Below, piece after piece: positions 1-64,000 of a stretch of 64,000 nucleotides of DNA. The notes under the pieces were generated by a model. It saw nothing but the letters and a program-made list of their open reading frames with translations. It was not told the DNA's origin and did not search any database. The number at the start of each line of letters is the position of its first letter. The first letter of the stretch is position 1. The stretch is from a virus (Duplodnaviria > Caudoviricetes), in the IMG/VR virus record IMGVR_UViG_3300020200_003236, positions 16,938 to 80,937 of that record; one strand, given 5' to 3'. A program made the translations under genes and the position numbers.

Positions 1-28
1 CTCCAGATTATTCACCGTTTAAACTTGC

Positions 29-616
29 TTAGCTGTTGCAAGCACTCTTGACAGAGACAAGAACTTGAACAGTTGTTGCTCCATCGGTTTCTTCAAAATT
101 TAACTTTGAAATCAATAGGTCGCCAGAGTTGAATACTTGTGTTTCGCCACTACCAATTGTAATTACAGCATCTCCTACGTCATTGATGCGGCAATCAACG
201 TCGTTAGCTCCCTTGTTGGTAATCTGTACGAATGTAGCGTAACCACCATTGTCGCCAAGAATATCGGCCTCGTTATTATCAAATTCACTACCTGAAGCTA
301 CAACTATGTTATAGACCCGTGGGAAGGTGTTCTCTTCCGACACGTCACTGTAAACCGAACCGTCGTCGGTTACAACTTCAATGAAGGCTTCGCTGAGTGG
401 AACTTGTGGATAGGCAAAACGCTTCCAGTAGTTGCAATCCGTGAAAGTGTCGCCGTCAAATAACTTTCTGTATTTCTTGCCTGGACCAGCTACATAAATT
501 GTACGCTGAATGGATGTTGTGAATTGGCTTCCTTGAGCGCCTTCAACACCTGCGTCAAAACGCTTGTCAAGCAAGCCTTGGGCTGTGTTGTTTAATTTTA
601 CTTTAAATACACTCAT
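29..616 (-). CDS. Hypothetical protein, possibly virion structural
   Basis: ORF 29..691. Start more likely at 616 (MSVFKVKLNN), preceded by AAAGGA on the minus strand. Last gene of the minus-strand structural run; no recognised motif. Confidence 0.55.
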   Translation of the reverse strand: MSVFKVKLNNTAQGLLDKRFDAGVEGAQGSQFTTSIQRTIYVAGPGKKYRKLFDGDTFTDCNYWKRFAYPQVPLSEAFIEVVTDDGSVYSDVSEENTFPRVYNIVVASGSEFDNNEADILGDNGGYATFVQITNKGANDVDCRINDVGDAVITIGSGETQVFNSGDLLISKLNFEETDGATTVQVLVSVKSACNS

Positions 617-815
617 TGCTATTGTTCCTTTGAATTTATTGACCTTATCTCTGCCTTTATATATTGTGTTGCTATTATATTTTGAAAACATCTAGGTTGT
701 AATAAAGGCTTTTGTATAAATTTCCACCAATTCCTTGCGTTGGTGCGAGGGCTGTAAATTCGTTTTCGACACCAATTACCCATGCTGCGGACTCTAAACC
801 GCCGTTGATTGCTGG

Positions 816-1271
816 TTACATGTTTTTTGAAATAACGTATTTTTCAACCTTTTCTATTTGTTCTCTACTTAACGATCTGGTGGGTGAGGCACCGAAAGGG
901 TAGATAGAGCAAAGGTTGCCGCCTTTGTTTTGTTTTGTTTTCAAGAGCAATTTTGGGATATGTGATTCTTTGAGTAATTCTTCGACGGGATGATTTTGCA
1001 TGTCGCAAAAAAGTTCTCTGGTGTAGCCATATCTTTCTTTGACATATTCATTTGCTTTGAGTGTTTTCGGTGAGTCTTCGAGTAAATAATAAGCGTCGTC
1101 TTTGCAAACTAAATATATTTCTATGCCGGGATAAATTTTCTCAATGCTCGGTCTTATAAGTTTGAGTTGCACCAAGTATTCATTGCAATTACCGACATAC
1201 ATAATACAGTAGCGATTCTTGACTTTTGCGTAAGCTGTTAAAGGAACACTCATGGAAAATGATTCTGACAA
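816..1271 (-). CDS. Hypothetical protein with weak glycosyltransferase family 9-like motifs; possibly truncated by an in-frame stop
   Basis: C-terminal CSIYPFGASPTRSLSREQIEKV resembles the GT9 'i.i.pga...K.w' segment. The frame continues past TAA 816-818 with LESAAWVIGVENE. Confidence 0.35.
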   Translation of the reverse strand: MSESFSMSVPLTAYAKVKNRYCIMYVGNCNEYLVQLKLIRPSIEKIYPGIEIYLVCKDDAYYLLEDSPKTLKANEYVKERYGYTRELFCDMQNHPVEELLKESHIPKLLLKTKQNKGGNLCSIYPFGASPTRSLSREQIEKVEKYVISKNM

Positions 1272-1390
1272 AATTAAATTGGCTAAAGAAGCAGGCCAGA
1301 TTTTTTCCGATCAATTCGGCACCGACGATATTTATAAGAGTATTTTATTCGAGGTTTTCCTAGAAGAACTCAAACTCACAAAGGAACAAA

Positions 1391-1765
1391 ATGCCACAGA
1401 AAGAAACCAAGGTTTGGATTTATCTGACGAAACGGGACAAGAGCGGAGTTAGATTTTTATCGCAATTCAGAGGCAAAGAGAAAGTACCCCCCACACGACT
1501 TAAAGACTTTGCAACCCTGAATTTGCCTTTCGCAAATAATCAAAAATTGACTGAAATTGTCTACGAATTGAGATTGGATTGGGAACCGTGGATAGAATCT
1601 GCGGATTCCTTTGATAATATCAAGGATAAAATAAAGAAGAGAGGATATTCCAACCTTCCGATTTCTTTTATCCCAGAGGTTGGTAGCAACAATATCACTC
1701 TAACGCCAGAAGTTTATACTTCAAATCTCAACAAAACAAAAATCATGACGAGGCGGCAGGTTTAG
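1391..1765 (+). CDS. Hypothetical protein
   Basis: 124-aa ORF preceded by AAGGA; fills the gap between minus-strand genes; convergent overlap with 1762..2079. Confidence 0.5.
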   Translation: MPQKETKVWIYLTKRDKSGVRFLSQFRGKEKVPPTRLKDFATLNLPFANNQKLTEIVYELRLDWEPWIESADSFDNIKDKIKKRGYSNLPISFIPEVGSNNITLTPEVYTSNLNKTKIMTRRQV

Positions 1766-2079
1766 TCTGGTCTTTTCACGAACATTCGGTGGATTAAAAA
1801 CTCGCCAGTTTCAACGCCTATTTTGAAATAGTGGCCGTCTACTTCCTTGATAACACCACCGTTTTCTTGGAATTCTTTGGCTACTTCTTTAATCTCTTCT
1901 TCGTTTTCCGCTTCTATGCGGTTCATGAGTTTCTTGATAGAAACTTTGGATTCAACATACATGCCGACTAGATTTTTGCGGTATGGAAATTCTTCTTGTT
2001 GATCTTCCATCCACTTTTTGAAATCAGCTAAATTGAATTGTCCAAAGTTATCTTCATGATTTCTTTTACTCATATTCAA
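1762..2079 (-). CDS. Hypothetical acidic protein
   Basis: 105-aa ORF tightly packed behind 2085..2936. Confidence 0.55.
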   Translation of the reverse strand: MNMSKRNHEDNFGQFNLADFKKWMEDQQEEFPYRKNLVGMYVESKVSIKKLMNRIEAENEEEIKEVAKEFQENGGVIKEVDGHYFKIGVETGEFLIHRMFVKRPD

Positions 2080-2084
2080 CCCCC

Positions 2085-2936
2085 TTAGTTGAAAAAGGAC
2101 TGTATCTCGTCCTCATTTATATATGCTGTATTTTCATATAACGGACCACTAGAATGATCTTTTACGTCTGTTTCGCTGTATTTCATAGATTTGAGCCAAT
2201 ATGCTGTCGCATCAATTAACCCATGAGCAATGTCTTGTTGTGGATACTGCCAGAGGCCGTTATGTAATTTTTCTGCTCCGGGTCGTTCCTGATCGAAACT
2301 GTCATCGCAGCAAAATAAAAGAACTTTTTCTGTCCCAAAATGATAACACAGTTGAAGTGCTGCACAAACAGGGTTGCGATAATCGTCTATTTGATACTTT
2401 ATTTTCTCATATATTCTTCCAGTATAACCATCTTCATTCACTGGACAATATTTATAGATGTTGCCTTTTTCTTTGTAGTTAAATAAGAACTCATAGTTGG
2501 TTCTGGTGGATGCTATGCACTTGGGTAATCCCCTGTTTTTGCGAGGCATAAATTTCATGCACTCATCATAAGGATTGTTCGTCAAGTAGTATGTCATGTT
2601 TTTCTCAGGCGCTTTCCACATTTTCAAGGATTGATTAACTCCGATAATGGCCACATCATTTGGAAGCATCTTCACCAACTTCAAGTGTTTTTCTGCAAAA
2701 TTGTATCCGTCAGAAATAATCACTACTTTATCATGATAAAAATTCTCGGTGTCTACCCAAGTATACCTTCCCAATGAATTTTGTATTTCATTTTTAAGAA
2801 ATACAAAATAATCGTTTTTGTTGTAGGTTTTGTTTATGTCGATATAAGGCACCCCATTTTTGGTAAAGTTCCTTACCCACATATTTTCTTTTGTCAACAA
2901 GAACTCATTCCCGTTGTTGTGCTTTTTAATTCTCAT
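2085..2936 (-). CDS. DUF115/MAF_flag10-like (Maf glycosyltransferase/MptE-like) protein
   Basis: KVVIISDGYNF...VAIIGVNQSLK...YYLTNNP and NPVCAALQLCYHFGTEKVLLFCCDDSF follow the DUF115 pattern (iivg.Gps / iavn.al / alqla..mG...iiliG.D.sf). Confidence 0.55.
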   Translation of the reverse strand: MRIKKHNNGNEFLLTKENMWVRNFTKNGVPYIDINKTYNKNDYFVFLKNEIQNSLGRYTWVDTENFYHDKVVIISDGYNFAEKHLKLVKMLPNDVAIIGVNQSLKMWKAPEKNMTYYLTNNPYDECMKFMPRKNRGLPKCIASTRTNYEFLFNYKEKGNIYKYCPVNEDGYTGRIYEKIKYQIDDYRNPVCAALQLCYHFGTEKVLLFCCDDSFDQERPGAEKLHNGLWQYPQQDIAHGLIDATAYWLKSMKYSETDVKDHSSGPLYENTAYINEDEIQSFFN

Positions 2937-2945
2937 ATTTTCTCG

Positions 2946-5900
2946 CTATTGAGGGTTGCATGGTACGATAGCCACACATTGCAGCTTCTCGCCCTCTCCT
3001 GTTAAACGATTAACATCTAATTGAATTTTTACTTCAATAGGAGCGCCCTTGTAGACCAATTCCACTTCCGGTTTATCTGGCATAACAAGTTTAATTTCTG
3101 ATGGAATTTCTCCAACCAAACTGATATTTTTGGGAATTCCCACAACCTGAATCTTGTCAGGTATTTCTGATGCATCCAATCTGATGGATTTGGGAAAATC
3201 TGGTGCCACTTCCAACATAATAGATCGAGGAATACTCGACGCATCAATTGGAATCGACTTTGGCAAATTCTCGGCAATCAATTTGATTTCCGTTGGGACA
3301 TTCTCGTTGATTACCTTGATTTGTTTTGGTATTGATACCGCATCAATGCTAATTGACTTTGGCAAATTTACTGGTTCTATTCTCACAAGAGTCGGAATAT
3401 CATGAATTACACGAATATCTGGCATATCAGGTGCCAATACTTTGATAATGGAAGGTATCCCTATATCACCCATGCTAACTTCAATGTTTTGATCGTCGTT
3501 GTGATCTGCTGCTCTAAATCTTGAAGCAAATGATCCACTACTACCCGGACACTGTATGCTAACCGTACAGCTACATGAAGGTGGCTCGCCCCAATTGACT
3601 GTTACTTCTGGTGGATCGCTAAAGTCAATTGTTGGAAAAGTCGGTGCTGGACCGAACTCAATCGTCGTTGAAAAAGTCGGTGCTGGACCAAAATTAATCG
3701 TCGTTGAAAAAGTCGGTGCTGGACCAAAATTAATCGTCGTTGGAATCGTTGGTGCTGGACCAAAATTAATCGTCGTTGGAAAAGTCGGTGCTGGACCAAA
3801 ATTAATCGTCGTTGGAAAAGTCGGTGCTGGACCGAACGTAATCGTCGTTGGAATCTCTGGTGCGTCACCGAACTCAATCGTCTCTGGGATCGTTGGTGCT
3901 GGACCGAACGTAATCGTCGTTGGAATCTCTGGTGCGTCACCGAACTCAATCGTCTCTGGGAAAGTCGGTGCTGGACCAAAATTAATCGTCGTTGGAATCT
4001 CTGGTGCGTCACCGAACTCAATCGTCTCTGGGAAAGTCGGTGCTGGACCAAAATTAATCGTCGTTGGAATCTCTGGTGCTTCACCGAACTCAATCGTCTC
4101 TGGGAAAGTCGGTGCTGGACCAAAATTAATCGTCGGAAAAGTTGGTGCTGGACCAAAATTAATCGTCGTTGGAATCTCTGGTGCGTCACCGAACTCAATC
4201 GTCTCTGGAAAAGTCGGTGCTGGTCCGAACGTAATTGTCGGGAAAGTCGGTGCTGGACCAAAATTAATCGTCGTTGGGAAAGTTGGTGCTGGACCAAAAT
4301 TAATCGTCGTTGGGAAAGTTGGTGCTGGTCCGAACGTAATTGTCGGGAAAGTCGGTGCTGGACCAAAATTAATCGTCGTTGGAATCGTTGGTGCTGGTCC
4401 GAACGTAATTGTCGGAATCGTCGGTGCTGGACCAAAATTAATCGTCGTTGGAATCGTTGGTGCTGGTCCGAACGTAATTGTCGGAATCGTCGGTGCTGGA
4501 CCAAAGTTAATCTTTGGAATCTCTGGTGCTGGACCAAAATTAATCGTTGTGCATAAATTCGGTGCTGGTCCGAACGTAATGGCCGTTGGAAAAGTCGGTG
4601 CTGGTCCGAACGTAATGGCCGTTGAAAAAGTCGGTGCTGGACCGAACGTAATGGCCGTTGGAAAAGTCGGTGCTGGTCCGAACGTAATGGCCGTTGAAAA
4701 AGTCGGTGCTGGTCCGAACGTAATGGCCGTTGGAAAAGTTGGTGCTGGACCGAACGTAATATCCGTTGGGATCGTTGGTGCTGGTCCGAACGTAATATCC
4801 GTTGGGATCTTTGGTACTGGGCCGAACGTAATGTCCGTTGGAAAAGTCGGTGCTGGTCCGAACGTAATGGCCGTTGAAAAAGTCGGTGCTGGTCCGAACG
4901 TAATGGCCGTTGGAAAAGTTGGTGCTGGACCGAACGTAATATCCGTTGGGATCGTTGGTGCTGGTCCGAACGTAATATCCGTTGGGATCTTTGGTACTGG
5001 GCCGAACGTAATGTCCGTTGGGATCGTTGGTGCTGGACCGAACGTAATATCCGTTGGGATCGTTGGTGCTGGTCCGAACGTAATTGTCGTTGGAAAAGTT
5101 GGTGCTTGTCCGAACGTAATTGTCGGAATCGTCGGTGCTGGACCAAAATTAATCGTCGTTGGAATCTCTGGTGCTTGTCCGAACGTAATTGTCGTTGGGA
5201 TCGTTGGTGCTTGTCCGAACGTAATTGTCGTTGGAATCTCTGGTGCTGGTCCAAATTCAATTACTGTTGGAATCTCTGGTGCTGGTCCGAACGTAATGTC
5301 CGTTGGGATCGTTGGTGCTGGTCCGAACGTAATATCCGTTGGGATCTCTGGTGCTGGTCCGAACGTAATGTCCGTTGGGATCGTTGGTGCTGGTCCGAAC
5401 GTAATGTCCGTTGGGATCGTTGGTGCTGGTCCGAACGTAATATCCGTTGGGATCGTTGGTGCTGGTCCGAACGTAATATCCGTTGGGATCGTTGGTGCTG
5501 GTCCGAACGTAATATCCGTTGGGATCGTTGGTGCTGGTCCGAACGTAATATCCGTTGGGATCGTTGGTGCTGGGCCGAACGTAATATCCGTTGGGATCGT
5601 TGGTGCTGGTCCGAACGTAATATCCGTTGGGATCGTTGGTACTGGTCCGAACGTAATGTCCGTTGGGATCGTTGGTGCTGGTCCGAACGTAATTTCCGTT
5701 GGGATCGTTGGTGCTGGTCCGAACGTAATATCCGTTGGGATCGTTGGTGCTGGTCCGAACGTAATATCCGTTGGGATCGTTGGTGCTGGTCCGAACGTAA
5801 TATCCGTTGGGATCGTTGGTACTGGTCCGAACGTAATGTCCGTTGGGATCGTTGGTGCTGGGCCGAACGTAATATCCGTTGGGATCGTTGGTACTGGTCC

Positions 5901-7169
5901 GAACGTAATGTCCGTTGGGATCATTGGTGCTGGTCCGAACGTAATGTCCGTTGGGATCGTTGGTACTGGGCCGAACGTAATATCCGTTGGGATCGTTGGT
6001 GCTGGTCCGAACGTAATGTCCGTTGGGATCGTTGGTGCTGGGCCGAACGTAATGTCCGTTGGGATCGTTGGTGCTGGGCCGAACTCAATCAACACAGGGA
6101 AACTTGGGAATTGTCCGAACTCAATCAACACAGGGAAACTTGGGAATGGTCCGAACTCAATCAACACAGGGAAACTTGGGAATGGCTCAAATGTAATGAT
6201 CGAAGGAATAACTGGAACATCCACAAATGTGATAATAGAAGGAATATCAATTGGTGGATCAAATGTTATAACCGATGGTATATTTATGTTACCTAGCGGA
6301 CCAAGATTGATACATGGCGTTACTAGGGGCGGCGGTTGTATTGTAAGCGACGGAGGAGTAATTACCGGAATTACTACAGGAGGAAGTTCTGGCAATTCTG
6401 GAATTTTTATTTCCAAAATTTCATTTTCTTCCCTAGATTTTGGCTCTGTTGATTCGGTTCTTTCTATTGGCGTTTGTATAATGGTACATTTCTCTGTAGT
6501 AATAGTTACTACAGGGTCCATTTTAGCGTTGGGTGCATATCTGTATGTGCCACTGGTGCTGGTTGTTGAGTTTCCGTCGCCAAAATCTAATCTAAAGCCT
6601 GTATAGGTGCCGTTGATTTGAATGTTATAGCTTGCCAGAATGCCAGCAGAAGGGCTGTCTTCATCTATAGAAAAGAAGAATGTTACGTCTGGGCATGTAA
6701 AGTCATCAAAAATAACACCCAGAGTTTGTAGGTTTCTAATTTTCCAATCAAGTGTTGCTTGTTCGGGAGTGAAATTTTCGCCAACAAAATTTTCAATTTT
6801 TAGAATAGCATCTACAAGTTGATTGTGGTGTTCGGCTATAACATAGCCTCTTACTTCAGAGCCAGTTTTGTTATATTTTGTTTGCTTGTTGCCTAAGTTT
6901 CTGGTACATTTTCTGAGTCTATTGACTTTTCCATGCTCGTTTTTGTCTACTGAGTCATAGTAGAACAATTCGCCTTCAATGTTGGCAAAACCATTGTTGG
7001 CCCAGATTTCAGCTTTATCTGAGGCCACTGCTTTAATTGGAATTTCTTCAGACCAAGGCAAATTATCATCGGTCGTGACTGTTTCTGATGTGTTGTAAAC
7101 CAAAAACAACGTATAGTCACTGTCATAATTTTTTGGGTATATTGGAACCGGAGGAAAATTATTTGCCAT
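2946..7169 (-). CDS. Putative virion appendage protein: fibre-type N-terminus, PKD-like domain and long Pro/Thr-rich repeat stalk
   Basis: 1407-aa ORF. IAEHHNQLVDAILKIE N-terminal motif shared with two upstream genes; LDFGDGNSTT...YRYA PKD-like motif; central (ITFGPAPTIPTD)n repeats. Confidence 0.75.
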   Translation of the reverse strand: MANNFPPVPIYPKNYDSDYTLFLVYNTSETVTTDDNLPWSEEIPIKAVASDKAEIWANNGFANIEGELFYYDSVDKNEHGKVNRLRKCTRNLGNKQTKYNKTGSEVRGYVIAEHHNQLVDAILKIENFVGENFTPEQATLDWKIRNLQTLGVIFDDFTCPDVTFFFSIDEDSPSAGILASYNIQINGTYTGFRLDFGDGNSTTSTSGTYRYAPNAKMDPVVTITTEKCTIIQTPIERTESTEPKSREENEILEIKIPELPELPPVVIPVITPPSLTIQPPPLVTPCINLGPLGNINIPSVITFDPPIDIPSIITFVDVPVIPSIITFEPFPSFPVLIEFGPFPSFPVLIEFGQFPSFPVLIEFGPAPTIPTDITFGPAPTIPTDITFGPAPTIPTDITFGPVPTIPTDITFGPAPMIPTDITFGPVPTIPTDITFGPAPTIPTDITFGPVPTIPTDITFGPAPTIPTDITFGPAPTIPTDITFGPAPTIPTEITFGPAPTIPTDITFGPVPTIPTDITFGPAPTIPTDITFGPAPTIPTDITFGPAPTIPTDITFGPAPTIPTDITFGPAPTIPTDITFGPAPTIPTDITFGPAPTIPTDITFGPAPEIPTDITFGPAPTIPTDITFGPAPEIPTVIEFGPAPEIPTTITFGQAPTIPTTITFGQAPEIPTTINFGPAPTIPTITFGQAPTFPTTITFGPAPTIPTDITFGPAPTIPTDITFGPVPKIPTDITFGPAPTIPTDITFGPAPTFPTAITFGPAPTFSTAITFGPAPTFPTDITFGPVPKIPTDITFGPAPTIPTDITFGPAPTFPTAITFGPAPTFSTAITFGPAPTFPTAITFGPAPTFSTAITFGPAPTFPTAITFGPAPNLCTTINFGPAPEIPKINFGPAPTIPTITFGPAPTIPTTINFGPAPTIPTITFGPAPTIPTTINFGPAPTFPTITFGPAPTFPTTINFGPAPTFPTTINFGPAPTFPTITFGPAPTFPETIEFGDAPEIPTTINFGPAPTFPTINFGPAPTFPETIEFGEAPEIPTTINFGPAPTFPETIEFGDAPEIPTTINFGPAPTFPETIEFGDAPEIPTTITFGPAPTIPETIEFGDAPEIPTTITFGPAPTFPTTINFGPAPTFPTTINFGPAPTIPTTINFGPAPTFSTTINFGPAPTFSTTIEFGPAPTFPTIDFSDPPEVTVNWGEPPSCSCTVSIQCPGSSGSFASRFRAADHNDDQNIEVSMGDIGIPSIIKVLAPDMPDIRVIHDIPTLVRIEPVNLPKSISIDAVSIPKQIKVINENVPTEIKLIAENLPKSIPIDASSIPRSIMLEVAPDFPKSIRLDASEIPDKIQVVGIPKNISLVGEIPSEIKLVMPDKPEVELVYKGAPIEVKIQLDVNRLTGEGEKLQCVAIVPCNPQ
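3625..6190 (-). repeat. Coding tandem repeat, mostly 36-bp units (some 33 bp), roughly 70 copies
   Basis: Plus strand repeats ggtgctggtccgaacgtaatatccgttgggatcgtt and variants. Copy number estimated from span divided by unit length; boundaries approximate. Confidence 0.95.
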
Positions 7170-7806
7170 TTATTTTGCTCCTATTTCCGGCACAATAATT
7201 GTCCGTTTGACTGTGACAATTGGGACAGCGAAATTCTAAATTTTCTTTCGTGTTATTTAGCCAATTTCCATCTTTGTGGTGAACATGTAGTTTAAGTGAA
7301 TTTCCACACCAACTATCTTTTACTGTACATCCAACTCTTTCGCATTTATATTCTCGACCAGAAGCAATTAACGCTCTTCGTAAAATATATGGAGTTTCTT
7401 TCCACTTCTTTTCTTTCTGATATACTAAAACATCTTCCCAAGAGCGACCTTTATAACCATTATGATTTTTCCCAGAGTTTGTTCTTTGTCCTGTAAAATG
7501 AGAAGTATCAATTCCGAAATTATTTATCTTTCTTTTTATGTATTCGTGAGTTCCACCACCATGTCTACAACCCAAAGCCTTTAAGACTTGAGCCATAGAG
7601 TGGCAATTGACAACTATTTTTGAAAGCAATTCTTTGGTATACTTTTCTTTTCCAAAATGAGAAACATCAATATTCCACTTGTTGATTAATTTGCGAATAT
7701 TGACTCTATTATCGACACTCGGTTCAAGTCCTAATTTTATTGCAATAACGCTCAAAGAATAAGACTCTTTTACGGCTTTTTCTAATTGTTCCTTTGTGTG
7801 TTTCAT
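7159..7806 (-). CDS. HNH homing endonuclease
   Basis: CERVGC...LHVHHKDGNWLNNTKENLEFRCPNCHSQT (HNH with Zn ligands), preceded by two similar N-terminal repeats ending in IDxSHF. Confidence 0.9.
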   Translation of the reverse strand: MKHTKEQLEKAVKESYSLSVIAIKLGLEPSVDNRVNIRKLINKWNIDVSHFGKEKYTKELLSKIVVNCHSMAQVLKALGCRHGGGTHEYIKRKINNFGIDTSHFTGQRTNSGKNHNGYKGRSWEDVLVYQKEKKWKETPYILRRALIASGREYKCERVGCTVKDSWCGNSLKLHVHHKDGNWLNNTKENLEFRCPNCHSQTDNYCAGNRSKINGK

Positions 7807-7839
7807 ATTTTTATCTATACAATGGGAAAGACATTTTCA

Positions 7840-10113
7840 TCAGAATATTGCCATATTCCATTGATCGCCCACTGGTCTCGATGTAATACTAGAGAATGTA
7901 AGGTCGGTTTCGTTGAACTTGATGAACGACTTCTCGCTATAGTCGAAACTCAAATACGCTATCTTGTCCCCATCGCTTACTGCCAGTAAAGTTTGTGACA
8001 AATTATCAAAGCCTATTTTGGTATTGTCTTGCAATAATCTGAAGGCGGCTGAGTTAATTCCGGGTCCACCTGTTTCCCAGATCGAACTTGTTGGGTTGTA
8101 AGCCGAGATTGATCCTGAATTATTGAAAAAATACACACCTTTGCTAAGCGTTACTAACTGGCCTTCTTCTTTTACAGGTCCGGCCAAGTCTTGCAGCTTT
8201 CTAATATCTATAAATGGCTCTGACGTATTCCCGCTGGTTTTATAAAAAGTTTTTATTCTAAAGAAGTTGCCCACACCCTGATTCCTCAGAAAAAACCCCT
8301 CGTTGTCTTTCCAAGTTGATCTATAAACGCTCATGTTTCCTTGGGTGGATTCTCCGTCTTCATAGGTTACTTCATTTTGCTTCAATTCTCCTGCACCATT
8401 TTTGTAGTTGCTGTTTATAAATGTACTGCTTGAAACCGCCATAGAAGATAAGTTAAGGGTTTGTTTGTTTTGATTTGTTGGCGAAGTATTTGAATCAGGG
8501 TCTGGACCTTCTCCGCCGAGAATAAAATAGACTTTTTCTATATCAGACATACCTATCCAGTTCCAAGGTCTTGTAATTGGCGTTTGTGTGGTGTAAGTAT
8601 CAGAAAATCCATTGAATTCAGAAATCAATATTTTTTCTGTTAGATATGAAGCTGCTTTAGCACGTCCGCTGGCCCAATATAACAAACCAACACTCCCGGT
8701 GCCCGATCCTGCTACACCCTTTGGGGCGAACCCCACATTGCGATGAAATTCTCTAAGTTGTTGATCTTCATTAGGTTCTTCTTCCAAAAATGACTGGTCT
8801 ACGTTGAGCGTCATTAAACTGGTTGGCTTTATTTTGAATGCTTCACTAATAAGACCAAATTCTGTCGTATTTACTTGGTTGGCCCCACTATAAAGCCAGA
8901 GCCACAAATTGTATTTTTCGACAACATCAATGGCATTTTCATATGTGGTAATTCTGTAGCTTCCAAATTTTGTGTCTGTTCTGAGGATTAAATCATATAT
9001 CCCGCCGATACTATAAGAAGCTCTTGCGGCGTTTGAGTTGCCGTGAACCAAGTCGTCTGCCAATGACCATGTGTAGGCAATGATTGGGTCGATGGGACTT
9101 CCGCCACCGTCAACCTGTTCGCCAGCGAAAGTTCTTCCTGTATTGGGATTTATTCCAGCAGGGATTCCCATATCTAGTAAAAGCGTCGTTGGCGTTCTGA
9201 TTTTTGGAGGCGTTGTGTACGTTCCATCGTCTTCCCCGCCTTCAGGGATGCCTTCCTGAAAAATCTGACCGGATCTAGGGATATATTGTATTAAAGCCGA
9301 TTGTGGCGCTTCAGTTCTTGCGTTGATATAATGTGGGAAGATAACTGTGTCTTCTCCAAAATCGTTTCTGACGGTTAGTTTAACGTCATAGTTGTTTGGA
9401 GTTGTATAAATCTTTTGTATTGTTCCGCCATCTAGGTCTTGCACAATTACGTCAGACTGATTTATTGGCCCATCTGTGGCGCTAATCAAAACAATTGATG
9501 GTCCCGTGTTATCTCCGAAGTCCCAAATATAGCTGATTACCCCCGTGTTGCCATCAGTTCCCAAATGGAAGCTCAAATCTTTGAACTTAACGGTTAATGG
9601 CACAAGTCCAATTGTTTTGTTTGCTGTAAACCATGCTTTTGGAACCAACACTATCTTTCTAAGATAGTTGATTCTTTCTTCCATAGTGCCCTCTAGGGGT
9701 TTTGTGCCTACCTCTCCTTTTCTGCCCGCAAATTTTTGAATGGCAAGCACAGCTTCTTTAATGTTATTGTGGTGACTGGCCATTACATTCTGAGTTACAT
9801 TTGTAATATCTTTTGGTTTGGGATTATCTGTAAATCCGGGTAGTAATTCCAAGTTATCGAAAGATACATCGGTTTTACTGCCGTAGTAAAAAGATAATGC
9901 ACGCAGTTCGGCATCGCCGCATTGTTCTGTAAGCGTAATGATGCCAGTAGGCGGGTATCTACTTATGACTTCCGAATCTCCGTATACGAAAATATTGGTA
10001 TCGCCGGGCAAATAGTCTCTTAGCAACCTAACTCTGAGGCTATCATGCACAAGAAACATATTGTCGTTTGTGTCTATTTCTGCTGGGAAATTACTTGTTA
10101 CTGGTATAGTCAT
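7840..10113 (-). CDS. PKD-domain virion appendage protein
   Basis: MASHHNNIKEAVLAIQ N-terminal motif; FTANKTIGLVPLTVKFKD...YIWDFGD...YDVKLTVRNDFGED is a PKD domain. Confidence 0.7.
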   Translation of the reverse strand: MTIPVTSNFPAEIDTNDNMFLVHDSLRVRLLRDYLPGDTNIFVYGDSEVISRYPPTGIITLTEQCGDAELRALSFYYGSKTDVSFDNLELLPGFTDNPKPKDITNVTQNVMASHHNNIKEAVLAIQKFAGRKGEVGTKPLEGTMEERINYLRKIVLVPKAWFTANKTIGLVPLTVKFKDLSFHLGTDGNTGVISYIWDFGDNTGPSIVLISATDGPINQSDVIVQDLDGGTIQKIYTTPNNYDVKLTVRNDFGEDTVIFPHYINARTEAPQSALIQYIPRSGQIFQEGIPEGGEDDGTYTTPPKIRTPTTLLLDMGIPAGINPNTGRTFAGEQVDGGGSPIDPIIAYTWSLADDLVHGNSNAARASYSIGGIYDLILRTDTKFGSYRITTYENAIDVVEKYNLWLWLYSGANQVNTTEFGLISEAFKIKPTSLMTLNVDQSFLEEEPNEDQQLREFHRNVGFAPKGVAGSGTGSVGLLYWASGRAKAASYLTEKILISEFNGFSDTYTTQTPITRPWNWIGMSDIEKVYFILGGEGPDPDSNTSPTNQNKQTLNLSSMAVSSSTFINSNYKNGAGELKQNEVTYEDGESTQGNMSVYRSTWKDNEGFFLRNQGVGNFFRIKTFYKTSGNTSEPFIDIRKLQDLAGPVKEEGQLVTLSKGVYFFNNSGSISAYNPTSSIWETGGPGINSAAFRLLQDNTKIGFDNLSQTLLAVSDGDKIAYLSFDYSEKSFIKFNETDLTFSSITSRPVGDQWNMAIF

Positions 10114-11160
10114 TTACATCACCAAAATTTCATCTTTTAAGAATGCCCGCTTTAATTTTTGATTTTCAAATAAAATCAAAACAGTTGGGGTATACGTGCC
10201 GGGTTTATCATAAACATAATTGACCGTATGGATGTTGGGATCGAACACAGGGTAGCTAGTCCCATCTATAGCCTCGCCGTTTACTTCGCCAGGCCCATCG
10301 AAAATCCAATATCTTTGAATAACGTCTCCATCGGTCTGATCCACAAAGTTAAACTTCGTCGGTTCGATACTCAAATTTTCAGCGGTTTCCCTTGAGTATC
10401 CTTGATAGGGTAACACATAGAAAAAGGGTGACCTAGACGCTTCGTCTACAGTGATATAGTTCTTTTTGTAAGTAATTCCTTGGGCACCTAAAGAAGTAAT
10501 TACGTTTAACTGAACAGAGTAAACGCCTTCTGTTTGGTATGTGTGGATGGGGTTTTTCTCTACCGAAGTAGTTCCGTCTCCAAAATCCCACAAATAACGC
10601 ACAAGAGGCCCGGTACTAAAGTTTTGAAAGCGAACTTGAAATGGCGGCGGACCATCGATTCGATGGGCACGAAATATGGCTTTTGGAGCCAAGAACCTTG
10701 TTTCTTGTGTTTTGAGAATACCATTTAACGAGGTTTCAATAGGTCTGTCTTCTACCCCCAAATCTCTTTCTATTTGGATAACGGCATCTTTAATTGCATT
10801 GTGATGCTCTGCCATTACAGCGTTTGTGACCCAACTTCCTACTGGCCAAGGATTTTGTCGAGAACCCGCAAATCCCCGAATTAAGTTTCGGAACAATCCA
10901 GTAGTTTTGGAGTCGTAATAAATCAACTCAGCAGCGCCGGGTTTTCCAGCCGGTGGGCCAACACGCAGTAAACCTCTAGGTGGAAAACCGGAATTATCTT
11001 CAACAATGATGTATTTTCCGTTATATGAAAGCGTCTGTTTCAACTTTGTTTCTGCGTTGTTTCTTACTTCATATAATGTGTTTTTGTTGTCCCTTGCTTC
11101 TGGGAATACAGATAAGTCGCCAGTCGTATATCCAATATCTAAAGACGAATTTCTTGGCAT
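10114..11160 (-). CDS. Tandem PKD-domain virion appendage protein
   Basis: MAEHHNAIKDAVIQIE motif; VRFQNFSTGPLVRYLWDFGDGTTSVEKNPIHTYQTEGVYSVQL is a canonical PKD; a second PKD-like unit follows (YVYDKPGTY). Confidence 0.8.
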   Translation of the reverse strand: MPRNSSLDIGYTTGDLSVFPEARDNKNTLYEVRNNAETKLKQTLSYNGKYIIVEDNSGFPPRGLLRVGPPAGKPGAAELIYYDSKTTGLFRNLIRGFAGSRQNPWPVGSWVTNAVMAEHHNAIKDAVIQIERDLGVEDRPIETSLNGILKTQETRFLAPKAIFRAHRIDGPPPFQVRFQNFSTGPLVRYLWDFGDGTTSVEKNPIHTYQTEGVYSVQLNVITSLGAQGITYKKNYITVDEASRSPFFYVLPYQGYSRETAENLSIEPTKFNFVDQTDGDVIQRYWIFDGPGEVNGEAIDGTSYPVFDPNIHTVNYVYDKPGTYTPTVLILFENQKLKRAFLKDEILVM

Positions 11161-11161
11161 T

Positions 11162-11872
11162 TTACTCCTTCGATGTTGCTGATTGATTTAAAAGCATTTG
11201 CATTTTTTGGTTTCTGAACTCCAAAGATTTAAGTGTATGTTCTTTGACGGGAATTCTATCCGGCAGAGCCAAAATCGTTTCGATTAACTCGGCATCTAGT
11301 GTTCCTTGTGTTATCATCTTTAGGTTTAATTTACTTTGAAGTCTTTCTCCCCAATATTCGCATTGAGAATCGAAGTCATCAAATGGCTTGAGCGGTTCAT
11401 TTTGAACTAGCCCATTGAAGGTTTCCACAAAAAATCTGGCTTCTTCTTCAAGGGATTTCTTTTTGTCTTGTAGTTTTTGCATGTTTCTAAAGGCGGCAAT
11501 TTTCTTCCGCCCCAACTTTCTCAAATCAATTTCCAGTTCTCTTTTTGTGGTTTCCTCATTTTGTTCGTATTTCTCAATTTTTTTGCTCAATTTATCTATC
11601 TTGATATTTATCAATTCAAGATTATCTTTTCCCTCTTCTATTTCGAGAGCAGCCGCTTCGAGGGTTTCAAAACGGGTTTTTATTTCTCTTAGACATTGCC
11701 AGAGCTTGGCTTGCGTGGTAGGCTCTTTATGGATGATGAAATACTTCATTTGGAAGTAACTGTGCCGATCTATGACCTTATTTTTGAGGATTTTAGCCAT
11801 ATCTTCTATGATATTTGGAGCGACTACTTCCAATTTGTCTTCCGTAATTTCATTTGTTTTATCTATTGACAT
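11162..11872 (-). CDS. Coiled-coil hypothetical protein
   Basis: 236-aa ORF with long heptad-like charged helix; in operon with the PKD genes. Confidence 0.55.
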   Translation of the reverse strand: MSIDKTNEITEDKLEVVAPNIIEDMAKILKNKVIDRHSYFQMKYFIIHKEPTTQAKLWQCLREIKTRFETLEAAALEIEEGKDNLELINIKIDKLSKKIEKYEQNEETTKRELEIDLRKLGRKKIAAFRNMQKLQDKKKSLEEEARFFVETFNGLVQNEPLKPFDDFDSQCEYWGERLQSKLNLKMITQGTLDAELIETILALPDRIPVKEHTLKSLEFRNQKMQMLLNQSATSKE

Positions 11873-11919
11873 ATCTTCTCCTTTATGGTTAAACTTAACA
11901 GAGTATTTTTTTTCGTAAA

Positions 11920-12540
11920 ATGGAGCAATTTATGGGCAAGCTAGATTGTGCATTAGGGTATCTTAGTGGCGCAATGGAATACGTTGCGGATCATGGTGTC
12001 GAGTGGAGAAGAAAATTCACCCGCCTTATCTATGAGGCCGGTCTGGACATTGATCTGATTGACCCCACAAATAAGCCGGGCGACGACCAGAAAATAGGAG
12101 GCGAAGACAAAGGATATCAAGCCAAGCTCAAGCAAGAAAAGAGATGGAAAGAGCTTTCGAAATACGTCGGTGAATATCGACGTTATGATTTGCGATATGT
12201 CGATTACTCCGATTTTCTTGTAGTCGTTGTTGATCCAAGAGTCCCACAATGGGGCACCAGCAACGAAGTTTATTTTGGCGAGATGCAACATAAGCCAACG
12301 TTTTTTGTTTGCGACGGAGGCTTGGCGAACTTGCCGAACTGGTTGTTCGATTTATTGGATTTTGAAGGCGACCAGCCCATCAATGTTTTCGAGAGCATCG
12401 AAGAAGTAATCGAGATGCTAAAGAAATTGAATTCTGGCGAAAAAGAACTCAGCAAAGAGTGGGTTCTGGTGCGGAGACATATCGAGCAAAACCGCAAAAA
12501 TCGTCTGGCTTTGGCTAACAGAGTTTCGCACCCAAAATAG
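11920..12540 (+). CDS. Nucleoside 2-deoxyribosyltransferase (NDT)-like protein
   Basis: YLSGAM...WR...LIDP...DLRYVDYSDFLVV...GTSNEVYFG...KPTFFV matches the NDT-superfamily layout (YLaG, Dl..v..sD.vv, GT..E). Confidence 0.7.
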   Translation: MEQFMGKLDCALGYLSGAMEYVADHGVEWRRKFTRLIYEAGLDIDLIDPTNKPGDDQKIGGEDKGYQAKLKQEKRWKELSKYVGEYRRYDLRYVDYSDFLVVVVDPRVPQWGTSNEVYFGEMQHKPTFFVCDGGLANLPNWLFDLLDFEGDQPINVFESIEEVIEMLKKLNSGEKELSKEWVLVRRHIEQNRKNRLALANRVSHPK

Positions 12541-13042
12541 CCTTGAATTTGTAGCCTTTTTCGATGGCTTCTGAAGCCCACATTAGTTTACAAATTTCAT
12601 AGGGGCCAATTTCCGCCATCTTGCCAATTTCTTTGAGGCAATTCTTGTGGAGTAAAAGTCCATTAATGGTTGCTTCAACGAAGTCATATTTCTTGCCAAC
12701 AATTGGAAAAAGAATATCCTTTTCGTTTTCAATAAACATTGAATATTTATTGTCCAATCTGTGTCTGATGTAAGTCCCAGCTATTACAATGAAATTCCAA
12801 TCCGCTGGCGGATTTTTCATGCCAGCATTTATCAGCGAAGTGTAAGTTTCTTTGCCTTTGCAGGTCGGACAAATTTCATTCATTTCCTTAAAAGGCTGGG
12901 TCTTTATTGATTTTTCGGCCACAGAAATGATTGGCACATCGTGTTTGCCCCGTATCGAATTAACCGTATTTCTTAGCAAAGAAGGATTCGATTCTGGGTT
13001 CAGGACTATAAACCCAAAATTGATATTTTTGGACGTATACAA
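12515..13042 (-). CDS. Degenerate glycosyltransferase family 2-like protein
   Basis: LLRNTVNSI, INAGMKNPPADWNFIV, LLLHKNCLKEIG, AIEKGYK resemble GT2/GT-A segments, but there is no DxD motif. Confidence 0.4.
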   Translation of the reverse strand: MYTSKNINFGFIVLNPESNPSLLRNTVNSIRGKHDVPIISVAEKSIKTQPFKEMNEICPTCKGKETYTSLINAGMKNPPADWNFIVIAGTYIRHRLDNKYSMFIENEKDILFPIVGKKYDFVEATINGLLLHKNCLKEIGKMAEIGPYEICKLMWASEAIEKGYKFKAILGAKLC

Positions 13043-13053
13043 TTCAATCTCGC

Positions 13054-13905
13054 TTATGTTAGAGCCACGTTGAAATCTATTCTAATTATATCATCAGGAG
13101 TAATTGTCGTGTTGAGTTCAAATGTTCCGGCAGTATGATCTGGCGTAAAACTGTTCAATGTCCACTCTTCTGTCATTAGATTGCCGGGAACGTACACATA
13201 AGCATCTGTGGTTAGCTTTACGCCGTTAATGTAAACTCGAAGACTATCTTCGATATAGGGGGTATTAACCGAAGTTACCTTGTAATTAACATAGTCGGTT
13301 GTAATAGGCTCTAGGTCGTAATAATGTCTGTGTGCGAATTCAATTGGGATTGTTAAAACTGGCTTAATCGTTACTGCATTTGAGGGCGGAACTGGTGCCG
13401 TTACGTCCCATTGAATGCCTTCGGACGCTCCAAGGTATATTTTACCTTCTTCTATTATCAATGTATTAGAAAGAGCTTCTACCTCGAACCTGATGTTTGT
13501 AGCTTCTGAGGCAATTAGAGCAAGTTTTGCCCGCTCAGCCTCAAGCATTCGTACAAATGGAACTGGATTTATTACATTTGGATAGTTTAAGGTGTCATTA
13601 TAATAATCCAGTTCCGATACATCTACTGTCTTGCTGCCATCGCTATGCTCTGCAATATTGTGGGCAGCTTCATCTATTGCGGAAGCCTTGAGAGAACCAT
13701 TTTGTTCCAAAGATTGGTTGAGCCGGTTGTCTAGGGTGCCTTGGTTCCCCGCTGCGTCTCGCAATATTTCGGCATGATTTTCCAGTTCCCCATTTATCAA
13801 TTGATCCCGTAATGCCAGCACTTCAATGGGAACATTGTCATATTCCCAATGATATGGATGCAATGGATCGTATTTTGGAACTGGAAGTTTGGATAGATCA
13901 GGCAT
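13054..13905 (-). CDS. Putative tail/virion protein
   Basis: 283-aa ORF. C-terminal SLRVYINGVKL...FELNTTITPDDIIRIDF resembles a small beta-sandwich common in phage tail proteins; located in the tail operon. Confidence 0.5.
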   Translation of the reverse strand: MPDLSKLPVPKYDPLHPYHWEYDNVPIEVLALRDQLINGELENHAEILRDAAGNQGTLDNRLNQSLEQNGSLKASAIDEAAHNIAEHSDGSKTVDVSELDYYNDTLNYPNVINPVPFVRMLEAERAKLALIASEATNIRFEVEALSNTLIIEEGKIYLGASEGIQWDVTAPVPPSNAVTIKPVLTIPIEFAHRHYYDLEPITTDYVNYKVTSVNTPYIEDSLRVYINGVKLTTDAYVYVPGNLMTEEWTLNSFTPDHTAGTFELNTTITPDDIIRIDFNVALT

Positions 13906-14099
13906 TACTCCTCTTTTTGACCGAAATTAGTTTTGCGGTCTTGTTGCTTCATAACAGAACGACGCTTTCTGGAATCACCAGAATAGGTTTGCTTGTTTTG
14001 CTTGCCAAAGCGGGGATTTCCTCCCACAAAACCGGATTTACCGTGATTTTGGTCGTTTCTGTCTTTGCCCCGCCACTCTTTGAATGAAATTAGTGCCAT
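13905..14099 (-). CDS. Small basic hypothetical protein
   Basis: 64 aa; stop overlaps the start of the downstream gene; TATAAATC just upstream. Confidence 0.5.
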   Translation of the reverse strand: MALISFKEWRGKDRNDQNHGKSGFVGGNPRFGKQNKQTYSGDSRKRRSVMKQQDRKTNFGQKEE

Positions 14100-14125
14100 A
14101 ATAGTGATTTATATACGGCCACTGA

Positions 14126-14407
14126 TTACAAATCTAATTCCCAACCTTTTTCATTATATTGAGCTTCCGGCGCATCGTATGGACAGGGGTTCAAATCAAT
14201 GGCGATTTTGATTTGATCGGAAGTAATTGTGTTTCCAAGAGCCTTAAACAATTCTGCCGGGCAATTGGAAGTAACATAAATTGGCTCGCATGACTTCTTG
14301 ATTTCTTCGGCCAATGCACTCTCAAAATCCCAGATCGAAATAGTGAAAGTCGGCAGCATCTCTGCTTGTTCTTTTTGCTTTTTTCTGTCTAGCCAGTAAT
14401 TACTCAT
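14126..14407 (-). CDS. Hypothetical protein
   Basis: 93-aa ORF with ATGA overlap to the SET gene. Confidence 0.5.
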   Translation of the reverse strand: MSNYWLDRKKQKEQAEMLPTFTISIWDFESALAEEIKKSCEPIYVTSNCPAELFKALGNTITSDQIKIAIDLNPCPYDAPEAQYNEKGWELDL

Positions 14408-14940
14408 TTGATTAAATCTCCCAAATTGTAAAGGTTATAGTGGAGGAACTTCTCCCAATCTTTTATGTCTGCTTTGGCATTATCGTGAGTTTCATGAACC
14501 CAATTGAAGACTTTCTCCCAGCCTTCTCCATAGTGTCCTAACACTTCTTCGCCCTCAGCTACGTCTTTCAAAAACCAATATACAGCTTTGTCTGCATGTA
14601 AGCTCTTTTTTGTATATTTGTCATCTAGGTAGCGGATTTCTACATTTTGTTTCTTTTTATCCTCGGTATGATTGACGATTCCAGCATACCCTAGAGGCAC
14701 GATCAGGAATTGGCCTATATCTACCTTGTCGCCTTTTCTTTTTACATCAGCGGCGAACTTGTATGCATTGGCGTAATAGGTGCATTGATCTGCAACAGAT
14801 TCTCTGTTCACCAAAACACCCGTAATTTCGAGCCACTCATTCTTTTTTATGGCTTTCTTTGCGAAAAGCCCATTGCCCGCTAAATTCACAGTAGATGGAG
14901 CTATGCAAAAACGATCATCGTCTTCTTCAAATATTATCAT
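14404..14940 (-). CDS. SET-domain protein (putative lysine methyltransferase)
   Basis: IAPSTVNLAGNGLFAKKAIKKNE (motif I), GIVNH (NH motif), LKDVAEGEEVLGHYG (ELxxxY motif). Confidence 0.8.
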   Translation of the reverse strand: MIIFEEDDDRFCIAPSTVNLAGNGLFAKKAIKKNEWLEITGVLVNRESVADQCTYYANAYKFAADVKRKGDKVDIGQFLIVPLGYAGIVNHTEDKKKQNVEIRYLDDKYTKKSLHADKAVYWFLKDVAEGEEVLGHYGEGWEKVFNWVHETHDNAKADIKDWEKFLHYNLYNLGDLIK

Positions 14941-15230
14941 TCGATATAGCCTCTTTTTATTGCTTCGCTTACTTCTTCAAGAGTTATGTCTCGCCCTACA
15001 AATTCACCAAAACACTCACAAAAATGATTAACTATTGATGTAGTAACAGTCTCTGCCAATTCTGGGTGGTGTGAAATAACTTTTTTTGCTTCGGCCCAAG
15101 AAGCAGAGTCCAGTCCCCAATCAAAGATTTCTCCATCGACTTCAAGTACGTTAATGTCTTTGTTGAATTCTTCGCTATATTCAGAAACAACTTCGATTTT
15201 TTTCATACAAATGAAATTCTCCAATTCCAA
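14937..15230 (-). CDS. Hypothetical protein
   Basis: 97-aa ORF with ATGA overlap to the SET gene. Confidence 0.5.
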   Translation of the reverse strand: MELENFICMKKIEVVSEYSEEFNKDINVLEVDGEIFDWGLDSASWAEAKKVISHHPELAETVTTSIVNHFCECFGEFVGRDITLEEVSEAIKRGYIE

Positions 15231-15679
15231 GTTATTTGCATTTGGTCTGTTTTGTTTAAATCTAAGAATGTGGCCATGCTGTACAAGTCGTCGTTCGACA
15301 TTTGTAGTGCCATCTCGTTAATGGCATAGCCATTTGCGTCAGAAAAACCAAGCACTGCCGTAAAGACGACTTGGCTTGGTATGTTCGGATCAACTTGAGC
15401 AATGACTGATTTGCTCGCACGAGTAATGCCAAACAAACCATTTCTGGCGGTATCAACGTATTTTACAGAACCTCCTGCTGTGCCGCCGTCGCCAAACAGC
15501 ATTCGGCTGACGTAAAATTGGTAAGTGTCGCCCAAATCGTTGGCAAGACTTTTGGCCAGTGCTTCACGCCCCTTGCGGAGAATGGTATTCTTAAACTCTA
15601 TCGTTTCTTGTCGGCCATCCTTGTGTTCAATATTGACGGTCACATAGCCGCTTACTTTTACTGGTTCTTCTGTGTTCAT
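15203..15679 (-). CDS. Tail-collar/fibre attachment protein (DUF3751-like)
   Basis: NTILRKGREALAK...MLFGDGG...VFTAVL...AINEMAL...LNKT...ITWNWRI; follows the baseplate wedge gene. Confidence 0.7.
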   Translation of the reverse strand: MNTEEPVKVSGYVTVNIEHKDGRQETIEFKNTILRKGREALAKSLANDLGDTYQFYVSRMLFGDGGTAGGSVKYVDTARNGLFGITRASKSVIAQVDPNIPSQVVFTAVLGFSDANGYAINEMALQMSNDDLYSMATFLDLNKTDQMQITWNWRISFV

Positions 15680-18600
15680 ATTTCCCCTTGTTCGGTGGAG
15701 CCGTTCAAATATTCTATGTTAAAAGAAATTCCTTCGCCCTGTTGCACATAATTGATTACATTATCGTCGCCTGCTCCTACGGATAAAGCCATCATTGACG
15801 TGGTAGTTGTATTGGTGATTATTTCGCCGCCTCTTCTGTCTATTATTCTAAATGTATAATCATGGAGGTCAAATTGTTGGCCAGGAATAGTCACATCTTC
15901 TGTTTTTTCATATTGATAAATATCGTAGCTTACCAGGGTTCCACCACCCTGCCACGTTTCCCAATACTTATCTGGTCCCTCAAGCGTTATAAGTGATCCG
16001 TTAATTTCTGCCATAAAATAAATGTTATCATCTATGTCGATCAAATAGTTTTGCTTAAACGTATTGTTCTCTAAAGGAGTAGGTACGACCGAATTTCCCC
16101 CGTTGGAAACCGGCAATCCCGTCTCGTGGTTTGTTGGAGAAGTATCTAGTTTTAAACCATTGTGGCTCAAATAGCCGATTTGATTTTCGGTAACTCGCTG
16201 CCAAACAGTTAAGGTGATCGGACCTACATCTCCACCAGTATAACCCGAAATATAAAATTCGTCGTCTGTGTCGGGAACTAAACCGATTACTTTGTATTGA
16301 GTATTGCTTATTAGTTGATAATATTCAACTTCTTGTAAGTTGAACATATCTTGGATGTCGGTGCCTGTAGCTACGGTTCTGCCACGTGAAGTAATTCTTA
16401 AAAAGCCCGTCGTACTAGACCCCTTCACATTGCCAATCTCATCCAATAACGTGTAAATTACACCAGTGGCATTGGTGAGCGGTAGTGTGTGAGCGGAGTC
16501 GTCTAGCACTATTGCTCCATTTGGCAAAATATCCTTAATGTCATAAGGAGTGCCAGAATAAGCTGGAATGGACATTTGCCACGGGGCGCTTGCAGTGCCT
16601 TGGGCTACATCCCATTGGGTTTTAATGTTCAGAATCTGGTAGTCTAGGTTTGAATCTGTGACTTCCTGAATATTGTCTTGATAGACGAACACGGCTCCAA
16701 ACGGGGTGTCGAATTCTACTTGGTTAGATATTCTGAAAGTAAAGGCTCTGTCGCTCAACACTTGATTTTCAAATGAAGAGTTGGTTTCTGTTATTGGCTC
16801 CGAAATACTACTGTCGTTGACCCCAGAAATACTGCCTTGAGATACTTGTGCTGTGTTTTTGTTTGGGTTGTCTATTCTGTATTTTCCAGCCAAAGATGAC
16901 GAGAGAATTTCTAGTACAGCACTACCATTTGTTGCCATCCCAAGATTTTCAAAGTTTATATCGCCGCAGAAAATTACGATCTTGTCGTTGAAAGCAATGC
17001 CCGCCCCGCTTGCAACCGGATTGGCCGTTGCTAGTTGATTTCTCAAAATAGCGGCGGTTGTAGTGCCTCTTTTCATGGCTCGATTAAACCACATTTGGCC
17101 CGACCCAGCGATTACATCGTCTTGGGCAGAATATCTTACAAAACCTTCGATTACTTCTTCCGGTTGTTCCATGAATTCGTGGAAGCCGCCGTAGATGTTT
17201 AAGTTTTGCAACACAGCATGAAATGGCATATGTTCAGTTAGTATCTGAATCGCCTCGTAAATTCTATCATTAGTCAATTCTTCTATTTCTAAATCCACAT
17301 TGTACTTGCTGCTAAGACACGCAAAGCATGGATCGAGGAAATCTTTATCAATATCACATGGGTCTTTGGAATTCCGAATACTACCGTTGTATTCTTCCAT
17401 GTTGTAAATGTTTTCTGAATAAGGAAATTCGGTTCTTACCTTGCCGAAGATAATATCGTCATGATATGGATGTTTTTGTGGTATGATTACATCAAATAAT
17501 GGATCGTTTTCTGCAATCAATCGCACGTTCATGTTTTTGAGAGGATAATCCTGATCCACTTCATCACTTTGATCTGCCAGTGGCAATGCTCTCACATAGT
17601 CTTCTATTGTTTGTATTACTGGACTTGGGATTTCATTGTACTTATACAAAACTTTAATTATGTCGCCTTCAATCAAATCCACCGGGTTTGTCGAAAGAGA
17701 ACTGCCCTCCCAAGTCATGGTTGTAACGCCATCTACGGTAGAAAAGGAAACATAGTCTGAAGAAATCTCTGTGTAATCTTCCTCGCCTTCTGCTCTTATT
17801 GATAGTTGGAAATTATCTACATCTATGGGCAAAGCTACCTTGGCCAAAGTCCAACTGGTTTCTCCATCGTATTTGAATATTTCTTGCCAAGTATAGGCAG
17901 AAATCACTTGCCACAAAGGGGTATATTCAACGAGTTTAATGCCAGCTTGATCTAATCCTTCAACTATGCCGCCTCTCGTTCCTTTTCTTTTATACAAAGG
18001 AACGGCACGTTTGATTTGTTTTCTCCAACGTGTTGGGTCATAAGACTTTAGTTTTAAACCGAGCGTGTTGGAAAGATATGGCAAAAGAGATTCATCTAGG
18101 ACATTGCCATCATAAAGATCAATTATTTGATTCGCAAGATTTTCTAAAACGGTAAAACCATCTGCGACCGATTTGTTTAGTTTATCAATTACATCAGGTG
18201 TACGATCACCATCACACAAAAGCATTTTGAATACTTCGGGTGTGTATCTTTCTAACAGCGTTTCGTATTTTTTTGGGGGAGTTTGATGCGTAGGAATAGT
18301 TGTGGTAACTTCCGTGGCACCCTTCAAGTAAAACTTAAAGTGTTGAGAATAGGATTCACCGGCAGGAAGTGGCGTCCAAGTCCAACAAATGAAGTAATCG
18401 CCTTCTCGCATCCCGACTGGTTGCCAAGTATATTTGAAGTTGCCAACTAGCGGATTTGCATCTTCATCTTCTGTGACATGCTCTAGGAATGAATTTTCTT
18501 CATCCGAAGACAGCCATGCTGGGAATTCTTTGTTCCCGACAATATGAGCGGGCTTTGCGTCATTGAAGTAGAATGGCGAACTGGTTTTGGAAGCCTCTGC

Positions 18601-18879
18601 GTCCAATCTGGCTCTTTGGGCTGCTTCTATGTTTTCTTGTGAAGGATCGGCACAGGCTAGAGCTTCTGCTTCCATAGCCGCCTTCATCTTTTCAGTTATG
18701 TAAAAATCTTCTCTGTATTCGCTGAGGTTGTTGCTAGAAAAATCTCTTTCTACATAATAAATGACTAACCGATCCACTTTGTATGGATCGACTAAGCAAC
18801 CATTCGCATCCAAGGTTGTTAGATCAAATATTATATCATCTGTTGCAGATGGATTTTCTGTTGCATTTAATACGGCCAT
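15676..18879 (-). CDS. Baseplate wedge protein (P2 gpI / T4 gp7-like)
   Basis: LDESLLPYLSNTLG...WRKQIKRAVPLYKRKGTRGGI is the Tail_P2_I-type signature; position after baseplate J. Confidence 0.7.
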   Translation of the reverse strand: MAVLNATENPSATDDIIFDLTTLDANGCLVDPYKVDRLVIYYVERDFSSNNLSEYREDFYITEKMKAAMEAEALACADPSQENIEAAQRARLDAEASKTSSPFYFNDAKPAHIVGNKEFPAWLSSDEENSFLEHVTEDEDANPLVGNFKYTWQPVGMREGDYFICWTWTPLPAGESYSQHFKFYLKGATEVTTTIPTHQTPPKKYETLLERYTPEVFKMLLCDGDRTPDVIDKLNKSVADGFTVLENLANQIIDLYDGNVLDESLLPYLSNTLGLKLKSYDPTRWRKQIKRAVPLYKRKGTRGGIVEGLDQAGIKLVEYTPLWQVISAYTWQEIFKYDGETSWTLAKVALPIDVDNFQLSIRAEGEEDYTEISSDYVSFSTVDGVTTMTWEGSSLSTNPVDLIEGDIIKVLYKYNEIPSPVIQTIEDYVRALPLADQSDEVDQDYPLKNMNVRLIAENDPLFDVIIPQKHPYHDDIIFGKVRTEFPYSENIYNMEEYNGSIRNSKDPCDIDKDFLDPCFACLSSKYNVDLEIEELTNDRIYEAIQILTEHMPFHAVLQNLNIYGGFHEFMEQPEEVIEGFVRYSAQDDVIAGSGQMWFNRAMKRGTTTAAILRNQLATANPVASGAGIAFNDKIVIFCGDINFENLGMATNGSAVLEILSSSLAGKYRIDNPNKNTAQVSQGSISGVNDSSISEPITETNSSFENQVLSDRAFTFRISNQVEFDTPFGAVFVYQDNIQEVTDSNLDYQILNIKTQWDVAQGTASAPWQMSIPAYSGTPYDIKDILPNGAIVLDDSAHTLPLTNATGVIYTLLDEIGNVKGSSTTGFLRITSRGRTVATGTDIQDMFNLQEVEYYQLISNTQYKVIGLVPDTDDEFYISGYTGGDVGPITLTVWQRVTENQIGYLSHNGLKLDTSPTNHETGLPVSNGGNSVVPTPLENNTFKQNYLIDIDDNIYFMAEINGSLITLEGPDKYWETWQGGGTLVSYDIYQYEKTEDVTIPGQQFDLHDYTFRIIDRRGGEIITNTTTTSMMALSVGAGDDNVINYVQQGEGISFNIEYLNGSTEQGEI

Positions 18880-19424
18880 TTTTCCCCCGTTAATTTATAT
18901 TTCATGGTTGAGGGAATATCATGTTTTTTAAAAAGATCATGCCATTTAGGTAGAACTTTTTTAGCACTGGCTTTTCTAAATGCTATCATTCTTGTATATT
19001 CATAATCATATACAACCAAAGATAATTGATATTTTTTGTTTATCAATGAAATAAGATTGCTCAAATCATTTTTTGGAAACGATTCGCACTTAATGCTTAA
19101 TTGTCCCTGTTGCCAAGTACCGTCGTCAAGATACCAAATTAACAAACCAAATAAATCAATATTTTTGTGACTTTTCATAATTTTATTTTTGTGATTTTGA
19201 ATGCCATACATTTCTTTTCTGATTCTAGTATAAATTGGCCTAGTTGCCGTGAATAATTCTGGTCTTTTTTGTGTATAACATTTAGCCCCTAATTCAGACA
19301 ACATTTTGGTTTTCCAAACAACATATTCTTTGAAACAATAGTTTTTACAAGCAGGATCGTTTTTGGTGATCCCACCATCTCCCAACATGCTTCCTAAAAT
19401 TATTTGATATGTTGTTTTATTCAT
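18867..19424 (-). CDS. Free-standing LAGLIDADG homing endonuclease
   Basis: IILGSMLGDGGI and GLLIWYLDDG motifs; sits between baseplate J and the wedge gene, overlapping the wedge start. Confidence 0.8.
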   Translation of the reverse strand: MNKTTYQIILGSMLGDGGITKNDPACKNYCFKEYVVWKTKMLSELGAKCYTQKRPELFTATRPIYTRIRKEMYGIQNHKNKIMKSHKNIDLFGLLIWYLDDGTWQQGQLSIKCESFPKNDLSNLISLINKKYQLSLVVYDYEYTRMIAFRKASAKKVLPKWHDLFKKHDIPSTMKYKLTGEKWPY

Positions 19425-19427
19425 ATG

Positions 19428-20984
19428 TCACTCGTATACGAAATTTATTTCCATTGCATCCGGTCTGATTATTTCATAGTATTTGGTGGTAACTATGATT
19501 CCGCCGTTTTCTTCGTTGTCGGTCACGAAGTTGATGTTGTATTCTTTGACTTCTTTTATGTCAGAAAAAGCCTTTACTATTTCGCTGTCTTTGAGAGACT
19601 GTCCATATTCCCAATTTGGCAAAGCAAACAAATCAGCAAGTCTTCTTTCGAGCTTAATCCTTATTTCTTCTTCAAACTTTCTGTAGAACCTGTCAATTAC
19701 AACATCAATTTGAATGTCTACTAAAATTATTGTTCCATTTTTGATACAGATATGATCTGTCATCATCTTTCTTTCTTCTAAGTAGCTCTCCAACTCTACC
19801 TTTAGTTGATCCCCAGCTTCTTCCAGAGAATCTTGATCTTTTCTGGCCAAAACGTAAATGTCTACTATATTTGCAGCACAGCCATAGTTCCTTAATACAG
19901 CAACAGACTTGCCAATCTGTCCTTGATAAGCAGTGCCAAATTGGTCCGTCAGAGTTTTGTAATCTAGGCCAGTTACCGCACGATCTTGAGTGCGAATCCA
20001 AGCTGGTAGCTTTCTGCGTATATCTTCAATGGTATCGCCATCGTATCCAAATTGTGCTTTGGTGTAATTACTGAAAAAAACAGGGACGGAATAATCAAGT
20101 CCCGGCACTGTTATGATCGTTTCTGTATTAACAGCATTGCTCACCAAGTTGCCACGGCTACCGCCGCCACTTCTATAAGTTACTCTAATCTTCGACCCAA
20201 TAGATGGAATAAGTCCTGCTCGGTGGTTGCCAAATACAATGAAAGCAGAATAATTGGAATCATACTCGATTCGGTATTCTCTTCTGGGTTGAGAATCTGT
20301 AAAGTATTCTACTTGTTCCCATCTTACTCCATCCACATCGACTCTCACAGAATCATATATGACGGGCTGATATTTTAGCGTAAAGGATTGCCCTGCCGCT
20401 CCTGTTCCATCAAATTCTTGTGTTCTGGTTCTTCCTTCTAGTCCTATCAAACTGGCATTTACTATTGAATTTGCCGGTATGATTATGTTGTCATCAAATA
20501 AAGGGTTGTTGTCGGCATCGGCTGCAAACAATTCCATTGAGATTCTTTCGTTGCCACCATTTGCCTCTATGATGAATGGAGTGGTAATTACCACGTCAGT
20601 CAAAATTGGGTTGTTTAGGGAGGCTGTCCACAACGATTTTGCAGCAATTGGGGGTTGCGGGGCGAATCCTATGAGTTTAGACAAACGGAAGGCGTTGTCT
20701 ATTTCTGTGACCGTATCTATGAAGATTTCATTGGCTATTTGGTCCATCTTAAAAGACAGAGTATCCGCCACAAATGCCCAATTCTCAATCAACATAATAG
20801 CCAACGAAGATTCTACGAAGTCGCCAAACTCTTTTTCGTATTTTTGTTTGGTGAATTCAATCAATCTGGCCTTCATAGACCAGAAGTCTTGATTTGTGTA
20901 GTTTAAATTGAATATATTTGGCTTTTTGATTATTTCAGATTTTGCGTATGGCTGAATATCAAAAGGGCATCCACTACTACTCAT
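19428..20984 (-). CDS. Baseplate wedge protein J / T4 gp6-like
   Basis: YTNQDFWSMKARLIEF...FESS...DTVTEIDN, FGNHRAGLIP, YRSGGGSRGN, GYDGDTIEDIR, QDRAVTGLDY motifs. Confidence 0.85.
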   Translation of the reverse strand: MSSSGCPFDIQPYAKSEIIKKPNIFNLNYTNQDFWSMKARLIEFTKQKYEKEFGDFVESSLAIMLIENWAFVADTLSFKMDQIANEIFIDTVTEIDNAFRLSKLIGFAPQPPIAAKSLWTASLNNPILTDVVITTPFIIEANGGNERISMELFAADADNNPLFDDNIIIPANSIVNASLIGLEGRTRTQEFDGTGAAGQSFTLKYQPVIYDSVRVDVDGVRWEQVEYFTDSQPRREYRIEYDSNYSAFIVFGNHRAGLIPSIGSKIRVTYRSGGGSRGNLVSNAVNTETIITVPGLDYSVPVFFSNYTKAQFGYDGDTIEDIRRKLPAWIRTQDRAVTGLDYKTLTDQFGTAYQGQIGKSVAVLRNYGCAANIVDIYVLARKDQDSLEEAGDQLKVELESYLEERKMMTDHICIKNGTIILVDIQIDVVIDRFYRKFEEEIRIKLERRLADLFALPNWEYGQSLKDSEIVKAFSDIKEVKEYNINFVTDNEENGGIIVTTKYYEIIRPDAMEINFVYE

Positions 20985-20994
20985 TTTTCCTCCA

Positions 20995-21417
20995 TTAGCT
21001 GGCTACTGGAACTTCTAGTTTCAATTCGTTTACTTGGTCAATTTTTGCACGATCCACAAACAATATTCTAATTAGTAAAACCGCATCCGAGTCAGTTCCG
21101 TCTTCGTCCAACGGCCTAGAATACTTATCTAAGCCATTTTTGACATCAATTTGGGTGATTGCCACCCTTGGCTCCCACAATTTAAGCGAGCGAGCGATCA
21201 TGTTTTTTGCTTCAATAATCAATTTTGGATCATTTGGCTCAAACATTAACTTTCTCAGTGGAGTGCCGTAAGTAGGCAACATAACTCTTTCGCCAGGATT
21301 GGTTAACAAGAGAATCAGCATGTCTGCCTTCACTTGATTTATTCCGTCTTGTATAAAGAAGAATCCTCTAGGATTCTTCGTAATTGGATAGGGTATACCG
21401 GGATATTTAAGTGCCAT
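20995..21417 (-). CDS. Baseplate wedge protein gp25/GPW-like
   Basis: LLLTNPGERVMLPTYGTPLRKLMFEP...WEPRVAI is the gp25 family signature. Confidence 0.9.
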   Translation of the reverse strand: MALKYPGIPYPITKNPRGFFFIQDGINQVKADMLILLLTNPGERVMLPTYGTPLRKLMFEPNDPKLIIEAKNMIARSLKLWEPRVAITQIDVKNGLDKYSRPLDEDGTDSDAVLLIRILFVDRAKIDQVNELKLEVPVAS

Positions 21418-21454
21418 ATTTTTCCTTTAGGGATTGACGAACTCTCGTTCCCCA

Positions 21455-23686
21455 TTAATCACAGTGCGGACACTTCTTGCCGATGATAAACGGAACCAGC
21501 GTGCAACAAGAATCGTTCTGCGAATAGCTGCCAATTACTTTGCTACTCAATCTAACCACATTATTACATGTATCGTAAACCAAAATTGGCCCAACACAAG
21601 GATTAGATCCGCCGCAATCGCATCCATTATTGCCATTCCCACCCCCACACTCTTCGCCCGCCAATAACAAAATAACATTGGGATTGTAGAACAAATGCAA
21701 TTGATCGCTTACATTTATGTAAACATCTTTGGTGTAAACAAAATTAACCTTACTGACCAATTCAATTAGATTAGATGGGTTCTTTTCAAAGTCTCCAACC
21801 ACAGTGATGTGATTGTCATAAGTCATTGCCACATAGTTTCCACCAACTCGCAAAAATACTAATCCGGGGCCACTTGGGGCTTCTTGATAACGGTGAATGT
21901 GTGGCCCACGTTCTTTATTATCATATTGAGGACAGAAAATTTGAATGTGTTGACGTTGTGTTTCTTCTTGAGAAGCCTCATCTTTCATCAATATTTCCAA
22001 TCCATAACCAGTTCTAATCTTCACAAAAGCCTTCTTGGCCTTCGATACCGGCTGGAAATCTTCTGGCGGTGCGCCCTCGATTTCTCGACGGCATGGAGAA
22101 CATTGTTCATTAGTCCAATCAATCATTTCAAATGAGTGATTGCTAGTTGAACGCATTGTGAATCCACGTTTTTCACCGGCAATATTTGGTGGGCACCCAG
22201 GACACCCTTCTAAACTCTCGGTATGATCATTCATCTCAAAAAAGTTGCCAGTCGCAGTCTTCAAACGAATATAATTCTCTTTGCCACGCAATTGCATGGT
22301 GTCTTTCTTTCCTTGCGGACTTTCTACGTCACTCATTTCTATGGTATGACCAGTTGCCGACTTCCAATACGATCTGCCAACGTAGTGATTGTTGCAACCA
22401 AAGTCGAAAGACCGCATGCTGCGTTCCCACTCTGGGTTCCCGTTTGGTTCTTCTACTGAATCGTCCATTACAAATGTATGGCCAGATATGGACATAAATT
22501 GAATGCCAGATTGCGGCAAATCACATTTATTGTTCTGTGGTGTGCCCGGACCCTTGTAAGGACGACATTCATTTTTATGCTTGAAATATGGATTTGCACC
22601 CTTCTGCTGTTTATAATATTTTGTTTTAGGATGACCAGTTCTTGGATGACCACCAATAATTTTACTATTGCTTACTGTTCCTTCGCACTCTGTATCTTCT
22701 TTCTTCTTTCCTTCATCGGGATCAATATCTCGTGTTTTTGCTTCCTCGTCAATTAAAGCAATAACTTCCTCTGTACTCGATCCCGCTCCTACATCATCTC
22801 CGGTTTCTCCAAAGTTCAATCCACCTTTTGCACGATCTGGTTCCGGTGCTTCGCTTACATCTTCTACACAACTTACATCATCGTCTGGCACACCGCATTC
22901 TGGGTGTGACCACTGACCGGCATAATGCAAATGATCGTCTTTCATCATGATCCAGTTGCCGCAACCGGACATAATTTCAAAACGCTTCCATCTCCGGTTA
23001 CATTTGGGATCACCATCCACCATTTTTATCATGTGTTTTTCTGGTGTTTTGAATCCGTAAATGTTTGGATATGTGATGATTTTTTGAACTTCGGGTTTGT
23101 CTGCAAAGTCCAAAATTGATGTTAAATCGAAACCGTTGTAGCTTTCTGTGTTCCACGGCGGAAATACCTGAGATTCATCATCTGGTCCAACCATGTAACC
23201 TTTTCGGTGTCCCTCCCAGATTCGGTAGTATTCAGGGATGTTGATACCCCAATTGTGTTCTCCTGCTGGGCCTCTATTTCTTTGCCATGTGGTTCCAACA
23301 TAGTAGGCACTCGATCTGTTACCGTTTTCAAACAAAAGACATACTGTTGATCCTGCTGGGGGCACCCAATTTAGACCAGAATCATCAAACCCGCCCATTG
23401 AAGATACAGGCAAAGCCCAAGGCAATTTCTTTATAGGACTTTTAGGATTATGGAATACAGGAGAATAATATCTAATTCTATTTTGCTTCCAAATGTCTAT
23501 GGTTTCTACACACAATGCTGTGTATAAACCAAATTGCGTTTCGGCTTGTGAAACAACAGTGCTATGTTGTGCTAATTCAGCACGCATAACTCCACGCATT
23601 TCATAATTCACATTACCTAATCTGTTTTGAAGAGTGGTAATTTGTCTTTTTAACAAATCAATTTCTTGTTGCATTTCATTTAACAT
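21455..23686 (-). CDS. Baseplate central spike, gp5/VgrG-like
   Basis: LPWALP...GGFDDSG...VPPAGSTVCLLFENGN...YYVG (gp5 OB fold), then repeats of the form SGHTFVMDD / TGHTIEMSD / TGNFFEMND. Confidence 0.8.
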   Translation of the reverse strand: MLNEMQQEIDLLKRQITTLQNRLGNVNYEMRGVMRAELAQHSTVVSQAETQFGLYTALCVETIDIWKQNRIRYYSPVFHNPKSPIKKLPWALPVSSMGGFDDSGLNWVPPAGSTVCLLFENGNRSSAYYVGTTWQRNRGPAGEHNWGINIPEYYRIWEGHRKGYMVGPDDESQVFPPWNTESYNGFDLTSILDFADKPEVQKIITYPNIYGFKTPEKHMIKMVDGDPKCNRRWKRFEIMSGCGNWIMMKDDHLHYAGQWSHPECGVPDDDVSCVEDVSEAPEPDRAKGGLNFGETGDDVGAGSSTEEVIALIDEEAKTRDIDPDEGKKKEDTECEGTVSNSKIIGGHPRTGHPKTKYYKQQKGANPYFKHKNECRPYKGPGTPQNNKCDLPQSGIQFMSISGHTFVMDDSVEEPNGNPEWERSMRSFDFGCNNHYVGRSYWKSATGHTIEMSDVESPQGKKDTMQLRGKENYIRLKTATGNFFEMNDHTESLEGCPGCPPNIAGEKRGFTMRSTSNHSFEMIDWTNEQCSPCRREIEGAPPEDFQPVSKAKKAFVKIRTGYGLEILMKDEASQEETQRQHIQIFCPQYDNKERGPHIHRYQEAPSGPGLVFLRVGGNYVAMTYDNHITVVGDFEKNPSNLIELVSKVNFVYTKDVYINVSDQLHLFYNPNVILLLAGEECGGGNGNNGCDCGGSNPCVGPILVYDTCNNVVRLSSKVIGSYSQNDSCCTLVPFIIGKKCPHCD

Positions 23687-23698
23687 TATTCACCTTGT

Positions 23699-25150
23699 TT
23701 ATATTGATTCCAGTACTTCGCCTGAATCATTATCAAATGCCAATGTACCACATCCGTCACCACCCAATGTAGAACCTTGGTCAATGTCTGCATTTGGTGT
23801 ATCTAATTTCACTTTTATTGTCGTATTGTATTTTCCAGCTTCAATTTGATGATCTATTCCCAATATTAGCCATTTTTTATTGCTTAAAACTTCATTGCAT
23901 TTTGGCTCCGAAATCCAAGTACATCCTTCTATGGTGTATGGATTTATCATGACTATAGAAATAGTGGCACCAGCTAAAAGAACTGGATTTGCAAATTCTC
24001 GGCTTGGGTCGCCAAGAATTTTCAATTCAGCTTCTAATCCGGGTTTAATTTCATAATCTTTATTTGCACGAGTTTGAGCAGCAGTCGTTTCTTGGTTTCT
24101 TCTAGCCGAATTATTTGGACTGCCCCAATCTCTATCATTATGCTGAATAGTTTGATTATCTTGAGGACCGGCATTTTCTACGTCAATGTCTGGATCAGCC
24201 TTCTCGTCTCCAATAGCCGAATCTCCACCCATCGCAGTACCACCAGCATTGTTGTTAAACAAAATCCAATCTACAGTTGGCGTAAAACTTATAACTTCAC
24301 TACAATTTCCTCCGTTTACAACATATGTCCCTATCCAACGTTTACAACAAGGGGGATCTTCGTTTCTTCCGGGTTTTGGGTCTTCTGTAATTACAAGGTC
24401 TGATTCTTCTGGATCATATTGAATGATAGTTCCTTTATCATTGATTGTGAGGCCAGCGCTACCGAGCCACCTTCTAATTACAGATAAACCATTTTGTTGA
24501 TCGCCGGTCCATTTTGCTCTTGGCCCTTCTTCGTCACCCGTCGCTTTCCAACCAAATTCTCCTGCTGGTTCGTATCTTACCTCCATTACTGGATCGTTTT
24601 TTCCAAATACAGAGTCTATTGCATCTTTTAGAGGGATCTTGTTGTCGTCTGCTCCAAAATTGGCTTCTATTTTTCTTTCAAAGTGACGACTCATTAAGTC
24701 AACGCATTCAAGACTGATTTTAACAGTGCCTACTTCATAGTTTGTTTGCATTGTTTTAATCATAATGTGAATTGCCGGACTAGATTTCTTTTCTATACTG
24801 CCATCACACTTTTTGATAATCCATCCATATGTAAAATAAGTTAAATCTGTATCTTCTGTTGCACGATTGATTGTTTTGTTTACTGCTTTTGCAAACTCAA
24901 TGTACGCATTTCCACCCTCAGAAACTAATTCTATCTTCGCACCAACACCTGAACTGGCCACACCAAACCCATATTGAAACGATTTAATTACAGTTTTGTG
25001 CGGGTTGTTTGGCGAAGATTCATTGCCTACTGTGTAAAATGAGCCTCCCCGTATGCTCAACTCCACAAACGGGGCGAAAACAGCACCATCTATTGGTTCA
25101 TTTGGTGGGCCACAAGAATATGTGGATATACATTCATTTTCACAAGCCAT
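23699..25150 (-). CDS. Baseplate hub / gpD-gp27-like tail protein
   Basis: AELKILGDP...WLILGIDHQIEAGKYNTTIKV C-terminal pattern; position between the LysM gene and the spike. Confidence 0.6.
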   Translation of the reverse strand: MACENECISTYSCGPPNEPIDGAVFAPFVELSIRGGSFYTVGNESSPNNPHKTVIKSFQYGFGVASSGVGAKIELVSEGGNAYIEFAKAVNKTINRATEDTDLTYFTYGWIIKKCDGSIEKKSSPAIHIMIKTMQTNYEVGTVKISLECVDLMSRHFERKIEANFGADDNKIPLKDAIDSVFGKNDPVMEVRYEPAGEFGWKATGDEEGPRAKWTGDQQNGLSVIRRWLGSAGLTINDKGTIIQYDPEESDLVITEDPKPGRNEDPPCCKRWIGTYVVNGGNCSEVISFTPTVDWILFNNNAGGTAMGGDSAIGDEKADPDIDVENAGPQDNQTIQHNDRDWGSPNNSARRNQETTAAQTRANKDYEIKPGLEAELKILGDPSREFANPVLLAGATISIVMINPYTIEGCTWISEPKCNEVLSNKKWLILGIDHQIEAGKYNTTIKVKLDTPNADIDQGSTLGGDGCGTLAFDNDSGEVLESI

Positions 25151-25159
25151 TATTCCTCT

Positions 25160-25483
25160 TTAGAAAAAAGCTCCGGGTATTTTTATACTAAGACCACTTT
25201 TAAAATCATAAATGTCTTTAATGTTATTGGCTTCCATTATTTTCCACCAAAAGTCTGTCACACCATAAAATTCATTTGAAACTAAATCTGGTCTATATTC
25301 ATAGCCTTTTGTGATTATGGTGAACTTATCTTTTTTACTCGGTTCTATTTTTTGCTTTCTATACAATGGGTACGTTAGCTTCTTTTTCTCCGTATAGTAA
25401 ACTACCGGAGATTGAGCATAACGACTTGATACATTGACAAACTTTCTAGCCTGAATTTTTGTTGTTTCTATGTAATTCGCCAT
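25160..25483 (-). CDS. LysM-type baseplate protein (T4 gp53 / tail X-like)
   Basis: YEYRPDLVSNEFYGVTDFWWKIMEANNI...GLSIKIP. Confidence 0.8.
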   Translation of the reverse strand: MANYIETTKIQARKFVNVSSRYAQSPVVYYTEKKKLTYPLYRKQKIEPSKKDKFTIITKGYEYRPDLVSNEFYGVTDFWWKIMEANNIKDIYDFKSGLSIKIPGAFF

Positions 25484-25492
25484 ATTTTCTCC

Positions 25493-26026
25493 TTAAATAC
25501 TTGTTCCTAGAAATTGAATTTCTTCGGCATAAGGTAGATTTGAACTGTCATATACTACCTCAAAACTTAAATCTATGTCTAATTTATAAGGAACATATCC
25601 TATATCATCCCAAGCCACTTCAGTTGGGAATTTAATAGAGTAACTTTTCAGTACACAACACAATTCATCTACTGCCAATAATCGACCACACTTTATTTTG
25701 CAAATAGGGGGCGGTGCATAAGGCTGTTCTTTACTGCTAGGATAAACACAGGCTTCTAACAACTTTATTTTTCTCAATATGTCTTCTTGATCGCCCTCTT
25801 TGCAAACCATTAGGTGAATTGTCCAAGAAATTGTTCTATTCTCGGAGTATGCATAATTCTTAATTGGAAATGATCTGCCAATTGCTGACTCATCAGCATA
25901 ATTGGCACTTTTTGAATCAGAAATATCTGGCAATATTCTCATAACAATTTTGTCACTTAATTCTGGTATATCAATGTAACAATCTTCAATGTTTCTAAGC
26001 GAACCATCTGGTAATGTAGCTTTCAT
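25493..26026 (-). CDS. Tail tube initiator-like protein (gp48/GpU/CIS-tube type)
   Basis: SKSANYADESAIGRSFP...YSENRTISW...VYP...PPICKIKCG...VLKSYSIKF; immediately after the tape measure gene. Confidence 0.6.
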   Translation of the reverse strand: MKATLPDGSLRNIEDCYIDIPELSDKIVMRILPDISDSKSANYADESAIGRSFPIKNYAYSENRTISWTIHLMVCKEGDQEDILRKIKLLEACVYPSSKEQPYAPPPICKIKCGRLLAVDELCCVLKSYSIKFPTEVAWDDIGYVPYKLDIDLSFEVVYDSSNLPYAEEIQFLGTSI

Positions 26027-26034
26027 TTAACCTC

Positions 26035-29000
26035 TTATACTATTTGAGAACCGATATTCAAAATCTGTTTGCCGGAAGACTGGAAGTGCTTTCCAGCAGC
26101 CCATCGGTAATAATTGGTTGGCTTTTGACCAACTTTGTTAGCGGCAGTATCACCCACATTCGCTTCGCTGCTTCCTGCTTTTGAACTTTCGCCGCCCTTA
26201 AATATCTTGAGAATTTGCTCCAACAAAGAAACCATTTGTTCTTGCAAATCGTTTTCTGTTGATGCCGCTTGTGCCAATTCAGACAATTCTGGCGAAGAAA
26301 TTTGAGACGCTGCTGGTTCGGACGATGCGGCATTCTGCCTTACTTGCTGATGCACATCTGCTGTTGGCGGATGTACAGCAACTTGTGGGTTGGTAGCTGT
26401 CGCTGGTTGTTCTGCCCGAACTGTAGGGTTACTCCTCTGATGTTCTTGTTCTATTCTCTGCTCTGCCGATCTAATTGAGTCTCTTTCAGCACTTCTTTCT
26501 GCTTCACGGCGAGAAGCGTTTCTGCCCCCACGTTCCAAATACTCATTGGTCGTAGGACGACTTTGTAGCGCCTGACGGATTCTATCTCCTCTATTTGGTT
26601 GCGATTGAGCTTGCTGCAATGTTTGTTGTCCTCTCTGGACAGTAGACATAGCAGGCTGTATTTGGTCCCTAGTCATAGCAGGCTGTATTTGGTCCCTAGT
26701 CATAGCAGGCTGCAATGCTTGTCTTCTGGCCTCAGACAATGGATCGCCGCCAACTCTAGGAGTTACAGTTGGATTCGCTACGTTTGCAGGAATCGTTCCT
26801 GCTACAGCCGCAGTTGGGTCTGTAGAGACGCCAACTCTAGGAGTTACAGTTGGATTCGCTACGTTTGCAGGAATCGTTCCTGCTACAGCCGCAGTTGGGT
26901 CTGTAGAGATATCTGTCTTCGGTTGTTCTACTTTTGCAACTACTTCTGTCGGGGTTTCTTGTTTGAATAACTTTTTGATTGTATCAATTAGCATTAAGTC
27001 AGTTACATACAAACCATTGCCCGGAGTAATGGCCGTTATCATGAACTGGTCCATGTCTTTAGACAAAGATGTTGCCGCTTCTTGTTCTTTGCGAGCAACC
27101 TTATCGTCTTGTACTTGCTCAGTTGGGCTACCGGCATTTACGCTCTTTCCACCTGCGGCTGCTCCACCCCCAGCTTCGGTCATCTTGTTGTTCATTTCCA
27201 AAGCGGCAAGTTCGGCCAACGGCAAAGTCTTCAACAATTCAACGTCGATCCTCATGCCCCGAATGTCTTGCATTACTTCGCTCAACATTTGCAGAGCATC
27301 CTTTAAGCCACTCATTACTTCGGCCAAGGCTGAGATTCTAGCAGCCGCTTCCTGAATTTCAGAAGACGGTGGAAGGTGCTTCTTGATTGGTTCTAAAATT
27401 CCAGTGTTCAAAGCGCTTGCTATTCCTGAGAAGTAATCTGCGAAATTGTCAGTTTGTCTTCCGATCTTCGCAATCGGGGAGAACCACCACCATCCGGTTA
27501 CAAGTGGCCCCAACTCTGTAGAAACATTATTGAGTAGCAGGGCCACCTTCTTCACAGTTTCTGCCATGCCGTCCAGTTGTCCAACAACTTCGGTAAGTTC
27601 TTCCGACGATGGGAAGAATTGTTTTATTGGATTGATTATTCCATTCACCAAGCTGGCCGCAATACCCTTAAAGTATCTGGAAAATATTGCAGTCTTTACT
27701 CCCAAAAAGATGACTGAGTTCCACCACCATCCGGTTACAAGTGGCCCCAACTCTGTAGAAACATTATTGAGTAGCAGGGCCACCTTTTTCACAGTTTCTG
27801 TCATGCCGTCCAGTTGTCTAACAACTTCGGTAAGTTCTTCCGACGATGGGAAGAGTTTTATTGGATTGATTATTCCATTCACCAAGCTGTCCGCAATACC
27901 CTTAAAGTAGCTGGAAATTATTGCAGTATCTACTCCCAAAAAAGGATTGCTTATTATTATCCAAAATACATCGTTTACAGCAGGTGCCAATCCACTCAAG
28001 AATGGTGGAACTTGCTTCACAGTTTTTGCCACGCCGTCCAGTTGTCCAACAACTTCGGTAAGTTCTTCCGACGATGGGAAGAGTTTTATTGGATTGATTA
28101 TTCCATTCACCAAGCTGTCCGTAATACCCTTAAAGTAGTCGGAAATTATTGCAGTCTTTACTTCCAACAAAGGATTGTCTATTATTGTCCAAAATACATC
28201 GTTTACAGCAGGTGCCAATTCACTCAAGAATGGTGGAACTTGCCCCACAGTTTCTGTCATGTCGTAAAGTTGTCCAACAACTTCGGTAAGTTCTTCCGAC
28301 GATGGGAAGAGTTTTATTGGATTGATTATTCCATTCACCAAGCTGTCCGTAATACCCTTAAAGTAGTCGGAAATTATTGCAGTATCTATCTTCGCAATCG
28401 GGGAGAACCACCACCATCCGGTTACAAGTGGCCCCAACTCTGTAGAAACATTATTGAGTAGCAGGGCCACCTTCTTCACAGTTTCTGCCATGCCGTCCAG
28501 TTGTCCAACAACTTCGGTAAGTTCTTCCGACGATGGGAAGAATTGTTTTATTGGATTGATTATTCCATTCACCAAGCTGGCCGCAATACCCTTAAAGTAT
28601 CTGGAAAATATTGCAGTCTTTACTCCTAAAAAGATGACTGAGTTCCACCACCATCCGGTTACAAGTGGCCCCAACTCTGTAGAAACATTATTGAGTAGCA
28701 GGGCCACCTTCTTCACAGTTTCTGCCATACCGTCCAGTTGTCCAACAACTTCGGTAAGTTCTTCCGACGATGGGAAGAGTTTTATTGGATCGATTATTCC
28801 ATTCACCAAGCTGTCCGCAATACCCTTAAAGTAGTTGGAAATTATTGCAGTCTTTACTCCCAAAAAAGGATTGTCTATTATTGTCCAAAATACATCGTTT
28901 ACAGCAGGTGCCAAGCCACTCAAGAATGGTGGAACTTGCTTCACAGTTTCTGTCATGCCGTCAAGTTGTCCAACAATTTCGGTAAGTTCTTCCAACGATG

Positions 29001-32000
29001 GGAAGAGTTTTATTGGATTGATTATTCCATTCATCAAGCTGTCCGCAATACCATTAAAGTAGTCGGAAATTATTGCAGTCTTTATTTCCAACAAAGGATT
29101 GTCTATTATTGTCCAAAGTACATCGTTTACAGCAGGTGCCAATTCACTCAAGAATGGTGGAACTTGCTTCAAAATTGCAATTGTTGCTGCCAAATTAGTT
29201 TCAGCACTTTGTATTTCTTCATTAGATGGCAATGACTCGATGATCGGGATGATAATACCTTCTCTTAGGAAGCTCGTAATGCTTCTGAACCAAGCCTTGA
29301 ATTGCTCAACACCCGCTGCCAACACAGCGATTGGAGCATCCCCCATGCAATCATTTGGATTTAGCGGCACCAACAACTTAGCCAAACCGCCGATAATTCT
29401 GGGTAAAGATCGTACAATGACATACATTGCAGAAAGTATTCTGCCCGCCAGCATTATGGTCTTAGGTTCCGGCAATTGTGTAAGAATTGGAACAACAATT
29501 CCATTCAACATAAATCTAGCAATTCCTGTGAACCATCTCCTGAACAACACGGTGTTACCAGCCAGTTTATCTGCCGGTGTGTCACTCAAAGAATCACCAG
29601 AATCCATAAGTGGAATTAGTTCGTATGCCAAACTTTTTATGACTCTAGGAATAGCCTTCACAATCACAGCCATTGCGGAAATTATTCTCGCAGCCGTTTG
29701 AATTTCTTTTGCGTCCGGCAGAATGGTTAGGATTGGAACGACTATGCCGTAAAGCATGAATCTGGCAATTTGTCTAAACCACTTTGCGAATTCTTTTCTA
29801 TTTTCAATGATTTTATCTATTGGAGAATCAGATAACAATCCGCCATCCATCAAGGCCATCACAGCGGCTAGATTTTTAATCATTGGAACAATGCCCTTAG
29901 CAATTACTGCCATTGCAGAAACAATTCTTGCAGCCGCCACAATTTGGTTTGGATCACCGAATTCAGCAATTACTGGATTGACAATGCCCGTGTGCATGAA
30001 TTTGCCAATTTGTTCAAAGTATTTTCTGAAATCCTCTTTGTTTTTGATGATTTTTTCTACCGGAGAATCCGAGAAGAAACCACCATCCATCAAAGCCATC
30101 GCATCTGCTAGGTTCTTGATGACGGGGACTGTGCTTCTGGCTACTATGGCCATAGCTCGCATAATCATCGCAGCAGCTATAATTTGCTTTGGATCGCCAA
30201 ATTCCTTGATTACCGCATTAACAATTCCGTCATTGACAAATTTGGCTGTGGCAGCGAACCAAGTTGTAAATTCACCCTTATTCTTTTCTATTTTCTTGGC
30301 AGGCGAATCCGTGAAGAAACCACCATCCATTACAGCCATTACAGAAGAAAGACTTTGTATTGCCACTCTGGTGCTGCACAACACAATTGCCAGCGATTTC
30401 ATAATCAAAGCGGCATTTTGTAAAGACTTAACATCAGATAAACCGCTAATTTGAGCCAAAATTCCAGTCTTCACAAAGTTAACTGTTTCTTGGAACCATG
30501 TTGCAAATACGTCTTTATTACTTCTGATCTTTTCTACCGGAGATGCTGTGAAGAATCCGCCATCCATTAAGCCCATAATTGCTGTTAGCGATAAAAGAGC
30601 TATTGACGTGGCTCTCAACATAAGCGCCATGCCAAGCATTGTCTTGGCTGCATTCTTGAGTTCTTTTGCATCCTTGAAATTCTGAATTCCATCAATGATG
30701 CTCTTAACGAAATTGCCAACAGATGTAAAGAATCCATTGAATTGAGGAATTGCTTCCTTAATTTTTTCAATTGGAGACGCTGTAAATACTCCGCCCTGAG
30801 TTAGTGGGGCTATTTTCTCAACCATGATTTGAATAGCAGGCAAGGCCGCTTGCAAAATTACGGCCATCATTTTGAGTGACTTCGCCGCATTCTTTAGTTC
30901 TTTTATGTTGCCAAAAGCGTTTTTGACTTGGTTAACAATAGTTGAAATAAACATAATCATCTTGGGGAAGAATACAGCCATTTTCCTCCTGGCTTCTTCC
31001 ATTTGTTCTATTGGAGAAGAAGCGAAGAAACTGCCCTGAGTCAAAGGCGTGATCTTAGTTCCTAAATCGTTCAATACTTTTGCGGTCAACGAGACTATCA
31101 TGCTTATCATGTAAAGCAAATTGACCATATTCTTTGCAGCCTTTAGATCAACCTGAGCCTGCAAACTCTTGGCGAAATCTACTACTGTACCGACGTATCT
31201 AGTCATCGGTTGTTTCATGGTATCCAATGTATCTGTGCCCTGATTCATTGCATCGACAGTTGATAGTGCCACAATCCAGAATCCCTTGCTGTAACTAATC
31301 GACATTATCTTGTCGCTGGCCTTCATGATTTGGTCTGTGACTTCGCCACACGCCGAAAGAATTGCAGCAACGCCTCGTGCCATCGAAACAGTTTGTTTCG
31401 GATTAAGTTTGGCACCCAAATCCTTGGCTATACTAACCACGGTACCGACGTATCTAGTCATCGGTTGTTTCATGGTATCCAATGTATCTGTGCCCCGATT
31501 CATTGCATCGACAGTTGATGATGCCAACCACCAGAATCCCTTGCTGTAACTAATCAATATTATCTTGTCGCTGGCCTTCATGATCTCGTCTGTGACTTCG
31601 CCACACGCCGCCAGAATCGCAGCAACGCCCTTGGCCATTTCAATTGATTGTTTCGGATCAAGTTTGGCACCCAAATCCTTGGCTATACCAACCACGGTTG
31701 CGATGTATCTAGTCATTGGTTGTTTCATGGTATCCAATGTATCTATGCCCCGATTCATTGCACCGACAGTTGATAGTGCCACAAGCCAGAATCCCTTGCT
31801 GTAACTAATCGACATTATCTTGTCGCTGGCTTTCATTATCTCATCTGTTACTTCTCCACATGCTCCGATAATCGCAGCAACGCCCTTAGCCATTTCTGTG
31901 GCTTGTTTTGGATTTAGAGAGCCACCCATTTGTTTAGCAATACGGACTACAGTTTGAATGTAGGTTCCAACTGGTCCAGCCAAATCACTAAGAGCGATTA

Positions 32001-35000
32001 CACCTTCACGCATTCTGTCGGCAACTTTGCTTCCTGTTAACCAAGCCCAGAATCCACCATATACTGGAACATTCAATAATTTGTCTTTAGCTTTAAATAT
32101 TTCTTCTGTTACTTCGCCACATGCTCCAAGAATCGCAGCAACTCCCTTAGCCATTTCTGTGGCTTCTTTTGGACTTAAAGAAGCTGCCATTTGTCTGGCA
32201 ATACGCACTACAGTTTGAATGTAGGTTCCAACTGGTCCAGCCAAATCACTAAGAGCGATTACACCTTCACGCATTCTGTCGGCAACTTTGCTTCCTGTTA
32301 ACCAAGCCCAGAATCCACCATATACTGGAACATTCAATAATTTGTCTTTAGCTTTAAATATTTCTTCTGTTACTTCGCCACATGCTCCAAGAATCGCAGC
32401 AACTCCCTTAGCCATTTCTGTGGCTTCCTTGGGGTTCAAGGAGCTTGCCATTTGTCTGGCAATACGCACTACAGTTTGAATGTAGGTTCCAACTGGTCCA
32501 GCCAAATCACTAAGAGCGATTACACCTTCACGCATTCTGCCGGCAACTTTGCTTCCTGTTAACCAAGCCCAGAATCCACCATATACTGGCATATTCAATA
32601 ATTTGTCTTTAGCTTTAAATATTTCTTCTGTTACTTCGCCACATGCTCCAAGAATCGCAGCAACTCCCTTAGCCATTTCTGTGGCTTCCTTGGGGTTCAA
32701 GGAGCTTGCCATTTGTTTGGCAATGCGAACTACAGTTTGGATATAAGTTCCAACTGGTCCGGCCAAATCACTAAGAGCGATTACGCCTTCACGCATTCTG
32801 TCGGCAACTTTACTTCCTACCAACCAAGACCAGAAACCACCATATACTGGCATATTCAACAATCTGTCTTTGGCTTTAAATATTTCTTCTGTAATTTGTC
32901 CGCAAGCGCCAAGAATATCTGCAACGCCCTTAGCCATTTCTATTGCTTGATCTGGGCTAATTTTGCCGCCAATTTTCTTGGCTATATCAACTACCGTTCC
33001 GATATAGGCTATGACTGGCTCAGACAAACTATTTAGAGCGTCCAATCCAGCCCACATCAAAGGTATAATTAACCAAGACAAAATTGAGAGTAATCCCAAT
33101 TTCACCAATGAACCCATCTGGCCTAAGATGCTATCTGTAATTCTTCCAGCGGAATCAATAACAGATGCAACGGCGTCAGCTATCTTCTGGCCTTCTTCTG
33201 GGGTGACGGTCATAGATTTCTTGGCCATGTTGATGATAGCACTTGCCAAACCAATCATCACAGGGGTTAAGAGTGTCAGTGCTATTGCACCCAAAGCCAT
33301 AAATCCTAAACCAGCCCAGAACAATGGGGTGTACAGCATGTAGCCAAGAGCAGCCAGACCTGCACCAGCAGCAATCACACTTGCAGCAATGCTACCGGCT
33401 GATTTGATTATGTCAGCAACATCGTCCGCTACTTTAGCGGCTACTGCTGGGTCCATTCCCTTGCCCATTACTCCTTGAGCAATGTCGATAATTGCCATTG
33501 CTAGTTTGATAATTGCAGGAGTAATTGCCAAAATAGCCACTGCACCTATAGCGGCCATCAAAGCCATCGACCAGAATGCTCCGGTTATTACGGCTGTTCC
33601 GAGAAGTGACAATGCCCAACCAGAAGCTAGAACGGCACCGGCAATTACACCAGCGGCAACTATTACGCCTGCTGTGTCTTCTGCTATCTTCTTAGCCACA
33701 CTCAAGTCAAGTCCTGCTGCCACTGTTATGGCTTCACCCATCTTCAATATGGCTACACCCAACGCAACTATTGCAGGAGTAATTGCCAAAATAGCTATTG
33801 CACCCAAAGCGGCTAATCCTGCCATCAACCAGAATGCTCCGGTTGTCATGGCGGCTCCGAGAAGTGACAATGCCCAACCAGAAACTAGAACGGCACCGGC
33901 GATTACGCCAGCAGCAACTATTACGCCTGCTGTATTCATTGCAGTTTCAGCGCCCATAGCCAAATCAACGCCTGCTGCCGCCATCAAAGCGGAAGACATT
34001 TTGATTATGGCCATAGCCAAAAGTAGTATTGCTGGTGTCAATATGAGAAGAGCCACGGCACCAAGAGCCATTAGTCCAGCCATAGCCAGCGTAGACATGC
34101 CGCCGTCCCACATCATTGCTCCTAAGAAATACAACGGGATACTGGCCCCAATAACGCCTAGTGCGATAACTCCTGCTGCACCAATGATTGCAGCAACATC
34201 CAGTGCGACCATAGCGGCGGTTCCCGCATCAAGGCCGAATGCTCCAAGAATCTTTGAACTCATCCAGATAATTGCACTGGCAAGCAAAACAATGGCTGGT
34301 GCTAATATCAGAAGTGCCAATCCACCTTTTCCAATGGTCCACAACATGTCATTCAAGTCGCCTTTCAGCAACGGGCTTTCTTTAAGCTTTTCCAAACACT
34401 CCACAGCTTCACTTACACCATAAGCTATTAAGCCAGCAGCGGCGGCGATTGCTCCCACTATTACTGCTGTCTCTGCTACTGTCGAAAGGTCTAATCCGAA
34501 TGCATTGGTTATTTTGTTTACCATCCAAATAATGGCAGCACCCAACAATACCAAGGCCGGTCCAATAAGAGCTACGGCAATGGCCATCTTAGCCATTTCT
34601 TTGTAATTTTCTTTTACACCAGACGCAAATTCTTTAGATTCTGACGTATCCAATTCTTTGTAAAGTTGAACTGCACCAAATGCAATTGCTCCACCAGCCG
34701 CTGCAACCGCTGCCACAGTAGCTGCTGTCTGCATTACAGTAGCCTCATCGAGGCCGAGTAAGTCAAGAATCTTCTTGCCTAAGAATATGATTGCGGCACC
34801 CAAGGCAAGGACGCCCACAGCAAGGGTTGCTATGGCGGCAGCATTTTCCATGAAGCTGCCGCCCATTTCGTCTATAACGCCAGGATCAACATCCCCGACA
34901 GGGGCCGAGGCTTGTTTTTTTAATTCTTTACTTTTGAGAGCTTTTTCAGCCTTAACATTCTTGCTCTCTTGCTTGATATTTGCAGATTTTAGTTTGTTTT

Positions 35001-37677
35001 CCCGCTTTTCTATCTTTATCTGCTTTTCTTGATGACGACGAATGCTCTTTTCTACAGCGGTCGGCTTTGCCTCGCCTTGTTTTGCTGCGGCGGCTGGGGC
35101 TGCTTTAGCAGCAGTGCTCGGCTTTGCCTCGCCTTGTTTTGCTGCGGCGGCTGGGGCTGCTTTAGCAGCAGTGCTCGGCTTTGCCTCGCCTTGTTTTGCT
35201 GCGGCGGCTGGGGCTGCTGTAGCAGCAGTGCTCGGAGAATTCTTCAAAGCACAAATACAATCTTTGATTGTTGCCAAAAGGCTGGCGATATTGCCCATTT
35301 GCTTGAGCAATCCGGTACCAATTTTATCTCTTTGTTTTTCAGCGACGTGGTCGTGGGTATATAAAGAACCTTTTGTTCTTGCCATCTCCGAGAGTCCTCG
35401 GAGGATATTGGCTTGTTCTTGTTCGTGTTTTGTTTCGCCGGTTATAAGTGTTCTTATTTCAGCCATAGTATGGTACAAAGTACCAATTAAGCCTACTACA
35501 CCAATGATGCCTGCTGCGATCACCCCAGCAATAATTAACAATTGTCCAAAGCTAGAATTGAATATCGCACTAAATCCAGCGTTGGCCAAGTTTCTCAAAG
35601 TATCATTCATCTCTCTCAAACTTTGAGCAGCAGAGCTTAATGGATCAAGTTGAGCCTTGGCAGCGGTGCTCGCTTCTTGTTCGGCTTTTGTAATCTTCGC
35701 TGTTAATTCACGGAAAGCAGCAGGGTCTTTCAATGCTCTTTCGATTTCGCTGGAATCAATCTTGAGTTCTTGTTTTCCAGCAGCCTTTAATCCCTTGTTC
35801 ACACTATCCATAGCACTCTGGATAGCCCCTCTTGCTACATCGGCTTCACTTGTCCAAGCTACGCCCAAAGCGTTCATGTCTTTTTCAAACTCGCCTCTTC
35901 TTGTGCTGAATTTGGCAAGTGCATCGCCCATATTCTTGGCACTCTTTGCCGCTTCATCCAAAGCAGTCAATGCGCCCATTGAAGCACTTAGTTTTAGCTT
36001 TCTTTGTTCTTCAAGAACTGCGGCTTTTTCTTCCAGTGTTAGATTTTGTTGAAGTTTCTTGTTTACATTCGCTAGTTTGTCGGCAAGAGTTTGGCTCGAT
36101 TGCTCAAATGCCTCAATAGTACCCATTAACTCGCCAGCTTCTACATCAAATGCTGCTTTCAATTGAATGTTAATTCTGGCTTTTGCTTGATCGGAGAGTT
36201 TTTCCCAATTAGCTCTAATTTCTTCGGCGCTATTGCCAGCAACACCAAATTGGTTGATGGTTCTCATGAACTCTTTGTTCATGCCCTTCATCGCCGCTTT
36301 GCTTTGTAGCAAAGTGCCGCTGAATAGCTTGCCATATACGCCAGCCTGATTAGCTGCCTTTGCAAGCAAAGCGAATGTGCTGGTATTGGCCGCCAACAAC
36401 TTGTTGGTGCTAGTCATAGCACCCATCAACTTGTCGCCATCAATACCAACTTTCTTGAAGTTCGCAGATAGCTCAATGATGTTCTTGACTTGTGCAGCAG
36501 TTGCAGTTCCGGCGTTCTTTAGGTTGTCTATATATTGTTTGCTGCTTTCGACTACTTCTTTGAGTGCATCGCCCGTCATGCCGGTAAATCGGGCCACATC
36601 TCTCATGCCTCGACCCATATCACCGATTTGACCCTCATTGAACTTTAGGTGTCTTGTCCAATCTACGAAGGTATCGCCCAACTCACCAGCTTTAATGCCG
36701 AGTTGTTCTTCTGTGTTAAGTTGTGCAACGGTAATCGCATGGGCTTTCTTCAAATCCTTGATGCCCATTCGGAGAGTCTTTGTGTATCTGACAATAAAAT
36801 CTTGTCTTGACTTGCCAGTTAGTTTTGCGGTTTTGTCTATATCCTCAAAAGTCCGCATTAATTGCACTTGGTCTTTTGTGGCACCGGCTATTTCATAAGA
36901 GATTTTTCTAGCTTCTTGTACGAACTCTCTTTCTTTGTCCAGAATACCTTCTGTCAAGCTGCTGAATACTCTTATTCCGAGTATCTGATCTTCTAATATA
37001 CTGGTGAGGTTTCTTGCAGCCTTTTCTCTTTCCAACCAAGGTTTTAATGATTCACCAGTAGAACCATCGGCGGGAACAGGTGTTGGTTCACCACCGGGAA
37101 CAGGTGTTGGTCCACCGCCTCCGCCACCGCCGCCTCCGCCACCGCCTCCACTTGGAATTTTGACAAGTCCTGTTTCTATTCTTTGCAGAACATCATTAAT
37201 TTGTCGTAATACACCTTCGCAGGCTGTATCATGAACTGAAATAGAATTTTTTTCCAAACCTGCTCTGGCAAACTTGCCTAAATCTCTCCACACAGATGCT
37301 TTGGGAGCATCTTTGTCTTTGACTGGTTTTTTATCTTTGGCCTTTTTGCCATCTGGCTTTTTATCTTTCTTATCTTTATTATCTTTATTATCTTTTTCCT
37401 CGCTTTTACTTTGTGCTATTTCTTTGAGAACATCGACCATTTGTTTTAAATAGTCTTTTTGTTCTTTCACAGAGTCTTGGAAGTCTTTAGTATATGTTTC
37501 AAATAGTTTGACTAACTTATCATTAGGCGCAGCATCGCCGCCTTTAGCAAAAGGCTTTGCATCACCTACAGCTTTTGTAGCAGAGGTAGCTATTAAACCC
37601 TTGATTTCTTGCAAGGAAAGATTGGTAGTCTTTTGTCCTTCTACTAATCTTCCCAAATCATCGTATAATTGAGCCAT
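26035..37677 (-). CDS. Tape measure protein (3880 aa)
   Basis: Very long helical Ala/Ile/Leu-rich ORF with a hydrophobic mid-section and Trp/Phe-anchored repeats, directly upstream of the tube initiator/LysM/hub/spike genes. Confidence 0.85.
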   Translation of the reverse strand: MAQLYDDLGRLVEGQKTTNLSLQEIKGLIATSATKAVGDAKPFAKGGDAAPNDKLVKLFETYTKDFQDSVKEQKDYLKQMVDVLKEIAQSKSEEKDNKDNKDKKDKKPDGKKAKDKKPVKDKDAPKASVWRDLGKFARAGLEKNSISVHDTACEGVLRQINDVLQRIETGLVKIPSGGGGGGGGGGGGGPTPVPGGEPTPVPADGSTGESLKPWLEREKAARNLTSILEDQILGIRVFSSLTEGILDKEREFVQEARKISYEIAGATKDQVQLMRTFEDIDKTAKLTGKSRQDFIVRYTKTLRMGIKDLKKAHAITVAQLNTEEQLGIKAGELGDTFVDWTRHLKFNEGQIGDMGRGMRDVARFTGMTGDALKEVVESSKQYIDNLKNAGTATAAQVKNIIELSANFKKVGIDGDKLMGAMTSTNKLLAANTSTFALLAKAANQAGVYGKLFSGTLLQSKAAMKGMNKEFMRTINQFGVAGNSAEEIRANWEKLSDQAKARINIQLKAAFDVEAGELMGTIEAFEQSSQTLADKLANVNKKLQQNLTLEEKAAVLEEQRKLKLSASMGALTALDEAAKSAKNMGDALAKFSTRRGEFEKDMNALGVAWTSEADVARGAIQSAMDSVNKGLKAAGKQELKIDSSEIERALKDPAAFRELTAKITKAEQEASTAAKAQLDPLSSAAQSLREMNDTLRNLANAGFSAIFNSSFGQLLIIAGVIAAGIIGVVGLIGTLYHTMAEIRTLITGETKHEQEQANILRGLSEMARTKGSLYTHDHVAEKQRDKIGTGLLKQMGNIASLLATIKDCICALKNSPSTAATAAPAAAAKQGEAKPSTAAKAAPAAAAKQGEAKPSTAAKAAPAAAAKQGEAKPTAVEKSIRRHQEKQIKIEKRENKLKSANIKQESKNVKAEKALKSKELKKQASAPVGDVDPGVIDEMGGSFMENAAAIATLAVGVLALGAAIIFLGKKILDLLGLDEATVMQTAATVAAVAAAGGAIAFGAVQLYKELDTSESKEFASGVKENYKEMAKMAIAVALIGPALVLLGAAIIWMVNKITNAFGLDLSTVAETAVIVGAIAAAAGLIAYGVSEAVECLEKLKESPLLKGDLNDMLWTIGKGGLALLILAPAIVLLASAIIWMSSKILGAFGLDAGTAAMVALDVAAIIGAAGVIALGVIGASIPLYFLGAMMWDGGMSTLAMAGLMALGAVALLILTPAILLLAMAIIKMSSALMAAAGVDLAMGAETAMNTAGVIVAAGVIAGAVLVSGWALSLLGAAMTTGAFWLMAGLAALGAIAILAITPAIVALGVAILKMGEAITVAAGLDLSVAKKIAEDTAGVIVAAGVIAGAVLASGWALSLLGTAVITGAFWSMALMAAIGAVAILAITPAIIKLAMAIIDIAQGVMGKGMDPAVAAKVADDVADIIKSAGSIAASVIAAGAGLAALGYMLYTPLFWAGLGFMALGAIALTLLTPVMIGLASAIINMAKKSMTVTPEEGQKIADAVASVIDSAGRITDSILGQMGSLVKLGLLSILSWLIIPLMWAGLDALNSLSEPVIAYIGTVVDIAKKIGGKISPDQAIEMAKGVADILGACGQITEEIFKAKDRLLNMPVYGGFWSWLVGSKVADRMREGVIALSDLAGPVGTYIQTVVRIAKQMASSLNPKEATEMAKGVAAILGACGEVTEEIFKAKDKLLNMPVYGGFWAWLTGSKVAGRMREGVIALSDLAGPVGTYIQTVVRIARQMASSLNPKEATEMAKGVAAILGACGEVTEEIFKAKDKLLNVPVYGGFWAWLTGSKVADRMREGVIALSDLAGPVGTYIQTVVRIARQMAASLSPKEATEMAKGVAAILGACGEVTEEIFKAKDKLLNVPVYGGFWAWLTGSKVADRMREGVIALSDLAGPVGTYIQTVVRIAKQMGGSLNPKQATEMAKGVAAIIGACGEVTDEIMKASDKIMSISYSKGFWLVALSTVGAMNRGIDTLDTMKQPMTRYIATVVGIAKDLGAKLDPKQSIEMAKGVAAILAACGEVTDEIMKASDKIILISYSKGFWWLASSTVDAMNRGTDTLDTMKQPMTRYVGTVVSIAKDLGAKLNPKQTVSMARGVAAILSACGEVTDQIMKASDKIMSISYSKGFWIVALSTVDAMNQGTDTLDTMKQPMTRYVGTVVDFAKSLQAQVDLKAAKNMVNLLYMISMIVSLTAKVLNDLGTKITPLTQGSFFASSPIEQMEEARRKMAVFFPKMIMFISTIVNQVKNAFGNIKELKNAAKSLKMMAVILQAALPAIQIMVEKIAPLTQGGVFTASPIEKIKEAIPQFNGFFTSVGNFVKSIIDGIQNFKDAKELKNAAKTMLGMALMLRATSIALLSLTAIMGLMDGGFFTASPVEKIRSNKDVFATWFQETVNFVKTGILAQISGLSDVKSLQNAALIMKSLAIVLCSTRVAIQSLSSVMAVMDGGFFTDSPAKKIEKNKGEFTTWFAATAKFVNDGIVNAVIKEFGDPKQIIAAAMIMRAMAIVARSTVPVIKNLADAMALMDGGFFSDSPVEKIIKNKEDFRKYFEQIGKFMHTGIVNPVIAEFGDPNQIVAAARIVSAMAVIAKGIVPMIKNLAAVMALMDGGLLSDSPIDKIIENRKEFAKWFRQIARFMLYGIVVPILTILPDAKEIQTAARIISAMAVIVKAIPRVIKSLAYELIPLMDSGDSLSDTPADKLAGNTVLFRRWFTGIARFMLNGIVVPILTQLPEPKTIMLAGRILSAMYVIVRSLPRIIGGLAKLLVPLNPNDCMGDAPIAVLAAGVEQFKAWFRSITSFLREGIIIPIIESLPSNEEIQSAETNLAATIAILKQVPPFLSELAPAVNDVLWTIIDNPLLEIKTAIISDYFNGIADSLMNGIINPIKLFPSLEELTEIVGQLDGMTETVKQVPPFLSGLAPAVNDVFWTIIDNPFLGVKTAIISNYFKGIADSLVNGIIDPIKLFPSSEELTEVVGQLDGMAETVKKVALLLNNVSTELGPLVTGWWWNSVIFLGVKTAIFSRYFKGIAASLVNGIINPIKQFFPSSEELTEVVGQLDGMAETVKKVALLLNNVSTELGPLVTGWWWFSPIAKIDTAIISDYFKGITDSLVNGIINPIKLFPSSEELTEVVGQLYDMTETVGQVPPFLSELAPAVNDVFWTIIDNPLLEVKTAIISDYFKGITDSLVNGIINPIKLFPSSEELTEVVGQLDGVAKTVKQVPPFLSGLAPAVNDVFWIIISNPFLGVDTAIISSYFKGIADSLVNGIINPIKLFPSSEELTEVVRQLDGMTETVKKVALLLNNVSTELGPLVTGWWWNSVIFLGVKTAIFSRYFKGIAASLVNGIINPIKQFFPSSEELTEVVGQLDGMAETVKKVALLLNNVSTELGPLVTGWWWFSPIAKIGRQTDNFADYFSGIASALNTGILEPIKKHLPPSSEIQEAAARISALAEVMSGLKDALQMLSEVMQDIRGMRIDVELLKTLPLAELAALEMNNKMTEAGGGAAAGGKSVNAGSPTEQVQDDKVARKEQEAATSLSKDMDQFMITAITPGNGLYVTDLMLIDTIKKLFKQETPTEVVAKVEQPKTDISTDPTAAVAGTIPANVANPTVTPRVGVSTDPTAAVAGTIPANVANPTVTPRVGGDPLSEARRQALQPAMTRDQIQPAMTRDQIQPAMSTVQRGQQTLQQAQSQPNRGDRIRQALQSRPTTNEYLERGGRNASRREAERSAERDSIRSAEQRIEQEHQRSNPTVRAEQPATATNPQVAVHPPTADVHQQVRQNAASSEPAASQISSPELSELAQAASTENDLQEQMVSLLEQILKIFKGGESSKAGSSEANVGDTAANKVGQKPTNYYRWAAGKHFQSSGKQILNIGSQIV
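27400..29300 (-). repeat. Tape measure C-terminal repeat block (about 87-88 aa units, with a 924-bp offset duplication)
   Basis: gaaccaccaccatccggttacaagtggccccaactctgtag occurs at 27481 and 28405; FPSSEELTEVVGQLDGM recurs. Boundaries approximate. Confidence 0.85.
31200..32900 (-). repeat. Tape measure internal repeats (261-bp/87-aa and 255-bp/85-aa units)
   Basis: Near-identical shadow ORFs at 32027/32288/32549 (261-bp spacing) and 31310/31565 (255-bp spacing). Boundaries approximate. Confidence 0.9.
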
Positions 37678-37740
37678 TTACACCTATTAGATTTATATCA
37701 CATTGATAACAGAGAGTACCTTATTGTTATTTACACCAAT

Positions 37741-38391
37741 TCAGATTAATCCTTGCAAATTTCCGGTATTAACACCAGTTGGTTGCTCTGGGGTTGCAGC
37801 GGCAGCAGGATTAGTTAAGCGTTGGATTTGTTCACGAACAGAACGGCGAATTGCGTCCACTTCTGACGGGTTCAAGGATCGAACCGAGGCGAGAATATTT
37901 AACAGGAAGGCACAATCTAGTTTTCTAATTTGCCTTATGCCACGTCTTTTGTATTGGCGGAAGGCTGAAACTATATATTCATCTCCCTTAATGTTAGAGT
38001 AAGAAAAGCCGAGATTGTTGCAGTTTGGCTGCAACAATCTTTTAATATCTGGGAATGTCAGATAATGTAAATTTACTCCACGAATATAATTCTGCCAAAT
38101 GTCGGTTATCAACACCAACGGATAGGGGTCGTGTCCCGGTTTGTGAAACGTGTAATTGAAACTCACTAGACTGCCCTTTGTGATTGTTTGAGTCATGTGG
38201 CTGTAAATCGGGCCGTACTGGTTTGCCGGAAGTCGTGGTCCGTAAGGAGTTTGTCCAAATTGTGCTGGCGTGAAAAGATTCTCGTTCATGGAGTTATTTA
38301 GATTTACAAGGGGTAAAATGTGGGGTAGAATAGGAGTGCCCTGACGACTTCCGAATCTATGCGAAAAGGGATTACGAAAGGAAAAAGCCAT
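37741..38391 (-). CDS. T4 gp2-like DNA end-protector family protein
   Basis: GSLVSFNY...HDPYPLVLI...RGVNLHYL resembles the gp2 motif (Y.P..k...D..PLv...GlNLHYL). Confidence 0.65.
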   Translation of the reverse strand: MAFSFRNPFSHRFGSRQGTPILPHILPLVNLNNSMNENLFTPAQFGQTPYGPRLPANQYGPIYSHMTQTITKGSLVSFNYTFHKPGHDPYPLVLITDIWQNYIRGVNLHYLTFPDIKRLLQPNCNNLGFSYSNIKGDEYIVSAFRQYKRRGIRQIRKLDCAFLLNILASVRSLNPSEVDAIRRSVREQIQRLTNPAAAATPEQPTGVNTGNLQGLI

Positions 38392-38704
38392 GTGGGTCTA
38401 TTGTCCAGATTGCAACAGTTCGGTAAGCACCGGCACTCACAGTCGTTACGGAGTTTTTTCTTGCACTTGTGGAAGAAAATTCCGTGGTATCTGGGCCGAG
38501 GTGAATGAAATCCATCGTTGGCTCGTGGGATTTTGGATTCCTCCCAACGATCCCAGCATTTGGCCAGAGAATCGTGGTAAGACTCCATGCCCATATTGTG
38601 GACAGTGGGTAAGTGGAAGAATTACGGGCTACTGGCCGGTAGTTTGTCCGCACTGCACAAGAGATTTACCCACGGATAATGTCAATGAAACTGTGGCTGG
38701 ATGA
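38390..38704 (+). CDS. Zinc-ribbon protein
   Basis: CPDC, CTC, CPYC and CPHC motifs in 104 aa; AAAGGA upstream. Confidence 0.55.
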   Translation: MWVYCPDCNSSVSTGTHSRYGVFSCTCGRKFRGIWAEVNEIHRWLVGFWIPPNDPSIWPENRGKTPCPYCGQWVSGRITGYWPVVCPHCTRDLPTDNVNETVAG

Positions 38705-38905
38705 CGAGCGTCATGGCAAAGAAAGAACAGTTAAGACCCTGCCTTCTCTGGTTGCTGAGGCATTAGTGTGTCGGCTACGGAATGCAAATTCCACAAGTGG
38801 CACAGACAATAATTTTGATTACAAACCAAAGTATCAAGCCGATTGTGCCTAAACCGGCTAGTTTGTACTTGAATTTGTTTAGACATTCTACAAATTTCTG
38901 CATAA

Positions 38906-39100
38906 TTAGTCCCTTTCTTTAAGGATTACATAGAATGCATGAATGAGTCCGGGGAAATAACCAAAGAACGTTAACAAGATGTTGAGCCAAAAGTGCATCC
39001 CTAAACCGACTTGCAAAGCTACTCCCAACGGTGGGATAAAGAAAGCGACGATCATGCGAATAATGTCATTGCCGCTAACCGGCATATTTTCATTTTCCAT
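38906..39100 (-). CDS. yqaE: YqaE/Pmp3 family small membrane protein
   Basis: IVAFFIPPLGVALQVGLGMHFWLNILLTFFGYFPGLIHAFYVI is the UPF0057 signature; RBS TAAGGAGG. Confidence 0.9.
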   Translation of the reverse strand: MENENMPVSGNDIIRMIVAFFIPPLGVALQVGLGMHFWLNILLTFFGYFPGLIHAFYVILKERD

Positions 39101-39109
39101 GAAGCCTCC

Positions 39110-39217
39110 TTACTTGCCGAGAATCTTATCCATGAAATCTTTGATAAACTGTGGTTGAGATAGGAAATTCCATCCTACAAGCAAACCAGCACCGAAAGCT
39201 ACTGCATACCAAATCAT
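39110..39217 (-). CDS. 35-aa membrane peptide (not in ORF track)
   Basis: Translated by hand: MIWYAVAFGAGLLVGWNFLSQPQFIKDFMDKILGK. RBS AAGGAGG; its TAA overlaps the yqaE RBS. Confidence 0.65.
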   Translation of the reverse strand: MIWYAVAFGAGLLVGWNFLSQPQFIKDFMDKILGK

Positions 39218-39299
39218 ATGAACCTCCTTGAGATTACACAGTATTTATTCGCTTCGCTCCATATTTTTCAACTACATCCACGTCTTGACCCGTTCATAT

Positions 39300-39782
39300 T
39301 CACATCTTGTTTAGTACGAGACTCGAATAGTCAGAACCACCAGTTCTAAGAATGTAGTTGTTTCCAGGCATTTGCAAACTATTACCTAATTCTTGCTCGG
39401 CCTCAGCAGTCTTCTTGAAGAACTTCTTGAGTTCCTTGGCAGTGCTTTCCATGACTTTTCTTGCAGCCTGATCTTCATTGATGTTGTCGCTCATAAAATC
39501 GCTAAACATATCTTCTAGGTTCAACGAATAAGCTGTGCCATAAGGATGTGTGTCTGATTCTTTTTGTACTCGGTAAGCCAAAGTATTCCCAATCTCGTAG
39601 ATTCTTATGCCTTCAAAACTTAGGTCTTCTGTGGCTTTCACGAAGATGTACGGTTCTTCCTCTTCCAGAAAGGACTTAACTTCCATCCCGTTATTTTTTA
39701 GCATTTTCTCAACCAGCTTTAGATGCCGTATGGCTTCTCTCTGGCGTCTGTCAATAAATTCTAAAAACTGTTTCATTAGCAA
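39300..39782 (-). CDS. Hypothetical protein
   Basis: 160-aa ORF overlapping the upstream gene. Confidence 0.6.
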   Translation of the reverse strand: MLMKQFLEFIDRRQREAIRHLKLVEKMLKNNGMEVKSFLEEEEPYIFVKATEDLSFEGIRIYEIGNTLAYRVQKESDTHPYGTAYSLNLEDMFSDFMSDNINEDQAARKVMESTAKELKKFFKKTAEAEQELGNSLQMPGNNYILRTGGSDYSSLVLNKM

Positions 39783-41092
39783 GACCTTGTTAGAATTTCT
39801 GGGGCATTAGGTACGCAACGCTGCAATATACGAAGATCACTCGGATTTCCAGTATAAGGAGTTTCCTTCCATACAATTCCTTGGAAGGACGTTGCCGCTT
39901 CTTTCAAGATGTTCTGTTGGGCCGTTAAGAATAGAATTCCGTCGATTTTTTCCAAAAAATCGTGTTCCTCTTTCTGCGGCTTGCCATCTTCATCTACTTC
40001 GCCGGTTTCTTTCACAAATTTAATTTTCAAATCAACAAAGGGAATAATTGCCCCATCGTCATCAATCATGGCTTCGGAATTTTCCGATTGCATAGTGCGA
40101 ACAACCAACTTGCCATCGGTATACGCAGCACGCAAAGAAGTCGTTAAGTCCCAACCCAAGGCGTAAATTGTTCCATCTTTGTCAGTGACGTTAATTACAA
40201 AAGCTCTCTTGCGGAAAGTTTCAGCAACGCTTTCCATTACAATTCTTCTGCGAAGCACTTCTTTCTCTTCCGGGGAGCCTTCGTCCAGTCTTCTCTGTTC
40301 TGGTTCAGTCAAATATCTTTCCGGGTCATCCTCTTTGAGACTCCACTTGCCAAGTTCGGTGCGACCCCACTTGTCATTAAAACGAGTGGAGATTCGGATG
40401 GAGAAATCTTTTTCGTTATAGATAACATCTTCGTTGTTGGCACCACTGCCTACCTGCACGCCGCCAATAAGTGACGCAAGGAATTTACGGTGCAAATCGC
40501 CCTTCATGCCCAACAAGCCCTTCAGCTTGATAAAGATGTTGTTGAGTTCTGGCATATTTTGCATTACACTGGTGACGTGATTCACCAAAGATACAGCCGG
40601 GCTATTCTGATCAAGCTCGTCCCGAACTAGCTTGCGAACTTCTTTACAAGCCTTATCAATGTTTGCGTATTGTCTCAAAAACAGAATTTGAAGGTTGTCT
40701 TCTACGAACTTTCTAGGATAAGAATCCAAATCCAAGTCTCGTACCTGACCAATCATGTCAATTAGTTTTTGAACATCCCCTTTAACCGATTCTTTGAAGA
40801 ACGAGTCTTTCCATCTTTCAAAATCCTGCTCGTCCATTTCTTCGGGCATATCAGGAGCTTGCGGATCACCAGAAATATCTGGCATATTTGGGTCTTTTTC
40901 TTCTGCTTCGCCACCCATTTCTTGTGGAGGCTGATTGGCTACGTTTGGATCACCGCCCGGTGGAGCAACAGGAGTGGGAGCAGGGGCACCACCCGGAACT
41001 TCGGGCATTCCCGGCCCAGCCATTGGTGGTTGACCACTTGGCATCATTCCATCGGCTTCAACTAGCCATTCTTCGATTGCGTAATCTTTCAT
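39776..41092 (-). CDS. Hypothetical protein with Pro-rich N-terminus
   Basis: 438-aa ORF, acidic, coupled to its neighbours by overlaps. Confidence 0.65.
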   Translation of the reverse strand: MKDYAIEEWLVEADGMMPSGQPPMAGPGMPEVPGGAPAPTPVAPPGGDPNVANQPPQEMGGEAEEKDPNMPDISGDPQAPDMPEEMDEQDFERWKDSFFKESVKGDVQKLIDMIGQVRDLDLDSYPRKFVEDNLQILFLRQYANIDKACKEVRKLVRDELDQNSPAVSLVNHVTSVMQNMPELNNIFIKLKGLLGMKGDLHRKFLASLIGGVQVGSGANNEDVIYNEKDFSIRISTRFNDKWGRTELGKWSLKEDDPERYLTEPEQRRLDEGSPEEKEVLRRRIVMESVAETFRKRAFVINVTDKDGTIYALGWDLTTSLRAAYTDGKLVVRTMQSENSEAMIDDDGAIIPFVDLKIKFVKETGEVDEDGKPQKEEHDFLEKIDGILFLTAQQNILKEAATSFQGIVWKETPYTGNPSDLRILQRCVPNAPEILTRSC

Positions 41093-41661
41093 TGTTGCCC
41101 CTTTTTCTTAGCTTTATTGACTGCCTCTATTAATGATCTTCGAGTCGAACTTTGACCACCAATATTTATGGTATTATTTTGAGATGCTGCCAAATATTTT
41201 GGAAATGTATCTCTTTCTTTCAGTTTTATTCTGGTTTTCAAGTCAAGTATTTTTGCTGCTTTGTCTGCCAAGTCACTTTTCATTTTCACAAAATTGACGA
41301 GAGCTTCTTTGCTGGCCGATGTTGCGTCACCTTCGTTTATGACCATATCCGCCATGTTATCGATGAATTCATTGATTTGGCTACGATCTTCACGCAACCA
41401 ACCGATTACTTCATCAAAACCGTCTAAAAGTTCTTGATCACCAATCAAGTTAGAAACATCGTCACTTGTCGGAGGTAGAAGTCCTACATTCATCTTTGGG
41501 AGCAACTCATTGAATTCATCATCAGATGGAATAATTTCAGCGACTTGCTCTGTGTTTTCTTCCATATTTAAAGTTTTTTCTTGCTCTTCTATTTTCTCTT
41601 TACCCATAATGTAATATATAGACTTAGAAATCACAGAAAATGATAACTGTGTGAAATACAT
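41089..41661 (-). CDS. Hypothetical helical protein; weak resemblance to T4-type small terminase
   Basis: Helical hairpin followed by QNNTINIGG, reminiscent of the gp16 NNTLFVG tail. Start uncertain. Confidence 0.3.
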   Translation of the reverse strand: MYFTQLSFSVISKSIYYIMGKEKIEEQEKTLNMEENTEQVAEIIPSDDEFNELLPKMNVGLLPPTSDDVSNLIGDQELLDGFDEVIGWLREDRSQINEFIDNMADMVINEGDATSASKEALVNFVKMKSDLADKAAKILDLKTRIKLKERDTFPKYLAASQNNTINIGGQSSTRRSLIEAVNKAKKKGQQ

Positions 41662-41697
41662 TAACCATTAAAAATAACACCACAGAAGTAAGGAAAC

Positions 41698-42171
41698 ATG
41701 GCTAAAACTGAAACAGATGTTTTATTAGAGCACTACAACAGCGTAAATGAATCCATTAAGTCAGTATTCGACCTGACATCTCGTATTGATGAACGGGTTA
41801 AAATGTTGGTGGAACGCCAAGGGGACTTAGAACAACAACTTGATAAGGCAATTGAGAATCAACAACAAATTCTCAATCGAGTTACTGTTTTAGAATCTAA
41901 AGATGCTACTTCCGTTGTTGCGTCTAATAAAATTGATATTCATGACATTAAACAAAAAATTGCTATCATGGAAAACTCTAGCTCTAAAGAAGATATAGAA
42001 GATATAAAACAAAAAATTCACCTCTTGGACTTGAGGGTTGAATCCATAAATATGAGAACTTCCAACCAAGAAGGCCGTTGGGCAAGACTCTTCGACTTAA
42101 TTTTTAAGTTAACCATTATGCTAATAGGTGGTTATCTTTTATTCAGATTTGGTTGGCAGACATTGCCATAA
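41698..42171 (+). CDS. Coiled-coil protein with C-terminal membrane helix (XhlA/holin-like architecture)
   Basis: Long coiled coil then LFDLIFKLTIMLIGGYLLFRFGW; RBS AAGGA. Confidence 0.4.
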   Translation: MAKTETDVLLEHYNSVNESIKSVFDLTSRIDERVKMLVERQGDLEQQLDKAIENQQQILNRVTVLESKDATSVVASNKIDIHDIKQKIAIMENSSSKEDIEDIKQKIHLLDLRVESINMRTSNQEGRWARLFDLIFKLTIMLIGGYLLFRFGWQTLP

Positions 42172-42214
42172 AAAATCGGTTAAAGCCTAAATAATAGTGA
42201 AAAGGAAGGCGTAT

Positions 42215-43717
42215 ATGAAAAATAACTTATTTTCCACATATTATAATATTCGAGAAGAAGCAGGCGAAAAGCCAGTCAGAAACAATGTGACTTCTAGGAT
42301 CAAACTACAGAAAAAAGAAGGCTCAAAAGAATTTTGCCCTTTTACTGTAAATAAAACAACTCATCCAAACTTGAGAATGATCGTCAAAGCATTTGAGGGC
42401 AGCGACAAGATTGGCGTGGGCTATACTACGATTGAAAAAAATAAGGGCGAAGTCGAACCCCAATTAAAGAAGAAAGTTCTTTACTTGGTGGGCGGTGCGG
42501 TTCGTGACCACTTGAAGGGTAAGACCCCTCGAAATTACGATCTTGTAACTAACGCTACGCCCAGCGAAATAAGAATGATTTTGGGCAATGAAGAAAATGG
42601 CTTTACAGAAACAAAGCCGAGAGAAGGCGATCATTCCAGTGACGAAAGATATGCAAAACTTCCCGCTCCCGGCACAAAGAATAAGGTTTTCTACGCTTCT
42701 CGCTGGGACAAGCAAGGCAAAGAACTCGAAGTAACCGTCGAAGTTAATGGCGAAAAATTCGAGCTTGCCACAATGTCCAAAGGCTCAAAGAGCCGCCGAG
42801 TCACACCAGAAAAAGGTGAACCCGCATCTTCAGTAGAAGAAGACGCAGAAAATCGTGACTTTACCATCAATTCCTTGTATATTCCCCTTACAACATCTGA
42901 TGGCGATAATAGCGAACTTATTGACCCACACGGCGGTGCCCATCACTTAAAAGGTGGTGAAGTTGTTCCGGTTGGCGACAAATTTGATGACCGTTTGTCC
43001 GAAGACCCATCGACAGCACTTCGTTATACAAAAATGGTTTCTAAGTATGGCGACCCAGACAAGATTCCTGACAAACACAAAAATTCTATTGACAAACATA
43101 AAGACTTGGCAAATGTACCGGCTTATCATATCCACAAAGAATTTCTAAGTGGTTTGGAAAATCCAGACGGCGATCCTCGCAAATACTTGAAAATGTTCAA
43201 GAATTTGGGACTTCTTGGCAAGGTTTATCCGGGTGGAGATTTCGATGAGAAAAACATGCCGGAAGGTCTGCGTGGCGACCGCTGGATGGCTTCTGCCTGG
43301 GTTATGAAAGATGGTAAGGCAGATGATATAAAAAGAATCCTTGTTGATAATGGCTGGTCTAAACAAGAAGCAAATGATATTGCGTACCTTGTTCAAATGT
43401 ATCAATGGGCCACAAAAAACAATTTCGACCCAGAAATGTTTTATGATATGAAGAAATCCCCAAGTGGTTTGACCAAGAGCAAAATTCGTGAATTTATGCA
43501 AATGGCAAAAACATACGGACCAGAAGTAGATGCCTTCTTGGGACATGATGATAGCGATATTACTTCTTATGTTGGTGGACAGGGCGACAAAAAATTGAAC
43601 CCAGAATTCGTCAAGATTCTTGGACGTGCCCCACAGGGTGGGGAATTTGAAGGATTGAAAAAATTCCTGTCCACAAAAAGATTCAAAGACTCTCTTAGTA
43701 AACTAAAGGGAAAATAA
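42215..43717 (+). CDS. CCA-adding enzyme / poly(A) polymerase family nucleotidyltransferase with altered motifs
   Basis: YLVGGAVRDHL, NYDLVTNATP, EEDAENRDFTINSLY, LIDPHGG, EDPSTALR. ATG 42215 follows AAGGAAGG (ORF track starts at 42197). Confidence 0.85.
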   Translation: MKNNLFSTYYNIREEAGEKPVRNNVTSRIKLQKKEGSKEFCPFTVNKTTHPNLRMIVKAFEGSDKIGVGYTTIEKNKGEVEPQLKKKVLYLVGGAVRDHLKGKTPRNYDLVTNATPSEIRMILGNEENGFTETKPREGDHSSDERYAKLPAPGTKNKVFYASRWDKQGKELEVTVEVNGEKFELATMSKGSKSRRVTPEKGEPASSVEEDAENRDFTINSLYIPLTTSDGDNSELIDPHGGAHHLKGGEVVPVGDKFDDRLSEDPSTALRYTKMVSKYGDPDKIPDKHKNSIDKHKDLANVPAYHIHKEFLSGLENPDGDPRKYLKMFKNLGLLGKVYPGGDFDEKNMPEGLRGDRWMASAWVMKDGKADDIKRILVDNGWSKQEANDIAYLVQMYQWATKNNFDPEMFYDMKKSPSGLTKSKIREFMQMAKTYGPEVDAFLGHDDSDITSYVGGQGDKKLNPEFVKILGRAPQGGEFEGLKKFLSTKRFKDSLSKLKGK

Positions 43718-43773
43718 TGCAAAAACTTGTTTCTTTTGAAGACCGTATTGAATGAAAACGGCGAGAATCAGTT

Positions 43774-44361
43774 ATGCTTTACCCAGAATCTAACCCTAAG
43801 CGGAGCAACCGTTTAGTGATCTACGACTTCGACGGAACCCTCTTCCGCTCTCCAGACCGGAAAGATGGTTCGACGCTTTACTACGAGGCAACTGGTAATC
43901 GTTGGCCCCATCAGGGCTGGTGGGGCCGGGTTGAAACCCTTATGCCTCCCGTGGTTCCTGACCCTATTCCCGAATCCATGTGGATTCAAGAAGTAGTGGA
44001 CCGTCACCGTCAAGACATAAAGGACGAAAATGCCTTTGTTGTCCTGATGACTGGTCGTCCCTTCAAGAACCGTCGCCGGGTCCGAGAAATTCTGGATACA
44101 CAGAATATTCTCTTCCATCGAGAATATTACCGGGGTATGCCCGGACAGAAGGGGCAAGATACCTTCGATATTAAGGTCAATATCATCGAAGAAGAACTCT
44201 TCCACGATGGCCTGAAATCAGTAGAAATTTTTGAAGACCGACCAGAACATTTAAGTGCCTTTATGACCAAGGCAAAACTCTGGAAGTCATTGATGGGTAA
44301 GCACTTAGAGAAGATTATTATTCATGATGTGCCTAATAATGTACATTATGATGAATTTTAA
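43774..44361 (+). CDS. HAD phosphatase, Swiss-Army-Knife RNA-repair type
   Basis: IYDFDGTLFRSP (DxDxT), GWW, VLMTGR, IFEDRPEH. Confidence 0.8.
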   Translation: MLYPESNPKRSNRLVIYDFDGTLFRSPDRKDGSTLYYEATGNRWPHQGWWGRVETLMPPVVPDPIPESMWIQEVVDRHRQDIKDENAFVVLMTGRPFKNRRRVREILDTQNILFHREYYRGMPGQKGQDTFDIKVNIIEEELFHDGLKSVEIFEDRPEHLSAFMTKAKLWKSLMGKHLEKIIIHDVPNNVHYDEF

Positions 44362-44430
44362 TTTGAAATTTTCGGACGGCCTGCCAACATAAATACGGAT
44401 AACATCCGTGGGTGTTTTTTTGGAGGCCAG

Positions 44431-44805
44431 ATGAAGTACAACTCTTACCAGAAGTTAGTGGCAATTTTGAAGAAAAAATGTCCTCCCGCTTATCCTGTTA
44501 CTGTCAGGAGGACAAAAATTACGAGTCGTCTGGATGGTGACTGCGGGCTGCACAAAAAAAGATTCTTCATTAGAGTAAGCAAAGAATTGAGTGAGGCTTC
44601 GGCAATAGAGACACTATTGCACGAGTGGGCACACGCAATTGCTTGGAACCACTTACACGACTCGATGGATTGGAGTCAGTTTGAGGAAAGAGTACATGAC
44701 GCTTCTTGGGGCGTAGCATACAGCGAAGTGTACCGGGTTTACGAACAATTTTTCTTAAAAGACCCCAACAGCGAAAATAGGTGTGGTAAATTCAAATATA
44801 AGTAA
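44431..44805 (+). CDS. Zincin-like metallopeptidase (HExxH)
   Basis: TLLHEWAHAIAW and a downstream HDASWG. Confidence 0.6.
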   Translation: MKYNSYQKLVAILKKKCPPAYPVTVRRTKITSRLDGDCGLHKKRFFIRVSKELSEASAIETLLHEWAHAIAWNHLHDSMDWSQFEERVHDASWGVAYSEVYRVYEQFFLKDPNSENRCGKFKYK

Positions 44806-44849
44806 TTCAACTTTACTATTTTATAGAAACGGTTTTATATGAGGTAAAG

Positions 44850-45710
44850 ATGGATTATTTTGTTGACTTAGAACAAACACCATTCAATCAATGGCAATTG
44901 GAACTTTTAATCGAGAGCTTCCGCAGACATAATTTGCAGGACAATCTTGTTGTTTGTTTAAATGAATCTGACTCGCAATTTAATATTGAATTTATGATGA
45001 ACATTTATGGTCACAAACGAACCATAGCTCATCGCAATATTGGTAGGGATCGAGGATATGATAAACTAAATTCTTTCTATGGAATAAATTGGGCTTTAGA
45101 AGAAGGGTTGCTCAAACAACCCTTTTATAAAATTCCATTGGATGCTGTTTTATTCGCCCCGCCTCCCCCTACCCCAGATTATCCAATCGTATCCTATCAA
45201 ATTGATCCTATGTTCACACCAGATTTGGTGATGGAAAATACCGATTTGTTTGACAAGAAACAATTGGAAGAAAATTGGCCAAGCGCAGGAGAAATACTTT
45301 ATTTCAACAAATTCCCAGAAATATTCTTCTATCAGTTGGCCGACCTAACTGAAAAATTGGTGTTCCGCCAGATGAGAAAGACTGGCAAGTTTTGGGAATT
45401 AACACACCGTTTGGCTTTCAACCTGAAATTGCAAGAATATGTAGGCAAAGTCCCAATTCAGGGCGTGTATGATTATGAGTCGGATATGTATAGCAATTAT
45501 CCCAAGTATTTCATTCACTATGACAAGGGGTTTATGCCAATCTTTCGCAAAGAAATGTTTGCGTACTCACCGCCAGACTACATTTCTTTTGGAAATCCAT
45601 TCAAGGTTTTAAGCGAAAACTTCCCAAGTGGAGCATTTCATTATATGTCGATACTGGCCAGAAGTTATCTGAGTCGCCAAGCCAGACTACAACAAGAGAA
45701 TAGGTCGTGA
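44850..45710 (+). CDS. Glycosyltransferase resembling HPAT/SERGT1 (GT95/GT96-like)
   Basis: QWQLELLIESF, YDKLNSFYGINWAL, IPLDAVLFAP, FIHYDKG...FRK appear in the same order as the WQ..LL..S / N..W / DxD / IHY...K motifs of that family (recalled, not searched). Confidence 0.55.
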   Translation: MDYFVDLEQTPFNQWQLELLIESFRRHNLQDNLVVCLNESDSQFNIEFMMNIYGHKRTIAHRNIGRDRGYDKLNSFYGINWALEEGLLKQPFYKIPLDAVLFAPPPPTPDYPIVSYQIDPMFTPDLVMENTDLFDKKQLEENWPSAGEILYFNKFPEIFFYQLADLTEKLVFRQMRKTGKFWELTHRLAFNLKLQEYVGKVPIQGVYDYESDMYSNYPKYFIHYDKGFMPIFRKEMFAYSPPDYISFGNPFKVLSENFPSGAFHYMSILARSYLSRQARLQQENRS

Positions 45711-46262
45711 AAACTTGTCCACAACAATTAGCACGTCGTCAGTTAATTTGTTGTGGAAATTTCGCAGATCAACAACTTCAATAGTGGCTCCCCTAGCGTA
45801 AGGTTTTAATCCCTCGACTAATTCTTTAATGTCCATAACATCTTCAATGATATAAGTGCCGCCCACGTTTAATCTTGGGAAAAAAACTTTAAACGCTTGT
45901 ATTTGACTACGCACGGTATGATCGGCATCATCAACGATTATGTCAAATTTTATCATTCCCAATTTTTCTTTGACAATTCCAGCGGTTGTAGGAGCATACA
46001 AATCTATTTCATGTAAAGTCACTCTTCCAGTCGCCTCTTGTTGTTCTTGGTATCTGTTTCTACTCAAGTCTACGTCTATCCCATGAATTTTGGCATTTGG
46101 CAAAGTCTGCGCAAATGCTAAAATGCTAGGACCAAATTGAACTCCCATTTCCAAAAAATTAAAACTACGACCCTGCCATTTCTCTATGAGTTTGTCATAA
46201 TAATGCTCGCCATAAGCGTATGCAGCATTTTTGTCGGTGATTTTGTATTCTGAAAATTTCAT
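45687..46262 (-). CDS. Class I SAM-dependent methyltransferase
   Basis: FLEMGVQFGPS, IHGIDVD, FDIIVDDADH, LNVGGTYIIEDV. Confidence 0.85.
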   Translation of the reverse strand: MKFSEYKITDKNAAYAYGEHYYDKLIEKWQGRSFNFLEMGVQFGPSILAFAQTLPNAKIHGIDVDLSRNRYQEQQEATGRVTLHEIDLYAPTTAGIVKEKLGMIKFDIIVDDADHTVRSQIQAFKVFFPRLNVGGTYIIEDVMDIKELVEGLKPYARGATIEVVDLRNFHNKLTDDVLIVVDKFSRPILLL

Positions 46263-46324
46263 TCCATCCCTTGATTTTGGCTAAATCAATGTTTCAATTG
46301 ATATATAGATCAAGGAGTGAGATA

Positions 46325-46942
46325 ATGAGGAAATATGTAGCCGCTCTCTTTGTTAACAACAAGGCTGTTGTCGGACTCAACCACGGCGATGCCTTCTCGA
46401 AACTTTCTTCTCAAGAGCAAGACGGTCAAATCGAGAGCGGATTTATTGATACCAAGACGGGGAAATTCTTTAGCGATAATATCAAAGTCTATCTAAAACA
46501 AGTTTATCTCATTCGCCACGGAGAAGCCACCGGCCAAGAACGACAATCTAAACTCACAAAATTCGGAATTCTTCAAAGTCACGTTCTGGCCGAAACAATC
46601 TCTAACAAAAATATTTCCGAATTCGAGTTATTTTCAAGCCCCTTTTTACGATGCAAGCAGACAGCAGAAATCATCGAGGAAAAAACGGGGCTTAAATTTT
46701 GCGCCAAAGAAGAGTTGCGAAAGCAAAATATACAAGAAAAACCAGAACGCTTTTGCGAAAGAATGACCACCCTGATCGAAACTCTGCCCGGAAAATCAAT
46801 ACTGATAACTCATAGTGATGTGATTATAAATGTTGTTGCACAAATGGTCGGCACACACGTTGCGAGTATCCCCAATTGCAGCATATCCTATGTTAGTTCA
46901 AAAGAATTGGTTATCTCGCAAAATTCGGGGCGGCAAATCTAG
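46325..46942 (+). CDS. Histidine phosphatase family protein
   Basis: VYLIRHGEA, FSSPFLRCKQTA, LITHSDVI. Confidence 0.85.
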   Translation: MRKYVAALFVNNKAVVGLNHGDAFSKLSSQEQDGQIESGFIDTKTGKFFSDNIKVYLKQVYLIRHGEATGQERQSKLTKFGILQSHVLAETISNKNISEFELFSSPFLRCKQTAEIIEEKTGLKFCAKEELRKQNIQEKPERFCERMTTLIETLPGKSILITHSDVIINVVAQMVGTHVASIPNCSISYVSSKELVISQNSGRQI

Positions 46943-47456
46943 GTGCTTTTTCTAAAGGTCTTGCTTCCTGTGGTTTCTTCTTTAACCACTTGTCTGCCCA
47001 CGGAGTAAATATATCGTCATTGGCATGATAATGCTGATTCCTGTAGAATTGCATCTTTTCTGATCTGGTCCCCTCATGATTTATTTTGCTGACAACTCCC
47101 CAAATGTAATTGGTTGGTAATTCAAAACCAATCATTTGATCTACAAATCCTAGAATGTTGTTCTTTGGCAATTGCTTAAACCATCTCTTGGGAATAAAAG
47201 CCAATACAATTGCAAAATTCCCGGCTCGCTTCATTATCTCAAGCATTTTTTCAACCGACATCTCTTTCATCGTTCCCATAAACTTGTCCCGATGCATTCC
47301 CTCGCCATTCATGTAACCCCAAGCGAGTTGATCGTCGGACTGCCCAGCCATCAAATAATGGCCTTGCTCAAGTCGATGCAATTCATCTACGACCTTCTCG
47401 TACTCCACAGGAGAAGTCTCGTTGAACATAAAATCTTTGAAGCCGTTAAACATCAT
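46911..47456 (-). CDS. Hypothetical protein
   Basis: Start placed at MMFNGFKDF; the upstream part of ORF 46911..47702 overlaps a plus-strand gene. Confidence 0.5.
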   Translation of the reverse strand: MMFNGFKDFMFNETSPVEYEKVVDELHRLEQGHYLMAGQSDDQLAWGYMNGEGMHRDKFMGTMKEMSVEKMLEIMKRAGNFAIVLAFIPKRWFKQLPKNNILGFVDQMIGFELPTNYIWGVVSKINHEGTRSEKMQFYRNQHYHANDDIFTPWADKWLKKKPQEARPLEKAPRFAAPNFAR

Positions 47457-47532
47457 GTCATTATTTAGGACTATACAAGTTCGTTTTTGTGTAGTAGAAT
47501 CCCACAAACTTTTTCCATTCAAGGAGTTTGCG

Positions 47533-48054
47533 ATGCCATCCCCCAATTTCACGGAAAGAAGAAAACCCGAAATCAAGGAAAAGAAATACGTCAAGACGGT
47601 CAGTATCGTCTTGAATCCACAAGATAATGACGGGGAATCCGTCACGCTCGAAGTCGATTTCTTCCACAACGGCGATCCGAAAAATTCGATTTTCACCAAC
47701 ATCCATATAACTTCTGGATGCTACGGGTTTGTTGGGGCAGATTTTCTGAAAGTTCACAGCACCACACAGAGTTTTTGGGGTGTGGGCCTCGAAGCCTTCC
47801 AAAAGGCATTTACGCACATGGAAGAAGTTGCGTATCTTCTGGAAAAATCTGGGAGTACAGAACCAGTTACCGTATTACCACCAGAGGCTCACTGGCGTTC
47901 CGCTTATATTGGACTTGAATCTACACCGGAACGAAAACTGGCCCGTATTAAAGAACTGATCGAAAAATCGCCCCATGACGCAATGTATGGAGACAAGATC
48001 ATTTACGATCTGGTTTATAACATTACTCAAATTGTTGGAGCAAATACGCAATGA
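47533..48054 (+). CDS. Hypothetical protein
   Basis: ATG 47533 preceded by AAGGAG. Confidence 0.55.
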   Translation: MPSPNFTERRKPEIKEKKYVKTVSIVLNPQDNDGESVTLEVDFFHNGDPKNSIFTNIHITSGCYGFVGADFLKVHSTTQSFWGVGLEAFQKAFTHMEEVAYLLEKSGSTEPVTVLPPEAHWRSAYIGLESTPERKLARIKELIEKSPHDAMYGDKIIYDLVYNITQIVGANTQ

Positions 48055-48520
48055 ATATCTTTCTTTCCCATTACTTTCCGATACGACTAGATTGTTCAAT
48101 CATCCAATGGACAATAAAAAGGCTTTGGCTTTTGATATTGTCCGACAATTGCAAGATCGGGATGACGCCCAACTCGCTCAGGAATTTTTTGAGAAGATCG
48201 TCCAACAAAAAAAATTCCTGACGTAATCCCCGAAACTCTTGTGCAGGTAATTCAAAAAAATTCGGAGTTGCAGCAAAATGGCCTGTCGCACCTTACTCGC
48301 CGGTAAGTGTGTGAAGATCAATGGCGTTGTCTGCACAGAGAATCGTGCCGTAGCCAGTGGCGAAATTGTTCAAGTCGTCAAAATAGATTTTGCAAAAGTT
48401 TTGTGAAATCGGGCTTGCTGACTTCTATCGTTTTGTTTAGATTGCTCGCAGAGGTTTACTTTATGCCTAAAAAATCCGTCTTTCGTTGACGGACGGGCGG
48501 ACACCAAACTGGAGAAGAAA

Positions 48521-48976
48521 ATGAAAATGAAGATGTCGTGGATTATTGCTTTGATTTGTGTAGTCTTGGCCTGCTTTTCTGTCTATTGCTATTATACCAC
48601 CAGCCAAGACAATCAAAAGCTGGCACTGAGCAACGTAATTTATGTTGCTGAAAACAGAATCCTCAAAGAAGAAGTTACTACTCTCGGACGTAAACCAACT
48701 TATGAGGATGGATGCCGAGACACAATCATCAAAATGGGCGGGCCGCACTCGCCCGGTGCCTATATGGATGGGTGGCACGCCGCAATCCTTACTCTTGATA
48801 CGAAAGGCTATGCTGACGGTTATCACAACGCCATCCAGCAATTCGGCTACCAAAAGACAAACAATACTCGGTGGTTGGTCGAAGAACCCGTGCCTCCAAA
48901 AGCCCTGCCGGTTAAATCCCAAGAACCGGTTAAATCCCAAGAACCGGTTAAATCCCAAGAAAAAGATAAGAAATAA
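48521..48976 (+). CDS. Membrane-anchored/secreted protein with three 18-bp tandem repeats (VKSQEP)
   Basis: N-terminal hydrophobic helix; ccggttaaatcccaagaa x3 at 48908-48961. Confidence 0.65.
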   Translation: MKMKMSWIIALICVVLACFSVYCYYTTSQDNQKLALSNVIYVAENRILKEEVTTLGRKPTYEDGCRDTIIKMGGPHSPGAYMDGWHAAILTLDTKGYADGYHNAIQQFGYQKTNNTRWLVEEPVPPKALPVKSQEPVKSQEPVKSQEKDKK

Positions 48977-49002
48977 ATAGTAACTCCTAAACATCAAGGC
49001 GT

Positions 49003-49030
49003 AACAAGGCGGGCTACAACCCGCCTTGTT
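49003..49030 (+). terminator. Hairpin, probable intrinsic terminator
   Basis: AACAAGGCGGG-CTACAA-CCCGCCTTGTT, 11-bp stem, after gene 48521..48976. Confidence 0.7.
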
Positions 49031-49123
49031 TGCTTTACAACCCGCAGTTTTTGTGGTACAATCTTGGCGTGGATGAAAGCTACACGGAATAAGAAACAAG
49101 AAAACACCAGAGGGTATTTCGTC

Positions 49124-49723
49124 ATGAAAAGACAGCTTTGCAAAGTCTCTGTCGCTTTTTTGCCATTCCTATGTTTTTCCTCGCCTGCAACCGCCCAGTG
49201 AAACAACGTCCCTAACGGTTGGTCAACCGCTCCCAGTCTGCAAATGATGTACTCGACAAATTGCTCGCCAAGCCGGGATCAGCTTATCACTTGGCAGCAG
49301 GATATGTTGTACACGCAGCAACAGTATAAGCAGTTTTCCTCGTTGTCCTCCAAAATGATCGAGAAAGGGATTGCCAACAACGATCACCGTATAAGACTCG
49401 CCGCACTCTTGGCTGCTGGCGACAAACGATTGCCGATGCGGGGAATTTACCTCGAAACTTTGCTCGATACGAACGCCTTGGTACGGCAAGCCGGTCGCCG
49501 TAATCTCATCATTCTAAGTGCAGTTCACCTGAACCCGGAAAGCGATTGGATCACTTTGGCACGAAAAAATAAGCTGAAATTCGTGGATTTCGGCCCGCCG
49601 CCTTGCTGCAAGTTGGAAGAGGCCCAGGCATCGAAAGAATTGTGGACGACGTGGTTCGAGGAAGAATTGCCCAAATCACCGTTGTTGAAACCATTGGACA
49701 AGACAAAATTTATCCCCCAATAG
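49124..49723 (+). pseudogene. Secreted protein interrupted by an in-frame TGA
   Basis: MKRQLCKVSVAFLPFLCFSSPATAQ (signal-peptide-like), TGA at 49199-49201, then an open frame continuous with ORF 49244..49723. Confidence 0.55.
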
Positions 49724-49776
49724 TTTGGGGCCGCTTTCCGTTCGAGAACAGGCTATTCTCGATTATTTAAATCAGA

Positions 49777-50073
49777 ATGGAATTGGACCTCATGAGCGAG
49801 ATTTCTGATGGGCAAAATCGTAAAAAAAAGAGATTGCCACCACCTACAACCGTTCCTCAACAATTACTTGGATTGCAAATAGAATCCTACCATGTCGGGA
49901 GTTGGTGCCCAACACCCGATGGAACCGGCCCCGCTCAAGCTGTTTCGCTTGGCCTAAAACTTAAAGGATTACCCCACGAATTGGTTATGCGTTTGAAATC
50001 GCCCGAACGGGTCGATGAATTGATTCAAATGCTCTTGCGTCATAAACGTGATGTTTGGCCCGATGCCCCCTAA
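49777..50073 (+). CDS. Hypothetical protein
   Basis: 98-aa ORF in a plus-strand run. Confidence 0.5.
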   Translation: MELDLMSEISDGQNRKKKRLPPPTTVPQQLLGLQIESYHVGSWCPTPDGTGPAQAVSLGLKLKGLPHELVMRLKSPERVDELIQMLLRHKRDVWPDAP

Positions 50074-50085
50074 TCCGAGGAAATA

Positions 50086-51153
50086 ATGTCCCATTTTACC
50101 GTGATGGTCAAAGTCAAGAAGGATCGTCTCGAAAATCACGACGGCGAAATCGAACTCGCCATCCATGAAATGCTTCTCCCTTTTCAGGAAGAAGCCAATG
50201 AACAATATATGAAGTTCATCGACTGCACACAAGAAGTCGAAGATTCATTGAAATCAATCATCCACGCCGATGACTATCTCGCTGAACAACATCCCGATGC
50301 TGTCGGGAAAACGCTTGGCGAATTTTACGGCAGCTTCGATGCCGTCGCCAAGCAATATTACAGCTATCGCAAAGACCCCGCCACGGGCAAATACGGCTAC
50401 CAGAGAAATCCCAATGCCAAGTGGGACTGGTATCAAATCGGTGGCCGCTGGTCTGGATTTCTCCCCGTTAAGCAAACCGCCGAAGGTGTGAATACGGGCG
50501 GATTTGGCGAACGCTCATGGAGCAATGAAAACGAACCCCATGAGGATGAAACCGCAGATTATTGTCAAGTTAAAGACTTGAATATCGCCAAAATGGAAGC
50601 CGATGTTCTCAAGTCCGTTGACGAATTCTGGAAGGATTACAACGACTGGCTCACGATCAAGGACTTGTCGCACAAGGAAATACTGGAAAAGTATAGCACG
50701 CCCGGCAAGGAAGAAACCGACGAGACTCGCCGCTGGCGTGATCTTTCTATCTGGTTCCATGACCGCCTTCTAAGAATGGGCGTCTGTAAGTGTGTGAAAC
50801 CACGAGAACCTATGAATAATCCCGATGGCACGCCCATGATGGAAGAATACGAAGAATTCATGCCAACGGAAAATGGCGAAAAGAAACTTCGTTGCAAATT
50901 CTCCGAGCCAGTGTTTGAATATGCACCGCTGAATAAAAACGATCTTTATTCAAAGTATCGCTGGCACTTTGAATTCGGCACCTTCGCTGTATTGGATGAT
51001 GAAGGCTGGAAGGAAAAGGGCGAAATGGGCTGGTGGGGCATTTCCAGTGACTCCACCGAAGACCGGGAAGATTGGAGCAAATCCTACTTCCAAAGTTTCA
51101 TCGCCAACGAAGACCCCGAAACTACACTCGTTGTGGTAGATTGCCATATATGA
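50086..51153 (+). CDS. Phage-type hypothetical protein (NPNAKWDWYQIGGRW family)
   Basis: MSHFTVMV...NPNAKWDWYQIGGRWSG...FAVLDDEGWKEKGEMGWWG...VVVDCHI; RBS GAGG. Confidence 0.65.
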   Translation: MSHFTVMVKVKKDRLENHDGEIELAIHEMLLPFQEEANEQYMKFIDCTQEVEDSLKSIIHADDYLAEQHPDAVGKTLGEFYGSFDAVAKQYYSYRKDPATGKYGYQRNPNAKWDWYQIGGRWSGFLPVKQTAEGVNTGGFGERSWSNENEPHEDETADYCQVKDLNIAKMEADVLKSVDEFWKDYNDWLTIKDLSHKEILEKYSTPGKEETDETRRWRDLSIWFHDRLLRMGVCKCVKPREPMNNPDGTPMMEEYEEFMPTENGEKKLRCKFSEPVFEYAPLNKNDLYSKYRWHFEFGTFAVLDDEGWKEKGEMGWWGISSDSTEDREDWSKSYFQSFIANEDPETTLVVVDCHI

Positions 51154-51258
51154 GCCTTATCCGTGCCACAGAATTAGTCGTTGATGACAAATTCAAGCAT
51201 GTAAACAGACTTTTGGGTAAAGCCAAACATCGACTGCTGTATCCAGAAAGAAAATAAT

Positions 51259-51849
51259 ATGGCCAACCACGGATTTGTCAAAACCCGAAAAAAATTGACT
51301 GTTGAAAATATCAGTCAATTACTTGATGAACTCAACAAAACCCACTTCAAAAGTGGGTTTAAAATTGAGTATCACAAAGGCGATGAACATTCGTGGGGAC
51401 CACACGTTTGGATGCTGAAATATCCGTCCAAAGATCACGACGGCGATTGGGGCACCAGAGTTTGTTGGCTCAATACCAGTCGCTCATTTGAAATGAGACA
51501 CGGTGGTGGGGGCGATTTTATTTGGTGGGCTGATACCCTGATTCTTGACACAATCGCTGTTCGCTTTGACGGCAAAGTAAGCGATGAGGGTTGTGAAGGA
51601 AAGTGGCCCGGCACACCAGATAAAATCAGTACATTTGCAAAATATATGCAACGTCGTTGGGATCACGTTAAAAACCCCGACACCAAGAAGTTTTTGCTGG
51701 AATCGACCCTCGAACTAACACCACCCGAATTTCGGGATGAGTTCAATGCTGAGAGTAACAATGAGCAAAAGAGGCGACCGGGCACGAGCAAGGGTGCAGT
51801 CACTAAAAAGAAAAATAAAGAAAATGCAACAAGAACTACCCGAAGATGA
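51259..51849 (+). CDS. Hypothetical protein
   Basis: 196-aa ORF. Confidence 0.6.
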   Translation: MANHGFVKTRKKLTVENISQLLDELNKTHFKSGFKIEYHKGDEHSWGPHVWMLKYPSKDHDGDWGTRVCWLNTSRSFEMRHGGGGDFIWWADTLILDTIAVRFDGKVSDEGCEGKWPGTPDKISTFAKYMQRRWDHVKNPDTKKFLLESTLELTPPEFRDEFNAESNNEQKRRPGTSKGAVTKKKNKENATRTTRR

Positions 51850-52162
51850 TTTCCATATCATCTATGGACTAGCAATGTTGTCATTGTCTGTCCCCGAATC
51901 GCAATCCAAATGCTTGGAATTAGCCAATCGTTTCGTGAACGGTCAGCTACTCTTTGAAATCCTGAAAGATATTCACTATCAGGAATCATTGTGGGTTTCT
52001 ACGATGCCCACTCATGTGTTTACTCGCATGGTAGAAAATTGGAAACACTACAAAGGCAACAAAGAACTAAAACCGGACTTCATATACCAAATTTTTGGTA
52101 TGCTTACGGATAAGCATAAAAAACATTGGAGAGGCAACATTCCACCCCAGAGGCAAGCATGA
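51824..52162 (+). CDS. Hypothetical protein
   Basis: Start placed at MQQELPEDD; ATGA overlap with the next gene. Confidence 0.5.
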   Translation: MQQELPEDDFHIIYGLAMLSLSVPESQSKCLELANRFVNGQLLFEILKDIHYQESLWVSTMPTHVFTRMVENWKHYKGNKELKPDFIYQIFGMLTDKHKKHWRGNIPPQRQA

Positions 52163-52731
52163 AAAATTACCTTGTTAATTGCACACTTGGCATGGAACGT
52201 CAAGCTAATTACGAACGCCGCAAACAAATGGAAAGTGTATTTGAGCCAGACTTGACTCAAAACTTTCCTAATTCATCCGGCAATGTGGCCCACGAATTGC
52301 AAATCACAAAAGATACCCTCAAGTGCCAATTCCATGCCCATGACGACAATCCGCTCGATCCCAGACAATCAATCGAAGAGATGATGAATAATTTTGCTGA
52401 GCGGCGTCAACAATATGCCGCCCTCTACGAAGCAATCCCTTCGGCCTTGCTTCTCTATCGACTAATTTGTACTTTCGGCCCGGTCAAACTTGATTGTGAA
52501 GGCAACGAAGGCTACAAAATGGTCTGGTATTATGTGTTGAATCACAAACCAACCAACACCAAAATCGCATTCTCGGAATGGAAGGGAAGTTCAGGCTTCC
52601 ACACCACCTTCCATACCTACAAACAAATGCCAGAAAAACTTTGTAATGATCTGCTGGCTTTGATTGAATATTTGTTGAGCGATGAGTGTGGCCATCCCTA
52701 CGATGGACTCACCGCTGGTTCTGTGGCCTAA
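52159..52731 (+). CDS. Hypothetical protein
   Basis: ATGA-coupled start at 52159. Confidence 0.55.
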   Translation: MKNYLVNCTLGMERQANYERRKQMESVFEPDLTQNFPNSSGNVAHELQITKDTLKCQFHAHDDNPLDPRQSIEEMMNNFAERRQQYAALYEAIPSALLLYRLICTFGPVKLDCEGNEGYKMVWYYVLNHKPTNTKIAFSEWKGSSGFHTTFHTYKQMPEKLCNDLLALIEYLLSDECGHPYDGLTAGSVA

Positions 52732-52751
52732 CCATTTTAAGGAGTTTTCTA

Positions 52752-53030
52752 GTGAAAGAATCTACGACCGGAAGCAATGAATTCAACGGCTTTGGCGATA
52801 ACACCGTCAAAATCACCGACTGCCACGGCAAAACCATTTGCTTAATTGGCAGAACTTCGAGTGAACCAAAAGAATTGATTCATTTTCCATCCCCCGTTCC
52901 ACTCGAAGTGATCGCTGGCGTTCAAATGCTCTTGGAAAAACGCAAAATGCGCAAGGCAATGAAACAGGGTAATTTCGGCAAGGCCCAGAAATTTGTTGAT
53001 CGAAAATGGGTAGAAGTGTGTTCTGGTTAA
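52752..53030 (+). CDS. Hypothetical protein
   Basis: GTG start after AAGGAG. Confidence 0.5.
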   Translation: MKESTTGSNEFNGFGDNTVKITDCHGKTICLIGRTSSEPKELIHFPSPVPLEVIAGVQMLLEKRKMRKAMKQGNFGKAQKFVDRKWVEVCSG

Positions 53031-53099
53031 AGAATATACCCTAAAATGCTATATATGACTGCGTGTAATCCACACGCAGTCATATATTTTAGGGGAATA

Positions 53100-53636
53100 A
53101 TGAAACTAATTATTACTGCACTTCTGGTCGTTTTGTTGATCCCAGCAATCCTTTTCGGTGCCGAAGCAAATGTAAAGTCTTCTTTTACTGTAAAAGCACC
53201 ATATCAAAAAACTATTGATTTTATCAATAATAATCCCAAGAAAATGCGTGACGCCGCAGGCATTGAAGTTCTTCAAGACTTGGGCAACGGCAAACTCAAA
53301 GTAAAACGAGAAACACTCAAAGGCGATTTTACTTGGATTATGCAAGAGGATGTCGAAGAAAAAAATAGTGTCTATATCTACAACTCAAAATTTGTCGAAT
53401 CAATTGAAGGTGGAATTGAAGATTCTTACACAAATATAATTGTTAAAGCTAACCGGAATTATGTCACAGTTGATATAAATATAAAAGTCGTAATAAATAA
53501 TGGCAAAGTAACAAATTTTGATTTATTCTTTGATTTGAAAAGGCAAATAAGAAAAATAGAAAAACTATTGCAGTTGCACTTGGAAAAAGATTGGGACATA
53601 AGTAATAAGGAATTCTCTCCAAATGGCGATTTATGA
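53100..53636 (+). CDS. Secreted protein, possibly SRPBCC/START-like fold
   Basis: MKLIITALLVVLLIPAILFGA signal peptide; SFTVKAPYQKTIDFI resembles the SRPBCC first strand-helix. Confidence 0.45.
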   Translation: MKLIITALLVVLLIPAILFGAEANVKSSFTVKAPYQKTIDFINNNPKKMRDAAGIEVLQDLGNGKLKVKRETLKGDFTWIMQEDVEEKNSVYIYNSKFVESIEGGIEDSYTNIIVKANRNYVTVDINIKVVINNGKVTNFDLFFDLKRQIRKIEKLLQLHLEKDWDISNKEFSPNGDL

Positions 53637-53805
53637 GCCACCTTCCCCAAATCAACTACAAAATATCCCGGCTGAGATTGGTCAGATACATAATAGTGCA
53701 TGGATGCTCTTCGGGCATGGAGGCCCATGTTTTATGCCAATCAAAATGTCCCCACTAGATAACCTGCCATGATGAATGGTCAATGAGGATTTGAGAACAG
53801 GTAAA

Positions 53806-54723
53806 CTAAAAACCTAACACTTCCTTACACCACTCGACCCCGAAATAACTTCTGGCAAAACCTCTTAATTTCTCTGCGTCACTGTTGGTACGCAATTTGT
53901 TTAAGTAAGCAGTTGCCTCTGATTCGTTATTATAGATTCTTACCGATCTTTCGATATTCCACATCAAAAACGCCTTTAATTGCGTGTCGTCGTATCCACC
54001 CTTCTCTTTCACAACCATCGCCAAACTCATCGCATAAACATTAAATTCCATCATATAGGTGACGGTTTCAGCCCTGCTCTGAATTCTTAAATCCTTGCGG
54101 ACCTCTGACCCATTCGTATAAGCTACCCATTCATCAAAAATATACAACGGCGTATCATTCCAACTCCCAGCCTGTTGTACCATATAAAGGTTATACACCT
54201 CACCTCTTAAACTTTGGGGAACCTTAGCCGCTGCCGCACGAATTGTCGTAGGGGGTTCTACAATCACCACCGCCCGATCCTCTAAACAATAAAACCCATT
54301 CACCCGCTCAGCCACCTTCACCAAATATGGCTCGCCCCTGAAAAAGAAAAATCTGAGCTTATGCTTCACAATCCATTTCTGATTGCGATTACGAATATTT
54401 GAGTTAATACCGTGAGTCGTCTCATGGCCCCATGTAATCTTGTCATTATCTTTATAAATATGACCCGCTGGCATGTGAGATTCTATATCACCCAATACCT
54501 TGCCTAATGAACTATCCACACTACGCACCTTGGGCCAATTGATGAAAACCGGCTCAACTCGTTTGGGTGGCTCTGGATTAACTGGCTCTGGATCAACCAC
54601 AATGGGTTGCGTAAACCGATCTACGATTACGGTCGGGAAATCAACCTTTTTAAGTTGATACACTATGCCCATTGAGATGAGCAAAATAAGCAGCATGACA
54701 ACGAAGACTCTGATTGAAGTCAA
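53806..54723 (-). CDS. Membrane-anchored zinc metallopeptidase-like protein
   Basis: N-terminal TM helix; WGHETTHGINS (HExxH) and downstream YIFDEWVAY. Confidence 0.55.
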   Translation of the reverse strand: MTSIRVFVVMLLILLISMGIVYQLKKVDFPTVIVDRFTQPIVVDPEPVNPEPPKRVEPVFINWPKVRSVDSSLGKVLGDIESHMPAGHIYKDNDKITWGHETTHGINSNIRNRNQKWIVKHKLRFFFFRGEPYLVKVAERVNGFYCLEDRAVVIVEPPTTIRAAAAKVPQSLRGEVYNLYMVQQAGSWNDTPLYIFDEWVAYTNGSEVRKDLRIQSRAETVTYMMEFNVYAMSLAMVVKEKGGYDDTQLKAFLMWNIERSVRIYNNESEATAYLNKLRTNSDAEKLRGFARSYFGVEWCKEVLGF

Positions 54724-54740
54724 AATAACACTTAATTTAA

Positions 54741-54962
54741 TTATATTGCACCTTCTCTAGCGTAACTTCTAACCGCTGCCACAAAACGATGAGCATCCCA
54801 ATCTGCCGGTATCTCCGCACCTAACATATTGACCAATTCCTCAGAAGGAGTTGCCGCCACAGTTTTTGGGTCCAAACCATGTTGATACATCAAAACATTC
54901 AACACTCGTTGTACTTGTTGAAGCTGCTGGTCCCGACCTTCAATGTATTTGCTAAATTTCAT
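54741..54962 (-). CDS. Small hypothetical protein
   Basis: 73 aa, starts MKFSKYIE. Confidence 0.55.
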   Translation of the reverse strand: MKFSKYIEGRDQQLQQVQRVLNVLMYQHGLDPKTVAATPSEELVNMLGAEIPADWDAHRFVAAVRSYAREGAI

Positions 54963-55675
54963 TAGTCATTTTCCTTGTCGGGTACAATCATCATATAACT
55001 ATGTATATCTACTGCTCTCAAAGCCAAAACCAAAGGATCGATAGTTCCTTTGCCAGAACACACATCACATTGAAGAATATTTACATATTTCCCTGATCCA
55101 CCGCAGGCGGGACATTCCAAACTACATATGTCCCCATGCATATCATGAGTAAATTTCCAGCAATTGATAAACGTGGAAATAGGCATACATCGAATAATTC
55201 CTGAGCCGGGATCAGCAAGTCGGATAGTTGTTTCGTCATATCCGTAAGCCACGCAATAATGCCATGTCGTCTTGCTGGATCGGACTAGCACAATGACTGG
55301 CTTGCCTTCGGAAATGAACTGCTTGAGTTGACCAACATGGCCACGGCGAACACGGCTTTTGACGCCGAATTTGTGCAAAGCAACTCTCAGGGCGTCCGGG
55401 GCGGTCATGCCAAAATTTGTGCCGTCTGGGAATTTAATCCATTCGGTGAGGGATTCTTTTTTAACTTCATCAAGCGTCACGTCTTTACTATAATAGCGCA
55501 ATAACATGGTGGCACTCGTTGGGCCGCAAGTGATACCATCAGGCTGAGCGATGATATACTTCTCAAAATTATCGAGCCTGTGAGTTGACGGGGCAGGCGT
55601 GCGATTCAAACTTTGGAAGGAAAATAAACCTACAAAGATTGCAATCAATACGGCAGATAACAAATATTCTTTCAA
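54962..55675 (-). CDS. C39-like cysteine peptidase with signal peptide and DnaJ-type Zn finger
   Basis: QPDGITCGPTSATMLLRYY (Q..C), HYCVAYGYD (H), RLADP (D); CPACGGSG and CDVCSGKG. Confidence 0.8.
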   Translation of the reverse strand: MKEYLLSAVLIAIFVGLFSFQSLNRTPAPSTHRLDNFEKYIIAQPDGITCGPTSATMLLRYYSKDVTLDEVKKESLTEWIKFPDGTNFGMTAPDALRVALHKFGVKSRVRRGHVGQLKQFISEGKPVIVLVRSSKTTWHYCVAYGYDETTIRLADPGSGIIRCMPISTFINCWKFTHDMHGDICSLECPACGGSGKYVNILQCDVCSGKGTIDPLVLALRAVDIHSYMMIVPDKEND

Positions 55676-55686
55676 GGTAATTCCTT

Positions 55687-56292
55687 ATGTATTTAATAAC
55701 GGATTCAGATAACAAAACTTGGCGTGGTGAACAATGGGATGTAAATGTCACTCACACCGAAAGCAATGACAATTATCATTTCTTTGTTTATCCCAATCCA
55801 TTAACAGCTTTATTTATGTATCCCACATACGAAATAGATATAAACAATCCTATACTTTGGAAAGGCAAAGGAGAAGACATAAGCCGAGAGTGGGGAATTC
55901 GCAATAGCTACGGAAAATTCACAACCTTAGAAAAAATCGAAGCCACTTTCCCCACCGAAGAACAATCCATGATCTTCGGATTCATCAACGCTCTAGCTGT
56001 GGCTCGACATAAGACATTTAATGATTGGGCGTTGAAATTTCTAAAAAAAGAAGACGAGACTCTGGAATCAGCCAACAAAATGTTGGATAATATTGTGTTT
56101 GAGGACAATTGTAGTTGTGCCCATGCTCTTGTAGGCGGAATCGAAAAGAAAGACTTTCACAGATATGCAGCATATGCTTCTCATCGAGCATGGCATGACA
56201 GTTTAGATCAGAGAGTTCCCATTGATTTGGAACAAGCTGCACAAATCGCTTTAACAGTTCCTTTGAATGACATAATTCAGATATTAGGGTAG
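55687..56292 (+). CDS. Hypothetical protein
   Basis: 201-aa ORF. Confidence 0.6.
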   Translation: MYLITDSDNKTWRGEQWDVNVTHTESNDNYHFFVYPNPLTALFMYPTYEIDINNPILWKGKGEDISREWGIRNSYGKFTTLEKIEATFPTEEQSMIFGFINALAVARHKTFNDWALKFLKKEDETLESANKMLDNIVFEDNCSCAHALVGGIEKKDFHRYAAYASHRAWHDSLDQRVPIDLEQAAQIALTVPLNDIIQILG

Positions 56293-56294
56293 TC

Positions 56295-57014
56295 ATGCAT
56301 GTTTACCGCCAAGGATATTCTGTCTTGCCTGCTCTCCAAAAATTGGAAGGATCACCTTTTGTAGAAAATAAACATTTAATGCGAGCTAGGCAAAAAGCCA
56401 CAAAAACACAAAAAGTATTTTTTGAGCATGATATAAATGAGGAAATATATGCTCCCATTTGTGAATATATTTCTAAAGAAACAAATCAAGAAAATAAATC
56501 TTTTCAGGATTTAGCTTTTAATCTGGCCGAAGACGTAATTATTCATCGCATTCGAGACAATAAAGACTGGATGGCAGCAGGACATATTTGCTTCCCATCA
56601 GGCTGGTGGCCAGAAGACAAGATTGGAAAACCACTTGAGGAAATTCATGCTCCTATACCGGGAATGAGAAACAATCATTTCAAATTAGCAGAAACAATGA
56701 TAAATTCGGGACCATTCCTGAGATATGTGTGGAGCGTAATCTTCGAGAATCGAGTTAATTTTCACCCAAGTGTGCCCAAAAAAGCATTTAATCCTTTAAC
56801 AAATGCAGTTTATGTCAAAGTCGAAGAACAAATGACAATAGCATTCCCAAAAATTCAAGCAGGATTGTTTGTTCTAAGACAGAATCTAATTTTTCCGGGT
56901 GAAATTGATTATCCAAGTCTTTATCAAGCCTGTAAAAACATGACACCTGAACAAAGAGAATATAAAGGCGTCACAGAAGAACTAATTGAATGTTTAGAAA
57001 AAACCTATTGGTAA
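56295..57014 (+). CDS. DUF3445 / heme-dependent oxidative N-demethylase alpha-subunit-like protein
   Basis: LAEDVII...AAGHICFPSGWWPEDKIGKPLEEIHAPIPG...RYVWSV...VKVEEQ...LFVLR...YKG. Confidence 0.8.
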   Translation: MHVYRQGYSVLPALQKLEGSPFVENKHLMRARQKATKTQKVFFEHDINEEIYAPICEYISKETNQENKSFQDLAFNLAEDVIIHRIRDNKDWMAAGHICFPSGWWPEDKIGKPLEEIHAPIPGMRNNHFKLAETMINSGPFLRYVWSVIFENRVNFHPSVPKKAFNPLTNAVYVKVEEQMTIAFPKIQAGLFVLRQNLIFPGEIDYPSLYQACKNMTPEQREYKGVTEELIECLEKTYW

Positions 57015-57153
57015 CTCTGATAAATCATGTGGACTTCACCTTAATACATCAATTTTTGAGTGAATGAGCTTTTTACGGGCCATTACGATTTAGTCCCGAA
57101 ACTACTGGAAAATATTTGAAGGATAATAATGATAATGTGAAGGAATTTTAGAA

Positions 57154-57426
57154 ATGACACAACAAGAACACGAAAATAAAAAAATTCATGAAATTCGACA
57201 CCTTGCAATCGTCCTGCATGACACACATTGCAATGACGGAAAAGAGTGCGAATGGAAGTTTGAAAATTGGGTTAATTTAGAAATCAATCATCATAAAGCG
57301 AACTTCTACGACAAGGCCGAAAAAGTGTATAATTGGTTCGGGCAGGACTATCAAGGTGCCAAAAGGTTCATCGAACTACTCGAAACGTGCCCTAATGCCT
57401 CCAAAATGTTCTTCCAGAACTTGTAA
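57154..57426 (+). CDS. Hypothetical protein
   Basis: 90-aa ORF preceded by AAGGA. Confidence 0.5.
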   Translation: MTQQEHENKKIHEIRHLAIVLHDTHCNDGKECEWKFENWVNLEINHHKANFYDKAEKVYNWFGQDYQGAKRFIELLETCPNASKMFFQNL

Positions 57427-57680
57427 TGAGGGCTTACACGGTTAATTCATGGGGTATCTTTGCGTATGAAACTCTGATGGTAGAGTCACCAAAAGTGCCG
57501 GATCGCCAACTTGCAGCGTTTCCCAAAGCATGGCACCATTATACCCTCAATCGGCTCATCCATGCATTTTAGAATATATTCATGGAAATGACGCATTCCA
57601 ACTTCTGTTGGGCGATGGTAAGGTCCATGATCTTCATATCCTGTCATCCATAATTGATAACGTCCTTGAAGAATAATCGA

Positions 57681-57712
57681 AAAATAAGCCCTGAAAAATC
57701 AGGGCTTATTTT
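57681..57712. terminator. Bidirectional hairpin terminator
   Basis: AAAATAAGCCCTGA-AAAA-TCAGGGCTTATTTT, perfect 14-bp stem. Confidence 0.8.
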
Positions 57713-57820
57713 ATTGCCCACACAAATAGAATCACGCCTATTGTGAGCAAGATGTTCAACACGAAATAAAATACAGGATGCTTAAATTCGTGTTCAGAAA
57801 CAAGATTATAATACAACATA

Positions 57821-57843
57821 GTGGAGCCGAGGGGAGTCGAACC
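57821..57843 (-). other. Isolated tmRNA/tRNA-Ala-like 3' end (T-loop and acceptor strand)
   Basis: Minus strand GGTTCGACTCCCCTCGGCTCCAC. The 5' T-stem strand is incomplete (AACGG) and no intact 5' half was found. Confidence 0.6.
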
Positions 57844-57898
57844 GTTCCCAGAAATCTACGGAAATCTGGGTTTGACGAAATCAACCCAAGTCCAGCCG

Positions 57899-58500
57899 TT
57901 ATACGCTGAAAACTCGTAGCGGATTGACCCGTACTGGCCTTGCGGCAAGGCTCTTATCAAGTCGGAGAACTATGTCCTCGTTCCTGATTACTTTTCTCCC
58001 AATGTTCGCTGACCCATTGCAGTCATTGATGACCCGCCCATCACTGGAACGATAACGCCCACGACCCATGCGAGTGCCACTGAACTCATGCTTCACACCA
58101 GCAACATACTCAGGCAATGAATCACGGTCAAAGAAACTGGCCTTGCTGGTGTACGCCTCCTCCGTGAAAACCACATCAAGTCCAGCCAGTGCTGCCTTGT
58201 ACTTGACTTTCTCCAAGAGCCGCCAGAACGGAACATTCTGGAAGTCCGTCCTTGTCCTCTTGTCCAGCTTCTTCATACCTTGCTTCCAACCATCGTTCTT
58301 GCCAATGATGATCGTGCCAATGCCGTGTTTCAGGCAGTGCTGCACGATGAACTTGCTGACGTGGTGGAAGTAGTTTTCCAACCGGAAGTAGCGTTTCCTG
58401 CTTTCACGCTTGGTCTTGTGCCTGTTGTAGTGCTTGTTGATGCTCTTGCAAATGCGACCATTGACCAGTATTGGAGTCGTCTGATCGGAAGTTATCGCAG
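57899..58500 (-). pseudogene. tnpB: 5'-truncated TnpB (IS200/IS605/IS607-type RNA-guided nuclease)
   Basis: AAITSD..PILVNG, YFHHVSKFIV, IIIGKNDGWKQ, YKAALAGLDVVFTEEAYTSKAS, INDCNGSANI. RuvC-I (GIDLG) and the N-terminus are absent; upstream boundary approximate. Confidence 0.85.
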
Positions 58501-58569
58501 CAGATTTCGGTCTAAAAATGACTAAGATACCTTTACAAACCGAGAATTCTGTCGTACAATCCATACAAT

Positions 58570-58671
58570 CCTGATGTCGGAGCCTGATGTCGGAGCCTGA
58601 TGTCGGAGCCTGATGTCGGAGCCTGATGTCGGAGCCTGATGTCGGAGCCTGATGTCGGAGCCTGATGTCGG
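58570..58671 (+). repeat. 13-bp tandem array CCTGATGTCGGAG (7 full copies plus 1 partial)
   Basis: Counted directly; perfect copies with no spacers. Confidence 0.95.
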
Positions 58672-58755
58672 GGGGTTTTTCATGTGGCAGCTTTGCAAAA
58701 CCCGATACAGCTTGAGATAGGACTACTGCCAGAACCCTTTTCAAGCAAAACGTCC

Positions 58756-58778
58756 AAAAATCGCACGGTGCGATTTTT
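58756..58778. promoter_or_regulatory. Perfect 23-bp palindrome, operator-like
   Basis: AAAAATCGCAC-G-GTGCGATTTTT; 11-bp arms around one base, about 25 bp upstream of the next start codon. Confidence 0.65.
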
Positions 58779-58806
58779 GAAACTACCACCTGCTTGGAGA
58801 ATGAAG

Positions 58807-59934
58807 ATGACAAAGACGACAAAGACGGCGATTAAGGTCCAAGGGATTCTTGATGATTTGGCAAACCCGGCCAACCCGGCCAATCAAGAAGTTCGCTTGA
58901 TTAGCCCACGACAGCAAGGAACTTTTAAGTTCTGCCATGACGATTCGGGTTACGAAATTCCAATCGAGTCAATGCCGGTCAAGCAAATTGACAAACGCAT
59001 CGTTTTGAAGCCAGAGGACGCTTCTAAGTTCCTCGCCAACAACGTCTTTTCCCACCAAAGAAAGATTCAAGAAAAGCGTCTCCGCACCCAATGCAAGGCA
59101 ATCCAAAATGGATTGCATCATGGGAATACGATTGCAGACGCAGTCTTGGGCTTTGATTACTTTATCGAAGTCTATGACGGGAAAGGTGGCATGAACCTCA
59201 AAAAAGTTGAGCGTCTGCTGGTCAATGCTCAACATACACTACACGCCGTTATGGCAACCAAAATCCCTCTTGATGTTACCTACCAAGAGTGGTTTTGCCC
59301 TTCTTTTTCCGCTCTAGCCACGCTCTGGGCGACTTTCGACCAACCGGGTAGCCAAAGAACTCCCGAAGAAATTGCTTCGGCCTTTTTGGAATCTTTTTCC
59401 GAACCGGGCTGGTCGAACAAGTCTCTCAATAAGGTGGCATCTGCTTTCTTCGCAGCCAGCCTTGGCGAAATGTCCGGCAATATGCAGTATGGAAGTCGCT
59501 CCACTACCGCCGAGCGAATCAACATGCTCATGGAGAACGAAAACCGAGCAGTTCGGAAGTTCGTCAAAGACGTTTGTTGGGGACACCAAAAAGAGGTTGA
59601 TAGTAAGTTCATGCAACGAATCGTCGTCATGATGATTATGATTCAAACGTACCGGGCAAGTCCAAGAATGGCACAGCAGTTTTGGGAACCCGTTCTCTTC
59701 GGAGGCAATCGAGTCGGTGGTCCCTCTGAGGCAAAGTACGAACTCAACCAGTGGTTGAAAAACCATGTCGTCGGTAATACCACCGGAGGCGATAAGCGAA
59801 AAGCAGTTACCAACAAAGACATGCAGATTGTCTGCATTCGAGCTTGGAACGCCTTTATGGATGACGTTCAAATCAAGTTCACCAAAATCGGTGAACACAT
59901 CCCCACAATCAAGTCGGTCGCCAGACCGAGATAG
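58807..59934 (+). CDS. ParB/Srx-like (DGQHR-type) domain protein
   Basis: DASKFLANN...QRKI...LLVNAQHTLHAVMATKIPLDV resembles A..lL..N..nR...liDGQHRL.Ai. Start placed at 58807 after GGAGA (58801 is an alternative). Confidence 0.5.
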   Translation: MTKTTKTAIKVQGILDDLANPANPANQEVRLISPRQQGTFKFCHDDSGYEIPIESMPVKQIDKRIVLKPEDASKFLANNVFSHQRKIQEKRLRTQCKAIQNGLHHGNTIADAVLGFDYFIEVYDGKGGMNLKKVERLLVNAQHTLHAVMATKIPLDVTYQEWFCPSFSALATLWATFDQPGSQRTPEEIASAFLESFSEPGWSNKSLNKVASAFFAASLGEMSGNMQYGSRSTTAERINMLMENENRAVRKFVKDVCWGHQKEVDSKFMQRIVVMMIMIQTYRASPRMAQQFWEPVLFGGNRVGGPSEAKYELNQWLKNHVVGNTTGGDKRKAVTNKDMQIVCIRAWNAFMDDVQIKFTKIGEHIPTIKSVARPR

Positions 59935-59955
59935 TCAACCCTACCAGACCCCCAC

Positions 59956-60003
59956 AAAAATCCCGCCCGGCTATTTTTACAATGGCTCGGCGGGATTTTT
60001 TTT
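59956..60003 (+). terminator. Intrinsic terminator
   Basis: AAAAATCCCGCC...GGCGGGATTTTTTTT after the ParB-like gene. Confidence 0.75.
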
Positions 60004-60128
60004 GCCCATATGGAAAAATTCCAAAATCTGGATCGGAAAATCTTTGTAACAAACCTCCCTATTGTAAAATTTTTCCAAAAACATTAAAGATAAAAATGCC
60101 CCGTAATTGCGTGGCCACCCCTCCCCCC

Positions 60129-60145
60129 TGCATCTTTCGTGCCAA
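60129..60145 (-). promoter_or_regulatory. Possible sigma-54 -24/-12 element
   Basis: Minus strand TTGGCACGAAAGATGCA; one mismatch to YTGGCACG-N4-TTGCW with correct GG/GC spacing. No obvious downstream gene. Confidence 0.3.
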
Positions 60146-60277
60146 ATTTTTCCAAAATAATTTTTTAATTGTTAATTTTGTTTAAGTTAGGATGTACCAG
60201 AGTTGAGCAAAAAATTGGTACATGCCAACATAGAAGACATAGAAAAAAAGGGGCGGGATGGTTCCCGCCCCTTCGCC

Positions 60278-60703
60278 TTAGACAAGTTCCGGTTCGACCA
60301 CTTCGACCACTTCGACCGAACCTTTGACGGTCGTTGCGCCCTTGCGCACTGCCTTCGGCAAGGCGTCAGTGATTGCCGTAACCCTTGCCATTGCCGCATC
60401 AACGTCGGCCATGCGTTCGCTAATCGCATCCTCGCCCAACCGCTCGCCAGACAATGCTTCGGTCATCGCTTCGATGAGCAACTCGGCGGCACGTTCACGC
60501 TGAAAGCCCATCTTGGCCAGTAGCAAGGCCATCGTGGCCTTCAGGGGGATGGAAATGGTCGGGGTGTATTCCCCGTCCTGATTCCGCTTGATCGTGGCCT
60601 TGACATGCAGTGTCACGGTCTCATCGACCGTGACCTGCCCAACGGGCAGGTCGGGCGTGTCTTTCAGGAGCTTCGCAATCGCCACATGCAGCAAATCGTT
60701 CAT
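60278..60703 (-). CDS. Cassette protein (141 aa), paralog of 63578..>64000
   Basis: MNDLLHVAIAKLLKDTP..., RBS GAAAGGA; ends directly at a hairpin. Confidence 0.75.
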   Translation of the reverse strand: MNDLLHVAIAKLLKDTPDLPVGQVTVDETVTLHVKATIKRNQDGEYTPTISIPLKATMALLLAKMGFQRERAAELLIEAMTEALSGERLGEDAISERMADVDAAMARVTAITDALPKAVRKGATTVKGSVEVVEVVEPELV

Positions 60704-60870
60704 CTGTTTTTCCTTTCGCAGAGGGGTGTGGGGTGTTGCGTAACCGTCCATTTCTGGTACATGCCAACATAGAAAAGAAAACAAAAGGTTCCCCTTTTGT
60801 TTAAGTTAGGATGTACCAATTTGCTCACTCAAAGAAAAAAAAGGGGCGGGATGGTTCCCGCCCCTTCGCC

Positions 60871-61224
60871 TTACGTTGTGGCGAAGTAGCCGTAAGGCAG
60901 GCCAAGCTGGAAACACAGGTGTTCGTTGTTGCCGCCCGTGTCGTGGGCATCGTGCAACCAGCGAAGGGCCGTTACTCGGTCGGGTGCGCCGCCGGTGATG
61001 AGCCGGTCGAAGAGGGCTTCGACTTCTTCAGCGGCTTGCGCTTGCGATGCCTCTTCTTCGATGCGGTTGCGTTCGCAGACGCCCGCAAGGCGTTGGAACT
61101 CGGCGTCCCACTGCGCCACCGTCCAGTTGGGCATCGCCCCACGGGGGCGGAAGCCGTAGGCGTCTTTGTGAAAGCAGCTCCAAACTTGCTGGAATTCTTC
61201 GACGGTCTGAATGGTCGTGGTCAT
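60871..61224 (-). CDS. Cassette protein (117 aa), phage-type hypothetical
   Basis: MTTTIQ...FHKDAYGFRPR...TALRWL...LGLPYGYF; GAGG upstream. Confidence 0.75.
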   Translation of the reverse strand: MTTTIQTVEEFQQVWSCFHKDAYGFRPRGAMPNWTVAQWDAEFQRLAGVCERNRIEEEASQAQAAEEVEALFDRLITGGAPDRVTALRWLHDAHDTGGNNEHLCFQLGLPYGYFATT

Positions 61225-61333
61225 GATCGGCCTCGCAGTGTAGTGTTGTGTTCCCCTCACACCCATTTCTGGTACATGCCAACATAGAAAAAAGAAAACA
61301 AAAGGGGCGGGAAGGTTCCCGCCCCTTGCTGCC

Positions 61334-61579
61334 TTACTCGCCGTAGTCCTCATCCGTGCCGTAGTAGCCGTAGTCCTCATCCGTGCCGTACCCAGCACCG
61401 GCAAGTACGTCGGCGTCGGCGTCTACGTCGTCACGGAACTGGTCTGGCTCGTCGTCGTAGTCGTCGCTGTCGCTGTCGTCGTCGCTGTCGCTGTCGTCGT
61501 AGTCGCTGTCGTCGGCCAATGCGATGGCTGCTGCGAGAAGCCGCTCGTTCTCAATGAGCAATTTTTGGAACTCGGTCAT
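61334..61579 (-). CDS. Cassette protein (81 aa), extremely acidic
   Basis: MTEFQKLL...DDSDYDDSDSDDDSDSDDYDDE...GYGTDEDYGYYGTDEDYGE; RBS GAAAGGA. Confidence 0.7.
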   Translation of the reverse strand: MTEFQKLLIENERLLAAAIALADDSDYDDSDSDDDSDSDDYDDEPDQFRDDVDADADVLAGAGYGTDEDYGYYGTDEDYGE

Positions 61580-61699
61580 CGTTTTTCCTTTCAGAGAGTG
61601 GAGTAGTGTTACCGTCCCTTTCTGGTACATGCTAACATAGAAAAGAAAACAAAAGGGGCGGGATGGTTCCCGCCCCTTGCTGCCTTACTCGCCGTCGCA

Positions 61700-61918
61700 T
61701 CACTTCACCTTGATGACACAGATGTTGGCGAGACGCTTGAACCGGATGTTCAGTGTCATGCCCGGTTGGGCATCTGCTTTGTTGATGTACCGACCTGCAC
61801 GGCCTTCTGCAAACCATGGGTCGCTGATTTGGAAGTCCTTATTGGCATCCCAATCAGCTTTGACTTCTTTGCAAGATTTGTAATCACGACCGTAAGCGGG
61901 AACGCATGTCAGATACAT
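61700..61918 (-). CDS. Cassette protein (72 aa)
   Basis: MYLTCVPAYGRDYKS...; RBS GAAAGG. Confidence 0.7.
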   Translation of the reverse strand: MYLTCVPAYGRDYKSCKEVKADWDANKDFQISDPWFAEGRAGRYINKADAQPGMTLNIRFKRLANICVIKVK

Positions 61919-62025
61919 CGCAGACCTTTCGCAAAGAGTAGTGTTTCGTAACCGTCCCTTTCTGGTACATGCCAACATAGAAAAAAGAAAACAAAAGGGG
62001 CAGGATGGTTCCCGCCCCTTCGCCT

Positions 62026-62274
62026 TTACGGGTTGAGATATTTCCCCGCTTCGTATGTGAAGACGACGGCATCCCCTTCGACCATATGGGGGATTTTCTC
62101 GCTCAGTAGGTCGGTGGCCGCTTGCTTCGTGAGGTTGAAGCCGTCCACGAATACCCGCAGCATGGCCTTGCGGTCTTTCGGGAACTTGAAGCCGTTGATG
62201 GCCCAAGCCACCATGCCGGGAGTGTGAACCCCTGACTTGCTGGTGAGTCGCACTTGAACGAGTTCGGTTGCCAT
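62026..62274 (-). CDS. Cassette protein (82 aa)
   Basis: MATELVQVRL...; RBS GGAG. Confidence 0.7.
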   Translation of the reverse strand: MATELVQVRLTSKSGVHTPGMVAWAINGFKFPKDRKAMLRVFVDGFNLTKQAATDLLSEKIPHMVEGDAVVFTYEAGKYLNP

Positions 62275-62397
62275 TGTTCGATTCTCCGTGAGTTGTTTGT
62301 TTGTTACTTCCGTCCTTCTTTGGTACATGCCAACATAGAAAAGAAAACAAAAGGGGCGGGAAGGTTCCCGCCCCGGCACGATAGCCGGACTGAACGA

Positions 62398-62715
62398 TTA
62401 GGCCGCTTTGAGCCGAGCGACCAGCAATTCCTTGAGCATTTGGGTCAAGACCGCCTTGACTTCGACGGGTTGCCCGTTGAACTTGTCCGGGCCAGCTTCG
62501 CCCAGATAGTTGTAGATCGTCATGCCCTCATCGAGCGACAGCTTGCCGGAAGCGACGGCAAGGCTCTTGAGTTCTTGGAGTTTCGCATACTCCACGAAAT
62601 CCATATCGAGCGCCTTGCGGGTTTCCTCGACCTTTGCGGCGGTCACGATGCCCTTCGCAATGCGTTCCTCAATTTGGGCCTTCATGCGGGCGATGGCGGC
62701 AACGACTCGGTTCAT
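62398..62715 (-). CDS. Cassette protein (105 aa)
   Basis: MNRVVAAIARMKAQ...; GGAG upstream. Confidence 0.7.
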   Translation of the reverse strand: MNRVVAAIARMKAQIEERIAKGIVTAAKVEETRKALDMDFVEYAKLQELKSLAVASGKLSLDEGMTIYNYLGEAGPDKFNGQPVEVKAVLTQMLKELLVARLKAA

Positions 62716-62789
62716 CTTTCGGTTCTCCGCAGGTTTGAGTTTCGTATCCCTTACACAGTAATTACGGTTTGTTTTGGTTTACTCCCAAA

Positions 62790-63008
62790 TTATGCCGCAA
62801 TTTTCGGCCAATACTTTGCGGGGAGTAGGATAGTCTTGAACTCCCACCCCGCACCGTAGGCAAGGCGGTAGTTCGTCAGTAGGTGATTGCGGTCGCTTGC
62901 ATCGGTTGCATAGTCGCAATGCTCCCACGAACGACCATAGGCCGGGTTGCGGGTGAGAATCTGGAACTTGTAACCGTCAACCGGGTCATACGCTTGTGGC
63001 CGTGCCAT
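62790..63008 (-). CDS. Cassette protein (72 aa)
   Basis: MARPQAYDPVDGYKFQIL...WEHCDYA...YRLAYGAGWEF; RBS GGAG. Confidence 0.7.
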   Translation of the reverse strand: MARPQAYDPVDGYKFQILTRNPAYGRSWEHCDYATDASDRNHLLTNYRLAYGAGWEFKTILLPAKYWPKIAA

Positions 63009-63060
63009 GTTTGTACTCCGCAGGGTTTGTTGCTTCCGTCCCTCTCTGGTACATGCTAAC

Positions 63061-63489
63061 TTACTGGTCTATGGTGTAGGTGAAGCTAAACCCTTCCATA
63101 TCGAAATTGATGTAGGGATGATCTTCGACGCCATGCGTATCCCCTTCGACGGAATAGGATACGTCGAAGCCCATTGATTGCTTGAGCGTATTCAACGCTG
63201 CAAGGCATTGCTCGAACTTCTGGCGAGCGGCGGGCAGGTGCTTGGCGATTGCTTGGCGTGCCGCTTCATGGGTGAGATAATACCCATCGAGCGAAAAAAC
63301 GGTTGTGTTGATCGACCGCTTGCGGGGTTCGATGTGAATAACGTCATTCCACCAAACGGCGTAGTAAATAACGTCGATGCCGTACTTGTGGCGGTTGAAC
63401 GTCACTTCGGGATACTTCGCAAGCAATTCGTTCGCAATGGTTTCCCGTTGTTCGGCAAACCGCTTCGCACGTTGTTCTGATGTTTCCAT
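63061..63489 (-). CDS. Cassette protein (142 aa)
   Basis: METSEQRAKRF...; RBS GGAGG; its TAA is part of the downstream motif. Confidence 0.7.
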   Translation of the reverse strand: METSEQRAKRFAEQRETIANELLAKYPEVTFNRHKYGIDVIYYAVWWNDVIHIEPRKRSINTTVFSLDGYYLTHEAARQAIAKHLPAARQKFEQCLAALNTLKQSMGFDVSYSVEGDTHGVEDHPYINFDMEGFSFTYTIDQ

Positions 63490-63577
63490 TTGTTCCTCCG
63501 TCCCTTTCTGGTACATGCTAACTTAGAAAATAGAAACAAAAAGGGGCGGGATGGTTCCCGCCCCTTCGCCTTTCGGC

Positions 63578-64000
63578 TTAGAACAACTCGGCAGCATCGA
63601 CCAGCACGGCGACGGGTTCCGGTTCGATCACTTCGACCGAACCCTTGACCGTTACCGCACCCTTGCGGGTTTCCTTCGGCAAGGCGGCGGTGATTGCCGT
63701 AACCCTTGCCATTGCCGCATCCACGTCGGCAAGGCGGGCGAGTACCGTTTCCTCGCCTAGCAGCCCTTCGTTGAGGGCTTCGGTCATGGCGTCAACCAAC
63801 AACTCGGCGGCACGTTCCCGCTGGAATCCCATCTTGGCGAGCAGCAAGGCCAGCGTAGCCTTGAGGGGGATGGAAACGGTCGGGGTGTATTCCCCGTCCT
63901 GATTCCGGCGAATCGTGGCCTTGACATGCAAGGTCACGGTTTCGTCCACTTCGACCACTCCCACCGGAACGTCCGGCGTATCCTTGAGCAGCTTGCCCAA
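63578..64000 (-). CDS. Cassette protein, 5'-truncated by the window edge; paralog of 60278..60703
   Basis: Shares DETVTLHVKATI.RNQDGEYTPT.SIPLKAT.ALLLAKMGFQRERAAELL with 60278..60703. Confidence 0.75.
   Translation of the reverse strand: MGKLLKDTPDVPVGVVEVDETVTLHVKATIRRNQDGEYTPTVSIPLKATLALLLAKMGFQRERAAELLVDAMTEALNEGLLGEETVLARLADVDAAMARVTAITAALPKETRKGAVTVKGSVEVIEPEPVAVLVDAAELF

Follow-up and report, generated by a model that had tools for sequence, protein, structure and literature searches.

Introduction

Promoter-early stem-loops (PeSLs) are found in the hyperplastic regions of T4-type phages (PMC2839356, PMC4122927), and sigma genes have been reported in huge phages (PMC7162821). The locus described here is similar to the PeSL regions in having a composite of a stem-loop terminator (poly-G/poly-C) and a promoter, here a putative one, between small ORFan genes (PMC2839356, PMC4122927). 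The elements are likewise clustered in a variable region, insertions, deletions and replacements break inside the element, and a moved gene retains its own signals. We estimate, with a probability of roughly 0.7, that a hyperplastic cassette array of a freshwater tailed phage of about 0.5 Mb ends in this region, and that the array combines a dedicated non-host promoter with homologous shuffling.

A cassette array at the end of the window

The window, i.e., the whole 64,000-nucleotide stretch that was analysed, contains at positions 60176-64000 eight same-sense copies of a junction motif and seven identical terminator hairpins, which frame nine small minus-strand genes. The encoded products measure 141, 117, 81, 72, 82, 105, 72 and 142 aa, plus one truncated at the window end. 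The GC content of the cassette block is 0.53-0.55, compared to 0.37-0.47 in most of the window and about 40% elsewhere. The features are as follows.

63498-63525, minus: junction motif copy (TAAGTTAGCATGTACCA + GAAAGGGACGG); the RBS GGAGG begins 10 nt past the TGTACC core
63036-63063, minus: junction motif copy without terminator; the TAA stop of the upstream gene lies inside the motif
62310-62337, minus: junction motif copy, ACCAAA variant (motif scan and repeat search)
61952-61979, minus: junction motif copy (motif scan and repeat search)
61612-61639, minus: junction motif copy (motif scan and repeat search)
61259-61286, minus: junction motif copy (motif scan and repeat search)
60744-60771, minus: junction motif copy; an opposite-sense copy stands back to back with it, with a collapsed hairpin between the two
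60205-60232, minus: last motif copy, degenerate (ACCAAT); no gene after it; faces an opposite-sense copy
60183-60201, plus: opposite-sense motif copy where the array ends (TAAGTTAGGATGTACCAGA; motif scan and repeat search)
60800-60818, plus: second opposite-sense motif copy (repeat search)
63540-63567, minus: terminator hairpin GGGGCGGGAACCATCCCGCCCC and T-run (repeat search and terminator scan)
62353-62374, minus: terminator hairpin and T-run (repeat search and terminator scan)
61994-62021, minus: terminator hairpin and T-run, one G-T pair (repeat search and terminator scan)
61653-61678, minus: terminator hairpin and T-run (-30.9 kcal/mol, z = -4.4)
61302-61327, minus: terminator hairpin and T-run (repeat search and terminator scan)
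60840-60867, minus: terminator hairpin and T-run (repeat search and terminator scan)
60247-60274, minus: terminator hairpin and T-run, 3' of the last gene (repeat search and terminator scan)
63578-64000, minus: cassette gene truncated by the window end (148 aa in contig L006); paralogue of the gene at 60278-60703
63061-63489, minus: cassette gene, 142 aa, no family match; a different gene in its place in relative L044
62790-63008, minus: cassette gene, 72 aa, phrog_27749 (unknown function); the G005 array has a homologue with 78% identity
62398-62715, minus: cassette gene, 105 aa, without its own motif (two-gene unit)
62026-62274, minus: cassette gene, 82 aa
61700-61918, minus: cassette gene, 72 aa
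61334-61579, minus: cassette gene, 81 aa, acidic, D/S/Y-rich
60871-61224, minus: cassette gene, 117 aa, phrog_21968 (unknown function)
60278-60703, minus: last cassette gene, 141 aa; family with at least 3 copies in the array

A preliminary description had reported the nine minus-strand genes, the GC-richer block, the eight motif copies and the seven hairpins; our recount confirmed this observation, which proved to be understated. Two opposite-sense motif copies, at about 60183-60201 and 60800-60818, are to be added to the eight same-sense ones. The genes are mostly unrelated, as had been stated, but the first and last ones of the window array are paralogues (81% DNA identity). The proposed individually insulated single-gene cassettes correspond to most units, with the exception of the gene at 62398-62715, which is the downstream partner of the 72-aa gene. 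As for the extent, 60176-64000 is only the part contained in the window: the array runs on past its end in near-identical contigs, and the window probably stops where the assembly broke within the repeats.

The motif scan with GCATGTACCAGA, allowing at most one mismatch, gave seven minus-strand occurrences from position 60753 to 63518. An eighth, degenerate copy was located at 60214-60225 and an opposite-sense copy at 60190-60201, and the remaining 60 kb of the window held no match better than two mismatches. The scan yielded 13 matches versus 3.85 expected, a number reached in none of 100 shuffles. The repeat search recovered a 39-nt unit in eight in-register copies and a 26-nt hairpin in seven copies. 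Family searches of the array ORFs revealed no product of known function among the cassette cargo. A decayed TnpB-like ORF adjoins the array end. Contractile-tail baseplate genes are present, and a 3880-aa ORF occupies the tape-measure position.

The junction motif as a candidate core promoter

The junction motif consists of TAWGTTRGCATGTACCA followed by GARARGG. Its information profile shows a single contiguous block, not two boxes, with no -35 element, and the geometry is neither that of sigma-70 nor that of sigma-54 promoters. Sigma-70-like sites were present at chance level (2 versus 2.3 expected; 9 versus 8.1), none of them at junctions. By itself the motif RNA forms no structure (z = 0.12), and the comparison with Rfam gave only noise matches at the junctions, none near the gathering score. 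The preliminary view that the motif falls outside known families, being neither attC nor a strict sigma-70 PeSL, agrees with these results and with the hairpins, which do not show an attC fold.

The terminator scan of the window detected seven hairpins of 9-12 pairs, each with a T-run, and all seven are followed by a motif copy. The hairpin, a perfect GC stem, is absent at many junctions: half of the copies in the array of this phage have no terminator and abut or overlap the upstream stop codon. Terminator-linked copies have T-rich DNA upstream, whereas terminator-less copies keep the core without the T-rich part.

In some copies the RBS starts just 4-10 nt past TGTACC, so that the transcription start would have to lie at or in the motif. 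Copies were also found 9-20 nt upstream of two tRNA genes (Rfam scores of 49.5 and 33.8 bits), and another one heads an ORF-less mini-unit of about 60 nt ending in a terminator, which together exclude a translation-level role. Since the motif precedes RBSs, the two tRNA genes and the ORF-less mini-unit, we read it, from this position, as a putative core promoter.

Related arrays in other huge phages

Near-identical contigs from Lake Tanganyika extend the array to about 29 kb or more. The composite array, made by joining overlapping near-identical contigs, contains 53 same-sense and 4 opposite-sense motif copies in 29 kb, with a median spacing of about 440 nt. A few isolated copies exist on other contigs of the same lake, before single genes and tRNAs.

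Arrays of the same kind were found in three related huge-phage lineages, and the two which were checked both lie at the equivalent relative position. Their motifs have different sequences with a TGTAYY core in common. These relatives measure 0.34-0.53 Mb and possess several sigma genes, a DNA polymerase III alpha and an NAD-dependent ligase. For the phage of about 0.5 Mb, a gene resembling those of class I tRNA synthetases was noted as well. In G005 (340 kb), the baseplate protein of which is 69% identical, about 65 same-sense copies of TAGGTC(CAG/TAT)TGTACCCTAGTGGGTGT occupy the syntenic place at 265-293 kb. In G005 each hairpin has its own sequence while the motif is preserved, and many copies have no terminator. 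The flanking backbone tested is collinear with that of G005. Of the 74 array ORFs, only about 22 are matched by a homologue in the G005 array, where they stand in scrambled order. At the syntenic place, G005 lacks the TnpB segment.

G006 contains about 25 copies of TTAATTGTATTTTTGAAACGG, and G010/L179 about 22 copies of TTTAGnnnTTGTACCCTAG. All 14 exact copies in the G010 genome (532,729 bp, 100% complete according to CheckV) are inside the array and in forward orientation; the remaining 500 kb or so do not contain the motif. In G010/L179 the core belongs to inverted repeats of 11-16 bp, of which it is the 3' arm and which show compensatory changes, and the junction folds into a long stem.

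Gene exchange at the junctions

The relatives differ from each other by insertions, replacements and re-orderings of cassettes. A cassette is inserted between two motif copies in L024, and an insertion in L012 is flanked by a duplicated 85-nt junction. With L044 and L038, three different gene contents are seen between the same two junctions, whereas in L040 and L032 the cassettes are re-ordered. The L044 hairpin shows a compensatory change from C-G to A-T. About 10 of 14 breakpoints, as scored by hand, are no more than 25 nt away from a motif (P = 3e-8 under a uniform distribution and 2.5e-3 when only non-coding DNA is considered), and the other four are away from any motif. The rearrangements were called on short metagenome contigs, in which repeats can be mis-assembled. 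The suggestion of a shuffling or gene-capture platform is supported by these junction-centred events, which are the opposite of a fixed gene order.

We propose a model in which the small accessory genes, which number in the tens and nearly all share the same strand, would form mostly separate transcription units. Each unit would start with a core promoter of about 17-20 nt and a purine-rich initial transcribed stretch, GARARGGRCGG, and many would be closed by a terminator made of a GC-rich hairpin and a T-run. The junction of 30-65 nt, because it is repeated every 440 nt or so, would double as a substrate for homologous recombination. Exchange at the junctions would then insert, delete, replace and re-order whole genes, the expression signals staying with each gene.

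Which factor may read the motif

The motif is confined to the array, apart from the few isolated copies of the same lake, and is not of the host sigma-70 type, which suggests that it is read by a dedicated factor co-diverging with it. The preliminary description had offered units driven by a dedicated polymerase or sigma as an alternative to the shuffling platform; the array-specific and lineage-specific distribution is what would be expected from the promoter of such a factor, and both proposals are supported at once. It had also advised looking for a recombinase or a phage RNA polymerase: no tyrosine recombinase and no T7-like or multisubunit RNA polymerase gene was found among the window ORFs scanned or in the relatives searched, but sigma-70-family genes do occur in relatives.

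The most likely reader would be a phage-encoded sigma-70-family protein redirecting the host RNA polymerase. Sigma-70-family ORFs are present in G005, G010, G011 and G012. Three of the four scanned in G005 have both regions 2 and 4, and a canonical TTTACA-N17-TATAAT lies upstream of one G005 sigma gene. No sigma gene was found in the parts of the window's own phage that were examined. A contiguous 20-nt block abutting the start is also unlike the bipartite -35/-10 elements of sigmas with regions 2 and 4, and looks more like the promoter of a single-subunit polymerase. A phage polymerase of a kind that these searches cannot recognise is the less likely reader.

Among the other explanations, promoters for an RNA polymerase encoded by the phage, either single-subunit (T7- or N4-like) or otherwise novel, appear unlikely; such an enzyme might enter with the virion, and the array would be the class of genes that it transcribes. 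The contiguous block of about 17 nt with a purine-rich start after it, an arrangement known from T7, T3 and SP6 promoters, the core common to related phages with differing flanks, the stable hairpins followed by a U-run, and the inverted repeats of G010/L179, which recall hairpin promoters, would all fit. However, PF00940, a family which matched no control genome either, had no match in the genomes G005-G012 (G005, G006, G008, G009, G010 and G011 among them), G010 being the genome rated complete, and no beta-subunit homologue (PF00562) was found in the genomes of these relatives. The T7 motif B (R-x3-K-x7-YG) is absent from all ORFs of at least 300 aa in the window and in G005; for the large G005 ORFs that were scanned, either a different assignment or none at all was obtained, and the 3880-aa ORF has low-complexity matches only.

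It is improbable that the junctions carry ordinary host-type promoters, as true PeSLs, with an unusual primary-sigma consensus. The -10-like hexamer would then be TAWGTT, preceded by a T-rich element, and the long conservation would result only from copying and pasting of junctions. TAAGTT and TATGTT do retain T1, A2 and T6 of TATAAT, the DNA upstream of terminator-linked copies is T-rich, and PeSLs are likewise conserved over about 100 bp. Yet there is no -35 element, the terminator-less copies lose the T-rich part, and the motif varies among related phages (TAAGTT, TAGGTC, TTTAG). Moreover, it is missing from 500 kb of the complete G010 genome, and the canonical promoter before the G005 sigma gene would suggest that the host enzyme reads normal promoters.

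Even less probable is an action of the motif in RNA, as a processing site yielding single-gene mRNAs or as a stabilising 5' end. Such a role could account for the many terminator-less copies abutting or overlapping a stop codon, in G005 as in half of the present array, and for the long stem of G010/L179, as phage T7 processes its early RNA by cutting at such stems; but no upstream transcription would be expected past the strong terminators which the motif follows in the window, the motif RNA of the window phage is without structure, and the isolated copies precede single genes and tRNAs.

Site-specific recombination or transposition sites, either integron-like attC or a MITE/PATE of the IS200/IS605 family spread into intergenic DNA, are hardly credible in spite of the cassette architecture, the junction-centred breakpoints, the TnpB-like ORF and the inverted motif copies, because no tyrosine recombinase (PF00589) was found in G005 and G006, where controls matched, nor in the window ORFs scanned, the TnpB segment is missing from G005, the copies are same-sense at a fixed distance before start codons, and the hairpins are GC stems with a T-run which all differ in G005 while the motif is kept.

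Returning to a dedicated factor and homologous shuffling, we put forward a tentative extension, possible although with the odds somewhat against it. A widespread clade of freshwater phages of about 0.5 Mb might possess one cassette bank of 20-30 kb at a fixed position, with 20-70 single-gene units and a contiguous TGTAYY-core promoter of about 20 nt found nowhere else in the genome. The reader, an atypical sigma or a new polymerase, would co-diverge with this promoter, the junction would serve for integrase-free gene capture and shuffling, and frequent exchange would have raised the GC content.

Comparison with known systems

Integron cassettes (attC, IntI, Pc) also form arrays of single small genes that are for the most part unrelated and all point the same way, and they are gained and lost at a repeated junction. 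In contrast to integrons, no integrase and no attC fold were found here, a putative promoter precedes each cassette instead of one shared Pc, and exchange is best explained by homologous recombination. Promoters of the T7-group single-subunit polymerases similarly possess a conserved block of about 17-23 nt ending at a purine-rich start (placed here from the RBS position), a core common to related phages with differing specificity positions, and hairpin terminators followed by a U-run. Unlike in that group, neither the window nor the relatives, among them the genome rated complete, yielded a gene for such a polymerase, and the promoters of the T7 group are distributed among middle and late genes instead of heading every small gene of one array. 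Phage sigma cascades (SPO1 gp28 and gp33/34; T4 gp55) also involve a phage-specific promoter class unlike the host consensus. The sigma-70-family genes of the relatives and the host-like promoter at one G005 sigma gene would fit a cascade, whereas the elements read by known phage sigmas are short or bipartite, unlike a contiguous 20-nt block at the start site.

Compared to PeSL regions, the scale is far larger, with 50-70 units in 28 kb or more, the carrier is a freshwater phage of about 0.5 Mb which, as far as tested, does not appear to be a T4 relative, and the GC content of the array exceeds that of the remaining genome. The putative promoter is a lineage-specific contiguous block in one array, not the host sigma-70 -35/-10 consensus. 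Our verdict is that this is a PeSL-like hyperplastic region, and that what would set it apart is this lineage-specific promoter of non-host type.

Anatomy of the Array

The minus strand of the window carried, from position 64,000 to 60,176, nine small open reading frames (ORFs), eight of them complete (142, 72, 105, 82, 72, 81, 117, and 141 aa) and one truncated by the window end. Seven intergenic gaps shared a common order of parts: a stop codon, a hairpin (GGGGCGGGAACC(A/T)TCCCGCCCC), a T-run, the motif CTAWGTTRGCATGTACCAGARRGG, a variable leader of 20–50 nt, a ribosome-binding site, and the ATG. A window scan for the 12-mer GCATGTACCAGA found seven minus-strand copies with at most one mismatch and one degenerate copy; the scan's observed count was reached by none of 100 shuffles, and the 12-mer was not found in the remaining 60 kb of the window. 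The repeat scan and the terminator scan returned the same set of eight motif copies and seven hairpins. The junction hairpin had a fold energy of −30.9 kcal/mol (z = −4.4), and the motif RNA was unstructured by folding (z = 0.12). The GC content was 0.53–0.55 in the array block and roughly 0.40 in most of the window. The nine small minus-strand genes, eight same-sense motifs, seven hairpins, and GC-richer block of the preliminary description were all reproduced by the ORF, repeat, terminator, and GC scans. A unit of about 65 nt (hairpin, T-run, and motif) was present in seven copies between unrelated genes, with 60–100% ungapped identity to the reference copy, which points to copy-paste or gene conversion.

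Opposite-sense motif copies, paired with forward copies, were seen at window positions 60,183–60,201 and 60,800–60,818 (plus strand) and in the huge-phage relative G005 at positions 268,232, 284,439, 291,717, 293,071, and 293,133 (minus strand). At the array end in both phages, forward and reverse copies face each other. These copies may represent a roadblock, antisense RNA, or an inversion scar.

Outside the array, the window corresponded to a contractile-tail phage module, with structural genes (baseplate hub OB-domain, P2-I-like, and PKD-domain proteins) and accessory genes (CCA-enzyme-like, HAD phosphatase, histidine phosphatase, C39 peptidase, and HODM-like). IMG/VR contained hundreds of relatives of the baseplate protein. 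Neither a tRNA nor a polymerase or recombinase was found in the window. The segment 56,295–60,176, which holds the HODM-like gene, a decayed TnpB-like ORF, and a 416-aa ORF without family, was missing at the syntenic place in G005, indicating that it was inserted where the array meets the backbone. The decayed TnpB-like ORF adjoins the array end together with a 13-nt tandem repeat (8 copies, 58,557–58,697).

Extent of the Array in Lake Tanganyika

Exact-protein look-ups retrieved near-identical Lake Tanganyika metagenome contigs that overlap and extend the window. Four of these were joined into a composite of 36,955 nt, the first 29 kb of which held 53 same-sense and 4 opposite-sense motif copies, with a median spacing of about 440 nt and a typical leader of 40–50 nt. 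The motif core was conserved among the composite copies with or without a preceding terminator; where the terminator is missing, the TAA of the upstream gene can fall within the motif (TAAGTT). Further large contigs of 72, 55, 27, and 26 kb, likewise from this lake, carried isolated copies, and the multi-copy matches of the metagenome scan came from Lake Tanganyika samples only. The motif scan of IMG/VR gave single matches only; those in the giant contigs L002 and L003 (26–29% GC) look like chance, as do the marine matches L026 and L042 of the metagenome scan, situated inside conserved coding sequence. The array region had no BLAST match among 50,697 phage records. When the literature was searched with the motif string, the only hits were unrelated primers.

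The Same Architecture in Other Lineages

Arrays in four lineages, with the GC content of the array versus that of the rest (regions compared: window 60,001–64,000; G005 265–295 kb; G006 50–75 kb; G010 212–236 kb)
Window phage (composite of Tanganyika contigs): at least 29 kb, 53 copies; TAAGTTGGCA-TGTACC-AGAAAGGGACGG; GC 0.53–0.55 versus about 0.40
G005 (340,341 bp, estimated 69% complete): 265–293 kb, about 65 same-sense copies; TAGGTC(CAG/TAT)-TGTACC-CTAGTGGGTGT; GC 0.52 versus 0.47
G006 (144 kb): about 25 copies; TTAAT-TGTATT-TTTGAAACGG; GC 0.47 versus 0.39
G010 (532,729 bp, rated 100% complete; same sequence as the 673-kb scaffold L179): about 22 copies; TTTAGnnnT-TGTACC-CTAG; GC 0.60 versus 0.52

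The lineages had in common a TGTAYY core and, 3–6 nt upstream of it, a TA.G element. In G005, the array uses terminators of its own that are not repeated, and it occupies a place syntenic with the window, immediately beside the homologues of window genes 55,687–53,806. In G010, all 14 exact copies lay within 214.7–233.2 kb in the forward sense, with none elsewhere in the genome. The motif is both array-specific and lineage-specific, as would be expected of a promoter read by a factor that is dedicated to it and evolves with it. In the four lineages the array stood 5–13 GC points above the rest of the genome, an excess that may stem from selection, from a pool of cassettes shared between phages, or from biased gene conversion driven by frequent exchange.

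About 14 of the 22 listed G010/L179 junctions contained GGTACAAA...TTTGTACC inverted repeats with arms of 11–16 nt (L179 7925–7985, 9700–9760, and 13,222–13,282; G010 213–234 kb). Compensatory changes between junction copies preserve the pairing, and two of three folds had a z of about −3; the promoter core would thus form the 3' arm of the stem. The frequent 21-mers of another relative, G008, were discarded as junctions, being coding 7-aa repeats. Several G008 genes (1150–1750, 9390–10,200, and 28,750–31,200) are made of such 21-nt tandem repeats of the G-D-V-S-G-I-x type.

Shuffling of Cassettes

Related contigs differed from the composite by whole-cassette changes. In L024, a copy of another cassette was inserted precisely between two motif copies. 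L012 contained an extra gene between duplicated 85-nt junctions and a second one right after a putative promoter. One site existed in three states between the same two junctions: the reference has a 148-aa gene followed by a 142-aa gene, L038 has a gene X between them, and L044 (about 80% identical, from a different project) has X' after the 148-aa gene and has lost the 142-aa gene. The gene order was altered in L040 and L032, and the L044 hairpin showed a compensatory pair change. By hand count, 10 of 14 breakpoints lay within 25 nt of a motif (P = 3e-8 versus a uniform model, 2.5e-3 if only non-coding DNA is considered), in rearrangements read from short-read metagenome contigs in which mis-joined repeats are possible. 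About 22 of the 74 array ORFs had a homologue in the G005 array (38–78% identity) in scrambled order, and the tested flanking genes were collinear with G005. The shuffling initially proposed is supported by these insertions, replacements, and re-orderings between relatives and by the proximity of breakpoints to the motif. Since no tyrosine recombinase was detected in G005 or G006, homologous exchange is the simplest route.

The Motif as a Putative Promoter

We read the motif as a promoter, all functional statements resting on sequence position and comparison. A copy followed each of the seven window terminators within about 20 nt. The conservation profile was a single contiguous block, from TA.GT through TGTACC plus 3–4 nt, then a weaker purine-rich stretch, with no low-information spacer. 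In several copies (window 63,507; G005 271,027 and 288,270) the ribosome-binding site lay only 4–10 nt past TGTACC, so that the RNA must start at or within the motif. Copies also stood 9 nt ahead of a tRNA gene in L043 and 20 nt ahead of one in L006 (Rfam scores of 49.5 and 33.8 bits), and L006 4119–4200 held an ORF-less mini-unit composed of the promoter motif, about 60 nt, and a standard terminator, a candidate small RNA. These locations rule out a role in translation.

Known promoter types did not account for the motif. Sites matching the sigma-70 consensus occurred about as often as expected by chance and none fell at a junction, in agreement with the preliminary description; the junctions also matched no Rfam family. 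A sigma-54 promoter (TGGCAC-N5-TTGC) was rejected as the −12 element is missing, judged by eye from the conservation profile. An N4-type hairpin promoter was rejected as the motif is stemless, its sole possible pairing being broken by the R position. The Bacteroidetes TAnnTTTG promoter is fitted by TAWGTTRG at five of six positions, but the TTTG spacing is wrong, the ribosome-binding sites of the genes are strong, and the G005 motif departs from this consensus.

Candidate Readers of the Motif

If the motif is a promoter, we favor a phage sigma factor working with the host core enzyme as its reader (probability of about 0.45). Sigma-70-family ORFs were present in G005 (four), G010, G011, and G012, the window phage's own genome being known in part only. 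Regions 2 and 4 were both found in three of the four scanned G005 sigma ORFs, and searching by pattern for proteins related to the G005 sigma recovered that sigma alone. The sequence TTTACA-N17-TATAAT precedes one G005 sigma gene, and this host-like promoter is consistent with a cascade: transcription of the phage sigma gene by the host enzyme would come first, and the phage sigma would then open the array. Against this reader, the contiguous geometry of the motif is unlike that of ordinary sigma promoters.

An unrecognised phage polymerase is a less likely reader. The relatives' records, including G010, gave no match to the T7-like polymerase PF00940 (searched without a positive control) or to the beta subunit PF00562, no T7 motif-B pattern occurred in the window or G005, and the scanned large ORFs of G005 had other assignments or none. 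Among the genes considered were two giant ORFs, which share 34–41% identity across about 1500 aa:
Window 26,035–37,677, minus strand: 3880-aa ORF, just upstream of the baseplate genes
G005 312,408–321,749: 3114-aa ORF, homologue of the former
By position, the giant ORF is probably a very long tape-measure-like protein; an N4-like virion polymerase was rejected given this position, the absence of polymerase motifs, and PDB and Pfam matches of low complexity only. The 416-aa ORF beside the array was dismissed as array factor, being absent from the syntenic place in G005. The phage RNA polymerase and recombinase envisaged in the preliminary description did not appear in the window or in the relatives searched for them, and the dedicated sigma it also named has candidates in the relatives' ORFs. 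A host sigma alone is quite improbable; the remaining odds go to another reader or to the motif being no promoter.

Cargo Genes

Cargo proteins matched DUF families and two PHROGs, none with a known function, and the ESM Atlas returned nothing for the 141-aa family. A 535-aa protein at the array head, without Pfam family, is clade-wide, with 787 relatives (52–99% identity among the 120 listed) whose contigs reach 673 kb:
L020 440–2047: array head
G005 268,554–270,218
L179 10,001–11,611
It carries the GHKL-type motifs E-x3-N-A-x-D and G-x-F-G-x-G-N-K, and its model (pLDDT 86) best matched Hsp90/TRAP1, weakly (E of about 3e-3); on these grounds it was rejected as polymerase or factor.

Some tRNA genes bear a structured insertion of 65–71 nt in the anticodon loop, each directly downstream of a junction motif:
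L043 1592–1721, minus strand
L006 3668–3805, plus strand
G005 near 287,480: homologous cassette
They were missed by ARAGORN and scored above the Rfam tRNA gathering score; the insertions fall short of the length of a group I intron. The clade also encodes Ro60/TROVE-vWA homologues, a WGR-PARP protein, a class I tRNA-synthetase-like protein, DNA polymerase III alpha, and an NAD-dependent ligase (L039 3290–5092, minus strand; G005 104,326–106,074, 160,839–162,536, 108,642–111,230, and 5641–8457). The moraphage lineage, described without tRNA synthetases (PMC12619734), is for that reason probably another clade.

Significance and Comparison with Known Systems

The array is predicted to display a compact, readily recognised promoter class marking one regulon per genome. 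The genomes of huge phages contain hundreds of functionally uncharacterised genes, whose expression and exchange are mostly not understood. Such a promoter class could be used for transcription-unit annotation, for finding the cognate factor by cross-lineage co-variation, and for orthogonal expression parts. The cargo, which includes the clade-wide GHKL/Hsp90-like protein and the tRNAs with unusual insertions, is a natural place to search for anti-defence or host-takeover proteins.

The array does not qualify as an integron and belongs to no Rfam family, and the lack of an integron/attC fit noted initially stands, with no tyrosine recombinase in G005 and G006. The closest described system is the promoter-early stem-loop (PeSL), which in T4-type phages lies between the ORFans of hyperplastic regions and combines a strong early promoter with a terminator stem-loop. 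PeSLs mediate modular shuffling and give rise to mini-circles (PMC2839356, PMC4122927). The array would work in the same way, but it does not have the sigma-70 consensus promoter which defines PeSLs, is far larger, and resides in a different kind of phage. The "mobile regulatory cassette" shuffling of T4-type phages would be found here on a much larger scale and in another phage group, with a promoter predicted not to be of the host type.
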